A program made the translations under genes and the position numbers. A stretch of DNA of 64,000 nucleotides, taken from positions 153,452,001 through 153,516,000 of the forward strand of contig CM059431.1 of NCBI GenBank assembly GCA_030390025.1. Reading direction: 5' to 3'. Below the pieces are notes generated by a model. That model searched no databases and was not told the DNA's origin. It saw only the letters and a program-made list of their open reading frames with translations. This document shows positions 1 through 64,000 of this stretch, one piece after another; within the stretch, counting starts at the first letter, position 1, and the number at the start of each line of letters is the position of its first letter. Origin of the DNA: Squalus acanthias (taxonomy: Eukaryota).

Positions 1-590
1 CGGCTTACCACATATTGTGCAGATAGAGCTTAGGTTTACTTGTCCTTGGGGAGCAATGTGTGGTTGCTGGGTTTGGCTTACTGGACCAGTAAGCATTGCC
101 CCACCAGCATTTAGATATGATTGAGCTAGTGCCTGTCGACATTGATTATAATGGATTCTAAGCTGTCTATATTTTTCTTGAAGATTCTGCTCATTTATTT
201 CATCATGAACTTCCACTTCAACCGGAATCCATGTCCCCCGGGAGCTTAGGCAGCTCCTGGTCCTACTTTTCTGCCATGGTTGCCACCACCATGTTTGGCA
301 CCATTCATTAGCCCTCCCAATTGTGCATTTGTGCACGTTATCATTAAGGAATTCAGTGGATTTGGAATATCTGTTTCAATATCCTACTGGATATTCTGTA
401 TCAACTGATTCTGGGGATCAACATCAATCGTGCCATGAGTTCTAACTGCTCCATCGGCTTCACAGTCTCCTATTTCAAAAACTATCACTTGGTTTTGTGA
501 AGGTAAAGGAATAGAATTATTTCCCCTAATAATGCAATCGTTTGAATTTCCTAATAAAAAGTATTGGCCAATTACGACAGGGTTTGCCAT
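1..590 (-). pseudogene. gag: Decayed gag 5' region of an endogenous foamy (spuma)-like retrovirus; runs off the left edge of the window
   Basis: Minus-strand translation from ATG 590, through a TAG at 384-386 and a stop/frameshift near 240-250: ...IIRGNNSIPLPSQNQVIVFEI...DPQNQLIQNIQ*DIETDIPNPLNSLMITCTNAQL...EINEQNLQEKYRQLRIHYNQCRQALAQ...VNLSSICTICGKP. It is colinear with recalled prototype foamy virus Gag blocks ILRDRNIPRNPLHGEVIGLRL, DDDNEPLQRPRYEVIQRAVNPHTMFMISGPLAEL, the coiled coil, and IPIQHIRSVTGEPP. Confidence 0.7.
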
Positions 591-600
591 TTCTTAAGGA

Positions 601-741
601 CCTAATCTCGGTTAGGTTTTAACATGAAATGTATAAGAAATTTCTCGTCCTCAATGGTATATTGAGGGCGTTCTGATTTAAGTTGTACATGGCCTGATCA
701 GGGACTTGCTGTCTCTAGAGACTTAAGTCTGGGTCATATTA
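601..741 (-). promoter_or_regulatory. Putative retroviral leader (dimerisation/packaging region) upstream of gag, truncated by the Penelope-like element
   Basis: Perfect palindromes AGAAATTTCT (636-645), CCTGATCAGG (693-702), GTCTCTAGAGAC (711-722) and AGACTTAAGTCT (719-730), plus hairpin CCTCAAT-ggtat-ATTGAGG (649-667), directly 5' of the gag ATG. Confidence 0.45.
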
Positions 742-798
742 CCACAAAATTGAGAGGTCGCACAACACCAGGTTATAGTCCAACAGTTTTATTTGAAA

Positions 799-836
799 TC
801 ACAAGCTTTCGGAGCTATCGCTCCTTCCTCAGGTGA
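799..836 (-). ncRNA. Minimal type I hammerhead ribozyme in the inverted pLTR
   Basis: Minus strand: UCAC-CUGAGGA-A-GGAGC gaua GCUCC-GAAA-GCUU-GUGA; intact CUGANGA/GAAA core, stems I and II, palindromic AAGCUU in place of stem III. Confidence 0.8.
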
Positions 837-1447
837 AGTAAATTGGATACAGAATCGCCAGAGCATATATAGATGGAAAACAAAGCATGTGTACTTTACA
901 ATTGCAGACCAATAAATTAAATCATCCGGACTATCTGCCGAGGTGTGATAAAGTTAATTAAGTCAGCCAGGAAGGTACCACATCAAAAGACATAGCAAGA
1001 TACAACTGAGACAATGAGGTGTAGTCGCAGGGGTTCTAACGTGTCAAAAGCTGCCGTCTGTATGTAAAACGAAAAGCTTTAAAAAAAATTACTTTTTCAC
1101 CCGGGATCTTGGGTTTATGTCACGATACATGACGTGATCCGGACTCGAGTCGTCGTTGGCTTGTTCACAGATGTGATTCCCAGTAAAAAAGTAAAAATTT
1201 TAAAGTTAATCGTTTTACATACAGACGGCAGCTTTTGGCACGTTAGACCCCATGCGACTCCACCTCATTGTCTCAGTTGTATCTTGCTATGTCTTTGATG
1301 TGGTACCTTCCTGGCTGACCTGATTAACTTTATCACACCTCGGCAGATAAACAGTCAGGATGATTGAATTTATTTGTCTGCAATTGTAAGTTACACATGC
1401 ATTGTTCTCTATCTATATATGCTTTGACGATTCTGTATCTCCTCACT

Positions 1448-1485
1448 TCACCCGACGAAGGAGTTGTAACTCCGAAAGCTTGGGA
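1448..1485 (+). ncRNA. Hammerhead ribozyme motif in the 5' pLTR (core variant, probably impaired)
   Basis: UCAC-CCGACGA-A-GGAGUU gu AACUCC-GAAA-GCUU-GGGA; U4 to C change in the core and one stem I mismatch. Confidence 0.7.
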
Positions 1486-1572
1486 TTTAAAATAAAACTG
1501 TTGGACTATAACCTGGTGTTGTGCGACCTCTCAATTTTGTCCACCCCAGTCCAACACCGGCATCTCCGCATC

Positions 1573-4250
1573 ATGACCACTATCGACACCACAAACTGCC
1601 GGCTCAAAGTGGAGAGAATCGCCAAGAAGATCGCGCATATCGACACCGACATCAAGTATCTACAAAGATGCAAGAAAGCAGACAAGAGCCCGAAAGGACT
1701 ACAGATCACGAACCCACTCAAGTCGACATACAACAGAGACTACGCTGAGAGACTCTGTCGTCGTACCTCTCGCACACTCCTCAACAATCTCGTACACCAG
1801 CTCTACAGCAAAAGCCACAACCTCGAAACCAAGATAGAGTCCATGCTCTCAGCCTGTGCTCAGGACACAGCAGACCAGTTACGAGACACCGCCAAACAGA
1901 CGAGGCAACGGAACTACGCTGCCTACATGCGCATCAAAAACAGGAAGCTTGAGAAACTCGGCATCACCACCAGCAGCAACCAAGCCTCCCCCGGTACCAC
2001 GGCTGCAACCACAGGGAAGTCCATCGTCAATTTGTCCGACCATACCCTTCAACCAGACGAAATCGAAGTTCTCGCCCTAGGGCTCAAGTTCTGCCCAACC
2101 ACCAAAATGGACCCCATCGGTCTCGCGGCAGACACGGAGGAATTCATCAGGAGAATGAGGCTCCGGGAATACTTCCACAAATCCCAAGATGTCAGCAACA
2201 AACCCAATGAGACAATCAATGATCCAGAACAGCAGACAGAGGGACACGCAGTGCAGCAAACGAAGAAAAAAGAGTCAAACTGGACCCCTCCGGAGGGTCG
2301 CTGCCCCAAGCTGGACATGTATGCTCACGCTGTCAGGAGATGCATCAACGCCAGATTCATCAGCCGCACTCACAAGACAGTCCAGAATGTCACCCGAGCA
2401 CAACGCAACGCCATCCACGCTCTCAAGACCAAGCGCAACATTGTCATCAAACCAGCGGACAAAGGAGGAGCCATCGTCATACAGAACAGAATGAACTATT
2501 GTACAGAAGCATACCGACAACTGGACAACCAGGAACACTACAGACAGCTACCCGCAGATCAGACCAAAGAACACACCCGCCAACTCAATAGACTGATCAA
2601 GACCTTCGATCCAGACCTTCAAAACATCCTAGCGCTCTCATCCCACGTACTCCCCGCGTGGGAGACTTCTACTGCCTCCCAAAGATACACAAAGCCAACA
2701 CACCCGGACGTCCTATCGTATCAGGCAACGGAACCCTGTGTGAGAACCTCTCTGGATACGTCGAGGGCATTCTGAAACCCATCGTACAGGGAACCCCCAG
2801 CTTCTGTCGCGACACTACAGACTTCTTACAGAAACTCAGCACCCACGGACCAGTTGAACCAGGAACACTCCTCACCACGATGGACGTATCGGCACTCTAC
2901 ACCAGTATCCCCCACGATGACGGCATCGCTGCGACAGCCTCAGTACTCAACACCAACAACAGCCAATCTCCAGACGCCATCCTACAACTCATCCACTTCA
3001 TCCTTGACCACAATGTCTTCACCTTCGACAACCATTTTTTTACCCAAACACACGGAACAGGCATGGGGACCAAATTCGCACCCCAATACGCCAACATCTT
3101 CATGCACAAGTTCGAGCAAGACTTCTTCACTGCACAGGACCTCCAGCCAACGCTGTACACCAGATACATCGACGACATTTTCTTCCTTTGGACCCATGGC
3201 GAAGGATCACTGAAAAGACTACACGATAACATAAACAAGTTCTATCCCACCATCAAACTCACCATGGACTACTCCTCAGAATCAGTTTCATTCCTGGACA
3301 CACGAATCTCCATCAAAGACGGACACCTCAGCACTTCACTCTACCGCAAGCCCACGGACAACCTCACGATGCTCCACTTCTCCAGCTTCCACCCTAACCA
3401 CGTTGAAGAAGCCATCCCCTATGGACAAGCCCTGCGAATACACCGGATCTGCTCAGACGAGGAGGAACGCGATGGACACCTACGGACGCTGAAAAACGCC
3501 CTCGTAAGAACGGGATATGACGCTCGACTCATCGATCGACAGTTCCGACGGGCCACAGCGAAAAATCGCATAGACCTCCTCAGAAGGCAAACACGGGACA
3601 CAACCAACAGGGTACCCTACGTCGTCCAGTACTTCCTCGGAGCGGAGAAACTACGCCATGTTCTTCGCAGCCTTCAACATATCATCGATGACGACAAACA
3701 CCTCGCTAAGGCCATCCCCACGCCTCCACTACTTGCCTTCAAACAGCCGCCTAACCTCAGAAGTACCATTGTTCGCAGCAAATTACCAAGCTTTCAGGAT
3801 AACAGCGACCACGACACCACAGAACCCTGCATTGGCAAACTCTGCAAGACATGCCAGATCATCAACACAGATACCATCATCACACGTGAGGACACTACCC
3901 ACCAGGTATATGGTACATACTCATGTGACTCGGCCAACGTTGTCTACCTCATACGTTGCAGGAAATAATGCACCGCGGCATGGTACATCGGCGAGACCAT
4001 GCAGACACTGAGACAACGTATGAACGAGCACCGTGCAACAATCGCCAGGCAGGATTGTTACCTCCCAGTCGGGGAACACTTCAGCAGTCAAGGACATTCA
4101 GCCTCGGATCTGCGGGTAAGCGTTCTCCAAGGCGGCCTTAGGAAAACACGACAACGCAAAATCATCGAGCAGAAACTGATAGCCACGTTCCGCACTCATG
4201 AAGACGGTCTCAACCGGGATCTTGGGTTTATGTCACGATACATGACGTGA
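1573..4250 (+). pseudogene. PLE polyprotein (RT + Cys-rich linker + GIY-YIG endonuclease) with two frameshifts
   Basis: ORFs 1402-2775, 2658-3968 and 3999-4250 join. Motifs: IKPADKGGAIVI, PKIHK..PGRPIVS, MDVSALYTSIP, GTGMGTKFAP, RYIDDIF, PCxxxxCxxC, NVVYLIRC..WYIGET, RMNEH, GLN. Frameshifts near 2630 and 3965. Confidence 0.93.
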
Positions 4251-6080
4251 TCCGGACTCGAGTCGTCGTTGGCTTGTTCACAGATGTGATTCCCATGCGA
4301 CTCCACCTCATTGTCTAAGTTGTATCTTGCTATGTCTTTGATGTGTTACCTTCCTGGCTGACCTGATTAACTTTATCACACCTTGGCAGATAAACAGTCA
4401 GGATGATTGAATTTAGTTGTCTGCAATTGTAAGTTACACATGCATTGTTCTCCATCAGGGACACGTTTTAAAGAGTGTGTTTCAGCATGAGGGACGCCTT
4501 TGAAATAGAGAGCATCGCCATCAGGGGCCCCTTAAAAGAGGGAGTATCCCCGTCAGGTATCCCTATTAAAACGTGAGTCTTTCCATAAGGGACCCCTTCA
4601 AAGAATAAGTGTCAATATCAGGGAACCCGTATAATGAGGAAGTTTCACCATCAGTGACCCCTTTTAAAAAGTGAGTCACACGATCAGGAATCAATTTTAA
4701 AAAGAGAGCCTTTCTATCAGTGTCCCTTTTAAAGAGGTAGTCTCACCATCAGGGACCCCTTATAAAGAGAGAGTCGCAACATCAGAGATCCCTTTTAAAG
4801 AGTGAGTCTTTCTAACAGGTAGCCATTTTAAAGAGGGAGTCTCACCATCAGTGACTTTTTTTAAGAGGAAGTCTCAACATCAGGGACCTTTTAACGAGAG
4901 AGTCTCACAATCAGGGATCTCTCTTAAAGATAGTGTCTCACGCTCAGTGACCGTGTTAAAGAGGCAGCCCTTATATCAGGCAGCCTTTTTAAAGAATGAG
5001 TCTCACCATTTGGGTTCCCAGTAAAAGAGTGAGTCTCACCATCAGGGATACCTTTTAAAGAGGGAGTCTTTCTATCAGGGAACCTTTTAAAGAGGCAGAT
5101 TCACTATCAGGGAACCCTTTTAAAGAGGATGTTTCAGCATCAGGGACTCCTATTAGAGAGGAAGTCTCACCATCGGGGAACCCTTTTAAAGAGGAAGTCT
5201 CACTATCAGCGATCCCTTTTAAAGAGGACTTCTCCCCATCAGATACCACTTTTAAATAGATAGTCTCACCATCTGGGGCCCCTTTTAAAGAGGGGGTATC
5301 CCTGTCAGGAACCCCTTTTAATGAGAGAATCGCTCCACCAGGGACCTCTTTTATAAAGAGCGTCTAGCATTCAGGGATCACTTTTAAAGTGAGACTCTCA
5401 CCGTCAGAGACCCTTTTAAAGAGGGAGTCTTTCTATAAGGGAGCCCTTTTAAAGAGTGAGTCTCACCGTCTGTGAAAATTTTAAAGTGAGTCTTTCTATC
5501 AGGGAGCCCTTTTAAAGAGGGAGTCTCACTATCAGAGACCCTTTTAAAGAGGGAGTCTTTCTATCAGGCAGCACTTTTAAAGTAAGACTCTCAACCTCAG
5601 GGAAGCCTTTTAAAGAGGGAGCGTCACAATCAGTAACACCTTTTAAACAGGGAGTTTCACCATCAGGGACCACTTTCAAAGAGAGATAATTTCAGTTAGG
5701 GTCTCCTTTTAAAGTTGGAGTCTTACCCTCGGGGATCCATCTTAAAGAGAGTGTCTTACTATCAGGGACCCATTTTAAAGAGGGCGTCTCCCCATTAGCG
5801 ACACATTTTAAAGAGGCAGTCTCACCATCTGGGACTCCTATTGAAGAGGGAGTCTCACCTCCAGGGACCCCTTTAAAAGAGGAAGTCTCACAATCAGCGA
5901 CCGCTTTTAAAGAGAGAGTCTCCCCATCAGGGACCCCTTTTAAAGAGAGAGACTCGCCATCAGGTCCACTTTTAAAGAGGGAGTATCACCTTCAGGGACC
6001 CGTTTTAATGACAGGATCTCTCCACCAGGGACCCTTTTTAAAGAGGAATTATCTGCATCAGCGAACCATTGTAAAGGGGG

Positions 6081-7534
6081 TGTAAAGGATTGAGACATAT
6101 TTCCGAAAAATACACCACTCTATGAACAGAATTCTGATTTTATTAAAATAGGACAAACTGGGTTTAAAAATCTAAAAGCCTGAATGACACAAAGCTGTAA
6201 ATACAGGCTTCTGAGATAAGATGAGTAACAAACCTGGAAGCACCGTACAAGCTTATGAAATAGGAATTGGTTATTGACAATGAGACAATGGCCTCATTGA
6301 ATCAGAGGATTGTAGTTTCCAAGAAGTCTGCAGTTTGGAACCAATACAATAGCTATACCCAGTTTAACGTGTTATAAACTAACACTTCGAACAGAAACAC
6401 AGAACATTAAAAAAACATGTGTCTTTGTAAAAGAAACATCAAATGAAAGACAGGTAACATAAGTTTGTAATATAACCAATTAAGATGGCTGGTGAAACAA
6501 TCAAGTACTCGATTGAAGTGCTTTGATTTACATATTGTAAAAGGTAAAAACAGAAGACTTGGTAAATATTACATCAATAGATGCATCAAGTAATCACACG
6601 GTTTATGTGTTGAAAAAGGAACACAAGGAGATGCAAAGTCTGGAATTCAAGCAGTTAAAGTAATTTAAGAAATCAACAGGAGACCTTCGTAAGAATGGCA
6701 TTAAATTGATACAACTGACATAACCATTTTGTATGATAACTTTCGAACACCTAAAGATAGAGACAGAATTCTGCAAGTTAGCAGCTGAATTGACAGTAAG
6801 AATAGAAAGAAGTCAACAGAAAGATGACTGGAGATAATTAGCTTACATCAGAAGAAATGTTCAAAGAATATACCACTGCAAAAAAGGGCATAAAATATAG
6901 TGCTTTCAGATAGGAAGTTAGAAGTCGCTGGAAGCAGCAAAGTGATTCTCAACTTCAGAGGCAGTCTCTGTAACTTTTTATCTTTTTGAGTCTCTGGGAT
7001 CAAAATTAACTTTTATTTGAATTTGAAGGATATTCTGGATTATAAATATGTACGAATTTGGAAATGTAACGAAGTTAAGATTTGAGAATAAGGATCTCTG
7101 ATAAGAAATGTAAGTCATTTGATGTTTTAACTTTTAAAGTTGCGATTGAAAGCACCAACGGTTAAGTTTATGCCAGCTCTTTAATAAATCTAAATATTTT
7201 TAGAATTGTCTCACAGAGTACTTCTGTATCAATCTCGAGAACTCAATTTCTGAACGCTTTTTTGTGAGGAGTAGCAGAATTCTGTGGTGTTTTCCGGACC
7301 CTCATAATATCCAGATCTTTACAGTCTATTTAAACTTATTAAAAGTGCTATCTGGAGGACGGTAACGTCTTCAAGTCGGTCCTTTCCTTTAGGGAGAGAT
7401 AGTTTGAACCTGTAGACACAATTAAGCATCTCTCGGATTCGGCTATCTCTAACTGTAGTTGAAGGTGAACGTCTGGGCATTACGCCTTATCTGGGGTAGC
7501 CCGAAAAGTGCTACGACTGGTAATTATCGCTTCA
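6081..7534 (+). mobile_element. Solo LTR (1454 bp), foamy-like ERV candidate
   Basis: AT-rich insert in the satellite with TG...CA ends (TGTAAAGGAT...TTATCGCTTCA), TATA-like CATAAAA at 6889, donor-like GTAACT at 6970 and AATAAA at 7183. Homologous at both ends to 22660-28760 (minus). No perfect TSD (GGGG vs AGGG). Confidence 0.85.
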
Positions 7535-10500
7535 AGGGATCCCTTTAATAGAGTGAGTCTTACCATCAAGATTCACTTTTAAAGAGGAAGTCTCACCATC
7601 AGGGGCACCTTTTATAGAGAGTCTTTCCATCAGGGACCCCGGTTAAAGATGCAGACTCACCCTCGGGGACCCGTTTAAAGAGAGAGTCATTCTGTCTGGG
7701 TCCTTTTACAGAGTGGGTCTTTCTATCAGGGACCCATTTCAAAGTGAGCGTCTCCCCATTAGGGACAGCTTTTAAGAAGGGAGTCTCACCATCAGGGAGC
7801 CCTTTTAAAGAGCAAGTCTCACTATCAGCGATCTCCTTTAAAGAGGGAGTCTCCGCATCAGGGAATTATTTTAAAGAGGGAGTATCCCAGTCAGGGACGC
7901 ATTTAATGAGAGAATAACTGCACGAGGAACCTCTTTTAAAGGGGGTGACTCACCATCAGGGACACCTGTTAAAGAGAGACTCTAACCATCAGAGACAAGT
8001 TTAAAGAGGGATTCCTTTTGTCGGTGAGCCCTGTTAAAGGGGGAGTCTCAACATCAGATAACTTTTTAAAATAGGAGTCTTCGATCAGGGAGCCATTTTA
8101 AAGAGGGAGGCTCACCATCAGGGATCTCTTTTAAAGTGAGAGCATCGACATCAGGGACCCCTTTTAAAAAGGTAGTCTCACAATTAGGGACCCATTTTAA
8201 AGAGAGTGCTTCAGCAGCAGCGACCGTTTTAAAGAGACAGTCTCACCATCAGGGTCCGCTTTTAAAGAGAGTTACTTTCTATCAGGGACCCCTTTTAAAG
8301 ATGGAGGCTTTCTAACAGAGACCCCTTTTAATGTGAGAGTCTCCCCATTAGGGACACATTTAAAGAGGCAGTCTCATAAAAAGGGACCCACTTTAAAGAG
8401 GGTGTTTCAGCATCAGGGACTCCTATTAAAGAAGCAGTCTCACCATCAGATACCCTTTTTAAAGAAAGAGTGTGTCTATCATAAGCCCTTTTAAAGAGAC
8501 TCTCCCCATTAGGGATGCATTTTAAAGAAGATGTCGCACCATCAGGGATCTCTTTTAAATGGTGAGTATTTCTATCAGGGACCTTTTTTAAATTGGGCAT
8601 CTTTTTATAATAGACCCCATAGAGAGACAGTTTCTCCATTAGGGACCCCTTTTAAAGAGGGATTCACTCCATCAGGGACTCCTTTTAACGAGAGAGACAC
8701 TCCATCAGGGACAACTTTTAATGAGATAGTCTCCCCATATGGGAACCCTTTTAAGGAAGAAGTCTCACCATCAGAGTCCCCTTTTAAAGAGAGGCTCTCA
8801 CCATCAGGGACCACGTTTAAAGAGGGTGTCACACCATTAGGGACCTTTTTAAAGAGAGAGACTTTCCATCGGGGACCCCTTTTAAAGAGGGTGTCTGACC
8901 ATCAGGGACACATTTTAAAGAGAGAATCTTTCTATCAAGGACCCCTTTTGAAGAGTTCGTTTTCCATCAGGGACCCCAAAAAGTGAGATTCTCCACATGA
9001 GGGACATTATTAACATCAGCGAGCCCTTTTGAAGAGCATATTTCTGAATTAGGGACTCCGATTAAGGAGGGATTCTCAACATCAGGGACGACATTTAAAG
9101 ATGGAGTGTCTCCGCCAGGTTCTCTTTTTAAAGAGGGTGTCTGCCCATCAAGGAACCCTTTTAAAAAGGGCGTCTACCCAACAAGGACCCCTTTTCAAGA
9201 CAGTATCACCATCAGGGTCACCCTTTTAATGATGGTGTCTCACCATCAGGAACCACTTTTAAAGAGAGCATCTCACCATCAGAGACCCTTTTAAAGATGG
9301 TGTCTTTCTTTCAAGGACCTTTTTTAAAGATAGAGTCTCCCCATTAGGGATCCCTTTTAAAGAAGATGTCTCACCATCAGAGACCCTTTTAAAGAGGGAG
9401 TCTTTCTATCAGGTAGCCATGTTAAAGTGAGTCTTACAATCAGCGACTCCTTTTAAAGAGTGAGTCTCAACATCAGGGACCAATTTTAAAGAGAGAGTCT
9501 TTCTATCAGGGACCCCTTTTAAAGAGGACGTCTTTCTATCAGGGATCCCGTAGAGAGCGAGTCTCACCATTAGGGACACATTTTAAAGAGGCAGTCTCAC
9601 CATATGGGACCCTTTTAAAGAGGGAGTCTCACCATATGGGACCCTTTTAAAGAGGGAGTCTCACCAACAGGGACTCATATTAAAGAGGAAGTCTCACGAT
9701 CAGGGACCCATTTTAAAGAGGCTGTGTCACAATCAGGGACCCCTTTTAAAGAGGGTGTTTCAGCATCAGGGATTCCTATTAAAGAGGGAGTCTCACCATA
9801 TGGGATCCTTTTAAAGAGGGAGTCTCACCATCAGGGACTCATTTTAAAGAGGAAGTCTCACGATCAGGGACCCATTTTAAAGAGAGAATCACCCCAGAAG
9901 AGAACCCTTTTAAAGAACAAGTCTCACCGTCACAGATCCCTTTTAAAGAGGGAGTCTCAACATAAAGGACACCTTTTAAAGAGGGTGTCTAAACATCGGG
10001 GACCCCTTTTAAACGAGAGAGTCTGCCCATTACGGATCCCTTTTAATGAAGAAATGTCACCATCAGAGTCCCCTTTTAAAGAGAGGGTCTCTCCACGAGG
10101 GAACCGTTTTAAAGATGCAGTTTCACCATCAGGGACCCCTTTTAAAGATGAAGTCTCGCCATCAGTGGCCGATTTTAAAGAAAGAGTCTTTCTATCATGG
10201 ATCCCTTTTAAAAAAGCGTTTTTCTATCAGGGAATGCAGAAAGAGAGAGTCTCCCCATTAGGGACACTTTTAAAGAATCTGTCTCACCTTTGGAGACCCC
10301 TTTTTAAGAGGGTGTTTCAGCATGAGGGACTCCGATTAAAGAGGAAGTCTCACTATCAGGGACTCCTTTTAAAGAGGAAATCTCACCATCAGGGACCCCT
10401 TTTAAAGAGGGAATCTCACCACTTGGACCCCTTTTAAAGAGAATGTCTTTCTATTAGTGATTAATTTTAAAGAGGGAGACTCAACATCAGGAAACACTTT

Positions 10501-13500
10501 TAAAGAGAGCCTTACCATCAGGGTCCCCTTTTACAGAGTTACTCTCACCATCAGGTTCCCCTTTTAAAGAGAGTATCTCAACATCAGAGGCCCTTTTAAA
10601 GAGGGATTCTTTCTTTCAAGGACCCCATTTAAAGTGAAAGTCTCAGCATTAGGGACCCCTTTTTAAGAGGCTCACCGTCAGGGATCAATTTATTTCTGAA
10701 TCTCACCGTCAGATATGCTTTTAAAGGTGGTGTCTTTCTAGCAGGGAGCCCTTTTAAAGGTTGAGTCTAACACTCAGGACCCCCTTTCAAAGAGGGAGTC
10801 TCACCATCAGGGACTCATTTTAAAGATGAATCTCAACGTTAGCGATCCTTTTAAAGCGGGAGTCTTTCTTTCAAGGACCCCTTATAAAGTGAATGTCTCC
10901 CCATTAGGGACCCCTTTTAAAGAGGCGCACCTTCAGGGACCCCTTTTAAAAAGGGTGGATATGCATCAGAGACTCCTTTTAAAGAAAGAGTCTCAACATC
11001 ATGACCAATTTTAAAGAGAGAGTCTCACCGTCAGGGATCCCTATTAAAGAGGGTGTCTGTCCATCAGTGGCCCCTTTTAAAGAAAGAGTCTCACCATCAG
11101 GAAGCACTTTTAAAAAGAGCTTTACCATCAGGATCCCCTTTTAAAGAGAGAATCTCACCATCAGAGGCACTTTTAAAGAGGGATTCTTTCTTTCAAGGAC
11201 CCCATTTAAAGTGAGTCTCACCATTAGGGTCCCCTTTTAAAGAGGCTCACCTTCAGGGACCAATTTTAAAAAGAGTGGTTATGCATCAGAGATTCCTTTT
11301 AAAGAAAGAGTCTCAACATCATGACCAATTTTAAAGAGAGAGTCTCACCGGCAGGGACCCCTTTTAAAAGGTGAATCTCACAATCAGGGACCCCTTCTAT
11401 AAAGTGAGTCTCACCATCAATGATCAATTTTAAAGAGAGATTCTTTCTATCATGGACCACTTTTAAAGAGAGAATCTCACCATCAGGGACCCTTTTAAAG
11501 AGGGAGTCTTTCTTTCAAGGACACCTTTCAAAGAGAGAGTCACCCCATTAGGGATCACTTTTGAAGAAGATGTCTCACTATCAGGGATCACATTTAAATG
11601 GGGAGTATTTCTATCAGGGAGTACCTTTAAAGAGGAAGACTCACCATCAGAGACACTTTTAAAGAGGGAGTCTTTCTATCGGGTAGCCCTTTTAAAGTGA
11701 GTCTTACAATCAGCGACCCCATTTAAAGAGTGAGTCTCAAAATCAGGGACCCATTTTAAAGAAAGAATTTTTCTATCAGGTACCCCTTTTTAACTGGGCG
11801 TCTTTCTATCAGGGACCCCATAGAGGGAGAGTCGCCCCATTAGGGACACATTTTAAAGAAGCAGTCTCACCATCAGGGACTCTTTTAAAGAGGGTGTTTC
11901 ACCATCAGGGACCCCTTTTAAAGAGGAAGTCTCACCTTCAGGGACCCCTTTAAACTAGAGAGTTTCCCCCTAAGGAAACCCTTTTAAAGAAGAAGTCTCA
12001 TCGTCAAAGATCGCTTTTAAAGAGGGAGTCTCACCATAAGGCACACCTTTTAAAGAGGGATTCTGCATATCAGAGTATAAACGAGAGATTCTCATCATTA
12101 GCGATCACTTTTAAAGAGGGAGGCTTACCATCAGGGACCCCTTTTACAGATAGAGTCTCACACTCAGGGACCCCTTTTAAAGAGAGAATAATACCGTCAG
12201 AGGCGCTTTTAAAGAGAGAGTCTTTCTATCAGGGACCCGTTTATAAGACTGAGTCTCACCCTCGAGAACCATTTTAAAGAGAAAGTATTTCTATCAGGTA
12301 CCCCTTTTAAAGTGGACGTCTTTCTATCAGGGACCTCATAGCGAGAGAGTATCCCCATTAGGGAAACATTTTAAAGAGGGAGTCTCACCATCAGGGCCCC
12401 CTTTTAATGAAGAAGTCTCACCATCAAGTATCCCTTTTAACTAGAGAGTCTCCCCATAAGGGAACCCTTTTAATGAAGAAGTCTCCACGTCAGTGATCGC
12501 TTTTAAAGAGGGTCTCACCATAAGAGACACCATTTAAAGCGGGAGTCTGCATATCAGGGAACCCTTATAAACGAGAGAGTCTCACCATTAGGGATCACTT
12601 TTAACGAGGAAGTCTCACCATCAGAGTCCCCTTTTAAAGAGAGGTTCTTAACCATCAGGGACCCCTTTTAAAGAGGGAGTATCTCCTTCAGGGAACCCTT
12701 TTAATGAGAGAGTCTCTCCACTCGGGAACCCTTTTAAAGATGGAGTTTCAAAATCAGGAACCCCTTTTAAATAGGGTGTCTCACCATTAGGGACATCTTT
12801 TAAAGAGGGTGTCTCACCATCAGGGACGCCTTTTACAGAGGGAGTCTCACCATCAGCGGCCCATTTTAAAGAGAGAGTCTTTCTATGAAGGACCCCTTCA
12901 AAAAGGGCGTCCTTCTATCAGGTATCCCATAAAGAGAGAGTCTCCCCATTCGGGACACTTTTAAAAAGGCAGTCTCACCATCAGGGACCCATTTTGAAGA
13001 GGATGTTTCAGCATCAGGGATTCCGATTAAAGATTGAATCTCACCATCAGGGACCCTTTTAAAGAGCGAGTCGCACCATCAGGGTCGGCTTTTAAAGAGA
13101 GAGTTTCGCCATCAGGGTAACCTTTTAAAGAGGGAGTCTTCGTATCAGGGAGGCATTTTAAAGAGGGTGTCTCACTATCAGCGACTACTTTTAAAGAGGG
13201 AGTCTAACCATCAGTGGTACCTTTTAAAGAGAAAGTCTCTCCTTTAGAGGCCCGTCTTAAAGAGGGAGTTTCACCATCAGGGGCCCCATTAAAACGGGAG
13301 TCTCACCATCAGGGACCCGATTTAAAGAGGAACTCTCTCCACCAGGGACCCCTTTTAAATAGGGTGTCTCACCATTAGGGACCGCTTTTAAAGAGAGAAT
13401 CTCACAATCAGAGATACTTTTAAAGAGGGAGACTTTCGTTCAAGTACACCTTTTAAAGTGGGAGTCCCACCATCAAGGAACACTTTTAAAGAGAGAATCA

Positions 13501-14300
13501 AACCTTCAGAGACGCTTTTAAAGAGTGAGTCTTTGTAGCAGGGAGCCCTTTTAAAGGGAGAGTCTCACACTCAGGGCTCACTTTTAAAGAGAGAATCTCA
13601 CCATCAGAGACCATTTTAAAGAGGAGTCTTTCCAACAGGTAGCCCTTTTAAAGAGTGAGTTTCACCCTCGGGGACTCATTTTAAAGAGTGAGTCTTTCTA
13701 TCAGGGACCCCTTTTAAAGAGGGCGTCTTTCTATCGGCGACACCATAGAGAGAGAGTTTCACCATCAGGGACCCCTTTTAAAGAGGAAGCCTCACCATCA
13801 GGGAGCCCTTTTAACGAGAGTGTCACCAATTAGGGATACCTTTTAATGAGTAAGTCTCACCATCAGAGTCCGCTTTTAAAGAGAGAGTTTCACCATCAGG
13901 GACCACTTTTAAAGAGGGAGTGTCTCCATCAGGGCCCACTTTTTAAGAGAGAGTCTCACCATCAGTGGCCCCTTTAAAAGAGGAAGTCTCCCCATCAGAG
14001 ACCCCTGATAAAGAGAGAGTTGACCATCAGGGTCCCCTTTCAAAGTGGGCGTATCCCCTTCAGTGACCACTATTAATGAGAGAGTCTCTACAACAGGGAA
14101 CACTTTTAAAGAGGGAATCTCACTATCAGGGCCCCCTTTAAAACAGAGTGTCTTTCTATCAGTGACCCCTTTTAAAATGGAAGTCTTTCTATCAGTGACT
14201 CCTTTTTTAAGAGAGTCTCCCCATTAGGGACACTTTTTAAAGAGGGAGTCTCACCATCAGTTCCCTTTTATATGGGTATTTCAGCATCAGGGACTCCTAT

Positions 14301-14859
14301 TCATAGAATCATAGAAGATAGGAGCAGGAGTAGGCCAATCGGCCCCTTTAGCCTGCTCCGCCCTCCAATGCGATCATGGCTGATTATCCAAATTCAGTAC
14401 GCTGTCCCTGCTTTCTCCCCATATCCCTTGATCCCTTTAGCCTTAAGCAATATAAACAACTATTTCTTGAATCTATTTAATGAATTTGCGTCTACTGCCT
14501 TCGGTGGCACAGAATTCCACAGGTTCACCACTCTCTGGGTTATTTCTGTCCTAAATGGCTTACTCCTTATCCTTAGACTGTGACCCCTGGTTCTGAACTT
14601 TCCGACCATCGGGAACATCCTCCCTGCATCTAGTTTGTCCTGTCCTGTCAGAATTATAAAGGTTTCAATGAGATCCCTCTCATTCTTCTAAACTCCAGCG
14701 AGGACAAGCCCAATCGACCCAATCTCGCTTCATACGTCATTCCTGCCATCCCAGGTATCAGCCTGGTAAATCTTCGCTGAACTCCTTCCATGGCAAGAAC
14801 ATCCTTCCTTAGATAAGGCGATCAAAACTGCGTAAAGTACGCAAGGTGTGGTCTCACCA
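14301..14859 (-). mobile_element. 5'-truncated CR1 LINE 3' fragment
   Basis: Reverse complement shows the ORF2 C-terminus (VRPHL region), the 3' UTR GGCCTACTCCTGCTCCTATC and the TTCTATGA tail; similar to the 3' end at 54430-54520. Confidence 0.88.
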
Positions 14860-16007
14860 TCAGGGACCCCTTTTAAAGAGGGTGTCTTTCTATCAGCGAG
14901 TCATTTTAACGTGAGTCTTACCATCAAAGACCCCTATTAATGAGTGAGTCTCACCATCAGAGATTCCTTAAAAGAGGGAGTGCCTCCATCAGGGAACCCA
15001 TTTAAAGAAAGAGTGTCTCTATCAGGGACTACTTTTAAAGAGTAGGTTTCTCCAACACGGACCCCTTTTAAATAGAGTGTCTCCCCATCAGGATCCCTTT
15101 TAAAGAGGGAGTCTCGGCAACAGGGACCCCTTTTGAAGAGGATGTATCAGCATCAGGTACTCCGATTAAAGAGGGTGTGTCTCTATCATGGACCGTTTTA
15201 AAAGAGGGTGTCACCCCATCAGGACCCCTTTGAAAAGGGAAGTCTGCCAAACAGGACCCCTTTTAAAGAGAGAACCTCAGCATTGGGGACAGCTTTTAAA
15301 GAGGGAGTCTCAGCATCAGGGGTTCCTTTTAAAACGGGAGTCTCACCATCAGGGATCCCTTTTAAAGAGTGAGTGTCATCGTCAGAGACCCTTTTAAAGA
15401 GGGAGTCTTTCTATCAGTGCGCCCTTTTAAAGAGAGTGTCTCACCATCAGGTATCCCTTTGAAAGAGAGGGACTCCACATCAGAGACCCGTTTAAAGAGA
15501 GAATTTCCCCATTAGGGATTCCTTTTAAAGAAGTCGCAACATCAGGGATCCCTTTTAAAGAGGGAGTCTTTCTATTAGGGAGTCCTTTTAAAGAGGGAGT
15601 CTCGTCATCAGAGACCCAATTTAAAGGGAGACTCGCACCATCAGGGACACCTTTTAAAGAGAAGGTCTCAACAAAAGGGATCCCTTTTAAAGAGGGTGTC
15701 TCAACATCAGGGACCCCTTTTAAAGGAAAGCCTCACATTTAGGGGACCCACATAAATAGGGAGTCTCACCATCAGGGACTACTTTTAAATGAGAGGGTAT
15801 CCCCATTAGTATCACTTTTAAAGAGGAAGCCTCCCCATCAGAGACCACTTTTAAAGAGAGAGTCTTTCCACCAGGGACCCCTTTTAAAGAGGGAGACTTA
15901 CAATCGGACACCTTTTCACGAGGGAGTCTCGCCATCAGGGACCCCTTTTAAAGAGGGAGTCTCCCCAACAGTGACAACTCTTAAAGAGGGTGTCTCACCA
16001 TCAGGGA

Positions 16008-17890
16008 ATGATGTGGAGATGCCGGCGTTGGACTGGGGTGGACAAAAATGAGAAGTCGCACAACACCAGGTTATAGTCCAACAGATTTATTTAATTTTAC
16101 AAGCTTTCGAAGCAGTTCGCTCCTTCTTCAGGTAAGTTAGCAATGAGAGAATCTCCCAGAATTCACAATTTAAACCCAGACAAAATCTATTCACATTATT
16201 CCCTACAACAAAGAGCACAGCCAAGACAATGAGATGTGTCCCAGGAGGTCCAACGTGTCAAACCACCTGCTGGCTGCATATCCTGTCAATTTGTGTTCTT
16301 GTGTTAGTCTTTTAAAAAAAAAACACCTGGGAAGACCGGCCATGATGTCAAGTCACGTTCTGTATCGTGACATGAACCCGATATCGCGATTGAGGCCATC
16401 CTCATGAGTGCAGAACTTGGCTATCAGTTTCTGCTCTATGATTTTGCGCTGTCGTGTATCTCGAAGGCCGCCTTGGAGAACGCTTACCCACAGATCCAAG
16501 GCTGAATGCCCCTGGCTGCTGAAGTGTTCCCCGACTGGAATGCAACCCTCCTGCCTGGCGATTGTTGCGCGGTGTCCGTTCATACGTTGTCTCAGTGTCT
16601 GCATGGTCTCGCCGATGTACCATGCTCTGGAGCATCCGTTACTGCAACGTATCAGGTAGACAACGTTGGCCGAGTCACATGAGTATGTACCGTGTATCTG
16701 GTGGGTAGTGTCCTCACGTGTAATGATGGTATCTGTGTCCATGATTTGGCATGTCTTGCAGAGGTTGCCGTGGCAGGGTTGTGTGGTGTCTTGGTTGCTG
16801 TTCTCCTGAAAGATGGGTAATCTGCTGCGAACGATGGTACTTTTGAGGTTAGGCGGCTGATTGAAGGCGAGTAGTGGAGGCGTGGGGATGGCCTTAGCAA
16901 AGTTGTTCGTCGTCATCGATGATATGTTGAAGGCTGCGAAGAACATGGCGTAGTTATTCCGCTCCGGGGAAGTACTGGACGACGTAGGGTACTCTGTTGG
17001 TTGTGTCCCGTGTTCGTCTTCTGAGGAGGTCTATGCGGTTTTTCGCTGTGGCCCGTCGGAACTGTCGATCGACGAGTCGAGCGTCATATCCCGTTCTTAC
17101 GAGGGCATCTTTCAGTGTCCATAGGTGTCGATCGCGTTCCTCCTCGTCTGAGCAGATCCTGTGTATTCGCAGGGCTTGTCCATAGGGGATGGCTTCTTTA
17201 ACGTGGTTAGGGTGGAAGCTGGAGAAGTGGAGCATCGTGAGGTTGTCCGTGGGCTTGCGGTAGAGTGAAGTGCTGAGGCGTCCGTCTTTGATGGAGATTC
17301 GTGTGTCCAAGAATGAAACCGATTCTGAGGAGTAGTCCATGGTGAGTTTGATGGTGGGATGGAACCTGTTGATGCTATCGTGTAGTCCTTTCAGTGATCC
17401 TTCGCCGTGGGTCCAAAGGAAGAAGATGTCGTCGATGTGTCTGGTGCACAGCGTTGGTTGGAGGTCCTGTGCAGCGAAGAAGTCTTGCTCGAACTTGTGC
17501 ATGAAGATGTTGGCGTATTGGGGTGCGAATTTGGTCCCCATGGCTGTTCCTTGTGTTTGGGTGAAAAAATGGTTGTCGAAGGTGAAGACATTGTGGTCAA
17601 GGATGAAGCGGATGAGTTGTAGGATGGCGTCCGGAGATTGGCTGTTGTTGGTGTTGAGTACTGAGGCTGTCGCAGCGATGCCGTCATTGTGGGGGATATT
17701 GGTGTAGAGTGCCGATACGTCCATTGTGACGAGGAGTGTTCCTGGTTCAACTGGTCCATGGGTGCTGAGTTTCTGCAAGAAGTCTGTAGTGTCGCGACAG
17801 AAGCTGGGGGTTCCCTGTACGATGGGTTTCAGGATGCCCTCGACGTACCCAGAGAGGTTCTCACACAGGGTTCCGTTGCCTGATACGATA
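16008..17890 (-). mobile_element. 5'-truncated Penelope-like element (same family, different 3' UTR variant) with complete 3' pLTR
   Basis: ORFs 16954-17778 (RT) and 16353-16946 (linker + GIY-YIG) are closely similar to 2658-4250. Flanked on both sides by ACCATCAGGGAA (15997-16008 and 17890-17901), a possible TSD. Confidence 0.93.
16097..16135 (-). ncRNA. Minimal type I hammerhead ribozyme in the 3' pLTR
   Basis: Minus strand: UUAC-CUGAAGA-A-GGAGC gaacu GCUUC-GAAA-GCUU-GUAA; core intact, stem I covaries with the copy at 799-836. Confidence 0.8.
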
Positions 17891-20800
17891 CCATCAGGGA
17901 AGGCATTTAAAGATGAGAGTCTTTCTATCAGGGATCAGTTTTAAAGAAGGAATCTCACCATCAGGGATCCCTTTTAAATAGAAAGTCACCATATCAGGGA
18001 CCCCTTTTAAAGAGGGAGTCTCACCATCAGTGACCCCTTTTAAAGAGGGAGTCTCAACAACAGGTACCCCTTTTAAAGACGGAATCTCAGCATCAGGAAC
18101 CCCTTTTAAAGAGAGAGTATTTCTATCAGGGAGTCCTTTTAAAGAAGGAGTCTCACCATCAGAGACCCAATTTAAACAGACAGTCGCACCATCAGGGACC
18201 CCTTTTAAAGAGGGTCTATCCCCTTCAAGGACTCATTTTAATGATAGGGTATCTCCACCTGGTACCTCTTTTAATGAGGGAGACTCACTATCAGGGGCCC
18301 CTTTTAAAGAGGGAGTCTCACCTTCAGGGATCCATTTTAAAGAGGGAGACTTTCTCTCGGGGAGACCTTTTAAAGAGTGAGTCTCACCATCAGGGATCCC
18401 TTTAAAGATGTAGTCTTAGCATGTGGTATCCAGTTTAAAGATTGAGTCTCACCATCAGGGATCTCTTTTAAAGAGACAGATTCTCCCCATTAAGGGATCC
18501 CTTTCAAAGTGGGTGTCTCACCATCAAATACCCTTTTAAACAGGAAGTCTCACCATCAGGGTCTCCTATTAAAGAGTGAAATTCACCAACAGGGACACTT
18601 TTAAAGAGGAATCTTTCTATCAGGGATCCATTTTAAAGAGGCTGTCTCATCATTAGAACCCCTTTTAAAGGGGGTGTCTCACCAACAGGGACAGCTTTTA
18701 TAGAGGGTGTCTCACCATCCGGGAACATTTTAAAGAGGCAGTCTCCCCATGAGGGACCCCTTTTAAAGAGAGCGTTTCGCCATCAGGTTCCCTTTTTAAA
18801 GTGATAGTCTTTCTATCAGGGACCCCTTTTAAAGAGGGAGTCTCAGCATCAGGGAACCCATTTAAAGAGAGAATATCCCCATTAAAAGAAGAAGGCTCAC
18901 CATCTGGGATCACTTTTAAAGAGGGAGTCTTTTCAGCAGGGAGACGATTTAAAGCGGGAGTCTCACCACCACAGACCCAATTTAAAGAGAGAGTCGCACC
19001 ATCAGGGCGCCTTTTAAAGAGGGCGTATCACCTTCAGGTGCCCATTTTAATTAGAGAGTCTTTCCACCAGGGACCCGTTTTAAAGAGGGAGTGGCACCAT
19101 CACGGACCCCTTTTATAGAGGGAGTCTCCACAACAGGGACTCCTTTTAAAGAGAGAGTTTTGCCATCAGTGTCCCCTTTTAAAGAGGGAGTCTTTCTATC
19201 AGGGAGCACTTTTCATGTGATTCTTACCATCAGGGACCCCTTTTAAAGTGGGAGTGTCTCAATCAGGGTCACTTTTAAATAGGATGTCTCCCCATCAGGG
19301 ACCCCTTTTGAGGAGGGTGTCTAACCATCAGGAGCCCCTTTTATAGAGGGAGACTCACCGTCAGGGACCCCTTTTAAAGTGGAAGTCTCACCATCAGGGA
19401 CCCCTTTTAGAGAGAGAGTCTCACCATCAGGGTTCCCTTTTTAAGAGGGTTATTTCTATCAGGGAGCCCTTTTAAAGCAAATGTAACCATCAGGGATCCC
19501 TTTTAAAGAGCTTATCTTTCTATCAGGGAGCCCTTTTAAAGATGGAGTCTCACGATCAGAGATTCTTTTAAAGAGGAACCCTTTTAAAAACAGTCTTAAC
19601 ATCTTGGACCCCTTTTAATGATTGAGTCTCACCATCAGTATCCCTGATAAAGAGAGATTCTCACACTCTGGGACACATTTGAAAGAGGGTGTCTCCCCAT
19701 CAGGGACCGCTTTTAAAGAAGGAGTGTTTCCAGCAGGGAGACGATTTAAAGCGTGAGTCTCATCACCACAGACCCAATTTAAAGAGAGAGTCGCACCATC
19801 AGTTACCGCTTTTTAAAGAAAGAGAGTCTCCATCAGTGACACCTTTTAAAAAGGGTGTATCTTCATCAGGGACACCTTTTAAAGAGGGTGTCTCCCATCA
19901 GGATCCCTTTTGAATAGGGAGTCTCCCCAAAAGGGACACCTTTTAAAGAGGGAGACTCACCATCAGGGATCCCTTTTAAATAGAGAGTCTCAACAACAGG
20001 GACCCCTTTTAAAGAGGGAGTCTTTCTATCAGGGTCCCCTTTTAAAGATACTCTTACCATCCGGGAACAGTTTTAAAGAGTGAGTCTCATCATCAGGGAT
20101 CTCTTTTAAAGAAGAAGTCTCACCATCAGGGTAAACTTTTAAAGAGGGTATCTCACCTCCAGAGACCCAATTTAAAGAGAGAGTTGCACCATCAGGGACC
20201 CCTTTTTAAGATAGAGTATCCCCTTCACGGACCCATTTTAATGAGAGAGTCTCTCCACCAGGGAACTTTAACGTGGAAGTCTCACCATCAGGGACCTCTT
20301 TTAAAGAGGGAGTCTCACCCAAAGGGACCCCTTTTAAAGAGTGAGTCTCACCATCAGGGATTGTTTTAAAGAGGGAGGCTTTCTATCAGGGAGCTATTTT
20401 AAAGAGAGCCTTACCATCAGGGTTCCCTTTTATTGAAGGAGTCTTTCTATCAGGGAGCCCTTTTAAAGAGGATGTCTCACAATCAGAGACCCTTTTAAAG
20501 ATGGAGTATTTCTCTCAGGGAAACCTTTTAAAGAGAGTCTTACTATCAGGGACACTTTCTAAAGAGAGAGTCTCACCATCAGAGACCCTTTTAAAAAGGG
20601 AACCATCAGGGTCTCCTTTTAAAGAGTGAGTCTCACCATGATGGACCCTTTTAAAGAGGGTTTATTTCTTTGAAGGACGCTTTTAAAGTGAGAGTCTCCC
20701 ATGAGGTATCTCTTTTAAAGATGCTCACCATCAGGGAGCACTTTTCAAGAGGGAGTCCTTCAATCAGAGAGTCAGTTTAAAGAGGGAATTTCACCATCAG

Positions 20801-23566
20801 AGACATTTTAAAGAGGGTGTCTCACCATCAGGGAGCCCTTTTAAACGAGATTGTTTCCCCATTAGGGAACCCTATTAAAGAATGAGTCTTTCTATCAGAG
20901 ACCCTTTTAAAGAGGGATTCTTTCTCTCAGGGAGCCCTTTTAAAGAGAGTCTTACCATCAGGGACCCCTTTAAAGAGGGAGTCTCACACTCAGGGACCCC
21001 TTTAAATGAGGGTGTCTCGTAATCAGGGACCCATTTTAAAGAGGGAGTCTCAACATCAGGAACCCCTTTTAAAAAGAGAGAATCTAACCTTGAGGGATCC
21101 TTTTCAAATAGGGAGTCTCACCATCAGAGATCCTTTCAGAGAGTGAGACTCACCATCAGGGACCCCTTGTAAAGAGGGATTCTTTCTATCAGGGAGTGCT
21201 TTTAAATTGGGAGTCTCAACATCAGAGACACTTTTAAAGAGGGAGTCTCACCATCAGGGACTCCTTATATAGAGGGAGCCTCAGCATCAGGGTCCCCTTT
21301 TAAAGATGTTGTCTCATCATCAGAGACCCAATTTAAAGACACAGTCGCACCATCAGGGACCCCTTTTAAAGTGGGTCTATCCCTTTCATGGACACATTTT
21401 AATGAGAAAGTATCTCAACCAGGGACACCTTTTAAAGAGGGTGTCTCACCATCAGGGACTATATTTAAAGAGCGAGTCTCACCATCAGGGATCACTTTTA
21501 CAGATGGAGTCTCATCATCAGGGCTCCATTTAAAGAGGGAGCCTTTCTCTCAGGGAGCCCTTTTAAAGAGGGAGTTTCAGCATGAGGGATCCCCTTTTTA
21601 AGAGTGAGTCATAGCATCTGGGTCCCTTTTAAAGATTGAGTCTCACCATCAGGGATCACTTTTAAAGAGTTGAGTCTTTCTATCCGGGAGTCCTTTTAAA
21701 GAGGGAGTCTCACCATCAGAGACTCCTTTTAAAGAGAGAGAATCTCCCCATTAGGGATCAATTTCAAAGAGGGAGTCTCACCGGCAGAGACACTTTTAAA
21801 GAGGCTGTGTCATCATCAGGGTCTCCTTTTAAAGAGTGAGACTCACCATCAGGGACCCCTTGTAAGGAGGGAGTCTTTATATCAGGGACCCCTTTTAAAG
21901 AGGGAGTCTCAGCATCAGGGACCCTTTTAAGGGGGAGTCTTTCTCTCAGAGAGCCCTTTGAAAGATGGATTATTTCTATCAGGGAGCTACATTAAAGTGA
22001 GCCTTACCATCAGGGATCCCTTTTAAAGAGGGAGTCTCACAATCAGAGACCCTTTTAAAGAGGGAGTCTTTCTCTCAGTGAGGCATTTTAAAGAGGGAGT
22101 CTCACCATCAGGGCCCACTTTTAAAGAGAGAGAATCTCCCCATTAGGGATCCCTTTCAAAGAGGGAGTCTCACCGGCAGAGACCCTTTTCAAGAGAGTGA
22201 GTCATCATCGGGGTCTCCTTTTAAAGAGTGAGACTCACCATCAGGGACCCCTTGTAAAGCGGGAGTCTTTCTATCAGGGACCCCTTTTAAAGAGGGAGTC
22301 TCAAAATCAGGGACCCCTTTTAAAGAGAGAATATCCCCATTAGGGATCCCTTTTAAAAACAATGTCGCAGCATCTTTGACACAATTTAAAGTGGGTGGAT
22401 GCCCCTCAGGGACTCATTATAACTTTACAGTCTCTCCACCAGCGACCCTTTTTATAGAGGGAGTCTCACCATCAGGGAGCCCTTTTAAAGTGTGAGTCTC
22501 ACCATCAGGAATCCCTTTTGACGATGGAGTTTCACCATATAAGGTTCCATTTTAAAGCGTGAGTCTTAGCAGCTGGGATCCCTTTTAAAGAGGGAGTCTC
22601 ATCATCAGAGATCCTTTTAAAGACGGAGTCTATCTCTCAGGGAGCCCTTTTAAAGATAATGAAGTGATAATTACAAGTCCCAGCCCTTTTGGACTACCGC
22701 AGATCAGGCGTATTCCCCAGACGTTTACCTTCAACTAAAGTTTGCGGTAGCCGGTTCCTATAGACGCTTAATTGGGTCTAAAGGTCAGGCTACCTTTTCC
22801 TAAAGGAAAGAAACGGTCTAAAGTTGTAACCGTCCTCCAGATAGTACTTTTAAAATGTTTAACTAGACTGAAACCTTCCGGATATTATGAGGGTCCGGAA
22901 TACCCCTCAGAATTCTACCAGTCCTTTGATTGCACAGAAATTGAGTTCGCAAGATGATACAGTATTGTTCTTTGAGACAATTTTAACAATATATAGATTT
23001 ATTGACGAAACGACATTTAGATTACATATATTATGGCAATCACAACTTTAATCGTTCAAAATACAAATAGCTTACATTTCTTATCAGAGATCCTTATTCT
23101 CAAAACTTAACTTCGTTACATTTCCACATTTCTACTTATTTCTTAATCCAGAATATCCACCAAAATCAAATACCTTGATTACCCGAGTCTCAAATGTTGT
23201 AAACTTACAGAGAATGTCTGTGAAGTTGAGAAACGCTTTTCGTCCCAGTGATTTCTGAATTTTCTGTTTGAAAAGATCTATTTTTATATCTATTTTGGGT
23301 GGTTTATCCTTTGCAGTTTTCCTGATGATGTAAGCTTTATTGTATAAAGTTATGTCTTTGCTGACTTTGTTCTATTCTTTATTGATATCTCTGTTGAATG
23401 CTTTCTGTCTGCACTCTCAATTTAGATATTGCATGCATAATTATGTCTGTAGCATAGAGGTTTCAAAAACCGTCATATAACCAAGAACAGCAATGGTTTC
23501 TGTTTGACACAATTCTTATCAAAGTCTTTCTACTGATTTTATAATACTACTTTAACTGGTTATTAT

Positions 23567-23879
23567 CACAGAGGCGGCGGACCTGGGTGGAGCGGCTGCG
23601 GCGAGGCGGAGGACTTAAGAGGCGGCGGCGACCAGGTCGGCCCACAGAGGCGGCGGACCTGGGTGGAGCGGCTGCGGCGAGGCGGAGGACTTAAGAGGCG
23701 GCGGCGACCAGGTAGGCCCACAGAGGCGGCGGACCTGGGTGGAGCGGCTGCGGCGAGGCGGAGGACTTATGAGGCGGCGGCGACCAGGTAGGCCCACAGA
23801 GGCGGCGGACCTGGGTGGAGCGGCTGCGGCGAGGCGGAGGACTTAAGAGGCGGCGGAGACCAGGTAGGCCCACAGAGGC
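23567..23879 (+). repeat. 76-bp GC-rich tandem monomers (4 full + partial) at the CR1 5' end
   Basis: CACAGAGGC starts at 23567, 23643, 23719, 23795 and 23871; units nearly identical. Confidence 0.95.
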
Positions 23880-24075
23880 TTTTAAAGTGCGGGACGCAGT
23901 GGTTGCTGGGTAGGTGATTAATTTTTACCTGTATATAAGTTGGGCGGTTCCTAAACCCGAGACACTACACTTGTAGTGTCCCCCACCCTTCCTCCTCCTC
24001 TAACCTAAAGGAGGTGAGTGACTATCAGGTAAGCTCTTTTTTGTTCTAGTTTAATCTGCAAGTTAGCTGGAGAGG

Positions 24076-25002
24076 ATGGCAGGGGAGGCAGTGAAATGTT
24101 CCTCCTGCAGAATGTTTGAGGTGAGAGACGCCGTAGGTGTCCCTGCTGATTACACCTGTGGGAAGTGCACCCATCTCCAGCTTCTCGAAAACCGTGTTAG
24201 GGAACTGGAGCTGGAGCTGGATGAACTTCGGATCATTCGGGAGGCAGAGGAGGTCATAGATAGAAGCTTCAGGGATGTAATTACTCCAAAGCATGTAGAT
24301 AGATGGGTGACGGTGAGAGGGGCTAGGAGGAAGCAGTCAGTGCAGGGATCCTCTGTGGTCGTTCCCCTCAGTAACAGGTATACCGCTTTGAATACTGTTG
24401 AGGGGGACGACTTACCAGTGGTAAGCCACGGTGAGCGGATCTCCGGCGCTGGGTCGGTCCCTGTGGCTCAGAAGGGAAGGGGGGAGAGCAGGAGAGCAAT
24501 AGTTATTGGGGACTCAATAGTCAGAGGGACAGATAGGAGGTTCTGTGGCAGCAAAAGAGACTCACGGATGGTATGTTGCCTCCCGGGTGCCAGGGTCCGT
24601 GACGTCTCGGACCGTGTTTTCAGAATCCTCAAAGGGGAAGGGGAACAATCACAAGTCGTGGTACACATCGGTACCAACGACATAGGTAGGAGAAGGGACG
24701 GGGATTTAAAACAGGAATTTAGGGAGCTAGGTTGGAAGCTGAGAGCCAGTACAAACCATGTTGTAATTTCTGGTTTTTTGCCGGTGCCACGTGCTAGCGA
24801 GTTGAGGAACAGGGAGAGAGTGCAGATAAACACGTGGCTGCAGGGATGGTGTAGGGGGGAGGGTTTCAGTTATGTGGATAATTGGAGCACATTCTGGGGA
24901 AGGTGGGACCTGTACAAACAGGACGGTTTGCACCTGAACCAGAGGGGCACCAATATCCTGGGAGGGAAATTTGCTACGGCTCTTCGGGGGGGTTTAAACT
25001 AA
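24076..25002 (+). CDS. CR1 ORF1p: zinc finger/leucine zipper + SGNH esterase domain (intact, 308 aa)
   Basis: CSSCRM..CGKC, LELELDEL coiled coil, IGDSIVR, CLPGARV, HIGTND, DGLHLN. Confidence 0.93.
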   Translation: MAGEAVKCSSCRMFEVRDAVGVPADYTCGKCTHLQLLENRVRELELELDELRIIREAEEVIDRSFRDVITPKHVDRWVTVRGARRKQSVQGSSVVVPLSNRYTALNTVEGDDLPVVSHGERISGAGSVPVAQKGRGESRRAIVIGDSIVRGTDRRFCGSKRDSRMVCCLPGARVRDVSDRVFRILKGEGEQSQVVVHIGTNDIGRRRDGDLKQEFRELGWKLRASTNHVVISGFLPVPRASELRNRERVQINTWLQGWCRGEGFSYVDNWSTFWGRWDLYKQDGLHLNQRGTNILGGKFATALRGGLN

Positions 25003-27894
25003 TTTTTCAGGGGGATGGGAAAAAGGGCTGTAGTCCACGAGCCAGTGGTGAGTGTAGGGAGGTACTGAGGAGGGTATCAAGGTCGCAGGAATGTACCGGC
25101 AGACAGGAAGATGGCTTGAAGTGTGTCTACTTCAATGCAAGGAGCATCCGGAAAAAGGTAGGAGAACTTGGAGCGTGGATTGGTACTTGGGACTATGATG
25201 TGGTGGCCATTACGGAGACATGGTTAGAACAGGGACAGGAATGGTTGTTGGAAGTTCCGGGGTATAGATGTTTCAGTAAGAGTAGGGAAGTTGGTAAGAA
25301 AGGTGGAGGAGGAGCATTGTTAATCAAGGGTATTTTAACAGCGGCAGAAAGGCAGTTCGAGGGGGATCTGCCGTCTGAGGTAATATGGGCTGAAGTTAGA
25401 AATAGGAAAGGAGCGGTCACGTTGTTAGGAGTTTTCTACAGGCCCCCAAATAGTAGATGTGGAGGAAGAAATTGCAAAGCAGATTATGAATAGGTGTGGA
25501 GGTCACAGAGTAGTTGTCATGGGTGACTTCAACTTTCCAAATATTGATTGGAACCTTTATAGGTCAAACAGTTCGGATGGGATAGTTTTTGCACAGTGTG
25601 TGCAGGAGGGTTTCCTGACACAATATGTGGATAGGCCGACAAGAGGTGGGGCCACGTTGGATTTGGTACTGGGTAATGAACCGGGCCAAGTGTTTGATTT
25701 GTATGTGGGAGAGCACTTTGGAGATAGTGACCACAATTCGGTAACTTTCACTATTGCAATGGAGAGGCATAGGGCCATACGGCAGGGCAGGGTTTATAAT
25801 TGGGGGAGTGGTAATTATGATGCGATTAGGCAAGAATTAGGGAGTATAAGATGGGAACAGAAACTATGAGGGAAAGGCACAAACGAAAAGTGGAGCTTTT
25901 TCATGGTGCAATTACTGCGTGTCCTTGATAGGTATGTCCCTGTCAGGCAGGGAGGAAATGGCCGAGTGAGAGAACCATGGTTCACAAAAGAGGTTGAATG
26001 TCTAGTCAAGAGGAAAAAGGAAGCGTATGTAAGGATGAGAAAATAAGGTTCAGTTGGGTCGATTGAGGGGTACAAGGTAGCAAGGAATGAGCTAAAAAAA
26101 GAGCTTAGGAGAGCTAGGAGGGGGCATGAGAAGTCCTTGGCGGGTCGGATCAAGAAAAACCCCAAGGCTTTTTACTCTTATGTGAGAAATAAAAGAATGA
26201 CCAGGGTGAGGGTAGGGCCGGTCAAGGACAGTAGTGGGAACTTGTGCATGGAGTCAGAAGAGATAGGAGAGGTGATGAATATATACTTTTCGTCAGTGTT
26301 CACCGAGGAGAGGGGCCATGTTCTTGAGGATGAGAGTGTGATAAAGGTGGATAGGCTGGAGGTTGTAGATGTTCTGAGGGAAGATGTTTTAGCAATTTTG
26401 AAGAACCTGAGGGTCGATAAGTCCCCTGGGCCAGATGGGATATATCCTAGGATTCTTTGGGAGGCAAGGGAGGAGATTGCAGAGCATCTGGCTTTGATCT
26501 TTGGGTCCTCACTGTCCACGGGGATGGTGCCAGAGCACTGGAGAGTGGCGACTGTTGTTCCTCTCTTCAAGAAAGGAAATAGGAATGACCCTGGTAATTA
26601 TAGGCCGGTTAGTCTTACTTCGGTGGTCGGTAAGATAATGGAAAAGGTCCTGAGGGATAGGATTTATGACCATTTGGAAAGGGGCAACGTAATCAGGGAT
26701 AGTCAACACGGATTCGTGAAGGGTAAGTCTTGCCTAACAAATTTGATTGAATTCTTTGAGGAGGTAACTAAGTGTGTAGATAAAGGTAGAGCAGTTGATG
26801 TCGTATACATGGATTTTAGTAAGGCGTTTGATAAGGTTCCCCATGGTCGTCTCATGAAGAAAGTAAGGAGTTGTGGGATAGAGGGAAATTTGGCCGATTG
26901 GATAAGTAACTGGCTATCTCATAGAAGGCAGAGGGTGGTGGTGGATGGAACATTTTCGGACTGGAGACCAGTTACCAGCGGTGTGCCACAGGGGTCGGTG
27001 CTGGGTCCTCTGCTGTTTGTGATTTTTATCAATGACTTGGAGGAGGGGACTGAAGGGTGGATCAGTAACTTTGCTGATGACACCAAGATTGGTGGAGTAG
27101 TGGATGAGGTGGAGGGCAGTTGTAGGCTGCAAAGAGACATTGATAGGATGCAGAGCTGGGCCGAAAAATGGCAGATGGAATTTAACCCTGATAAGTGCGA
27201 GGTGATTCATTTTGGTAGGGCAAATTTGAATAAGGATTACAGGGTCAACGGCAGGGTTCTGAGGAACGTGGAGGAGCAGAGGGATCTGGGGGTTCATATC
27301 CACAGATCTCTGAAGGTTGCCACTCAAGTGGATAGAGCAGTAAAGAAGGCCTATGGTGTGTTGGCGTTTATTAACAGAGGGTTTGAGTTTAAGAACCGTG
27401 AGGTTATGCTGCAACTGTACAGGACCTTGGTGAGACCACATTTGGAATATTGTGTGCAGTTCTGGTCACCTCACTATAGGAAGGACGTGGAAGCATTGGA
27501 AAGAGTGCAAAGGAGATTTACCAGGATGCTGCCTGGTTTGGGGGGGAGGTCTTATGAGGAAAGATTGAGGGAGTTGGGGCTTTTCTCTTTAGAGCGGAGG
27601 AGGATGAGAGGCGACTTAATAGAGGTTTATAAGATGATGAGGGGGATAGATAGAGTGGATGTTCAGAGACTATTTCCTCTGGTAGAGGCAGCTGTTACAA
27701 GGGGGCATAACTATAAGGTGCATGGGGTGAGATATAGAAGGGATGTCCGAGGTAGATTCATTACTCAGAGAGTGGTTGGGGTGTGGAATGGACTGCCTGC
27801 TGTGATAGTGGAGTCGGACACTTTAGGAACTTTCAAGCGGTTATTGGATAAGCACATGGAGCACACCAGAGTGATAGGGAGTGTGATAGCTTGA
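25003..27894 (+). pseudogene. CR1 ORF2p (APE endonuclease + RT) with one frameshift and two nonsense codons
   Basis: [61 protein letters not shown]. Frameshift near 25455; in-frame stops at 25867-25869 and about 26044. Confidence 0.93.
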
Positions 27895-30800
27895 TCTTGG
27901 TCTCGGACAATGCTCGGCACAACATCGAGGGCCGAAGGGCCTGTACTGTGCTGGACTGTTCTATGTTCTATGTTCTATCAGGCGTTGCGACTCCGTGGCA
28001 TTCCATGTTCAATACAAGATCAATGTGATTGCTTGGTGTATCCATTGAAGTAATATTTTCAAAGTCGTCATGTTTGTGTACCTTTTACAACTTGTAAATT
28101 AAAATCTTTTTATCTGGGGTGTTCCATACATTTCTTATTTACGTCAATTGTTTTTTATCAGACAATGTGACTCCATCCTCAAGCTTAGCATTTAAACTAT
28201 TTGTTCAGCAGGCGTTTATTTTACTTGATGTCATTTCTTCAAAGCCTTCTGTATGTATTATATTTACAATATGTAAATTGAAAACACTTTAACTCAGTGT
28301 TTACTTGTTTTCTCGCGATGTGAATTGGTTGCACATTTAATCGTGTTTCCTGTTTCTAAGTTTATCATAAAACTATTTTACGACAGGTATTTCTTAATTG
28401 ATGTCATTTTTTTCAAATGCACTTGTTTTTTTTAATGTCCTCTGCACCTGTTCGACGTGTTAGATTATAAAACTTTACTTGGGTCATTCCATTGTTTTTC
28501 TCCCAAACTCAAGACATAGAGGAACCTCCCAATAGTTTGCTTCATTAGGGCATTGCCTTTGTCTCTATCCCATTCCCATATCAAACTTTGTGTTTACAGC
28601 TTTGTGTTAACAAACCATCTTATCTCATAAGCCTGTATTCTGTTTGCAGCCTGTGTCTGCCAAGGCTTATGATTTTAAACCCAGTACGTCATGTATTAAT
28701 ACTTTCAGAAATCTCTTTTTATTATCGTATATTATTCTGAATCCTGGCTATTCCTTCACAAGAGTCTTACCATCAGGGACCTCTTTTAAAGAGTGAGAAT
28801 CACCATCAGGGATTCCTTGTAAAGAGTGAGTCATTCTGTCAGGGTGTGCTTTAAAGAGGGAGACTCACCTTCAGAGACACTTTTAAAGAGCGAGTCTAAC
28901 CATCAGGGACCTCTTATTTAGAGGGAGCTTCAGAATCAGGGACCCCTTTTAAACGAGAGAGTCTCCCCATTAGGGAACCCTATTAAAGAGGGAGTCTCAC
29001 CTTTAGGGACCCATATTAAAGAGGTTGTCTCACCATTAGGGACTGCTTTTAAAGAGGGAGGCTCACCATCAGGGAACCCTTTTAAAGAGGGAGTCTTTCT
29101 TTCAGCGACCCCTTTTAAAGGTGATGTCTCACTTCAGGGATACCATTTAAAGAGGGAGTCTCACCATCAGGGGCCCCTATTAAAGAGAGAGTCTTTCTAT
29201 CAGGGACCACTTTTATAGAGGGCGTCTCTCTCTCAGGGACTCCTATAAAAGAGAGAGTCTCCACATCAGGGAACTTTTTTAAAAAGTCAGTCTCCCCATC
29301 AGGGAACCCTTTTAATGAGAGAGTTTCGCCATCAGGGTCCCCTTTTAAATAGGGAGTCTTTCTGTCGGGGATCCCTTTTACATAGCGAGTCTCAGCATCA
29401 GGGACCCCTTTTAAAGTGAGAATATGTCCATTATGGATCCCTTTTAAAGAAGAAGTCTCACCATCAGGGATCAATTTTAAAGAGGGAGTCTTTCCAGCAG
29501 GGAGTCCTTTTAAAGATGGAGAATTTCTATCAGGGAGCTATTTTACAGAGAGCCTTACCATCAGGGTTCCCTTTTAAAGAGGGATTCTTTCTATCAAGGA
29601 GCCCTTTTAAAGAGTGAGGCTCACCATCAGGGATCACTTGTAAAGAGAGAGTCTTTCTATCAGGGTGTCCTTTAAAGAGGGAGTCTCACCATCAGAGACA
29701 CTTTTAAAGAGGGAGTTTCACCATTAGGGAACCCTATTAAATAGGGAGTCTCACCATCAGGGACTCATTTTAAAGATGGAATCTATCTCTCAGAGAGCTC
29801 TTTTAAAGAATATCTTACCATCAGCGATCCCTTTTAAAGAGGGAGTCTTTCAATCAGGAACACCTTTTATAGATAGTCTTACCATCAGGGACCCCTTTTA
29901 AAGAGGGAGTCTCACACTCGGGGACACCTTTTAAAGAGGGAGTCTCACAATCAGGGTCCCCTTTTAACGAGTGAATCTCACCATCAGAGATCCTTTTAAA
30001 GAGGGATTCCTTCTTTCAAGGACGCCTTTTAAAGTGAGAGTCTCCCATTAGGTACCTCTTTTAAAGAGGCTCACCATCAGGGAACACTTTAAAATTGAGA
30101 ATCTCACCGTCAGAGAAGCTTTTAAAGAGGGAGTCTTTGTAGCAGGGAGACATGTTAAAGGGAGACTCTCAAACCAAGGGCCACCTTTTAAAGCGGGAGT
30201 CTCATAATCAGGGACACCTTTTAAAAAGAGAATCTCACAATCAGAGATACTTTTAAAGAGGGAGTCTTTCTTACAAGGATCCCTTTTAAAGTGAGGGTCT
30301 CCCCATTAGGGACCCCTTTTAAAGAGGCTCACCATCAGGGATCACATTTAAAAAGGGTGGTTAAGCATCAGAGTCCACTTTGAAAGAAGGAGACTCACCG
30401 CCAGAGAACCTTTTAAAGAGGGATGATTTCTATCAGAGGCACCTTTTAAAGAGGTTGTCTCCACATTAGGGACCCATTTTAAAAATGGAGTCTTTCTATT
30501 AGGGACCCCTTTTAAAGTGGGCGTCTTTCTATCATGGATCCAATTGAGAGAGAGTCTCCATATTAGGACACCTTTTAAAGAGGCAGCCTCACCATCAGGG
30601 ACACGTTTTAAAGAGGGTGTTTCAGCATCAGGGACTCGTATTAAAGAGGGAGTCTCACCATTTGGGATCCCTTTTAAAGAAGAAGTCTCACCATCAGAGA
30701 TCCCTTTTAAAGATGGAGTCTCATCATCGGGGTCACCTTTTAAACGAGAGAGTCTCCCCATTTGTGATCCCTTTTAATGAGAATGTCTCACCATCATTGT

Positions 30801-31755
30801 CCCCTTTTAAAGAGAGGGTCTCTCAATCAGGGACCTCTTTTAAACAGGGGGTATCCCCTTCAGGAACCCTTTTTAACGAGAGAGTCGCTCCACGAGGGAC
30901 CCCTTTTAAAGATGGAGTCTAACCTTCAGGGACCCCTTTTAAAGAGGGTGTCTCACCATCAGGGACCCCTTTTAAAGAGAGAGTCTTTCTATCAAGGACC
31001 CCTTTTAAAGAGGGCATCTTTCTATCAGTAACCCAATAAAGAAAGAGTCTCCCTCTTAGGTACACTTTTAAAGAGGCAGTTGCACCATCAGGGACGCGTA
31101 TTGAAGAGGATGTTTCAGCATCGGGGACTCCGATTAAAGAGGGAATCTCAACATCAGGGACCCCTTTTAAAGAGGGAGTCTTTGAATCAGGGAGCCCTTT
31201 TAATGTGAGTCGTAACATCAGGGACCCCCTTTTAAAGCGGGAGTGTCTCAATCAGGGTCACCTTTTAAAGAGGATGTCTCCCCATCAGGGACCCCTTTTA
31301 AAGAGGGATTCTCACCATCAGGGCCCAAATTTTAAGAAGGAGTCTAAACAACAGGGACCGCTTTTAAAGAGAGACTCAACATCAGGGACCCCTTTTAAAG
31401 AGAGAGTCTCACATATTGGGGTCCCTCATAAACAGGGTGTCTCGCCATCAGGGACCCCTTTTAAACGAAAGAGTCCCCCCATCAGAGACCACTTTTAAAG
31501 AGTGAGTCTCACCATCAGGGTCCCGTTTTAAATACTGTGTATCCCCTTCAGGGACCACTATTAATGAGTCTCTCCTACAGGGACCCCATTTAAAGAGGAA
31601 GTCTCACAATCAGGGACCATTTTCAAGAGGGTGCCGCACCATCAGGGACACCTTTTAAAGAGGGAGTCTCACCATCAGAGATCTCTTCTAAAGAGGGAGT
31701 ATCTCCATCAGGCACCGCTTTTAAAGAGGGAGTGTCTCCATCAGGGACCACTTTT

Positions 31756-32410
31756 GGAGTCATAGTGTCCTTGACTATCAACATAGCGCAGGAGGAGCAC
31801 TTCAGGCTGCCGAGCTGCCCTGCCATGTCCTACCCTTAATTTACTCCCTTTAAATTAAAGAATATTAAATACACGAGGGACCTTACTTCCCTTTAAACAC
31901 TAGTTACTCCAAACTAGAGACCTTACTTTTACTTTAATGACTGGAATGTAGAAAGACAGTAGAAATACTCACTGCTTGTTCTCTGTCCCCCCTTGTGCAG
32001 CTTTTTAGCTCCTGCTCTCCTGGAAGCTGACAAAGATGGAAAAAGAAAGGAACACCTCCCTCCCCGATCTCGCTCACTCACCAAACTCGCAGCTTAACAC
32101 TCTTTTCCGATCTGCAATTCGTGACGAACTACACTCTAGCCTCCCTTATTTATAATGCTGAGATTTATATAAGTGAGCTCTCTGGCAGTGACAGAACCAA
32201 ATTAGACTATTTAATTAATTAATTACACTCACCTGCTCTCCAGCACAGTGATTGATTAGCCCTGCCCAAGCCTGGAAGAAACTTAAAACTTGAAACAGTA
32301 AATTTTAATGTTAATTGCAAGCACATAAGACTTCAATTTATAAAAATAAGAGATTAACCTTTAAGATTTATTCCCTCACTCCTCAAACTCGCAGATTAAC
32401 ACTCTGTTCC
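31756..32410 (-). mobile_element. CR1 5'-end-only fragment (5' UTR + first ~24 codons of ORF1)
   Basis: MAGQLGSLKCSSCAM matches the ORF1 start MAGEAVKCSSCRM, then fuses to satellite at about 31756; non-satellite UTR extends to about 32410. Confidence 0.75.
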
Positions 32411-35371
32411 TCCATCAGAGATCCCTTGTAAAGAGGGTGTGTCTTCATCAGGGACCACTTTTAAAGAGGGAGTCTCCCCAACAGGGACACTTTTAAAGAG
32501 GGAGGCTCACCATCAGGAACCCGTTTTAAAGATGGAGTCTCAACATCAGGGACCTCTTTTAAAGAGAGAGCCTCACAATCAGGGACACGTTTTAAAGAGG
32601 TAGTATCACCATCAGGGACCTGTTTTAAAGAGGGTGTCTCACATCAGGGACCCCTTTTAAACAGGGAGTCTTTACAGAAGGGAGTCCATTTAAAGAGGCA
32701 GTCTCACATCAGAGACCTAAATTAAAGAGACAGTCGCACCATCAGGGACCCCTTTTAAAGAGGGATAATCCCCTTCATGGACCCATTTTAAAGAGGGTCT
32801 CTCACCATCAGGATCCATTTTCAAGAGGGAATATTTATCTCAGGGAGCTATTTTAAAGAGTGAGTCTCAGCATCAGGGATCCCTTTTAAAGAGGGAATCT
32901 TTCTATCAGGGAGTCCAATTAAAGAGGGAGTCTAACCATCAGAGACCCTTTTAAAGAGGGAGTCTTTTTCTCAGTGTACCCTTTTAAATAGAGTCTTACC
33001 ATCAGAGACACCTTTTAAAGAGGGAGTCTCAATATCAGAGACCATTTTATCGAGGGATTCTCTCCATCACGGTCTCCTTTGAAAGAGTGAGTCTCACCAT
33101 CAGGGACCCCTTTTAAATGGGGAGTCCTTCTATCAGGGAGTCCTTTTAAAGAGAGAGTTTCACCATCAGAGACACGTTTAAAGAGGGAGTCTCACCATCA
33201 GGGACCCCTTTTAAAGAGGTTGTCTCACCATTAGGGACCCTTTTAAAGAGCGAGTCTAACCATCAGGGACCCATTTTAAAGAGAGAGCATTTCCATCAGG
33301 AACCCCTTTTAAAGAAGGTGTCTTTCTATCAGTGACCCCTTTTAAAGAGGATGTTTGTTAGCATTAGGGACTCCTATTACAGATGGAATCTCACCAACAG
33401 CGACATCTTTTAAAGAGGCAGTCTCCCCATCAGGGACCCCTTTTAAAGACAGAGTTTCGCCATCAGGGTCCCATTGTAAAGAGAGAGTTTTTGTATCAGG
33501 GACACCTTTTAAAGGGGCGGCATCACCGTCTGGGACGCCTTTTAAAGAGGGTGTCCCACCATCAGGGACCCCTTTTAAAGAGGGAGTCTTTCTATCAGGG
33601 ACACATTTTAAAGATGCAGTCTCAACCTCGGATATCAATTTTAAAGAGAACGTTATTCTATCAACGACCCCTTTTAAGAGGGTGTTTCTGCATCAGGGAA
33701 GAATTTTAAAGAGAGAGTCTCCCCATGATTGAGACCTAGTAAAAAGAGTGAATCTCAATATCAGGGACCCCTTTTAAAGAGGTTTTTTCAGCATTTGAGA
33801 CTCCTATTAAAGTGTGAGTCTCCCACATCAGGGACCCATTTTAAAGAGAGATGCTCACCATTAGGGAATACTTTTAAAGAGAGTGTCTCAGCATCAGGTA
33901 CATCTTTTAAAGAGAGGGTCTCGCCATCAGGGACATCTTTTAAAGAGGGAGCATCGCCATTAGTGACACCTTTTAAACAGGTAGTCTCACCGTCAGATAA
34001 TCTTTAAAGAGGTTAACTTTCTATCAGGGAGCCCTTTTAAAGAGGGAGTTTCACCATGAGGGACAATTTTAAAGAGGAAGTCTTACCATCAGGGATCCCT
34101 TTTAAAGAGTGAAACATTCTGACAGGGAGCACTTTTAAGGGGGGAATCCCTCCCTCGGGGACCCATTTTAAAGATAGAGTCTTTCTATCGGGGACCCCTT
34201 TTAAAGAGGGCGTCTTTCTATCAGGTACCCATTTTAAAGAAGGCGTCTTTCTATCAGGTTCCCCTTTTAAAGAGGAGTCTCACCATCAGGGACATCTTTT
34301 AAGAAGGCAGTCTTGACATCTGCATTCACTTGTAAAGAGGATGTTGAAGCATCAGCGATTCCTATTAAAGACGGAGTCTCACCATCAGGGAACCCTTTTA
34401 AAGAGGGAGTCTTACCATCAGGGACCCCTTTTAAAGAGGGTGTCCCACCATCAGGGATCCCTTTTAAAATGAGAGTCTTTCTATCAGGGACACATTTTAA
34501 AGATGTAGTCTCAACCTCGGGTATCCATTTTAAAGAGAGCGTTATTCTATCAAGGACTCCTTTTAAAGAGGGCGTCTATCTACCAGAGAGCACTTTTAAA
34601 GAGGGAGACCCTCCCTCGGGGACCCATTTTAAAGATAGAGTCTTTCTATCGCGGACCCCTTTTAAAGAGGCCGTCTTTCTATCAGGGACCAATTTTAAAG
34701 ATGGTGTTTCATCATCAGGTAATATTAAAGAGTGAGTCTCACCCTCAGGGACACATTTTAAAGAGGGTGTTTCTGCATCAGGAAGAATTTTAAAGAGAGA
34801 ATCTCCCCATGATTGAGACCTAGTAAAAAGAGTGAGACTCAATATCAATGACCCCTTTTAAAGAGGGTTTTTCAGCATTTGTGACTCCTATTAAAGAGCG
34901 AGTCTCCCAAATCAGGGACCCGTTTTAAAGAGAGATGCTCAGCATTAGGGAATAGTTTTAAAGAGAGTGTCTCACCGTTAGGGAATACTTTTAAAGAGAG
35001 TGTCTCACAATCAGGGACATCTTTTAAAGAGAGGGTCTCGCCATCAGGGACACATTTTAAAGAGGGTGCATCACCATCAGTGACACCTTTTAAACAGGTA
35101 GTCTCACCGTCAGAGAATCTTTAAAGAGGGCAACTTTCTATTTGGGAGTTTCACCATCAGGTATCACTTTTAAAGAGGAAGTCTTACCATCAGGGATCCC
35201 TTTTAAAGAGTGAAACTTTCTGACAGGGAGCACTTTTAATGAGGGAATCTCACCATCAGAGAACATTTTAAAGAAGGAATGTTTATATCAGGGAGCCATT
35301 TTAGAGAGAGTCTTACCATCAGGGAACCCTTTTTAAGAGTGAGTCTCACCATCAGGGACACCTTTTAAAGA

Positions 35372-35752
35372 GCTGAAACAACCCTATTTGAAAGGGGTTC
35401 TGATGATGAGACTCCCTCTTTAAAAGGGGTCCTCGATGTCGAGAGTCTCTCTATAAAAGGCGTCCCTGATGGGGGAGACGCACTCTTTGATAAGAGACTT
35501 TGATGCTGAAACACCCTCTTTAAAATGTGTCCCAGATGGTGAGAATCCCTCTTAAAAGGGGTCCGTAATGGGGAGACTCTCTTTAAAAAGGCTCTATGAT
35601 AGAAAGACGCCCTCTTTAAAAGGGGTCCCTAATAGAAAGATTCCCTCTTTAAAAGGGTCTCTGATTGTGAGACTCCCTCTTTAAAAGGGATCCCTAATGG
35701 GGAGATTCTGTCATTAAAATATGTCCCTGATGGTGAAACTCCCACTTAAAAA
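35372..35752 (-). repeat. Inverted block of satellite (~11 units), copy 1
   Basis: Units read CCCTGATGGTGAGACTCCCTCTTTAAAAGGGG, the reverse complement of the consensus. Confidence 0.95.
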
Positions 35753-36015
35753 GGAGTCTCACAATCAGGACCCCTTTTAAAGAGGGTGTATCTCCGTCAG
35801 GGAAGCTTTTTAATGAGAGAGTCTCTCCACCAGGGACCCCTTTGAAAGAGGGAGTCTCACCATCAGAGACACTTTTAAAGAGGAATTCCCACCATCAGGG
35901 ACCCCTTTTAAAGAGAGAGTCTCTATCAGGGACCCCTTTTAAAGCGGGTGTGTCACCATCAGGGATCCGTTTTAAAGAGGGAGGCTCAACATCAGCGATC
36001 ACTTTTAAAGATAGT

Positions 36016-36780
36016 GGCCCAGAAATTGGACTTCGATGGTTGCCGCGGGTGTAAGGATCCCCCGCGATATCGCACTCCGCGCCTACCTTTATGGTTTTTG
36101 GCCCACACGAACTTCAGTTCCTGGGCCTCCCCCTGGTGCCGGCGCGCAGTGTGTGCGTGTCCCAGAGGCGCAGTTAGTTCGATGCTACCTCTGGTATCAC
36201 GTGGGCCAGTTAGAGCCAATGGCAGCACACCATCTTTCATTCATACTTTTGACAGCAAGAGCTGTCAAAACTATGAATACAACAAGCCCCGAAAAGAACA
36301 GCTAAACCTCAATTAAATTTAAAAAAAGCCATCACATTAATAAAATAACTATAGTTAAATAAATTAACCACTTTAAACAAAAATTTAAATTTTTGATAAA
36401 ATCTAAATTCTTTTTAAAAGTTATAAAAATAAACTTACCTTTCTTTAAAGTCTCTAAAAAAGATAAACCTGTTGAAAAAAATTTAAAATAAAACTTGATT
36501 AGCTACTTAACTTGTTAAAAGTGGGTCTTACGCCTGCTTTCATTATGTGTAAAATCTTCAACACTTATCTGCGCGTTCAAACCTGGAAAAAAATCTAAGT
36601 GTGCTGCATGCGCATAACCTGTAGCGCGCACGCGGTTCACTTAGGAACCACCCCCTTCACAATACCCGAAGTGCCGGTTTCCCGCGCATCCACAGTGCAT
36701 GCAGGAAACCGGCACTTCGGGACCTAATACGCGAGAGTACACAGTGCGTAATCTCCAGTATTAGGTCTTATTTTCGGGCC
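36016..36780. mobile_element. Non-autonomous DNA transposon (PIF/Harbinger-like MITE, 765 bp)
   Basis: Ends GGCCCAGAAAT...ATTTTCGGGCC, 3-bp direct repeat AGT on both sides, GC-rich subterminal regions and an AT-rich core; no credible ORF. Confidence 0.75.
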
Positions 36781-39700
36781 AGTGTCTTTCTATCAGGGAC
36801 CCATTTTAAAGAGGCAGTCTCACACTCGGGGACCCATTTTAAAGAGAGCGTCATTCTATCAGGGACCCCTTTTAAAGAGGGCGTCTTGCTATCAGGGAAC
36901 CCTTTTAAAGAGGCAGCCTCACCATCAGGGACCCCTTTTAAAGAGAGAGCCTTAATATCAGGGACCCCTTTTAAAGAGTGTGTATTTCTATCAGGGTCCC
37001 CTTTAAAAGAGAGTGTTTCCGCTTGAGGGACTACTATTACAGAGGAAGTCTCACCAACAGGGACCCCTTTTAAACAGGGTTCCCTTTTAAAGATTGAGTC
37101 CCTCTTTGGGAACCCCTTTTAAAGAGTGAATCTCACCATCAGGGATTCATTTTAAAGATGGACTCCCACACTCTGGGAACCCTTTTAAAGAGGGTGCCTC
37201 ACCATTAGGGACCCCTTTTAAAGACGGAGTCTCACCATAAGGCAAGCCTTTTAAAGAGAGAGTCTTTGTCTCAGGCACCCCTTTTAAAGGCGGTGCCTTA
37301 CCATCAGGGACACCTATTTAAAGAGGGAGTGTCTCTCTCATGGAGCCCTTTTAAAGAGAGTCTCACCATCAGGGAACGCTTTTTAAGAGTGAGTCTCACC
37401 ATCAGGGACCCCTTTTAAAGAGAGTGTCTCACAATCAGAGACACTTTTAAAATGGCTTCTTTCTATCAGGGAGCCTTTTTAAAGAGAGTCTCCCCATTAC
37501 GGAACCCCTTTAAAGAGGGAATCTCAACATCAGGGACACATTTTAAAGAGTGAGTCGCACCATCAGGGACCCCTTTTAAAGAAGGACTCTTTCTATCAGG
37601 GAATACTTTTAAAGGGGGGTCTCGCCATTAGGGACCCCTTTTAAAGAGGGAGACTCACCATCAGGGAACCGTTTTAAAGAGAGAGTCTTTCTTTAAGGGA
37701 CACCTTTTAAAGAGGGAGTCTCACCATAAGGGATCCCTTTTAAAGAGGGGGTCTCACCATCAGGGGCCCCTTTTGAAGAGGGAATCTCACCATCAGGGGC
37801 CCCTTTAAAAGAGGGAGGCTCACCATAAGGGATCCATTTTAAAGAGTGGGTCTCCCAAAAAGGGACCCGTTTTAAAGGGTGTGTCTCACAATCAGGGACA
37901 CCTTTTAATGAGGGAGTCTCACCATCAGAGCCACTTTTAAAGAGAGAGTCTCTCCACCAGGGACCCCTTTTAAAGAGCGAATCTGAACATCGGGGACCCC
38001 TTTTAAAGAGGGAGACTCACAATCATGGGCCCCTTTTAAAGAGAGAGTCTCACCATCAGGGACCCCTTTTAAAGAGGCTGTATCCACTTCAGGGACCCAT
38101 TTTAATGAGAGAGTCTTTTCACCAGGACCCCTTTTAATGAGAGAGTCTTTCTATCAGGGACCCCTTTTAAAGAGAGTTTTTCCAACAGGGACAGGGAGTT
38201 TCAGCATTCGGGACTCCTATTAAAGAGGGAAACTCACCATCAGGGACCCCTTTTAAAGAAGGAGTCTCAAAATCAGAGACCCCTTTTAAAGAGGCATTCT
38301 CACCATCAGGGACCCCTTTTAATGAGAGAGTTTCGCCATCAGGGTCACCTTTTAAAGAGGAAGTCTTTCTATCAGGGATCCCTTTTAAAGTGAGTCTTAC
38401 CATCAGGGAACCCTATTAAAGAGTGCGTCTCACCATCAGAGATTCCTTTTAACGAGGGAGTTTCACCATCAAGGACCCCTTTTAAAGAGGATGTCTCAAA
38501 TTCAGGTGCCCCTTTTATAGAGGGAGTCTCACCCTCGGGGTCACTTTTTAAAGAGAGTTTCTTTCTATCAGGGACCATTTTTAATGAGAGAGTCTACCTA
38601 TTAGGAACCCCTTTTATAGGGGCATACCATCAGGGACCCCTTTTAAAGAGGGTGTCTCACCATTAGGGACCCTGTTAAACAGCGAGTCTCACCATCAGGG
38701 ACCCATTTTAAAGAGAGAGCCTTTCTATCAGGAACCCCTTTTAAAGAAGGTGTTTTTCTATCAGGAACCCCTTTTAAAGATGGTGTTTTTTTTAGCATCA
38801 GGGACTCCTATTAGAGAGGGAATCTCACCAACAGCGACATCTTTTAAAGAGGCAGTCTCCCCATCAGGGACCCCTTTTAAAGATAGAGTTTCGCCATCAG
38901 GGTCCCATTTTAAAGAGAGAGTTTTTGTATCGGGGACCCCTTTTAAAGGGGCAGCCTAACCGCCTGGGACTCCTTTTAAAGAGGGAGTCTCACCATCAGG
39001 GACCCCTTTTAAAGAGAGAGTCTTTCTATCAGGGACCCATTTTAAAGAGGGCGTCTTTCTATCAGGTTCCACTTTTAAAGCTTTTAAAGAGGATGTTTAA
39101 GAATCAGCGATTCCTATTAAAGAGGGAGTCTCACCATCAGGGAACCCTTTTAAAGAGGGTGTCGCACCATCAGGGATCCCTTTTAAAGAGAGAGTCTTTC
39201 TATCAGGTACACATTTTAAAGATGCAGTCTCAACCTCGGGTATCCATTTTAAAGAGAGCGTTATTCTATCAAGGACCCCTTTTAAAGAGGGCGTCTTTCT
39301 AGCAGAGAGCACTTTTAAAGAGGGAGTGCCTCCCTCGCGGACCCATTTTAAAGATAGAGTCTTTCATTCGGGGACCCCTTTTAAAGAGGGCGTCTTACTA
39401 TCAGGGACCTATTTTAAAGATGGTGTTTCATCATCAGGTAATATTAAAGAGTGAATATCACCCTCAGGGACACCTTTTAAAGAGGCTGTTTCTGCATCAG
39501 GGAAGAATTTTAAAGAGAGAGTCTCCCCATGATTGAGACCTAGTAAAAAGAGTGAGTCTCAATATCAGGGACCCCTTTAAAGAGGGTTTTTCAGCATTTG
39601 TGACACCTATTAAAGAGCGAGTCTCCCACATCAGGGACCCGTTTTAAAGAGAGATGCTCACCATTAGGGAATACGTTTAAAGAGAGTGTCTCACCATTAG

Positions 39701-40108
39701 GGAATACTTTTAAAGAGAGTGTCTCACCATCAGGGACATCTTTTAAACAGATGGTCTCGCAATCAGGGACATCTTTTAAAGAGGGAGCATCGCCATTAGT
39801 GACACCTTATAAACAGGTAGTCTCACCGACAGAGAATCTTTAAAGAGAGTAACTTTCTATCAGGGAGCCCTTTTAAAGAGGGAGTTTCACCAACAGGTAT
39901 CACTTTTAAAGAGGAAGTCTTACCATCGGGGATCACTTTTCCAGAGTGAAACTTTCTGACAGGGAACACTTTTAATGAGGGAATCTCACCATCAGAGTAC
40001 ATTTTAAAGAGGGAATGTTTCTATCAGGGAGCCATTTTAAGAGTGAGTCTTACCATCAGGGAACCCTTTTTAAGAGTGAGTCTCACCATCAGGGAACCCT
40101 TTTAAAGA

Positions 40109-40482
40109 GCTGAAATAACCCTATTTGAAAGGGGATACTGATGAGGAGACACCCTCTTTAAAAGGGGTCATTGATGTTGAGAGTCTCTCTTTAAAAGGCT
40201 TCCCTGATGGGGGAGACTCCCTCTTTGATACGAGACTTTGAAGCTGAAACACCCTCTTTAAAATGTGTCCAGATGGTGAGATTCCCTCTTAAAAGCGGTC
40301 CACAATGGGGAGACTCTCTTTAAAATGATAGAAAGACGCCCTCTTCAAAAGGGGTCCCTAATAGAAAGATTCCCACTTTAAAAGGGTCTCTGATTGTGAG
40401 AATCCCTCTTTACAAGTGATCACTAATGGGGAGATTCTCTGATTAAAAGGTGTCCCTGATGGTGAAACTCCCTCTTTAAAAG
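40109..40482 (-). repeat. Inverted block of satellite, copy 2
   Basis: Same junctions (GAGCTGAAA.AACCCTATTTGAAAGGGG) and the same order of variants as 35372-35752. Confidence 0.95.
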
Positions 40483-43400
40483 GAGTCTCACAATCAGGGA
40501 CCCCTTTTAAAGAGGGTGTATCTCCGTCAGGGAAGCATTTTAATGAGAGAGTCTCTCCACCATGGACCCCTTTGAAAGAGGGAGTCTCACCATCAGAGAC
40601 ACTTTTAAAGAGGAATTCCCATCATCAGAGACCCCTTTTAAAGACAGAGTCTTTCTATCAGGGCCCCATTTTAAAGAGGCAGTCTCACCCTCGGGGACAC
40701 ATTTTAAACAGTGCGTCATTCTATCAGGGACCCCTTTTAAAGAGGACGTCTTTCTATCAGGGAGCCCTTTTAAAGAGGGTGTATTTCTATCAGGGACCCC
40801 TTTTAAAGAGTGTGTTTCAGCTTCAGGGACTCCTATTACAGAGGTAGTCTCACCAACAGGGACCCCTTTTAATGATGGAGTCTCACCATCAGGGAACCCT
40901 TTTAAAGCGGCAGTCTCCCCATCAGGGACCCCTTTTAAACAGGGTTCCCTTTTAAAGATGGAGTCCTTCTTTGGGGAACCCCTTTTAAAGAGTGAATCTC
41001 ACCATCAGGGATTCATTTTAAAGAGGGACTCCCACACTCAGGGATACATTTTAATGAGGGTGTCTCACCATCAGGGACCCCTCATAAAGACGGAGTCTCA
41101 CCATAAGGCAAGCCTTTTAAAGAGAGAGTCTTTGTCTCAGGCACCCCTTTTAAAGGGGGAGCCTTACCATCAGGACACCTATTTAAAGAGGGAGTGTTTC
41201 TCTCATGGAGCCCTTTTAAAGAGAGTCGTACCATCAGGGAACGCTTTTTAAGAGTGAGTCTCACCATCAGGGACCCCTTTTAAAGAGAGTGTCTCACAAT
41301 CAGAGACACTTCGAAAACGGCTTCTTTCTATCAGGGAGCCTTTTTAAAGAGAGTCTCTCCATTACGGACCCCCTTTAAAGAGGGAATCTCAACATCAGGG
41401 ACACATTTTAAAGAGTGAGTCGCACCATCAGGGACCCCTTTTAAAGAAGGACTCTTTCTATCAGGGAATACTTTTAAAGCGGGAGTCTCACCATCAGAGA
41501 CATTTTTAAAGTTGATGTCTCACCATCAGGGACCCCTTTTAAAGAGGGAGACTTACCATCAGGGACCCTTCTAAAGAGAGAGTTTTTCTATCAGGGATCC
41601 CTTTTAAAGGGGGGTATCGCCATTAGGGACCCCTTTTAAAGAGGGAGAATCATCATCAGTGAACCCTTTTAAAGAGAGAGTCTTTCTTAAAGGGACCCCT
41701 TTTAAAGAGGGAATCTCACCATAAGGGATCCCTTTTGAAGAGGGATCTCACCATCAGGGGCCCCTATAACAGATGGAGGTTCACCATAAGGGATCCCTTT
41801 TAAAGAGTGGGTGTCCCAAAAAGGGACCCCTTTTAAAGGGTGTGTCTCACAATCAGGGACACCTTTTAATGAGGGAGACTCACCATCATTGCCACTTTTA
41901 AGAGAGAGTCTCTCCAACAGGGACCCCGTTTAAAGAGCGAGTCTCAACATCAGGGACCCCTTTTAAAGAGGGAGACTCACAATCATGCGCCCCTTTGAAA
42001 GAGAGAGTCTCACCATCAGGGACCCCTTTTAAAGAGGCTGTATCCGCTTCAGGGACCCCTTTTAATGAGAGAGTCTTTTCACCAGGACCCCTTTTAATGA
42101 GAGAGTCTTTCTATCAGGGTCCCCTTTTAAAGAGATTTTTTCCAACAGGGACCCCTTTTAAACAGGGGGTTTCAGCATTAGGGACTCCTATTAAAGAGGG
42201 AAACTCACCATCAGGGACCCCTTTTAAAGAAGGAGTCTCAAAATCAGAGACCCCTTTTAAAGAGGCAGTCTCTCCATCAGGGACCCCTTTTAATGAGAGA
42301 GTTTCGCCATCAGGGTCCCCTTTTAAAGAGGAAGTTTTTCTATCAGGGATCCCTTTTAAAGTGAGTCTTACCATTAGGTAACCCTATTAAAGAGTGCGTC
42401 TCACCATCAGCGATTCCTTTTAACGAGGGAGTTTCACCATCAAGGGCCCCTTTTATTGAGGATGTCTCAAATTCAGGTGCCCCTTTTATAGAGGGAGTCT
42501 CACCCTCGGGATCTCTTTTAAAGAGAGTTTATTTCTACCAAGGACCATTTTTAATGAGAGAGTCTACCTATTAGGGACCCCTTTTAGAGAGGCATACCAT
42601 CAGGAACACTTTTAAAGAGGGTGTTTCAGCATCAGGGACTCCTATTAAAGAGGGAGTATCACCATGAGGGACTCCTATTAAAGAGGGAGTCTCACCATCA
42701 GGGACCCCTTTTAAAGAGGGAGTCTCACCATCAGTGACCGCTTTTAAAGAGAGAGTTTCGCCATCAGGGACATCGTTTGAAAGCGGGAGATTCAGCATCA
42801 ATAGCGCTTTTAAAGAGATAGATTCTCCATCAGGGACCCCTTTTAAAGAGTAAGTCACGCCATCAGGGACCACGTTTAAAGAGATAATCTCACCATCAGC
42901 GACCCCTTTTAAAGAGAGAGTTTCGGCATCAGGGAACCCTTTAAAGAAGGAGTCTCAACATCAGGGACCCCTTTTAGAGAGAGTTTCGTCATCAGGGACA
43001 CCTTTTAAAGAAAGGAGTCTTTCTATCACGGAGCCCGTTTAAAGTGAGTCTTACAATCAGGGACCCCTTTTAATGAGCGAGTCTCACCCATCAGAGATCC
43101 TTTCCAATCAGGGAGTGTCTCCATCAGGGACACATTTTGAAAGAGGGAGTTCCAGCATCAGGGGCCCCTTTTAAAGAGGGAGACTCACCATCAGAAACCC
43201 CTTTTAAAGAGAACGTTTCACTATCAGGGACCCCTTTTAAAGCGAGAGCCTCCCCATTTGGGGACCATTTTAAAGAGGCTCACCATCTGGGACCTCTTTT
43301 AAAAAGGGAGTTTCAGCATCAGGGACACCTTTTAAAGAGAAATTCTCACCATCAGGGCTCCCTTTTAAAGAGGGAGTCTTTCCATCAGGGACCCCTTTTA

Positions 43401-46400
43401 AAGAGAGAGTCTAAACATCAGGGAGCCCTTTTAAAGAGAGAGTATTTCTAATAGGGACCCCTTATAAAGAGGTGTCTCACACTCGGGGACCCATTTTATA
43501 GAGAGAGACTTTCTATTAGGGACCGCTTTAAAGAGGTGTCTCACACTCGGGGACACATTTTAAAGAGAGTCTTTCTATCAGGGACCCATTTTAAAGCGAG
43601 AGTCTCCCCATTAAGGACCCTTTTAAAGAGTAGGTCTCACAATCTGGGACAACTTTTAAAGATATAATCTCACCATTAGGGACCTCTTTTAAAGAGAGAG
43701 TCTCACCATCAGGGACCCCTTTTAAAGAGGGTGTCTCACCCGTTTTGAAGAGGTTTTTCAGCATCAGGGGCCTTTTAAAGATCGAATCTCACCATCAGGG
43801 GCCCCTTTTAAAGAGTGAGTATCTCCTTCAATGACCCCTTTTAAAGAGAGAGACTCTCCATCAGGGACCTCTTTTAAAGAGGGAGTCTCACCATCACGGA
43901 CCCCTATTAAAGAGGGAGTCTCTCCCTCGAGGACCCCTATTAAGGAGGGAGTCTCGCAATCAGGGACCCCTATTAAAGAGTGAGTCTCTCCCTCGGGGAG
44001 ACATTTTAAAGAGATAATCTTTCTATCAGGGACCCCATTGAACGAGGGCTTCTTTCCATCAGGAAGCCCTTTTAAAGATTGTGTTTCAGCATCAGGGACT
44101 CCTATTAAAGAGAGATTCTCAACATCAGCGACCCCTTTTAAAGAGGGTGTCTCAGCATTAGTGACATATTTTAAAGTTGGTGTCTCTCCATCAGGGAGCG
44201 CTTTTAAATAAAGGTTCTCTCCATCGGGTTCCCCTTTTAAAGAGGGTGTCTTTCTATTAGGGACCCCTTTTAAAGAGGGAGTCTCACCATCAGGGATCCT
44301 TTTTAAACAGGGAGCCTTTCTATCAGTGAGATCATTTAATGATGGAGTATCAACATTAGGGACCCTTTTGAATGCTGGGGTATCAGCATCAGGGAACGAT
44401 TTTAAAGAGGCAGTCTCGCCATCAGGGACGACTTTTAAACAGGGAGTCACAGCTTCAGGGACCCATTTTAAAAAATGGAGTCTCACCATCAGGAACCCCT
44501 TTTAAAGGGGGAGGCTCACCATCAGGGACCCCTTTTAAAGAGACAGTCTTTCTTTCAGGGACCCCTTTTAAAGAGGGCGTCTTTCTATCAGGGACCCCTT
44601 TTAAAGAGGATGTTCAGCATCAGGGACATCTATTAAAGAGGGAGTCCCCCCCATCAGGGGACCTTTTTAAATAGAGAATCTCGACATCAAGGTCCCCTTT
44701 TAAAGAGGGAGTCTCACCATCAGGAACCCCTTTTAAAGAGGCTGTTTCAGCATCAGGGAACCCTTTTAAAGAGGGTCTCTCCACCAGGGACACCTTTTAA
44801 AGAGGGAGTCTCACCATCTGGGACCCATTTTACAGAAGGAGTTTCGGCATTAGGGACAGCATTTAAAGTGATAGTCTCTCATCAGGGGCCCCTTTTAAAG
44901 ACAGAGTCTCAACATGAGGGACGACTTTTAAAGAGGGTGTCTCACCATTGGGGAGATTTTTAATAGAGAGTCTCTTCATCAGGGACCCCTTTTAAAGAGA
45001 GTCTTACCATCAGGGCTCGCTTTCAAGAGGTAGTCTTTCTATCATGGGGACCTTTTAAAGAGGGTGTCTTACTATCAGGGAAATCTTTTAAAGAGGGAGT
45101 CTCTCCATCAGGGACACTTTTAAAGAGAGACTCTCCCAATTTGGGACCCCTTTTAAAGAGGGTGTCTCACCATCAGGGAGAACATTTAAAGAGGTAGTCT
45201 CACCATCAGAGAGACTTTTAAAGAGAGCGTCTTTCCTACAAGTTCCACTTTTAAAATGGGAGTCTTTCTATCAGGGACCCCTTTTAAAGAGACAATCTCA
45301 CCATCAGGGATCCCTTTTAAAGAGGGAATATTTCTATGAGGGAGCCCTTTTAAAGATAGTTTTACCATCAGGGATCCCTTTTAAAGAGGGAGTCTCACCA
45401 TCAGGGACCGATTTTAAAGATGGAGTCTCACCATCAGGCACCCCTTATAAAGAGAGATTCTCACCATCAGGGTCCCCTATTGAAGAGTGTGTCTCACTAT
45501 TAGGGACCCCTTTTAAAGAGTGTGTCTCACCCGTTTTAAAGAGGGTGTTTCAGCATCAGGGAACCCTTTTAAAGATAGAATCTCACCATCAACGGTCTCT
45601 TTTAAAGATTGAGTATCTCCGTCTTGGAACACTTTTAATGAGACAGAATTTCCAGAAGGGACCCTTTTAAAGAGAGCGTCTCGCCTTCAAGGACCCCATT
45701 TAAAGAGGGAGTATACCCGTCAAGGACCCCTTTTAATGAGAGAGTCTCTACATCAGGGACCGCTTTTAAAGAGGGAGTTTCATCATCAGGGAACCCTCTT
45801 ACAGAGGCTGCTTAGGCTTCAGAGACCCCTTTTAAAGAGATAGTCTCTGCATCAGGGTACGCTTTTAAAGAGAGAGACTCACCATCAGGGATCCCTTTTT
45901 AAGCGGGTGTCTCACCATGAGAGACAACTTGTAAAGAGGGAATCTCACCATCAGGGAAAACTTTTAAAGGGAGATTGTCTCAATCAGGGACCCCTTTTAA
46001 AGAGAGTCTCCCCTTTAGGGATCCCTTTTAAAGAGGGAGTCTCGCCATCAGAGACCCTTTCAAAGAGGTAGTCTTTTTATCAGGGTGCCCGTTTAAATAC
46101 GGAGTCTCACCCTTGGCGACCAAATTTAAAGATTGTGTCTTTCTATCAGGGAACCCTTTTAAAGAGAATCTTCCTATTAGGGACAACGTTTAAAGAGAGA
46201 GTGTCACCATCAGGGGTCCCTTTTAAAGAGCGTGTGTCTCAATCAGGGACCCCTTTTAAAGAGGTTGTCTCCTCATTAGGGATCTCTTTTAAAGAGGATT
46301 TTTCCCCATCAGATCCTCTTTTAAAGAGGGAGTCTCTCCATAAGAGACCCTTTTAAAGAGGGAGTCTTTTTATCAGGGAGCCTTTTTAAAGGGAGTCTTA

Positions 46401-49400
46401 CCATCAGGGAACCCTTTTAAAGAGAGAGATTCATCATCAGGGTCACAATTAAAGAAGGTGTCACACCATCAGGGACACCTTATAAAGAGTGAGTCTCACC
46501 ATTGAAGTGATAATTACAATTCCTTTTACAGAGGGAGTTTCAGTATCAGGGACCGCTTTGAAAGAAAGAGTTTCGCCATCAGGGACGCCTTTTAAAGAGG
46601 GAGTGTCCCCACCAGGGACCCCTTTTAAAGAGTCTCACCATCAGGGACGCCTTTTAAAGAGGGAGTGTCTCCATCAGGGACCCCTTTTAATGAGGGAGTC
46701 TCCACCATTAGGTACAGTTTTAATGAGGGAGTCTCACCATCAGGGACACCTTTTAAAGAGGGAGTCTCACCATCAGGGACCGATTTTAAAGATGGAGTCT
46801 CACCATCAGGCACCCCTTATAAAGAGAGATTCTCACCATCAGGGTCCCCTATTAAAGAGTGTGTCTCACTTTTAGGGACCCCTTTTAAAGAGTGTGTCTC
46901 ACCCGTTTTAAAGACGGTGTTTCAGCATCAGGGAACCCTTTTAAAGATAGAATCTCACCATCAACGGTCACTTTTAAAGATTGAGTATCTCCGCCTTGGA
47001 ACACTTTTAATGAGACAGAAATTCCAGAAGGACCCCTTTTAAAGAGAGCGTCTCGCCTTCAAGGACCCCATTTAAAGAGGGAGTATACCCGTCAGGGACC
47101 CCTTTTAATGAGAGAGTCTCTACATCAGGGAACGCTTTTAAAGAGGGAGTTTCATCATCAGGGAACCCTCTTACAGAGGCTGCTTAGGCTTCAGAGACCG
47201 CTTTTAAAGAGATAGTCTCTGCATCAGGGTACGCTTTTAAAGAGAGAGACTCACCATCAGGGATCCCTTTTTAAGCGGGTGTCTCACCATGAAAGACAAC
47301 TTGTAAAGAGGGAATCTCACCATCAGGGAAACATTTTAAAGGGAGATTGTCTCAATCAGGGACCCCTTTTAAAGACAGTCTCCCCTTTAGGGATCCCTTT
47401 TAAAGAGGGAGTCTCGCCATCAGAGACCCATTTTAAAGATTGTGTCTTTCTATCAGGGAACCCTTTTAAAGAGAATCTTCCTATTAGGGACAACGTTTAA
47501 AGAGAGAGTGTCAAGATCAGGGGTCCCTTTTAAAGAGCGTGTGTCTCAATCAGGGACCCCTTTTAAAGAGGTTGTCTCCTCATTAGGGATCTCTTTTAAA
47601 GAGGATTTTTCCCCATCAGATCCTCTTTTAAAGAGGGAGTCTCTCCATAAGAGACCCTTTTAAAGAGGGAGTCTTTTTATCAGGGAGCCCTTTTAAAGGG
47701 AGTCTTACCATCAGGGAACCCTTTTAAAGAGAGAGATTCATCATCAGGGTCACAATTAAAGAAGGTGTCTCACCATCAGGGACACCTTATAAAGAGAGAG
47801 TCTCCCCATTGAAGTGATAATTACAATTCCTTTTACAGAGGGAGTTTCAGTATCAGGGACCGCTTTGAAAGAAAGAGTTTCGCCATCAGGGACGCCTTTT
47901 AAAGAGGGAGTGTCCCCACCAGGGACCACTTTTAAAGAGTCTCCCCATCAGGGACGCCTTTTAAAGAGGGAGTGTCTCCATCAGGGACCCCTTTTAATGA
48001 GGGAGTCTCCACCATTAGGTACAGTTTTAATGAGGGTGTCTCACCATCAGGGACACCTTTTAAAGAGGGAGTCTCACCATCAGGGACATCTTTTACAGAG
48101 GGAGTTTCAGCATCAGGGACACATCTTACAGATGGAGTTTCAGCATCAGAGACCGCTTTGAAAGAAAGAGTTTCGCCATCAGGGACGCCTTTTAAAGAGG
48201 GAGTGTCCCCACCATGGACCACTTTCGAAGAGGGAGTCTCCCCATCAGGGACCCCTTCCGAAGAGGGAGTCTCACCGTCAGGGACACATTTTAAAGAGGG
48301 TTTCTCACCATCAGTGTCCCCTTTTAAATAGGGCGTCTCACCATCAGCGACCCCTTTTAAAGAGGGAGTCTGACCATAAGGGATCCCATTAAAGAGGGAG
48401 TCTGACAAACAGGGCCCCCTTATAACGATAGAATTTCCCCATAAGTATCCCTTTTAAAGAGAAATTCGCACCATCAGAGACACCTTTTACAGAGAGGATC
48501 TCACCATCAGGGACCCCTTTTAAAGAGAGAGTCTCACCATCAGGGATCCCTTTTAAAGAGGGGGTCTCAGTATCAAGGACCCCTTTTAACGAGAGAGTCT
48601 CCCCATTAGGGATCCCTTTTCAAGAGGAAGTCTCACCATCAGAGACACCTTTTTAAAAGAGAGGCTCAACAACAGGAATCAATTTTAAAGAGATTCTCAC
48701 CGTCAGAGACCCTTTCAAAGAGGGAGTTTTTCGATCAGGGAGCCCTTTGACAGAGACAGTTTCATCATCAGACGCCCTTTTTAAGAGGAAGTCCTTCTGT
48801 CAGTTAGCACTTTTAAAGAGACTGTCTTTTTATCAAGGACCCCTTTTAAAGTGAGACTCTTTTGATCAGAGAACTCTTTACGGAGATACTTCCTATCAGG
48901 CACACCTTTTAAAGAGATAGTCTATTCATCAGGGACTCCTTTTAAAGAGAGAGTCTCATCATCACGGACTCTTTTAAAGAGGGAGTCTCACCATCGGAAA
49001 CACTTTAAAAGAGAGAGTCTCACTGTCAGAGGCCTTTTTAAAGAGTGAGTGTCACCATCGGGGATCCCTTTTAAAGAGAAATTCCCCCTATCAGTGACCC
49101 CTTTTAAAGAGGGTGTCTCACCATCAGGGACACCTTTTAAAGAGGGTATTTCATCATCAGTGACCCATTTTAAAGAGAGAGTGTTAACATCAGGGATTCC
49201 TTTGAAAGAGGGAGTCTCACCATCAGGGACCCCTTGTAAAGAAGAAGTCTCACCATCAGGTACCGCTTTTATTGAGGGTCACCCACCATCAGGGACCCCT
49301 TGTAAAAGGAGAGTCTTACCATCAGGTACCCTTTTTAATGAGGGTGTCTCACCATCAGTGACCAATTTTAAAGCGAGAGTCTCATCATTAGGGACCCCTA

Positions 49401-49854
49401 ATAAAGAGAAACTTCCTTTTTTTGGGCACCTTTTAAAGAGAGAGACCCTACCCATCAGGGACTCCTTTAAAAGAGGGGGTCTGCCCATCAGAGACTCCTT
49501 TAAAAGAGGGGGTCTGCCATCAGGGAACCCTTTGAAAGAAATGGTCTCATCATGAGGGACCCCTTGTGAAGAGGGTGTCTCACAATCAGGGACCCCTTTT
49601 AAAGAGGGAGCCTAAACAAGAGCGACCCATTTTAAAGAGAGAGTCTCACCATCAGCGACCCCTTTTAAAGAGAAAGGCTGACTAAAAGGACCCCTTTTAG
49701 AGTGGGACTCTTTCTATCAGGGATCAATTTTAAAGAGGGATTGGCACCATCAGGGAAACCTTGTAAAGAGGGAGTCTCCCCATCAGGGTCCCATTTTAAA
49801 AAGGGAGTCTCGCCATAAAGGACCTCTTTTAAAGAGAGAGTCTTTCTACCAAGG

Positions 49855-50160
49855 ACCATCTTCCTTTGTGCTAGGCATGACTCCAGCCAATAGAGAGTTT
49901 TTCCCCTCATTCCCAATAACTTAAATTTTACGATTGCTCCTTAATGCCACATTTGGTCAAATGCTGCCTTGCTGTCGATGGCAGTCACACTCACCTCAGC
50001 TGTCGAATTCAGCTCTTTGTCCACGTTTCGACCAAAGCTGTAATGAAGTCTGGAGCCGAGTGTCCTGGCTGAACCCAAACTGAGCGTTCGTGAGTAGGTT
50101 TTTGGTGAGTAGGTAACACTTAATAACACTGTCGATTACACCTTTCATCACTTTGCTCAT
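49855..50160 (-). mobile_element. Degraded LINE RT fragment at the right edge of the array
   Basis: Minus-strand VTAIDSKAAFDQMWH and MGMRGKTLYWLESCLAQRKMV are non-LTR RT motifs. Confidence 0.75.
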
Positions 50161-50700
50161 TTCACCAGTTTATCTGTGTCCTCCTGAAGCCTGCTACTAT
50201 CCCAATCAGTGTTAACTACATTTCCTAGTTTTGTGTCATCTGCAAACGTTCAAATTATGCCGTTTATATATATATATAAATATATAATACAATATGTTTA
50301 ATATTTATCTAAATGATTATTGGTCCGAATAGCGACACCTGGGGGACAACACTGCATACATCACTCCAGTCTGAACAACAACCAGTCACCACTGCTCTCT
50401 GTTTTTGCTAACATCAGAGCCACACTGCCACTGCCCCTTTGTTCCTAACAAGTTTATTCAAAGAGACTTTATCAAATGCATTTTTAAAGTAATGTAATTA
50501 CGTCAACCACATTACGCCCATCAACCATCTCCGTTATTTCATCAAATAAATCAAACAAGATTGTCAGACAAACTTTATCGCTAACATATCCGTGCTTGTT
50601 GCCATTTATTAATCCATGTTTCTTTCCAAGTGACAGATAATATTCCCCGGGTATATGGCCTCTGGAAGTTTCCCACCCGCCTACGTTAGCCTGACTGGCC
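50161..50700 (-). mobile_element. Old CR1 ORF2 remnant (continues at about 54521-54620)
   Basis: KHGYVSDKVCLTILFDLFDEITEMVDGRNVVDV resembles CR1 RT QHGF..KSCLTNLIEFFEEVT; interrupted by the younger CR1. Confidence 0.75.
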
Positions 50701-53700
50701 ACGATTCTGAGAGGGTTGTGGATAACACATTTAGTGAGTTGGTCACACCGCAGGTTAAGGCCAGCGTAGATAGTACATGGGTGAACAAAAGGCAGAGCAA
50801 GGGCAGGAAGGTAGTGCAGAAATCCCCTGGGGTTGTCTCCCTTAGCAACAGGTTCACCGCCTTAGGTGCTGTTGTCGGGGGGGATGACTCATCGGGGGAA
50901 GGCACCAGCAGCCAGGCTCATGGCACCATGACTGGCTCTGTTGCAAAGAAGGGAGGGAAAAAGAGTGGCAGGGCTATAGTAATAGGGGATTCGATTGTAA
51001 GGGGAATAGATAGGGGTTTCTGTGGTCGCGACCGAGACTCCAGGATGGTATGTTGCCTCCCTGGTGCAAGGGTCAAGGATGTCTCGGCGCGGGTGCAGAA
51101 CATTCTGGAGGGGGAGGGGGAACAGCCAGTTGTCGTGATACATGTTGGTACCAACGACGTAGCTAAAAAAAGGGAAGAGGTCCTACAAGTAGAATTTAGG
51201 GAGTTAGGAGCCAAGCTAAAAAGTAGGACCTCGAAGGTAGTAATCTCTGGATTACTACCAGTGCCACGTGCTAGTAAGAGTACAGAGAACAGGATAGTTA
51301 GGCTAAATACGTGGCTTGAGCAGTGGTGTAAGAGGGAGGGTTTTAAATTTTTGAGGCATTGGAACCAGTTTTGTGGTAGGTGTGACCTATACAAAAGGGA
51401 CGGTCTACACCTGTGCAAAGATGGAACTGATGTTCTCGGTGTAATTTTTGATAAAGCAGTTCGGGAGCATTTAAACTAGTATGGCAGGGGGCTAGAAACC
51501 TATGCAGTGAAATAGAGGAAAGTGAAAGGCAGACAGAAATAAATGGTAAAAGGGTGAGGAACAAAAAACAAAGGGCCAAACCAATTCATAAAAAATGTGA
51601 GCATAAAAAAAGCCTGAGGGTTTTATACCTTAATGCGAGAAGCATCAGGAACAAGGTAGATAAATTAGCTGTGGAAATAGAGGTTAATAATTATGATCTA
51701 ATTGGGATTACGGAAACATGGTTGCAGGGTGAGCAGGGCTGGGAGCTTAACATACAGGGGTATTCAGTATTTAGGAAGGATCGACAAAAAAGAAAGGGAG
51801 GAGGGGTAGCATTGCTGGTAAAAGAGGGGATAAATGCAATTGAAAGGAAGGATATTAACTCAGTTAATACAGAATCTATATGGGTGGAGCTAAGAAATAG
51901 CGAGGGGCGAAAAACATTAATAGGAGTGGTATATAGGCCTCCAAATAGTAAAATAGAGGTTGGGGAGGGCATCACGAGGGAAATTAGAGAAGCGTGCAAT
52001 AAGAGCACAGCTGTCATCATAGGTGACTTTAACTTACATATAGATTGGAATAGCCTAATCAGTAAAAATAATGAGGAGGAGGAATTCCTTGAGTGTTTAA
52101 GGGATGGTTATCTGGATCAATATGTCGAGGAACCAACTCGGGAACAGGCTATATTGGACTGGGTACTGTGCAATGAGAAGGGACTAATTAGTAATCTTGT
52201 TGTACGGGGACCCTTGGGTCAGAGCGATCATAACATGATCGATTTCTCACTCGAAATGGAGAGCGAAGAAATTGACTCAGATACTAAGGTCCTGAATTTA
52301 AACAAGGGGAATTATGATGCCATTAGACGGGAACTGAGTAGGTCTGATTGGACAACGTTCCTGGGAGGACTGGAGGTAGATAAACAATGGCAAGCATTTA
52401 AAGATAGAATGACAAAATTGCAAAAATTGTTTATACCAATCTGGCATAAAAGGAAATCTAAAAAGGTGACTCAACCGTGGATAACAGGGGAAATTAGAGA
52501 CAGCATAAAATCCAAAGATAGGGCGTATAAAATAGCCAAAAAAAGCGCCAGAGCGGAAGATTGGGAACAGTTTAAGATAGAGCAAAGGAGGACAAAGGGC
52601 TTAATCAAGAGGGGCAAAATAGCTTACGAAAGCAAGCTGGCGGAAAATATAAAAACTAACTCCAAAAGCTTTTATAAGTATATCAAGAGGAAAAGACTGG
52701 TGAAAACCAAAGTTGGCCCATTGCAGTCAGATACGGGGGAATATATAACGGGAAATAAAGAAATGGCAGACCAACTAAATGCATACTTCGGGTCAGTCTT
52801 TACGAAGGAAGACACAAAAAACCTCCCTGGGATATCGGGAAAAATAGGGACATTTGCAAAGGAGGAACTGACGCAAGTCAATATCTCTAAGGATATGGTG
52901 TTAAGGAAGCTAAAGGGATTGAAGGCGGACAAATCCCCAGGGCCTGATAAAATGCATCCTAGGGTGCTGAAGGAGGTGGCCCTAGAGATAGCGGATGCAC
53001 TAAGTATGATTTTTCAGAATTCATTAGACTCGGGAACAGTGCCCATGGATTGGAGGGTAGCTAACGTTACCTCACTATTCAAAAAGGGGGGTAGGGAAAA
53101 AGCAGGTAATTACAGACCTGTAAGCCTTAAATCAGTTGTGGGCAAAATGCTGGAGTCCATCATTAAGGATGAAATAGCGGAGCACTTAGCAAATGGGGAC
53201 AGGATAGGACAGAGTCAACATGGATTTACAAAGGGTAAATCGTGCTTGACTAATCTATTGGAATTTTTTGAGGGAGTAACTGGTAAAATAGATGGTGGAG
53301 AGCCAGTAGATGTGGTGTACCTGGACTTCCAAAAGGCCTTCGATAAGGTCCCACATAAAAGATTAGCAGGGAAAATTGAAGCTCATGGGATAAAGGGGAA
53401 AGTATTGACGTGGATAGAGAACTGGCTGTCAGATAGAAAACAGAGAGTTGGAATAAACGGCTCATTTTCTGAATGGCAGGCAGTAACAAGTGGGGTACCA
53501 CAGGGATCTGTCCTGGGTCCCCAGCTGTTCACAATTTACATTAATGACCTGGATCAGGGAGTCGGATGCAGCATTTATAATTTGCAGACGACACTAAACT
53601 AGGAGAGGGGGTGGGCTCAGAGGAGGAGACCAGGAAGCTCCAGAGCGATTTGGACAGACTGGGTGATTGGGCGGATAAATGGCAGATGCACTATAATGTG

Positions 53701-54520
53701 GACAAGTGCGAAGTTATCCACCTTGGGTGCAGGAACGGGAGGGCAAATTATTATTTAAATGGCAATAAATTGGGAGAGGGGGAAGTACAGAGAGACCTGG
53801 GTGTTCTTGTACACCAGTCACTGAAGGCGAGCATGCAGGTGCAACAGGCGATCAAGAAGGCAAATGGTATGCTGGCCTTCATAGCAAAAGGGTTGGAATA
53901 CAGGAACAGGGATACCTTGCTGCAGCTGTACAGGGCACTGGTGAGACCACACCTCGAGTACTGTGTACAGTTTTGGTCGCCTCATCTGAGGAAAGATGTT
54001 CTTGCCATGGAGGGGGTGCAGCGGCGATTCACCAGGCTGATACCAGGAATGGCGGGATTGACCTATGAGGAGAGACTATGTAGTTTAGGGATGTACACAC
54101 TGGAGTTTAGAAGATTGAGAGGGGACCTCATAGAAGTGTATAAAATTCTGACAGGTCTAGACAGACTAGATGCAGAAGGAATGTTTCCCTTGGCGGGTGA
54201 GAACAGAACTAGAGGACATAATTTAAGGATAAGGGCTAAACCATTTAGGACAGAAATGAGGGGGAATTTCTTCACTCAGAGGGTGGTGAACCTGTGGAAC
54301 TCATTGCCACAGAGGGCAGTGTACGCCAGCTCATGAAATATATTTAAGAGGGAATTAGATATATTTCTACAGGCAAAAGGGGTTAAGGGTTACGGAGAGA
54401 AGGCGGGGACGGGATACTGAATTGGAGGATCAGCCATGATCTCATTAAATGGCGGAGCAGGCTCGAAGGGCCGGATGGCCTACTCCTGCTCCTATCTTCT
54501 ATGTATCTATGTATCTATGT
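50701..54520 (+). mobile_element. Near-full-length CR1 LINE, 5'-truncated inside ORF1
   Basis: ORF1 remainder to 51479 (GDSIVR, HVGTND, DGLHL). ORF2 from about 51480 to 54420 with APE + RT, a frameshift near 53575 and a stop at 54334-54336. 3' UTR and (TATGTATC)n tail. Confidence 0.94.
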
Positions 54521-54624
54521 AGTAACATTGTTTATCCCTCTCTTCTTTTTTAAGCAGGTTGCAACATTGGCAACCCTACAATCCTTTGGTCCCACTCCCA
54601 TATTCAAGGAGGATTGAAAGATTA

Positions 54625-54742
54625 ACATAGAAACATAGAAACTAGGAGCAGGAGTAGGCCATTCGGCCCGTCGAGCCTGCTCCACCATTCAATACGATCA
54701 TGGCTGATCATCCAAATCCAGTACCCTGTCCCTGCTTTCTCA
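54625..54742 (-). mobile_element. Short CR1 3'-end fragment
   Basis: Reverse complement of the CR1 3' UTR (GATCAGCCATGATC...GGCCTACTCCTGCTCCTAG) with TTTCTATG tail. Confidence 0.8.
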
Positions 54743-54744
54743 CA

Positions 54745-54922
54745 CAGAATCCCCATCGAGCCTGCACCGACACATATCCCACCCTATCCCCGTAACCCCA
54801 CGTATTTAATTCCCCCTAACATACCCCATCCTATCCCCGTAACCCCACATATTTAATCCCCCCCCCTAACACTAAGGGTCAATTTATCATAGCCAAATCA
54901 ACCTAACCCGCACATTCTGGGT
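54745..54922 (-). mobile_element. HE1-like (V-SINE) fragment with internal ~50-bp duplication
   Basis: Minus strand ATGTGCGGGTTAGGTTGATTTGGCTATGATAAATTGACCCTTAGTGT...GGGTTACGGGGATAGGG resembles the recalled elasmobranch HE1 SINE body. Confidence 0.6.
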
Positions 54923-55270
54923 AGATCCTGCACTATTTCCACCTTTACGTCCCTCAGCAACCCTCATACATCTCATCCGGACCGCGGAAATGTTCTACTT
55001 TACTGTGGTCCAAAACGTGCTGGATTGAAATGGGTTAACTGAAGCTGTTTGTTCAGTGACTGCAATTAATGTCAGTCTCTCCGGCTTATCTGAAGCAGTT
55101 TGTTCAGTGACTGGAATTAATATCATTCTCCATGGACCCTAATTGCATCAGTGCAGGGTTTCCATCTTTTATTAATAAGGGACTAATTTCAATGTGTTAT
55201 CCCATCGTGTCAGTGAGAGCATCTCCTCCGGCACTAACAGTGATCAGTGCGCTGCTCAACAAAGAGTGAG

Positions 55271-55396
55271 TCAGAATCTGAGAACAGTAGATTGGAATGT
55301 TACAACACTCGGTCAGAATCTGAGAACACTAGATTGGAATGCTGCAACAATGGATCAGAATCTGAGATCAGTAGATTGGAATGTTACAACAATGGG
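55271..55396 (+). repeat. 3 x 42-bp tandem repeat overlapping the GPCR start
   Basis: TCAGAATCTGAGA.CA.TAGATTGGAATG.T.CAACA at 55271, 55313 and 55355. Confidence 0.9.
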
Positions 55397-55530
55397 CAAG
55401 AGTTCATCCTCGGCGTTTGAAATATTTACTCTCTACTTTGATTATATGTCATTCATAAATAAGATCCATTACGCAATTCTGATTATGCAATGCATTTACT
55501 ATCCCATCCTTGCTGCTGTTGGTGTTGCTG
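55350..55530 (+). CDS. Probable first coding exon of a GPR139/GPR142-like class A GPCR (N-terminus + start of TM1)
   Basis: MDQNLRSVDWNVTTMGKS...IHYAILIMQCIYYPILAAVGVA followed by a consensus phase-1 donor G|GTAAGT at 55531; N-glycosylation sequon NVT. Alternative start ATG at 55392. No exon 2 recognised in the window. Confidence 0.7.
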
Positions 55531-55794
55531 GTAAGTCTCTCTATCAAGCTATTAATTTTATAATCCATGATTAACTGCACTAAAGTTCTTGCCTTTTACA
55601 TTCCCCTCCTTGTTGCGGTTGTTGTTCCTGGTAAGTCTCTGTATCCAGCTATTAACTTTGCAAAGCTTTGCATACTGTATTACTATTCTCGGAAGTTACC
55701 CTCTCATCTGTGCTGCTGTTGGTGTTCCTGTTAACTTTCTACATCAGCAATTAGATCTGTACACCACGTCTCACTGTATTACTGTGTTTGTCAT

Positions 55795-56290
55795 TTAAAT
55801 CTTGGGAAGATCAAAGCCATTCTCTTCGCTCCTCGTCAAAAAACTCTATTTTTTATTTAACAATTCAATCCCCATCCCAATCCAATTTCTGAGGAGGATC
55901 AAGATTGTTTGCAACCACGGCTTTCTCTTTGAGCCTGCGCTGAGTTCCGACCACAAATCCTCTGAACCATCAGTCCTGCCGACTACCACCTCCATAATAT
56001 CGAACGTCTCCGACCCTCCTCAGCCCTTCCGCTGCTTAAACCCTCATGCGTGATTTAGTTTTACCTGACTCGACTATTCCAATACTCTCCTGGCTGGCCT
56101 CCCAGTTAAAAGCCTCCATAAACTAGAGCTCATCCAAAACTCTGCTGCTCATTCCCTAACACGCATCATGTCCCGTTCACCCGTCACCCCTTTGCTCAAT
56201 GAGCACCATTTGCTCCCGATCAGGAAATGCCTCGATCTTAATATTCTCATCCTTAAGATCAAATCCCAGCATGGCCTCACCCCTCCAATA
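55795..56290 (+). mobile_element. L2-like LINE ORF2 C-terminal remnant
   Basis: Degenerate RLDYSNTLLAGLP...LELIQNSAA...PVTPLL..HHLLP motifs typical of L2 3' ends. Confidence 0.7.
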
Positions 56291-57035
56291 GTCCCATTCC
56301 CTAGTTCTTTTTTCCATTGTCCTGCAAATTGTTACCCTTCAATTATTTATCCAATTCCCCCTTTTAATGTAATGTCTTCCCTGCTGTTCCTCTCCCAGTC
56401 TTTCTGCCTCTATTTTTCTTTCTCTCCGTCTCTCACTCTCCCTGTTCTCTCTCTGTGTCTCTTGCTCATAGAATCATAGAATGGTACAGCACACATTGAG
56501 GCCATTCGGCCCATCGTGTCAGTGCCATCTCTTTGAAAGAGCTGTCTCATTATTCCTACTCTTTAGCCAGAGCCCTGTAAAACAATTCCCATCCAACTAA
56601 TTATCCCTCTCCCTTTCGAAATTTCCTACTGAATCTACTTCCACCACGTTCTCAGACAGTGCATTCCAGATCTCAACAACTCACTGCAAAAAGTAAATTC
56701 TCCTCGTCTCTCCTCTGGGTCTTTTGCCTATTAACTTAAATCTGTGTACGCTGTTTACCCACCATTCTGACACTGGAAAACCATTCGACTTATGCACGCT
56801 ATGAAATCCAATCACATTTTTTTACAACTATATTAAAGCTCCCCTTATGAAAAAGGACAAAGATAGACCAGGTGTAAAAGTTTTCAATTGGGGAAAGGCC
56901 AATTTTACTAAGCTGAGGTGCAATTTAGCAAAAGTGAACTGGAAACAGCTACTTGAAGGTAAATCAGTGTCAGAGCAATGGGGAGCATTCAATGAGGAGA
57001 TAGTGAGGGTTTAAATATTTCGCCACAAATAAAAA

Positions 57036-57494
57036 AGGAAAGGAAAGCCTTCCATTTATATAGCGCCTCTCACGACCACCCGACTACTCAAAGCACTTTA
57101 CAGCCAATGAAGTACATTTAAAATGTAGTCACTGCTGTATTGTAGGAAACGCGGCAGCCAATTTGCGCACAGCAAGCTCCCACAAACAGCAATGAGTTAA
57201 TGACCAGATAATCTGATTTGTTATGATGATTGAGGGATACATATTTGCCAGGACACCTCACCTGCTCTTCATCGAAATAGTGCCATGGGCATTTTTCCGT
57301 CCACCTGAGGGAGCAGATGGGGCCTCCGTTTAACGTCTCATCGGAAAGACGTCACCTCCTACATTGCAGCACTCCCTCAGCACTGCACTTGAGTGTCAGC
57401 ATAGTTTTATGTGCTCAGGTCCCTGGAATGGGACTTGAACCCACAACCTTCTGACTCAGAGGTGAGTGTGCAACCAACTAAGCCACAGCTGACA
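57036..57494 (-). mobile_element. tRNA-derived DeuSINE (SacSINE1-like)
   Basis: Minus-strand head GTCAGCTGTGGCTTAGTTGG (A box)...GGGTTCAAGTCCC (B box) and tail GGCGCTATATAAATG; possible TSD AAAAAGG. Family name from recall. Confidence 0.75.
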
Positions 57495-58624
57495 AAAAGG
57501 ATGGGACTCTCAAATTTAGGGCCCACTGGATGTCTAGAAGCATACAGGGAAGAAGAAGTGAAATAAGGGAAGCTTCTGTCTAATGCTCAGAGCACACTAA
57601 TACAGAAAGCCTAGAGGAGTAAAGTAAGTGCAAGGGTTTCATAGGCTTTCATAAGATTATATAGGATATTCGGCACAGAAAAAGGCCATTTGTCCCAACC
57701 AGTCTGGGCCGGTGTTTATGCTACACTGGAGCCTCCACCTGTCTTTCCTCATTTAATTCTATCAGCATAACCCTATATTCCCTTCTCCCTTTTAAGCTTA
57801 TCCAAACGCCCCTTAAATGCATCTATACTATTCGCTTCAGCCATTCCCTGTGGTAGCGTGTTCCACATTTTCACCACGCTCTGGGTAAAGACGTTTGTTC
57901 TGAATTCCATGTTAGATTTCTTGGTGACTTTCTTATATTGATGACCTCTAGTTTTCCTCCTCCCAAAAGTGGAAACATTCTCTCTGCATTTACTCTGTCA
58001 AAATCATTCATGATTTAAAGACCTCTATCAGGTCACCCCTCAAACTTATCTTTTCAAATTAAAAGAGACCCAGACTGTTCATCCTTTCATGACAGGTGTA
58101 CCCTCGCATTTCTGGTATGATCTTTGTAAATCTTCCCTGCACCCTCTCCAGTGCCTCTATATCCTTTTTTTATAATATGGCGAATAGAAATGCACACAGT
58201 ATTCCAAGTGTGGTCTAACCAAGTCCATACCAATGTTCGATACAGGTTTAGCATAACTTCACTACTCTTCAATTCTAGCCCTCCAGAAATAAACCATTGT
58301 GCTTGGTTTGCTTTTTGTATGCCCTTTTTAAGCTGTGTCGATACTTTGCAGAGATTTGAATATTTGTACTCCTAGATCCCTTTGCTCCTCTGCCCCATTT
58401 TGGATTCTTATTTTCCAAGTAATATGTGACCTTCCTATTTGTCTTACCAAAATGTAATACCTCACATTTATCTATGTTGAATTTAATTTGCTAATTTTTT
58501 GCCCATTCTGCAATTTTATTAAGGACTTCTTGAAATGTGTTGCTGTCCTCCTCAGTATTGGGCATTTTATCCAATCTTGTGCCTCCACAGATTTAGAAAT
58601 TTTGTTTTTGGCTCCAAAGTCTAA

Positions 58625-59505
58625 GGGGAAGAAATTCAGTATCGCCCCATTTGAGGCGCAATTAACGGCCGGGCGCAAAGATTAGCGCCTGGCGTTAATT
58701 ATCGCCACTGATGCAAACTTTACTTTTATCGACCCTGGAGGTGATTGGAGTGCTAAATCACGCGCTTCACACCTGTCTTAAGGCGCAAAGGCCGAGGAGC
58801 GAGGCGCTACCTCAGAGCGCTGGCGAAGCTCATGTGATGTCAGTTAGCAATGGAACACACACACAATGGCGCGGGCCAGTTCTTAAAGGGGAGGGTTGAT
58901 CTTACTTTCCATTCACATCCTACTCATTGCAGCCTTGAATCTCGGCCTGGAGAGAACTGCACATCAAATCTGCTGGAAAGAACAATGGAGAGTACCAGGG
59001 AAAGAGCTCATAGTGCAGCCCCCACAATCTCTTCCAAATCGATACAAGGAAGGGCAAATCAAAATGTACATGCAAAGTGCTGCTCAGTACCCAAAACTCC
59101 TTCAATTAGCTCTGAATCTCTCCAGAACTCTCTCTCTCTCTCTCTCTCAAAAATGTCAACAACAATAAAAGGCAGGAAGTGGTCGCCTTTAAATAGCGCT
59201 CCCCCAGTCCCTTCCTGACTGCAAAACGCTCCCCTCAACCTGTCGTTGCTCGCGGCAGGCGATAAGGCAGGGGGCGCCACTCAATATCCGCTCCGTGGCG
59301 ATAACCGGGGCGTTGCACACTCGACTGACATCACGATCTGCCGGCGCAGGAGATCGTGGTGGTAGTGATTAGCGCCACCGCAAAATGTGTAGTTAATTTC
59401 ACGAGCGGTGCAAACATCGCCACGCCCGGGCGCTAGATGCTTTGCGCACCATAAGTGCCCTCTTAAGGCACTACCGGGAGGTGCAACAAACTGAATTTTT
59501 CCCCC
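58625..59505. mobile_element. PIF/Harbinger-type MITE (881 bp)
   Basis: TIRs GGGGAAGAAATTCAG / CTGAATTTTTCCCCC with TAA on both sides. Confidence 0.85.
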
Positions 59506-62500
59506 TAAATCTAAATATAAATTGTGAACAACAGTGGTCCCAGCACGGATCCTTGTAGAACTCTACTACCCTCCTTCTGCTATGCTGATCAGCTACACTT
59601 TATCCATACTCTCTGCCAACTCTCTATTATCCTCTCCATTGCTTCCCGGCCCTATTCCCATTCAAACTTATTTTTCTATTGTTGTGCCTGTAAAATATTT
59701 CAATTTATTTTGTTCCTTGATAATTTAATTTCATAGTTCCTTCTTGCCGTCCTTATTGTTTTCTTTACTTCTCTTCTAAACCCTTCACATTTTCCCTTAT
59801 CATACTCTCCCCTGCTGTCCATGTAGTTAATGAAGGCCGCTTTCCTGATACTCAAGTTTTACTTTTTTGGCTATATTCATCCACGGTGTCTCATTATTGT
59901 TTAGCTTATTCTTGTTTATTAGCAGAATATATTTTCCTGGACTCTATTGAACACGGTTTTAAATGTTTCCCATTGCTGCTCTCCATCATTGTTTGCGAAT
60001 GTTGTCCATTTTATTTCCTAAGTGTTATTTTCAGCCCCTCAAAATCAGTTGTTCTCCAATCTATTACCGAGGTCATTGTCATACCTATGCCCTTCTCAAT
60101 TATTATCTTAAAGCGTATTATATTATGGTCACTATTGCCTGGATGTTCCCCAACTTTTCCTTCTCTTACCTGCTGTGGTTCATTCCCCATTACTAGATTC
60201 AATAGTTAATCCTCCCTTGTTGGGTTTTTTTGCATATTGGTTAGAAAGGAGTCATGTCCACATTGTAGGAACTCCATTCCCTTAGCCCTTTTACCTGCCT
60301 ATTTTGTTAAATTAATATCTGGGAATTTCAAGTCCTCCATTTGTTTTACTAATTTCCCGATGTTGTCTCCATATTTCTTCCACCAAAACTCTTCCACTAT
60401 TATGTGCTCTGTTGACTGCCCCTCTTAGTGAGATTGATCCTTTATTATCTTTCATCTTTATTCATATGTATTCTATTTCGGCCTTGCTGATAACTGCATC
60501 ACTTTTATCTACTGCCATTATAGTATCCCGAATAAGTACAGCTGCTCCACCTCCCCATTATCTTCTCTCTATCTTTTCTATATATGTTATTCCCTGCAAT
60601 GTTTAATTCCCAGTCCTGAAGTTTCGGTAGACATGTCTCAGTGAAATCAAAGAGAGGGAATGAAAAAAATATTAACAAGTTAAATCAAGGAAAACTCAAA
60701 AATGTTTTGTAAATACAGAAAGAGCAAGAGGATAACTAAGGAAAGTGTAGGGCCTATTAGAGACCAAAAAGGTGAACTGTGTGTGGAGGTGGAAGACATG
60801 GGTATGTTTCTTAATGAATACTTTACTTCTGCCTACACAGAAAAGAAGGCCAATGCAGACATTGTAGTTACAGAGGAATAGTGCGAAATATTAGATGTGA
60901 TTAGCATAGTGAGAGAGGAAGGATTATGAAATTTTGCTTCTTTGAACGCAGATAAGTCGCCAGGCCCAGATGAAATGTATCCCAGGCTGAGAGACAAGAT
61001 AATGTTGTGACTGAGTAACTTGATTGAATTTGATAGGGAGGTAACGAGGAGGATCGATGAGGGTGGTGCATTAGATTTAGTCTACATAGATATTAGCAAG
61101 GCCTTTGACAAGCTCCAACATGACAGGTTGGTAAAAAAATGTAAAAGCCCATGGGATCCAATGGAAAGTGTCAAGTTGGATCCAACATTGTCTCAGTGGC
61201 AGGATGGAAAGGGAAATGGTCGACGGGTGCTTATGTGACTGGAAGGCTGTTTCCATTGGTTTTCTGCAGAACTCAGTACTTGGTTCCTAGTTTTTTATGG
61301 TATAGATCAATGATTTAGACCTCAATGTAGGGGGCATGATTAAACTGTTGGCAGATTAAACAAAAATTGGCCATGTGGTTGATAGTGAGGAACAGAGCTA
61401 TAGACTGCAGGAAGATATCAATGGACTAATCAGGTGGGCAGAAAAATGGCAGATGGAATTCCATCTGGAGAAGTTGGGAGGGCTAACAAGGCAAGGGAAT
61501 ACACAATAATTGGTATGATACTGAGAAATGTGGAGGAACAGAGGGACGTGAAGTGCATGTCCACAGATCCGTGAAGATATCAGGACAGTTAGTTAGATGG
61601 TTAAGAAGGTACAGAGGATAGTTTATTTTTTTAGCCGCGACATAGAATATAACAGCATGAGAGGTTATGCTCGATCTCTATAATACAGAGGAGGTTAAGG
61701 GAGTGTTTTAACTAAGGTGCATAAAATTATGAGCGGCCCAGATAGAGTTGATAGGAAGTAGCTATACCCTTCGCAGAGATGTTAATAACCAGGGGCATAG
61801 ATTTAACGTAATTTTTAGAAGGATTCGAGGAGAGTTGAAAATTCCTTTTACCCAGTGGATGGTGGGGGTCTGGGACTCACTGCCTGGAATGGGGGTATAG
61901 GCAGAAACCCTCATCACATTAAAAAGTACTTGGATGTGCGCTTGAAGTGCCACAACTTGCAAGGTTACTGACCAAGAGCTGGAAAGTGGATTTAGGCTGG
62001 ATGGCTCTTTTGCGACCGGCGCAGACACGATGGGCCGAATGCCCTCCTTCTGTGCCGCACATTTCTATGATTCTATAATTCTATTTTCCTTAACCTTCGC
62101 TGCTCTAAACAGAACAAACCCAGCTTATCCAGTTTCTCCACGTAACTGAATTCCCAGATCCCTGGTACCATTCTGGTAAATCCCTACACCTTCTCTAATC
62201 CTTGATATGCTTGCCAAAGTTTGGTGCCCAGAATTGGACACAATGCTCCAGCTGGGGCCTAAAAAGTGATTTAGAAAAGGTTAGCACTTCTTCCTGGGTT
62301 GTGTTACTCTGTGTCTCTGTTTGTAAAGCCAAGGACTCCGTATGTTTTATTAGCAGCTGTCGCAAGTTGTCCTGCCACCTTTTTTTAGAATACTCCCCAG
62401 GCCTGTCTGATCGTGCACAAACTTTACAATTGTACCGTTTAGTTTATATTGGCTCTGCTCATAGTTCCTACCAACATGTATCACTTCACACTTCTCTGTG

Positions 62501-63024
62501 TTAAATTGTTTCTTCCATGAATCTGCCCATTTCACCTGTCTGTCTATGTGCTCCTAATGTCTGTTACTACCCATCTCATTGTTAGTTAACGTTTCCGAGT
62601 TTACTATCACCTGCAAACTTTGAAATGATGTGCTTTCTACCCAATTTCATGGTATTGATATACATGAAAATAGCAATGGTCCCAATGCCGACCCCTGGGG
62701 GACACCATTTTATGCTTCTTTCCAGACTGAAAAACAACCATTTGCCCTATTTTCTGTCTCTTAGCCAATTTCCGAGCCATATTGCCACTGCCCCTTTAAT
62801 CCTATGGGCTTCAATTTTCTTATTATGTGTTAATTTATCAAACACCGTTTGAAAGGATAGGGAAATTGGGAAAAGTGTGTGTACTATCAATCATAAAAGC
62901 ATAGAATTGATGAGGCAAGTTATTTGACAATTTGTTTAGCGGAGCATGACGTCCGCATGGATAATAGTTCTCGCCTGGTGTCAATCAATTAATTACAAAA
63001 TCATTGATTTTATTCCCATTTTAT

Positions 63025-63690
63025 TCTTTATATTTATTTGTTCTAAGGATATTGGTGGCGCTGTTATGACCGGTATTAATTGCCAATTCCTAGTTACCCA
63101 CGAGATAATGGTGGTCAATTATCTTGAGCCGCTGCAGTCCGTGTGGTGAAGGTGCTCCCACAATCCTCTTACGGAAGGAATTTCAGGCTTTTGAGCCAGT
63201 GACGGTGAAGTAACGGCGATGTATTTGAAGGGTTTGGTAGCATAGTGGTTTTATTGCTGGACTGGTAACCAGGTGCCCGAATGAAAAATCCTCTAGTTCA
63301 AATCTCACCAGCTGGGGAATTTAAATTAAATTAATTAAACAAATCTGGAATAAAAGGCTAGTGTCAGGAATGTTAACCATGAAACTACCGAATTGTAGTA
63401 AAAACACATCTGGTTTACGTCTCTCCTTTCGGCAAGAAAATCTGCCATCGTTAACCTTTCTGGACGAAATGTGACTCCAGACTCACAGCAATGTGTTTGT
63501 TTGTTAACTGCCCTCTGAAATGCCTTAGCAAGCCACTCAGTTGTATAATGCGTCTCAGAAGCAAATTCTCCAGGGCAATAAATGCTGGCCTTGCCAGCGA
63601 CTGCCCAGATCCGAAGAATTTATTTTTAAATTCCAAGTCCTGATGGTTTGTGTCTTGAAGGATTAAATTGGAGATGGTAGTGATTTGTGC
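63025..63690 (-). mobile_element. Degraded LINE 3' end, interrupted by a SINE
   Basis: 63025-63090 is a diverged reverse complement of the adjacent SINE tail (GGCAAT.AAT.C.GG.C...CAGCG.C.CC); the LINE-like sequence resumes at about 63631. Confidence 0.5.
63234..63630 (+). mobile_element. tRNA-derived SINE with LINE-shared tail
   Basis: A-box-like TAGCATAGTGG, B-box-like AGTTCAAATC and tail GGGCAATAAATGCTGGCCTTGCCAGCGAC. Confidence 0.65.
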
Positions 63691-64000
63691 TAAATTCCGA
63701 GCCGAATTCTAGCCGAATTCTAGCCCCTCATCTATGCCTCGTCCCCCTGATGCCAATTGTAGGAATCCAACTACAGCCCTGGGTGGTGAAAGTACTTACG
63801 CTAAAATACTAAACATAAACTAACTAACGTTTGGCATTTTCGGGATGAAAATTCTTTACTAGACACTTGGCAATGCGTTGGGGCTGAAGACAAGGTTGAG
63901 AAATTTAAAATCGAGCGATTGCCGAACCGGGAGAAAATGTAAATTAGCGAGCACAGGGGTGATGGGTGAACGGGACTTGGTGCGAGTTAGGACACGGACA

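Follow-up and report, generated by a model that had tools for sequence, protein, structure and literature searches.

Positions 1-745 (minus strand) of the window, by which we mean the whole 64,000 nt stretch of Squalus acanthias DNA under analysis, carry the leader and the damaged first 195 or so gag codons of an endogenous foamy virus, in a copy that is dead. The family to which this copy belongs is almost certainly foamy viral in origin, and it very probably multiplied, reaching hundreds of copies, after losing its env gene; the two statements taken jointly are held with good confidence.

When compared with the sequences in the PDB, the family Pol scores 423 bits against the foamy Pr125Pol, relative to 93 bits for MLV and 86 bits for Ty3, and it is 34-37% identical to the Pols of six simian foamy viruses (SFVs). 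In an 11-row Pol tree the family joins the six SFVs with an SH-aLRT value of 99; this is a quick tree, containing no fish, coelacanth or amphibian foamy sequences and accompanied by long-branch warnings, the careful search being unfinished. The Pfam profile Gag_FV_central matches sister copies at 49 bits (cut-off 30) and the window's own capsid at 38.9 bits, and Spuma_A9PTase (PF03539) matches sisters at 32-33 bits (cut-off 21) and the window's copy at 22.4 bits; sister copies also have matches to RVT_1 (reverse transcriptase, RT), the tether RNase H, RNase H and an integrase with SH3_11. In one of the sisters, residues 187-337 can be aligned to the PFV Gag central domain (5M1H) with an E value of 2.6e-4, and this alignment opens at the very motif that had been picked out from the letters of the window as the start of the capsid. 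The idea of an endogenous foamy gag is therefore borne out by the capsid, protease and Env of sister copies, all of which pass the spumavirus Pfam cut-offs; the pol, rather than grouping with Ty3/Gypsy elements or orthoretroviruses, the outcome that the earlier note had named as refuting, is foamy, as is the capsid.

The proteins most closely related to the family Gag come from Pleurodeles waltl, which has two of them, and from squirrel monkey SFV, where the match is its Gag. A search of representative proteins returned four matches, three of them foamy Gags and the fourth a repeat protein, which was dropped; other homologue searches with Gag gave no matches, and none were found among viral contigs. 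In the one copy read for these features, the protein has no Cys-His box, there being no CCHC, and its C-terminal part is rich in glycine and arginine, which make up 19% of residues 351-525 without forming clear GR boxes.

The window copy and the Gag N terminus

Read on the minus strand, the gag frame of the window begins with an ATG at 590 and contains all four peptides quoted in the earlier note, in the order given there (Table 1). Of the lesions proposed at the same time, the TAG at 384-386 stands, and its placing at an aromatic position agrees with the other copies, in which the most frequent residue at codon 69 is aromatic and a stop is found in 3 of 59. The frame is shifted by the loss of a single base at codon 127 rather than by an event near 245, and the TAG at 246-248 (codon 115, a stop in 1 of 59 copies) had been missed, this second stop and the frameshift having been fused into one event.

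Table 1. Features of the provirus in the window and its immediate surroundings
Feature	Position	Strand	Remarks
Foamy-type gag, 5' part	1..590	-	pseudogene, covering roughly the first 197 codons
Foamy capsid (Gag central) domain, start	1..36	-	
Long helix by prediction (codons 135-161), which may be a coiled-coil stalk	109..189	-	low-confidence models
Gag N-terminal head region	200..590	-	beta-rich prediction, low confidence (pLDDT 39 and 46)
One-base deletion, gag codon 127, frame change	208..214, approximate (about 210-212)	-	
Second premature stop TAG, gag codon 115	246..248	-	
Premature stop TAG, gag codon 69	384..386	-	in-frame
Untranslated leader, 3' part	591..745	-	sister-copy homology stops at 745
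Penelope-like retroelement, not viral	746..4350, right end approximate	+	RT and GIY-YIG-like frames, repeated ends
Remainder of the window provirus	leftward of window: L011, G000:C7:153447159-153452000		capsid, gag end, pol, env remnant

A DNA search with this stretch found 446 candidate copies, of which 40 were scored, at 88-95% identity; a search with the Gag protein found 533 candidates, and among the 150 scored the frame was open over the window portion in many. Hence the window gag is a coding relic rather than a chance resemblance. The copy forms a long branch in the family tree, and all three of its breaks are also present in four other loci (L002, L003, L004 and L009), indicating that it was duplicated, already dead, together with its surroundings. 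Leftward of the window the provirus continues through the rest of gag, the protease, RT, a pair of RNase H domains and the integrase, and is then interrupted by a LINE; the env and accessory reading frames expected on this side are missing from this copy, which has the junction of the env deletion common to the family. On the other side the Penelope-like element, which was assigned to that family by reading its open reading frames (ORFs) and has its repeated end in inverted orientation, truncates the provirus. As it adjoins the leader directly, the primer binding site (PBS) and 5' LTR are absent.

Elsewhere in the window, between 4452 and 49843, a 33-bp satellite with diverged units forms extended arrays into which many elements have inserted. 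A second Penelope-like element, again with RT and GIY-YIG-like frames, lies at 16353-17934 (-), and two CR1/L2-like LINEs, named from their ORFs, lie at 24067-27894 and 50634-54336 (+), with endonuclease-RT frames and an ORF1 that looks esterase-like; directly before a LINE ORF1 there is a tandem repeat of 76 bp, rich in GC (23567-23879, 4.1 copies, 98%). LTR pieces at 6073-7534, 22660-23379 and 28035-28760 are, together with locus L012, 69-83% like the family LTR, resemble the LTRs of env-less copies more than those of env-bearing ones, and represent older or separate insertions; considered as the window copy's own LTR, the window pieces were rejected as separate insertions. One foamy copy, L023, has itself received a Gypsy-like element at 3529-7371 (+) with a 1281-codon open frame. 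Words of the family also occur in sequencing runs under five organism labels from four studies, and four of these runs show cover along the foamy stretch, hence close relatives of the family may exist in other species.

That residues 1-130 of Gag share their ancestry with the N-terminal domain of spumavirus Gag, as the earlier note held, we regard as about evenly balanced. The Gag_spuma_N profile has no match in the family Gag, and a genome profile search gave no matches in the controls either; this profile also misses the newt foamy Gag, suggesting that it is narrow. The local score of the region against squirrel monkey SFV was equalled by 323 of 1000 shuffles and that of the best ungapped 35-mer by 18 of 200, the two sequences having a W-x7-NPL-x7-T register in common, and hhalign gave 0.1%. 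For this region, PDB sequence searches and BLASTP gave no support, the ESM Atlas had no usable match, and the CTRS pattern GXWGX3RX7L(Q/V)D, as it appears in an excerpt of PMC3705263, is unmatched by the family Gag on reading by eye. Two AlphaFold models (pLDDT 39 and 46) have a beta-rich head and a helix at residues 135-161, and in four fold searches with these models no foamy chain was listed, the best Z score, 5.3, being to unrelated beta-barrels. The claim of a spumavirus-type domain (PF03276, the PFV Gag-NtD fold) thus found no support in sequence or in fold, with models too poor to exclude it; the heptad-rich helix proposed beside it corresponds to residues that are predicted to be helical, support being limited to these two low-confidence models.

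The missing profile match, the shuffle-level scores, the hhalign value, the unmatched CTRS pattern and beta-rich models resembling no foamy chain would all suit a lineage-specific substitute for matrix in which the motif resemblance is due to chance, a reading that we place a shade below an even chance. Set against it are the position of the region before the capsid, the long helix next to it, the ungapped register as in SFV, the narrowness of the profile and the poor quality of the models. The capsid starts near residue 186, compared with about 300 in PFV, 239 in squirrel monkey SFV and 182 in Pleurodeles waltl; the long linker is absent, as had been noted, although the Pleurodeles Gag shows that this trait is not unique to the family.

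The gag-pol junction

In this family gag and pol lie in one frame, and codon 526 is the sole codon of 1-944 to be a stop in more than 15% of copies; 48 copies cover it, and 35 of these read TGA. Of the others, 11 have a sense codon one base away, one is gapped and one misaligned through a duplication, while in the variability analysis 12 of 47 copies have sense at this position; the sense copies are scattered over the tree, and the codon ranks 57 of 945 in variability. A gag-pol frame fused and opened after env loss, read from two copies, was rejected on the frequency of the TGA. Only two env-bearing copies cover the junction, one of them heavily decayed but with the TGA, the other having a sense codon and an open frame; hence the shared frame probably predates the loss of env.

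The protease follows in the frame of gag, and ahead of its motif the pol frame has no conserved ATG. From codon 526 to codon 560 no ATG is present in more than 7% of copies, reading from ATGs in the +1 frame terminates around 30 codons later, and no separate pol frame with its own AUG was found; nor was a pyrimidine-rich acceptor seen near the junction by eye. A hairpin of 9 bp (-14 to -15 kcal/mol) begins at the first base after the TGA, leaving no spacer, and ranks 3-12 of 990 windows for stability in seven of seven copies, the window having been chosen after the hairpin was seen; the wider 131-nt fold at the junction is unremarkable (z = -0.97). The base after the UGA is A, the leaky stop context being a C in this position. 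Among the 15 joints listed, with 30 more present, for three presumed-RNA sequencing runs and a fourth run without a label, none of GT-AG type leads into pol, and the long joints of the presumed-RNA runs also occur in the unlabelled run.

On the sequence evidence, we give an even chance to Pol having been made as a Gag-Pol fusion through occasional readthrough of the gag UGA, in which case there would be no separate spliced pol mRNA with its own AUG. Somewhat less probable, though plausible, is that Pol was made in the foamy manner, apart from Gag, either from a spliced mRNA with an AUG in an upstream exon or from a non-AUG start, the shared frame being incidental. Splicing is the route of all studied foamy viruses, the living ones producing Pol from a spliced mRNA (PMC7828637, in excerpt); the many copies of RT-less genomes described below would fit Pol being packaged via RNA in trans, and the stop context is not classically leaky. 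However, this alternative has to contend with the absence of a pol-frame ATG before the protease motif, with the early termination of the +1 ATGs and with the lack of a visible acceptor, and Gag-Pol virions can also mobilise in trans. Pol made independently of Gag is the textbook mark separating foamy viruses from other retroviruses; a deep-branching gag-stop-pol lineage without a Pol AUG would provide a short natural cassette and bear on whether that mark is ancestral or derived.

Loss of env and spread of the family

The Foamy_virus_ENV profile has 11 matches in six loci, ruling out that env was never present, and the DNA of the env TM stretch is found in seven loci; both locus counts are lower bounds. 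The env-bearing loci are 85-94% identical to the env-less copies in gag-pol, and hence belong to the same family. Their Env, which is missing from the window's copy, has a long leader peptide, a membrane anchor and a furin site. A two-step deletion has removed around 3 kb of env, keeping the first 93 or so codons and a 35-base island; splicing was ruled out as its origin, the junctions having short microhomologies and, by eye, no GT donor. Within a set of 60 copies, 37 reach the start of env, 30 of which have the common two-step deletion, five continue into env and two are interrupted. Counted only among the 40 copies chosen by hand along the gag ranking with env disregarded, the deletion is present in 23 of 25 scorable ones, and all 40 scored matches to an env junction probe (432 candidates) span it. 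As the deletion is common to the window copy and most of its sisters, with about seven loci retaining env, the family very probably spread after env was lost.

In the tree the copies with env stand apart on a branch of their own (FastTree 1.000), the env-less copies being arranged as a star plus a ladder, and the env-bearing loci have a different U3, 76-77% identical in parts. RT is mostly missing from 14 of 40 copies through common nested deletions; the ladder consists of such RT-deleted copies, for which Pol would be needed in trans. Amongst the non-CpG variants of the protease-RT (PR-RT) region in 30 env-less copies, those shared by three or more copies (N10:S18) are more often synonymous than singletons (N228:S96; p = 5e-4), a purifying signal that is weak in gag 1-350 (p = 0.09) and absent both from gag 351-525 (p = 0.78) and from the ladder lineage (p = 0.26). 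Recombination with infectious helpers could be an alternative source of the common PR-RT variants.

The family LTRs are about 1.05-1.3 kb long and run from TG to CA, with 4-bp target duplications around all four copies in which both outer ends are visible. A Lys-type PBS 8-mer, which we take to be that of tRNA-Lys, is present in 20 of 40 copies, and the border of the polypurine tract (PPT) is GGG/TG in most printed copies and GGGA/TG in one. LTR pairs were called by script in 23 of 40 copies; the five used, four with matching target duplications plus L013, have diverged by 1.9-4.5%, which corresponds to roughly 19-45 million years at 0.5e-9, the rate assumed for a catshark in PMC10699275 (in excerpt), an age that is strongly rate-dependent. 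Only about 540 nt separate the end of env from the PPT, with short, inconsistent frames in five decayed copies.

Three env-bearing loci (L045, L072 and L087) have one protease-RT deletion in common, at L014 positions 2112-4396, which is complementary to the env-less type. In env-less copies such as L013, L015, L021 and L063, the env deletion has left a frame of about 110 codons corresponding to the cytoplasmic part of the Env leader, without a membrane anchor and with an early stop in several copies.

The history of the family began with the entry into the germ line of a foamy virus with the structure LTR-gag-pol-env, a few loci of which retain env. One env-deleted derivative gave rise to most copies, that in the window included, and RT-deleted derivatives of this env-less form also multiplied; the window copy later acquired its stops, the Penelope and LINE interruptions and its duplication, breaks included. 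Assembly of foamy capsids takes place in the cytoplasm and their exit depends on Env, so loss of env would trap them, and an env-less master could then have behaved as a retrotransposon in the germ line, copied within the cell by its own Pol, which it would also have provided in trans for the copies lacking RT. Retrotransposition is open to primate foamy virus, which requires Env for budding (PMC3705263, in excerpt). Such autonomous intracellular spread of the env-less form we consider fairly probable. A more doubtful possibility is that an env-bearing helper packaged the defective env-less genome as a passenger and spread it via reinfection of germ cells: env-bearing members exist, the three loci lacking protease-RT sequence are a possible complementing partner, and the selection signal in gag is weak. 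However, the env-bearing loci are few, their U3 is different, and the common PR-RT variants of the env-less copies are skewed towards synonymous changes. A broader scenario, which we regard as unlikely in its entirety, would have a basal, fully foamy virus using UGA readthrough, with the spliced pol mRNA and RNA-tethered packaging of Pol arising later, and its env-deleted form turning into an autonomous retrotransposon through which partners without RT were mobilised until their copies numbered hundreds.

Comparison with known retroviruses

It is very improbable that the family is a Ty3/Gypsy retrotransposon or an orthoretrovirus with chance foamy motifs since, although most copies are env-less and an in-frame gag-stop-pol is the gamma- and epsilonretroviral layout (PMC8278194, in excerpt), the Pol, capsid, protease and Env all match foamy viruses, the nearest RT is not that of a Ty3/Gypsy element, there are two RNase H domains rather than a single one, and no Cys-His box is present. 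The likeness to PFV and SFV (PDB 7O24, 5M1H and 8OZK) extends over the capsid, the A9 protease and a Pol of about 35% identity, an Env with long leader, anchor and furin site, the lack of any Cys-His box, and the long LTR, 4-bp target duplication and Lys-type PBS. Unlike these viruses, the family reads pol in the frame of gag without an AUG for Pol, has a short Gag linker, no match to the CTRS pattern and no consistent ORF in the short interval between env and the PPT, and consists mostly of env-less copies.

That a shark-type genome contains a foamy endogenous retrovirus (ERV) is no novelty in itself. Class III ERVs of fish genomes, as described in excerpts on CmiFLERV (PMC5512871), the teleost FLERVs (PMC5210030) and ERV-Spuma.0-Sca (PMC10699275), offer a close parallel: the fish and shark FLERVs have the Lys PBS, the GGGTG border and the 4-bp target duplication, and the gag and pol of ERV-Spuma.0-Sca are likewise both annotated in frame 3 (PMC10699275). 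The excerpts report only pol for CmiFLERV (PMC5512871) and no foamy Gag or Env homology for the teleost FLERVs (PMC5210030), whereas the Gag and Env of the present family both pass Pfam cut-offs. ERV-Spuma.0-Sca is set apart by its description, with an LTR of 866 and a gag of 2259 nt without a Gag domain match, and short motifs of the family are found in none of the entries listed from its supplement (PMC10699275, in part). The frog element XtERV-S, also of class III, has its gag and pol in frame across a TGA, with suppression proposed; it has a class I env and serine-type and ERV-L affinities, and is not a foamy virus (PMC8278194, in excerpt).

Endogenous foamy viruses are described as rare in excerpts of PMC10581153 and PMC3386198. 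In the literature compared, from which Wang, Chen and Cui 2023 stands apart, neither a foamy in-frame gag-stop-pol nor a foamy env-less burst was found, and as foamy features these two may be undescribed. Wang, Chen and Cui (J Virol, 2023) reportedly describe endogenous foamy viruses of cartilaginous fish, in sharks and rays, that are basal to other foamy viruses; the present family may well be one of these, and may already be covered there. Env-less ERV superspreaders, in which env loss is followed by a burst in copy number, are said to have been described by Magiorkinis et al. in 2012. The family resembles them in both respects, and appears to be an example among foamy viruses, which are regarded as rare entrants into germ lines, of copies multiplying en masse once env was gone.

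Follow-up and report, generated by a model that had tools for sequence, protein, structure and literature searches.

Foamy viruses carry a splice donor in the R region of the LTR ahead of the poly(A) signal, a layout that the available part of one study calls unique to foamy viruses and that has been studied in the mammalian ones (PMC3694450). According to the same text, U1 bound at the R donor of PFV keeps the 5' poly(A) site from being cleaved, while the 3' site is released by a different fold, and suppression was relieved only once 462 nt had been added. The PFV poly(A) signal is placed there at +168 and, with the 114 nt measured here in the foamy record L027, the GT falls near +54. The earlier note on this locus had put the foamy donor at about +51; the figure +51 itself does not occur in the available part of the paper. 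Foamy Pol is made from a spliced message (PMC9143442, available part).

Outside mammals, the closest described systems are the foamy-like endogenous retroviruses (FLERVs). In the available parts of two papers, teleost FLERV LTRs measure 1.37-1.71 kb when whole, with examples of 1498 and 1634 nt, have a long U5 and are flanked by reported 4-bp target duplications (PMC5210030, PMC5512871). The shark and amphibian FLERVs described in part of the literature (CmiFLERV, XtrFLERV and NviFLERV, PMC5512871; ERV-Spuma.0-Sca, PMC10699275) share with the present locus a host group that its CR1, Penelope and SINE-like repeats suggest. The donor-before-poly(A) layout was not found described for fish elements in the material at hand, where the word "splice" is absent from PMC5210030, the supplements of PMC5512871 and PMC3386198; other supplements and subscription papers may describe these LTRs. 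Because sharks are known to carry foamy-like ERVs and solo LTRs are familiar, the locus as an object is ordinary, and the point of interest here is the regulatory layout. A paper on endogenous foamy viruses of cartilaginous fish reportedly exists as well.

The window (the whole stretch of DNA analysed, 64 kb) contains two copies of one LTR, and their parts are as follows.

6081 to 7534, plus strand: LTR copy 1, 1454 nt, TGT...TTCA, internal region absent on both sides
6889 to 6896, plus strand: TATA-like box of copy 1, first base unlike copy 2 and all contig depth
6950 to 6965, plus strand: two adjacent 8-mers in common with the AciFLERV LTR at a near-equal TATA offset (by eye); 5' arm of a predicted stem
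6967 to 6975, plus strand: candidate major splice donor of copy 1, GT at 6970, +5 base deviating from copy 2 and the family
7060 to 7114, plus strand: near-invariant block, 54 of 55 positions identical in both copies; 3' arm of the predicted stem; two weaker GTAA sites
7183 to 7188, plus strand: AATAAA poly(A) signal, kept in copy 2
7340 to 7534, plus strand: distal U5, modestly structured (z about -1.9 and -2.0; matched in stability by 4 and 1 of 100 shuffles)
22660 to 23561, minus strand: 3' arm of LTR copy 2, ~902 nt, with TATAAAA at 23288, TCT|GTAAGT with its GT at 23208, AATAAA at 23003 and the end TTCA
23562 to 27977, plus strand: CR1-type LINE within copy 2, ~4.4 kb (RVT_1, E 2e-37; GDSL esterase, E 5e-13)
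27978 to 28760, minus strand: 5' arm (U3) of LTR copy 2, ~783 nt, with an internal duplication of ~175 nt

The stretch from 6081 to 7534 is a genuine LTR, the single end-repeat of a high-copy retroelement. It has TG...CA ends, a TATA box followed by a poly(A) signal, and dispersed copies. Copy 2, in minus-strand orientation, begins at 28760, ends at 22660 and is split by the CR1 LINE; its two arms sum to ~1.69 kb, with the end of the 5' arm set by eye. The two copies are identical at 465/631 positions (74%) in the 5' arm and 662/835 (79%) in the 3' arm, and the excess length of copy 2 is the ~175-nt duplication in U3. This duplication lies at 28045-28294, and its halves are 72% alike. A long ORF was searched for in U3 and none was found, and an Rfam search returned no match.

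In copy 1 the distance from the TATA-like box to the GT is 81 nt (6889 to 6970), in copy 2 it is 80 nt (23288 to 23208). The AATAAA follows the GT after 213 nt and 205 nt, and the LTR ends 351 nt and 343 nt behind the AATAAA, in copies 1 and 2, respectively. All the figures of the earlier note stood on remeasurement: the TATA-to-GT spacing of 80-81 nt, the GT-to-AATAAA spacing (205-213 nt measured), the lengths of 1.45 and 1.69 kb (1454 and ~1690 nt measured), and the start of copy 2 at 28760 with the 15 letters quoted. With a start site ~30 nt behind the TATA box, R would be ~285 nt and U5 ~330 nt. The note had put the donor about 50 nt into R; this figure depends on the assumption that transcription starts ~30 nt behind the TATA box. 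As motif and position, a splice-donor motif in R that lies 78-87 nt behind a TATA box and before the poly(A) signal was found. In dinucleotide shuffles (2000 per copy), a GTRAG arose by chance 78-87 nt behind the TATA box in 2.6% and 1.6%, and a GTAAGT in 0.35% and 0.25%. The copy 2 donor matches U1 at 7/11 positions, and foamy donors match at 6-8/11. Both the TATA box (CATAAAA) and the donor (GTAACT) of copy 1 are degenerate, and under strict motifs it is copy 2 and the family, not copy 1 itself, that show the layout.

The family was then followed in sequencing-run contigs. Contigs of four runs were placed on the LTR at 85% likeness: two DNA runs of organism A, which come from two studies, and two guessed RNA runs (organisms A and D). 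The run with the best match may be the source sample itself. The contig pieces placed per run numbered 3838, 2288, 274 and 327. Summed depth, which is not a copy number, was up to ~400,000 in U5 compared to ~45 at the left junction of copy 1. These data show that the LTR family is high-copy and present beyond one species label. At the donor +5 base, the depth agreeing with copy 2 was 6281/6429, 10901/10915, 78/78 and 27.5/27.5 in the four runs, and at the first TATA base (6889) the depth was unlike copy 1 in 853/853 and 1985/1985. Copy 1 departs from 98-100% of the depth at both positions in all four runs, and the depth has the copy 2 state. Copy 1 is a decayed copy. Its second GTAAGT (7110) is private, as 10185/10224 of the depth differs at 7115, and therefore the +80 site is the family's best donor motif. 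These comparisons draw on 40 of 180 contig differences from copy 1. None of the four listed contig joints starts at the candidate donor (assembled contigs, with two of the four runs guessed to be RNA), and among the loose ends listed, 24 of ~404, none lies at the LTR end. Separately, a 639-nt contig of run X14 (record 8, guessed RNA) starts in U5 and runs 550 nt past the LTR end, a stretch in which the PBS and leader could lie.

For comparison with mammalian foamy viruses, viral contigs were scanned for Lys primer sites, which gave 32 loci; the 16 with Pfam Gag_spuma_N served as the foamy set (L002-L027). In the control panel, L014 was removed because it has no LTR, L029 and L030 are one contig, and Gypsy and BEL LTRs are not included. 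The TATA-to-GT distance is 78-87 nt in 16/16 of the foamy set, which is so by construction since the range was defined from the same 16. The same layout was found in 0/6 non-foamy retroviral LTRs with a TATA box, whose TATA-to-signal distance is 17-24 nt, and in 0/50 TATA boxes in non-satellite DNA of the window. A donor-like motif is present in one of nine cap-starting non-foamy records, the lentivirus-like L008, with GTAAG at +46 (46-51) and a poly(A) signal at +84.

The window LTR resembles the mammalian foamy LTRs in the donor motif in R before the AATAAA, 78-87 nt behind the TATA box, in the TGT start and in a length within 1.06-1.76 kb. The earlier note had used the unusual length and the TGTG start as clues. 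The lengths of 1454 and ~1690 nt do fall inside the foamy range of 1059-1760 nt and beside the FLERV values of 1498 and 1634 nt, but long LTRs are not exclusive to foamy viruses; the start of copy 2 was confirmed, but TGTG is not diagnostic, for it also begins L011, a record without a foamy Gag match. Several differences were seen. The GT-to-AATAAA distance in mammalian foamy viruses is 47-143 nt, in contrast to 205-213 nt here, and their AATAAA lies 152-185 nt from the LTR end, in contrast to 343-351 nt here, so that R and U5 here have about twice the mammalian length. Mammalian foamy donors have G at -1 in 16/16 and their LTRs end in ACA; here the base is T and the end is TCA. No significant DNA similarity was found between the window LTR and the 16 foamy LTRs. 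The narrow mammalian traits (R of ~190 nt, U5 of ~155 nt, a G|GT donor and an ACA end) are thus missing from the window LTR, and this excludes the mammalian clade but not the FLERVs, because AliFLERV too ends in TTTCA and has a long U5 (available part of the source).

The best match among published elements, all of them compared through partial sources, is AciFLERV/AcERV of the Midas cichlid (PMC5512871, PMC5210030). It shares an LTR of ~1.5 kb, a long R and U5, and a GT 83 nt behind TATAAAA. In its 1498-nt LTR (PMC5512871 supplement, read by eye), TATAAAA lies at ~662, the GT at ~745 (+83) and AATAAA at ~1012. Two short motifs also occur in the same order and place as in the window LTR: AciFLERV has CAACTTCA and then GAGGCAGT just before its GT, as the window does at 6950-6965. 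Across four FLERV genomes as printed, CAACTTCA occurs once, exactly ahead of the GT in AciFLERV; a line break interrupts its second copy, in the 3' LTR. Shuffling gave an 8+8 match no more than 15 nt off the diagonal in 1/5000 cases (~1e-3 after six comparisons), and 0/16 mammalian LTRs had one; a single 8-mer alone arises in 1506/5000 shuffles. The second shared 8-mer, GAGGCAGT, is present in copy 1 only and not in copy 2. Another AciFLERV stretch agrees with window 7071-7086 at 15/17 columns (by eye). On the other hand, the AciFLERV candidate donor is weak (GTAAC) and unannotated by its authors in the part available, and the similarity to the window LTR that was read from its printed sequence consists of short motifs.

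The remaining elements match less well. AliFLERV has the TTTCA end and long U5, but no GT falls between +78 and +87, and behind its PBS lies a strong donor (by eye). In the newt NviFLERV LTR, U5 measures ~320 nt and a donor-like site precedes the AATAAA; in NviFLERV-1 this site lies ~240 nt before the AATAAA, with no TATA 80 nt upstream, and the LTR is 960 nt. The layout therefore fits one of three non-mammalian FLERV LTRs compared from these sources (AciFLERV; not AliFLERV or NviFLERV-1). The supplements of the catshark paper (PMC10699275), whose examined parts list coordinates and not sequences, were searched for three motifs of the window and gave no match. We consider it likely that the window LTR was left by a FLERV. 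Our main reading, to which we give a probability of roughly 0.7, is that it is a lone FLERV LTR of a high-copy family, whose conserved GTAAG 80 nt behind the TATA box is the predicted major splice donor.

The earlier note had further assigned the LTRs to the virus whose gag lies at one edge of the window. The features there are as follows.

1 to 590, minus strand: broken ORF, weakly like the N-terminus of foamy Gag, with one in-frame stop and one frame break; leaves the window
591 to 762, minus strand: leader above the ORF, with four 10-12-nt palindromes, lacking a PBS and truncated by a Penelope element

The ORF is a candidate foamy-like gag, likely but weakly supported by its sequence. It aligned with foamy Gag N-termini in hhalign with P 0.0041 and a probability of 8%, colinear over 67 columns, and its pieces were beaten by 8/2000 and 41/2000 shuffles. 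It ranked first among 1278 chunks of the window with a non-significant E of 9.4, and a single-sequence structure model reached pLDDT 35. No relevant match was found in Pfam, PDB sequences, three homologue searches, the ESM Atlas or viral contigs, and a library of 1.84 billion returned only two repetitive bacterial proteins, again with no relevant match. In the leader, three or more such palindromes arose in 1/2000 shuffles. The palindrome at 711-722 resembles the foamy leader palindrome except for one symmetric pair of changes, and 16/16 foamy leaders hold one; the foamy palindrome acts in dimerisation (available part of PMC5874298). A PBS-like string near 690-710 on the plus strand was rejected, being on the wrong strand for the ORF and partly satellite core.

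The note's claim was supported in one half. A foamy-like origin of the LTRs agrees with the spacing, the family conservation, the AciFLERV motif and the length, but the link to the ORF is conjectural. Copy 1, in the other orientation, is 5.5 kb away from the ORF and copy 2 is 22 kb away, and the Penelope element interrupts the leader before a PBS or LTR is reached. U5-to-leader pairing, used as a linkage test, was equalled by 28 and 21 of 40 shuffles, and the controls also fail. The chance that the LTRs and the ORF come from the same virus is slightly under even. Nearly as strong is the explanation that the LTRs are foamy-like and belong to another family than the ORF, the satellite merely collecting insertions. 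The opposite strands of the ORF and copy 1, with Penelope and satellite sequence between them, and the 21-26% difference between the two copies, which may be two subfamilies, favour this; the LTRs and the ORF are nevertheless both old and decayed within the same array, and both LTRs have a junction at one satellite phase.

The conserved block in R could bear on how the donor works. Its identity between the two copies has P ~0.03 after correction. RNAalifold on the two window copies predicted a stem that pairs the motif at 6950 with that at 7071, which are both of the stretches shared with AciFLERV. Over its full length, R is no more stable than its shuffles (83 and 53 of 100 as stable for the two copies). 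Donor accessibility with versus without the upstream U3 went from 0.41 to 0.03 in copy 1 and was steady at 0.13 in copy 2, and foamy controls showed no consistent switch, so the comparison carries no information on a 5'/3' switch. The block also holds two ATG-TAA start-stop pairs, which could be minimal upstream ORFs or only part of the stem; foamy leaders contain short ORFs (PMC5035957, available part).

Under the main reading, the conserved GTAAG would bind U1 snRNP and, in the 5' LTR, restrain an AATAAA that lies 205-213 nt further downstream, as in PFV, and the stem between the motif ahead of the donor and the 7060-7114 block may shorten the distance from donor to signal. By analogy, the most likely mode for the family would be PFV-like poly(A) control with a longer R. 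Judged from the motif, the candidate +80 donor is probably used, by a slim balance. That U1 suppresses the 5' poly(A) site is a more tentative proposal, at somewhat less than even odds, and the modelled stem as a bridge between donor and signal is doubtful.

Another possible explanation is that the LTR is foamy-like and that its major donor sits behind the PBS, with 5' poly(A) control exerted by RNA structure or a weak site. The T at -1, where 16/16 foamy donors have G, would fit this, as would a donor-to-signal distance beyond the mammalian range, the two additional GTAA sites inside the most conserved block, and the strong leader donor of AliFLERV in the available source. Such a donor would leave unexplained that GTAAGT is kept in ~98-100% of the depth in four runs, at a position with a chance of ~0.3%. 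The 7/11 U1 matches of copy 2 also lie inside the foamy range of 6-8, and the 462 nt needed before PFV suppression was lost (PMC3694450, available part) speak against such a donor as well. On balance we regard a donor behind the PBS as unlikely.

If the donor in R acts as in the main reading, a fixed 80-nt TATA-donor spacing in cartilaginous fish would date the layout deep in vertebrate history, foamy-like solo LTRs could be recognized without genes, and the locus would offer a natural test of the reach of U1 suppression (205-213 nt versus 47-143 nt). A broader proposal, which we hold to be speculative and rather unlikely, is that silencing of the 5' poly(A) site by an R donor and U1 is ancestral to all jawed-vertebrate foamy-like viruses, the shark element keeping the TATA distance, the cichlid motifs and the bridging stem.

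It is improbable that the LTR belongs to a non-foamy element (Gypsy, BEL, snakehead-like, epsilon-like or another class III ERV) in which the spacing is convergent or due to chance. In favour of this, no internal region was seen, TG...CA ends, TATA and AATAAA are general features, and the panel leaves Gypsy and BEL LTRs outside. The TGTG start recurs in L011, and XtERV-S, a class III non-foamy frog ERV with a TGT start, has a splice donor in its LTR (PMC8278194, available part). That donor, however, lies at the poly(A) signal, ~290 nt behind the TATA box, in an LTR that ends in ACA. The 0/6 result for non-foamy LTRs, with their TATA-to-signal distances of 17-24 nt, and the AciFLERV motifs at the same place argue for a FLERV instead. 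Exact-motif scans of viral and metagenome collections gave 0, 0 and 3 stretches, with no true LTR copy among them; none of the three stretches has more than 22 nt in common with the window, and all were rejected as chance.

Within the 64-kb window, no PBS, paired LTRs, internal region or splice joint was seen, and both copies run into satellite. A 33-bp satellite with Penelope and CR1 inserts makes up most of the window; its 402 anchors include 115 exact 33-nt spacings. The repeat labels CR1, Penelope and SINE-like are presumably the set to be expected in a cartilaginous-fish genome. Two satellite features bear on the LTRs.

4455 to 6080, plus strand: 33-bp satellite, left flank of copy 1, which resumes from 7535
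46503 to 46519, minus strand: 17-nt exact remnant of the 3' end of a copy-2-type LTR inside satellite; second copy at 47810-47826

The earlier note had called the LTR "solo". No internal region adjoins either copy, in agreement with this, but the satellite register shifts by 12 nt across copy 1, and neither copy has a perfect flanking duplication, the four-base flanks agreeing at 3/4 (copy 1) and 2/4 (copy 2). The left flank of copy 1 ends at satellite phase 24 and the right flank resumes at phase 3, a 12-nt loss, and a monomer short enough to explain it is absent from the satellite arrays. Copy 2 flanks are in register only if the target monomer was 31 nt, and 16 such spacings are present. 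A lone LTR would stem from LTR-LTR recombination. Because of the 12-nt register loss and the lack of a matching short monomer, copy 1 likely arose by recombination of two satellite insertions, or with a small flanking deletion. That copy 1 is a 3' LTR stranded by an internal deletion, with the left G-run a polypurine-tract remnant, is very improbable: the left junction GGG|TG does equal the PPT:LTR motif that foamy viruses and fish ERVs are reported to have, and the 12-nt shift has no such short monomer behind it, but the left 28 nt score as in-register satellite (25.5 bits versus -26 for the next phase), the satellite unit carries AGGG at that phase, and the satellite is interrupted at that very phase by copy 2 and by an unrelated insert at 36.0 kb.

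Some further observations were made on the window. The satellite is broken at phase 24 at 6080, 22659 and ~36014, by the two oppositely oriented LTRs and by an insert, unrelated to them, that has short inverted ends. The 17-nt LTR-end remnant was duplicated along with satellite, and its copies lie 1307 bp apart. Short inverted segments occur in the plus-strand array at 35472-35763 and 40157-40524, and around copy 2 the array is inverted as well. Two Penelope-type elements (760-4452 and 15975-17912) have opposite orientation and are 95% alike over 990 nt; the first is the one that cuts the gag-like leader. Lastly, a 131-aa frame lies at 55179-55574, and short repeats of its end motif come after it; we take the end of this frame to resemble transmembrane helix 1 of a G-protein-coupled receptor.
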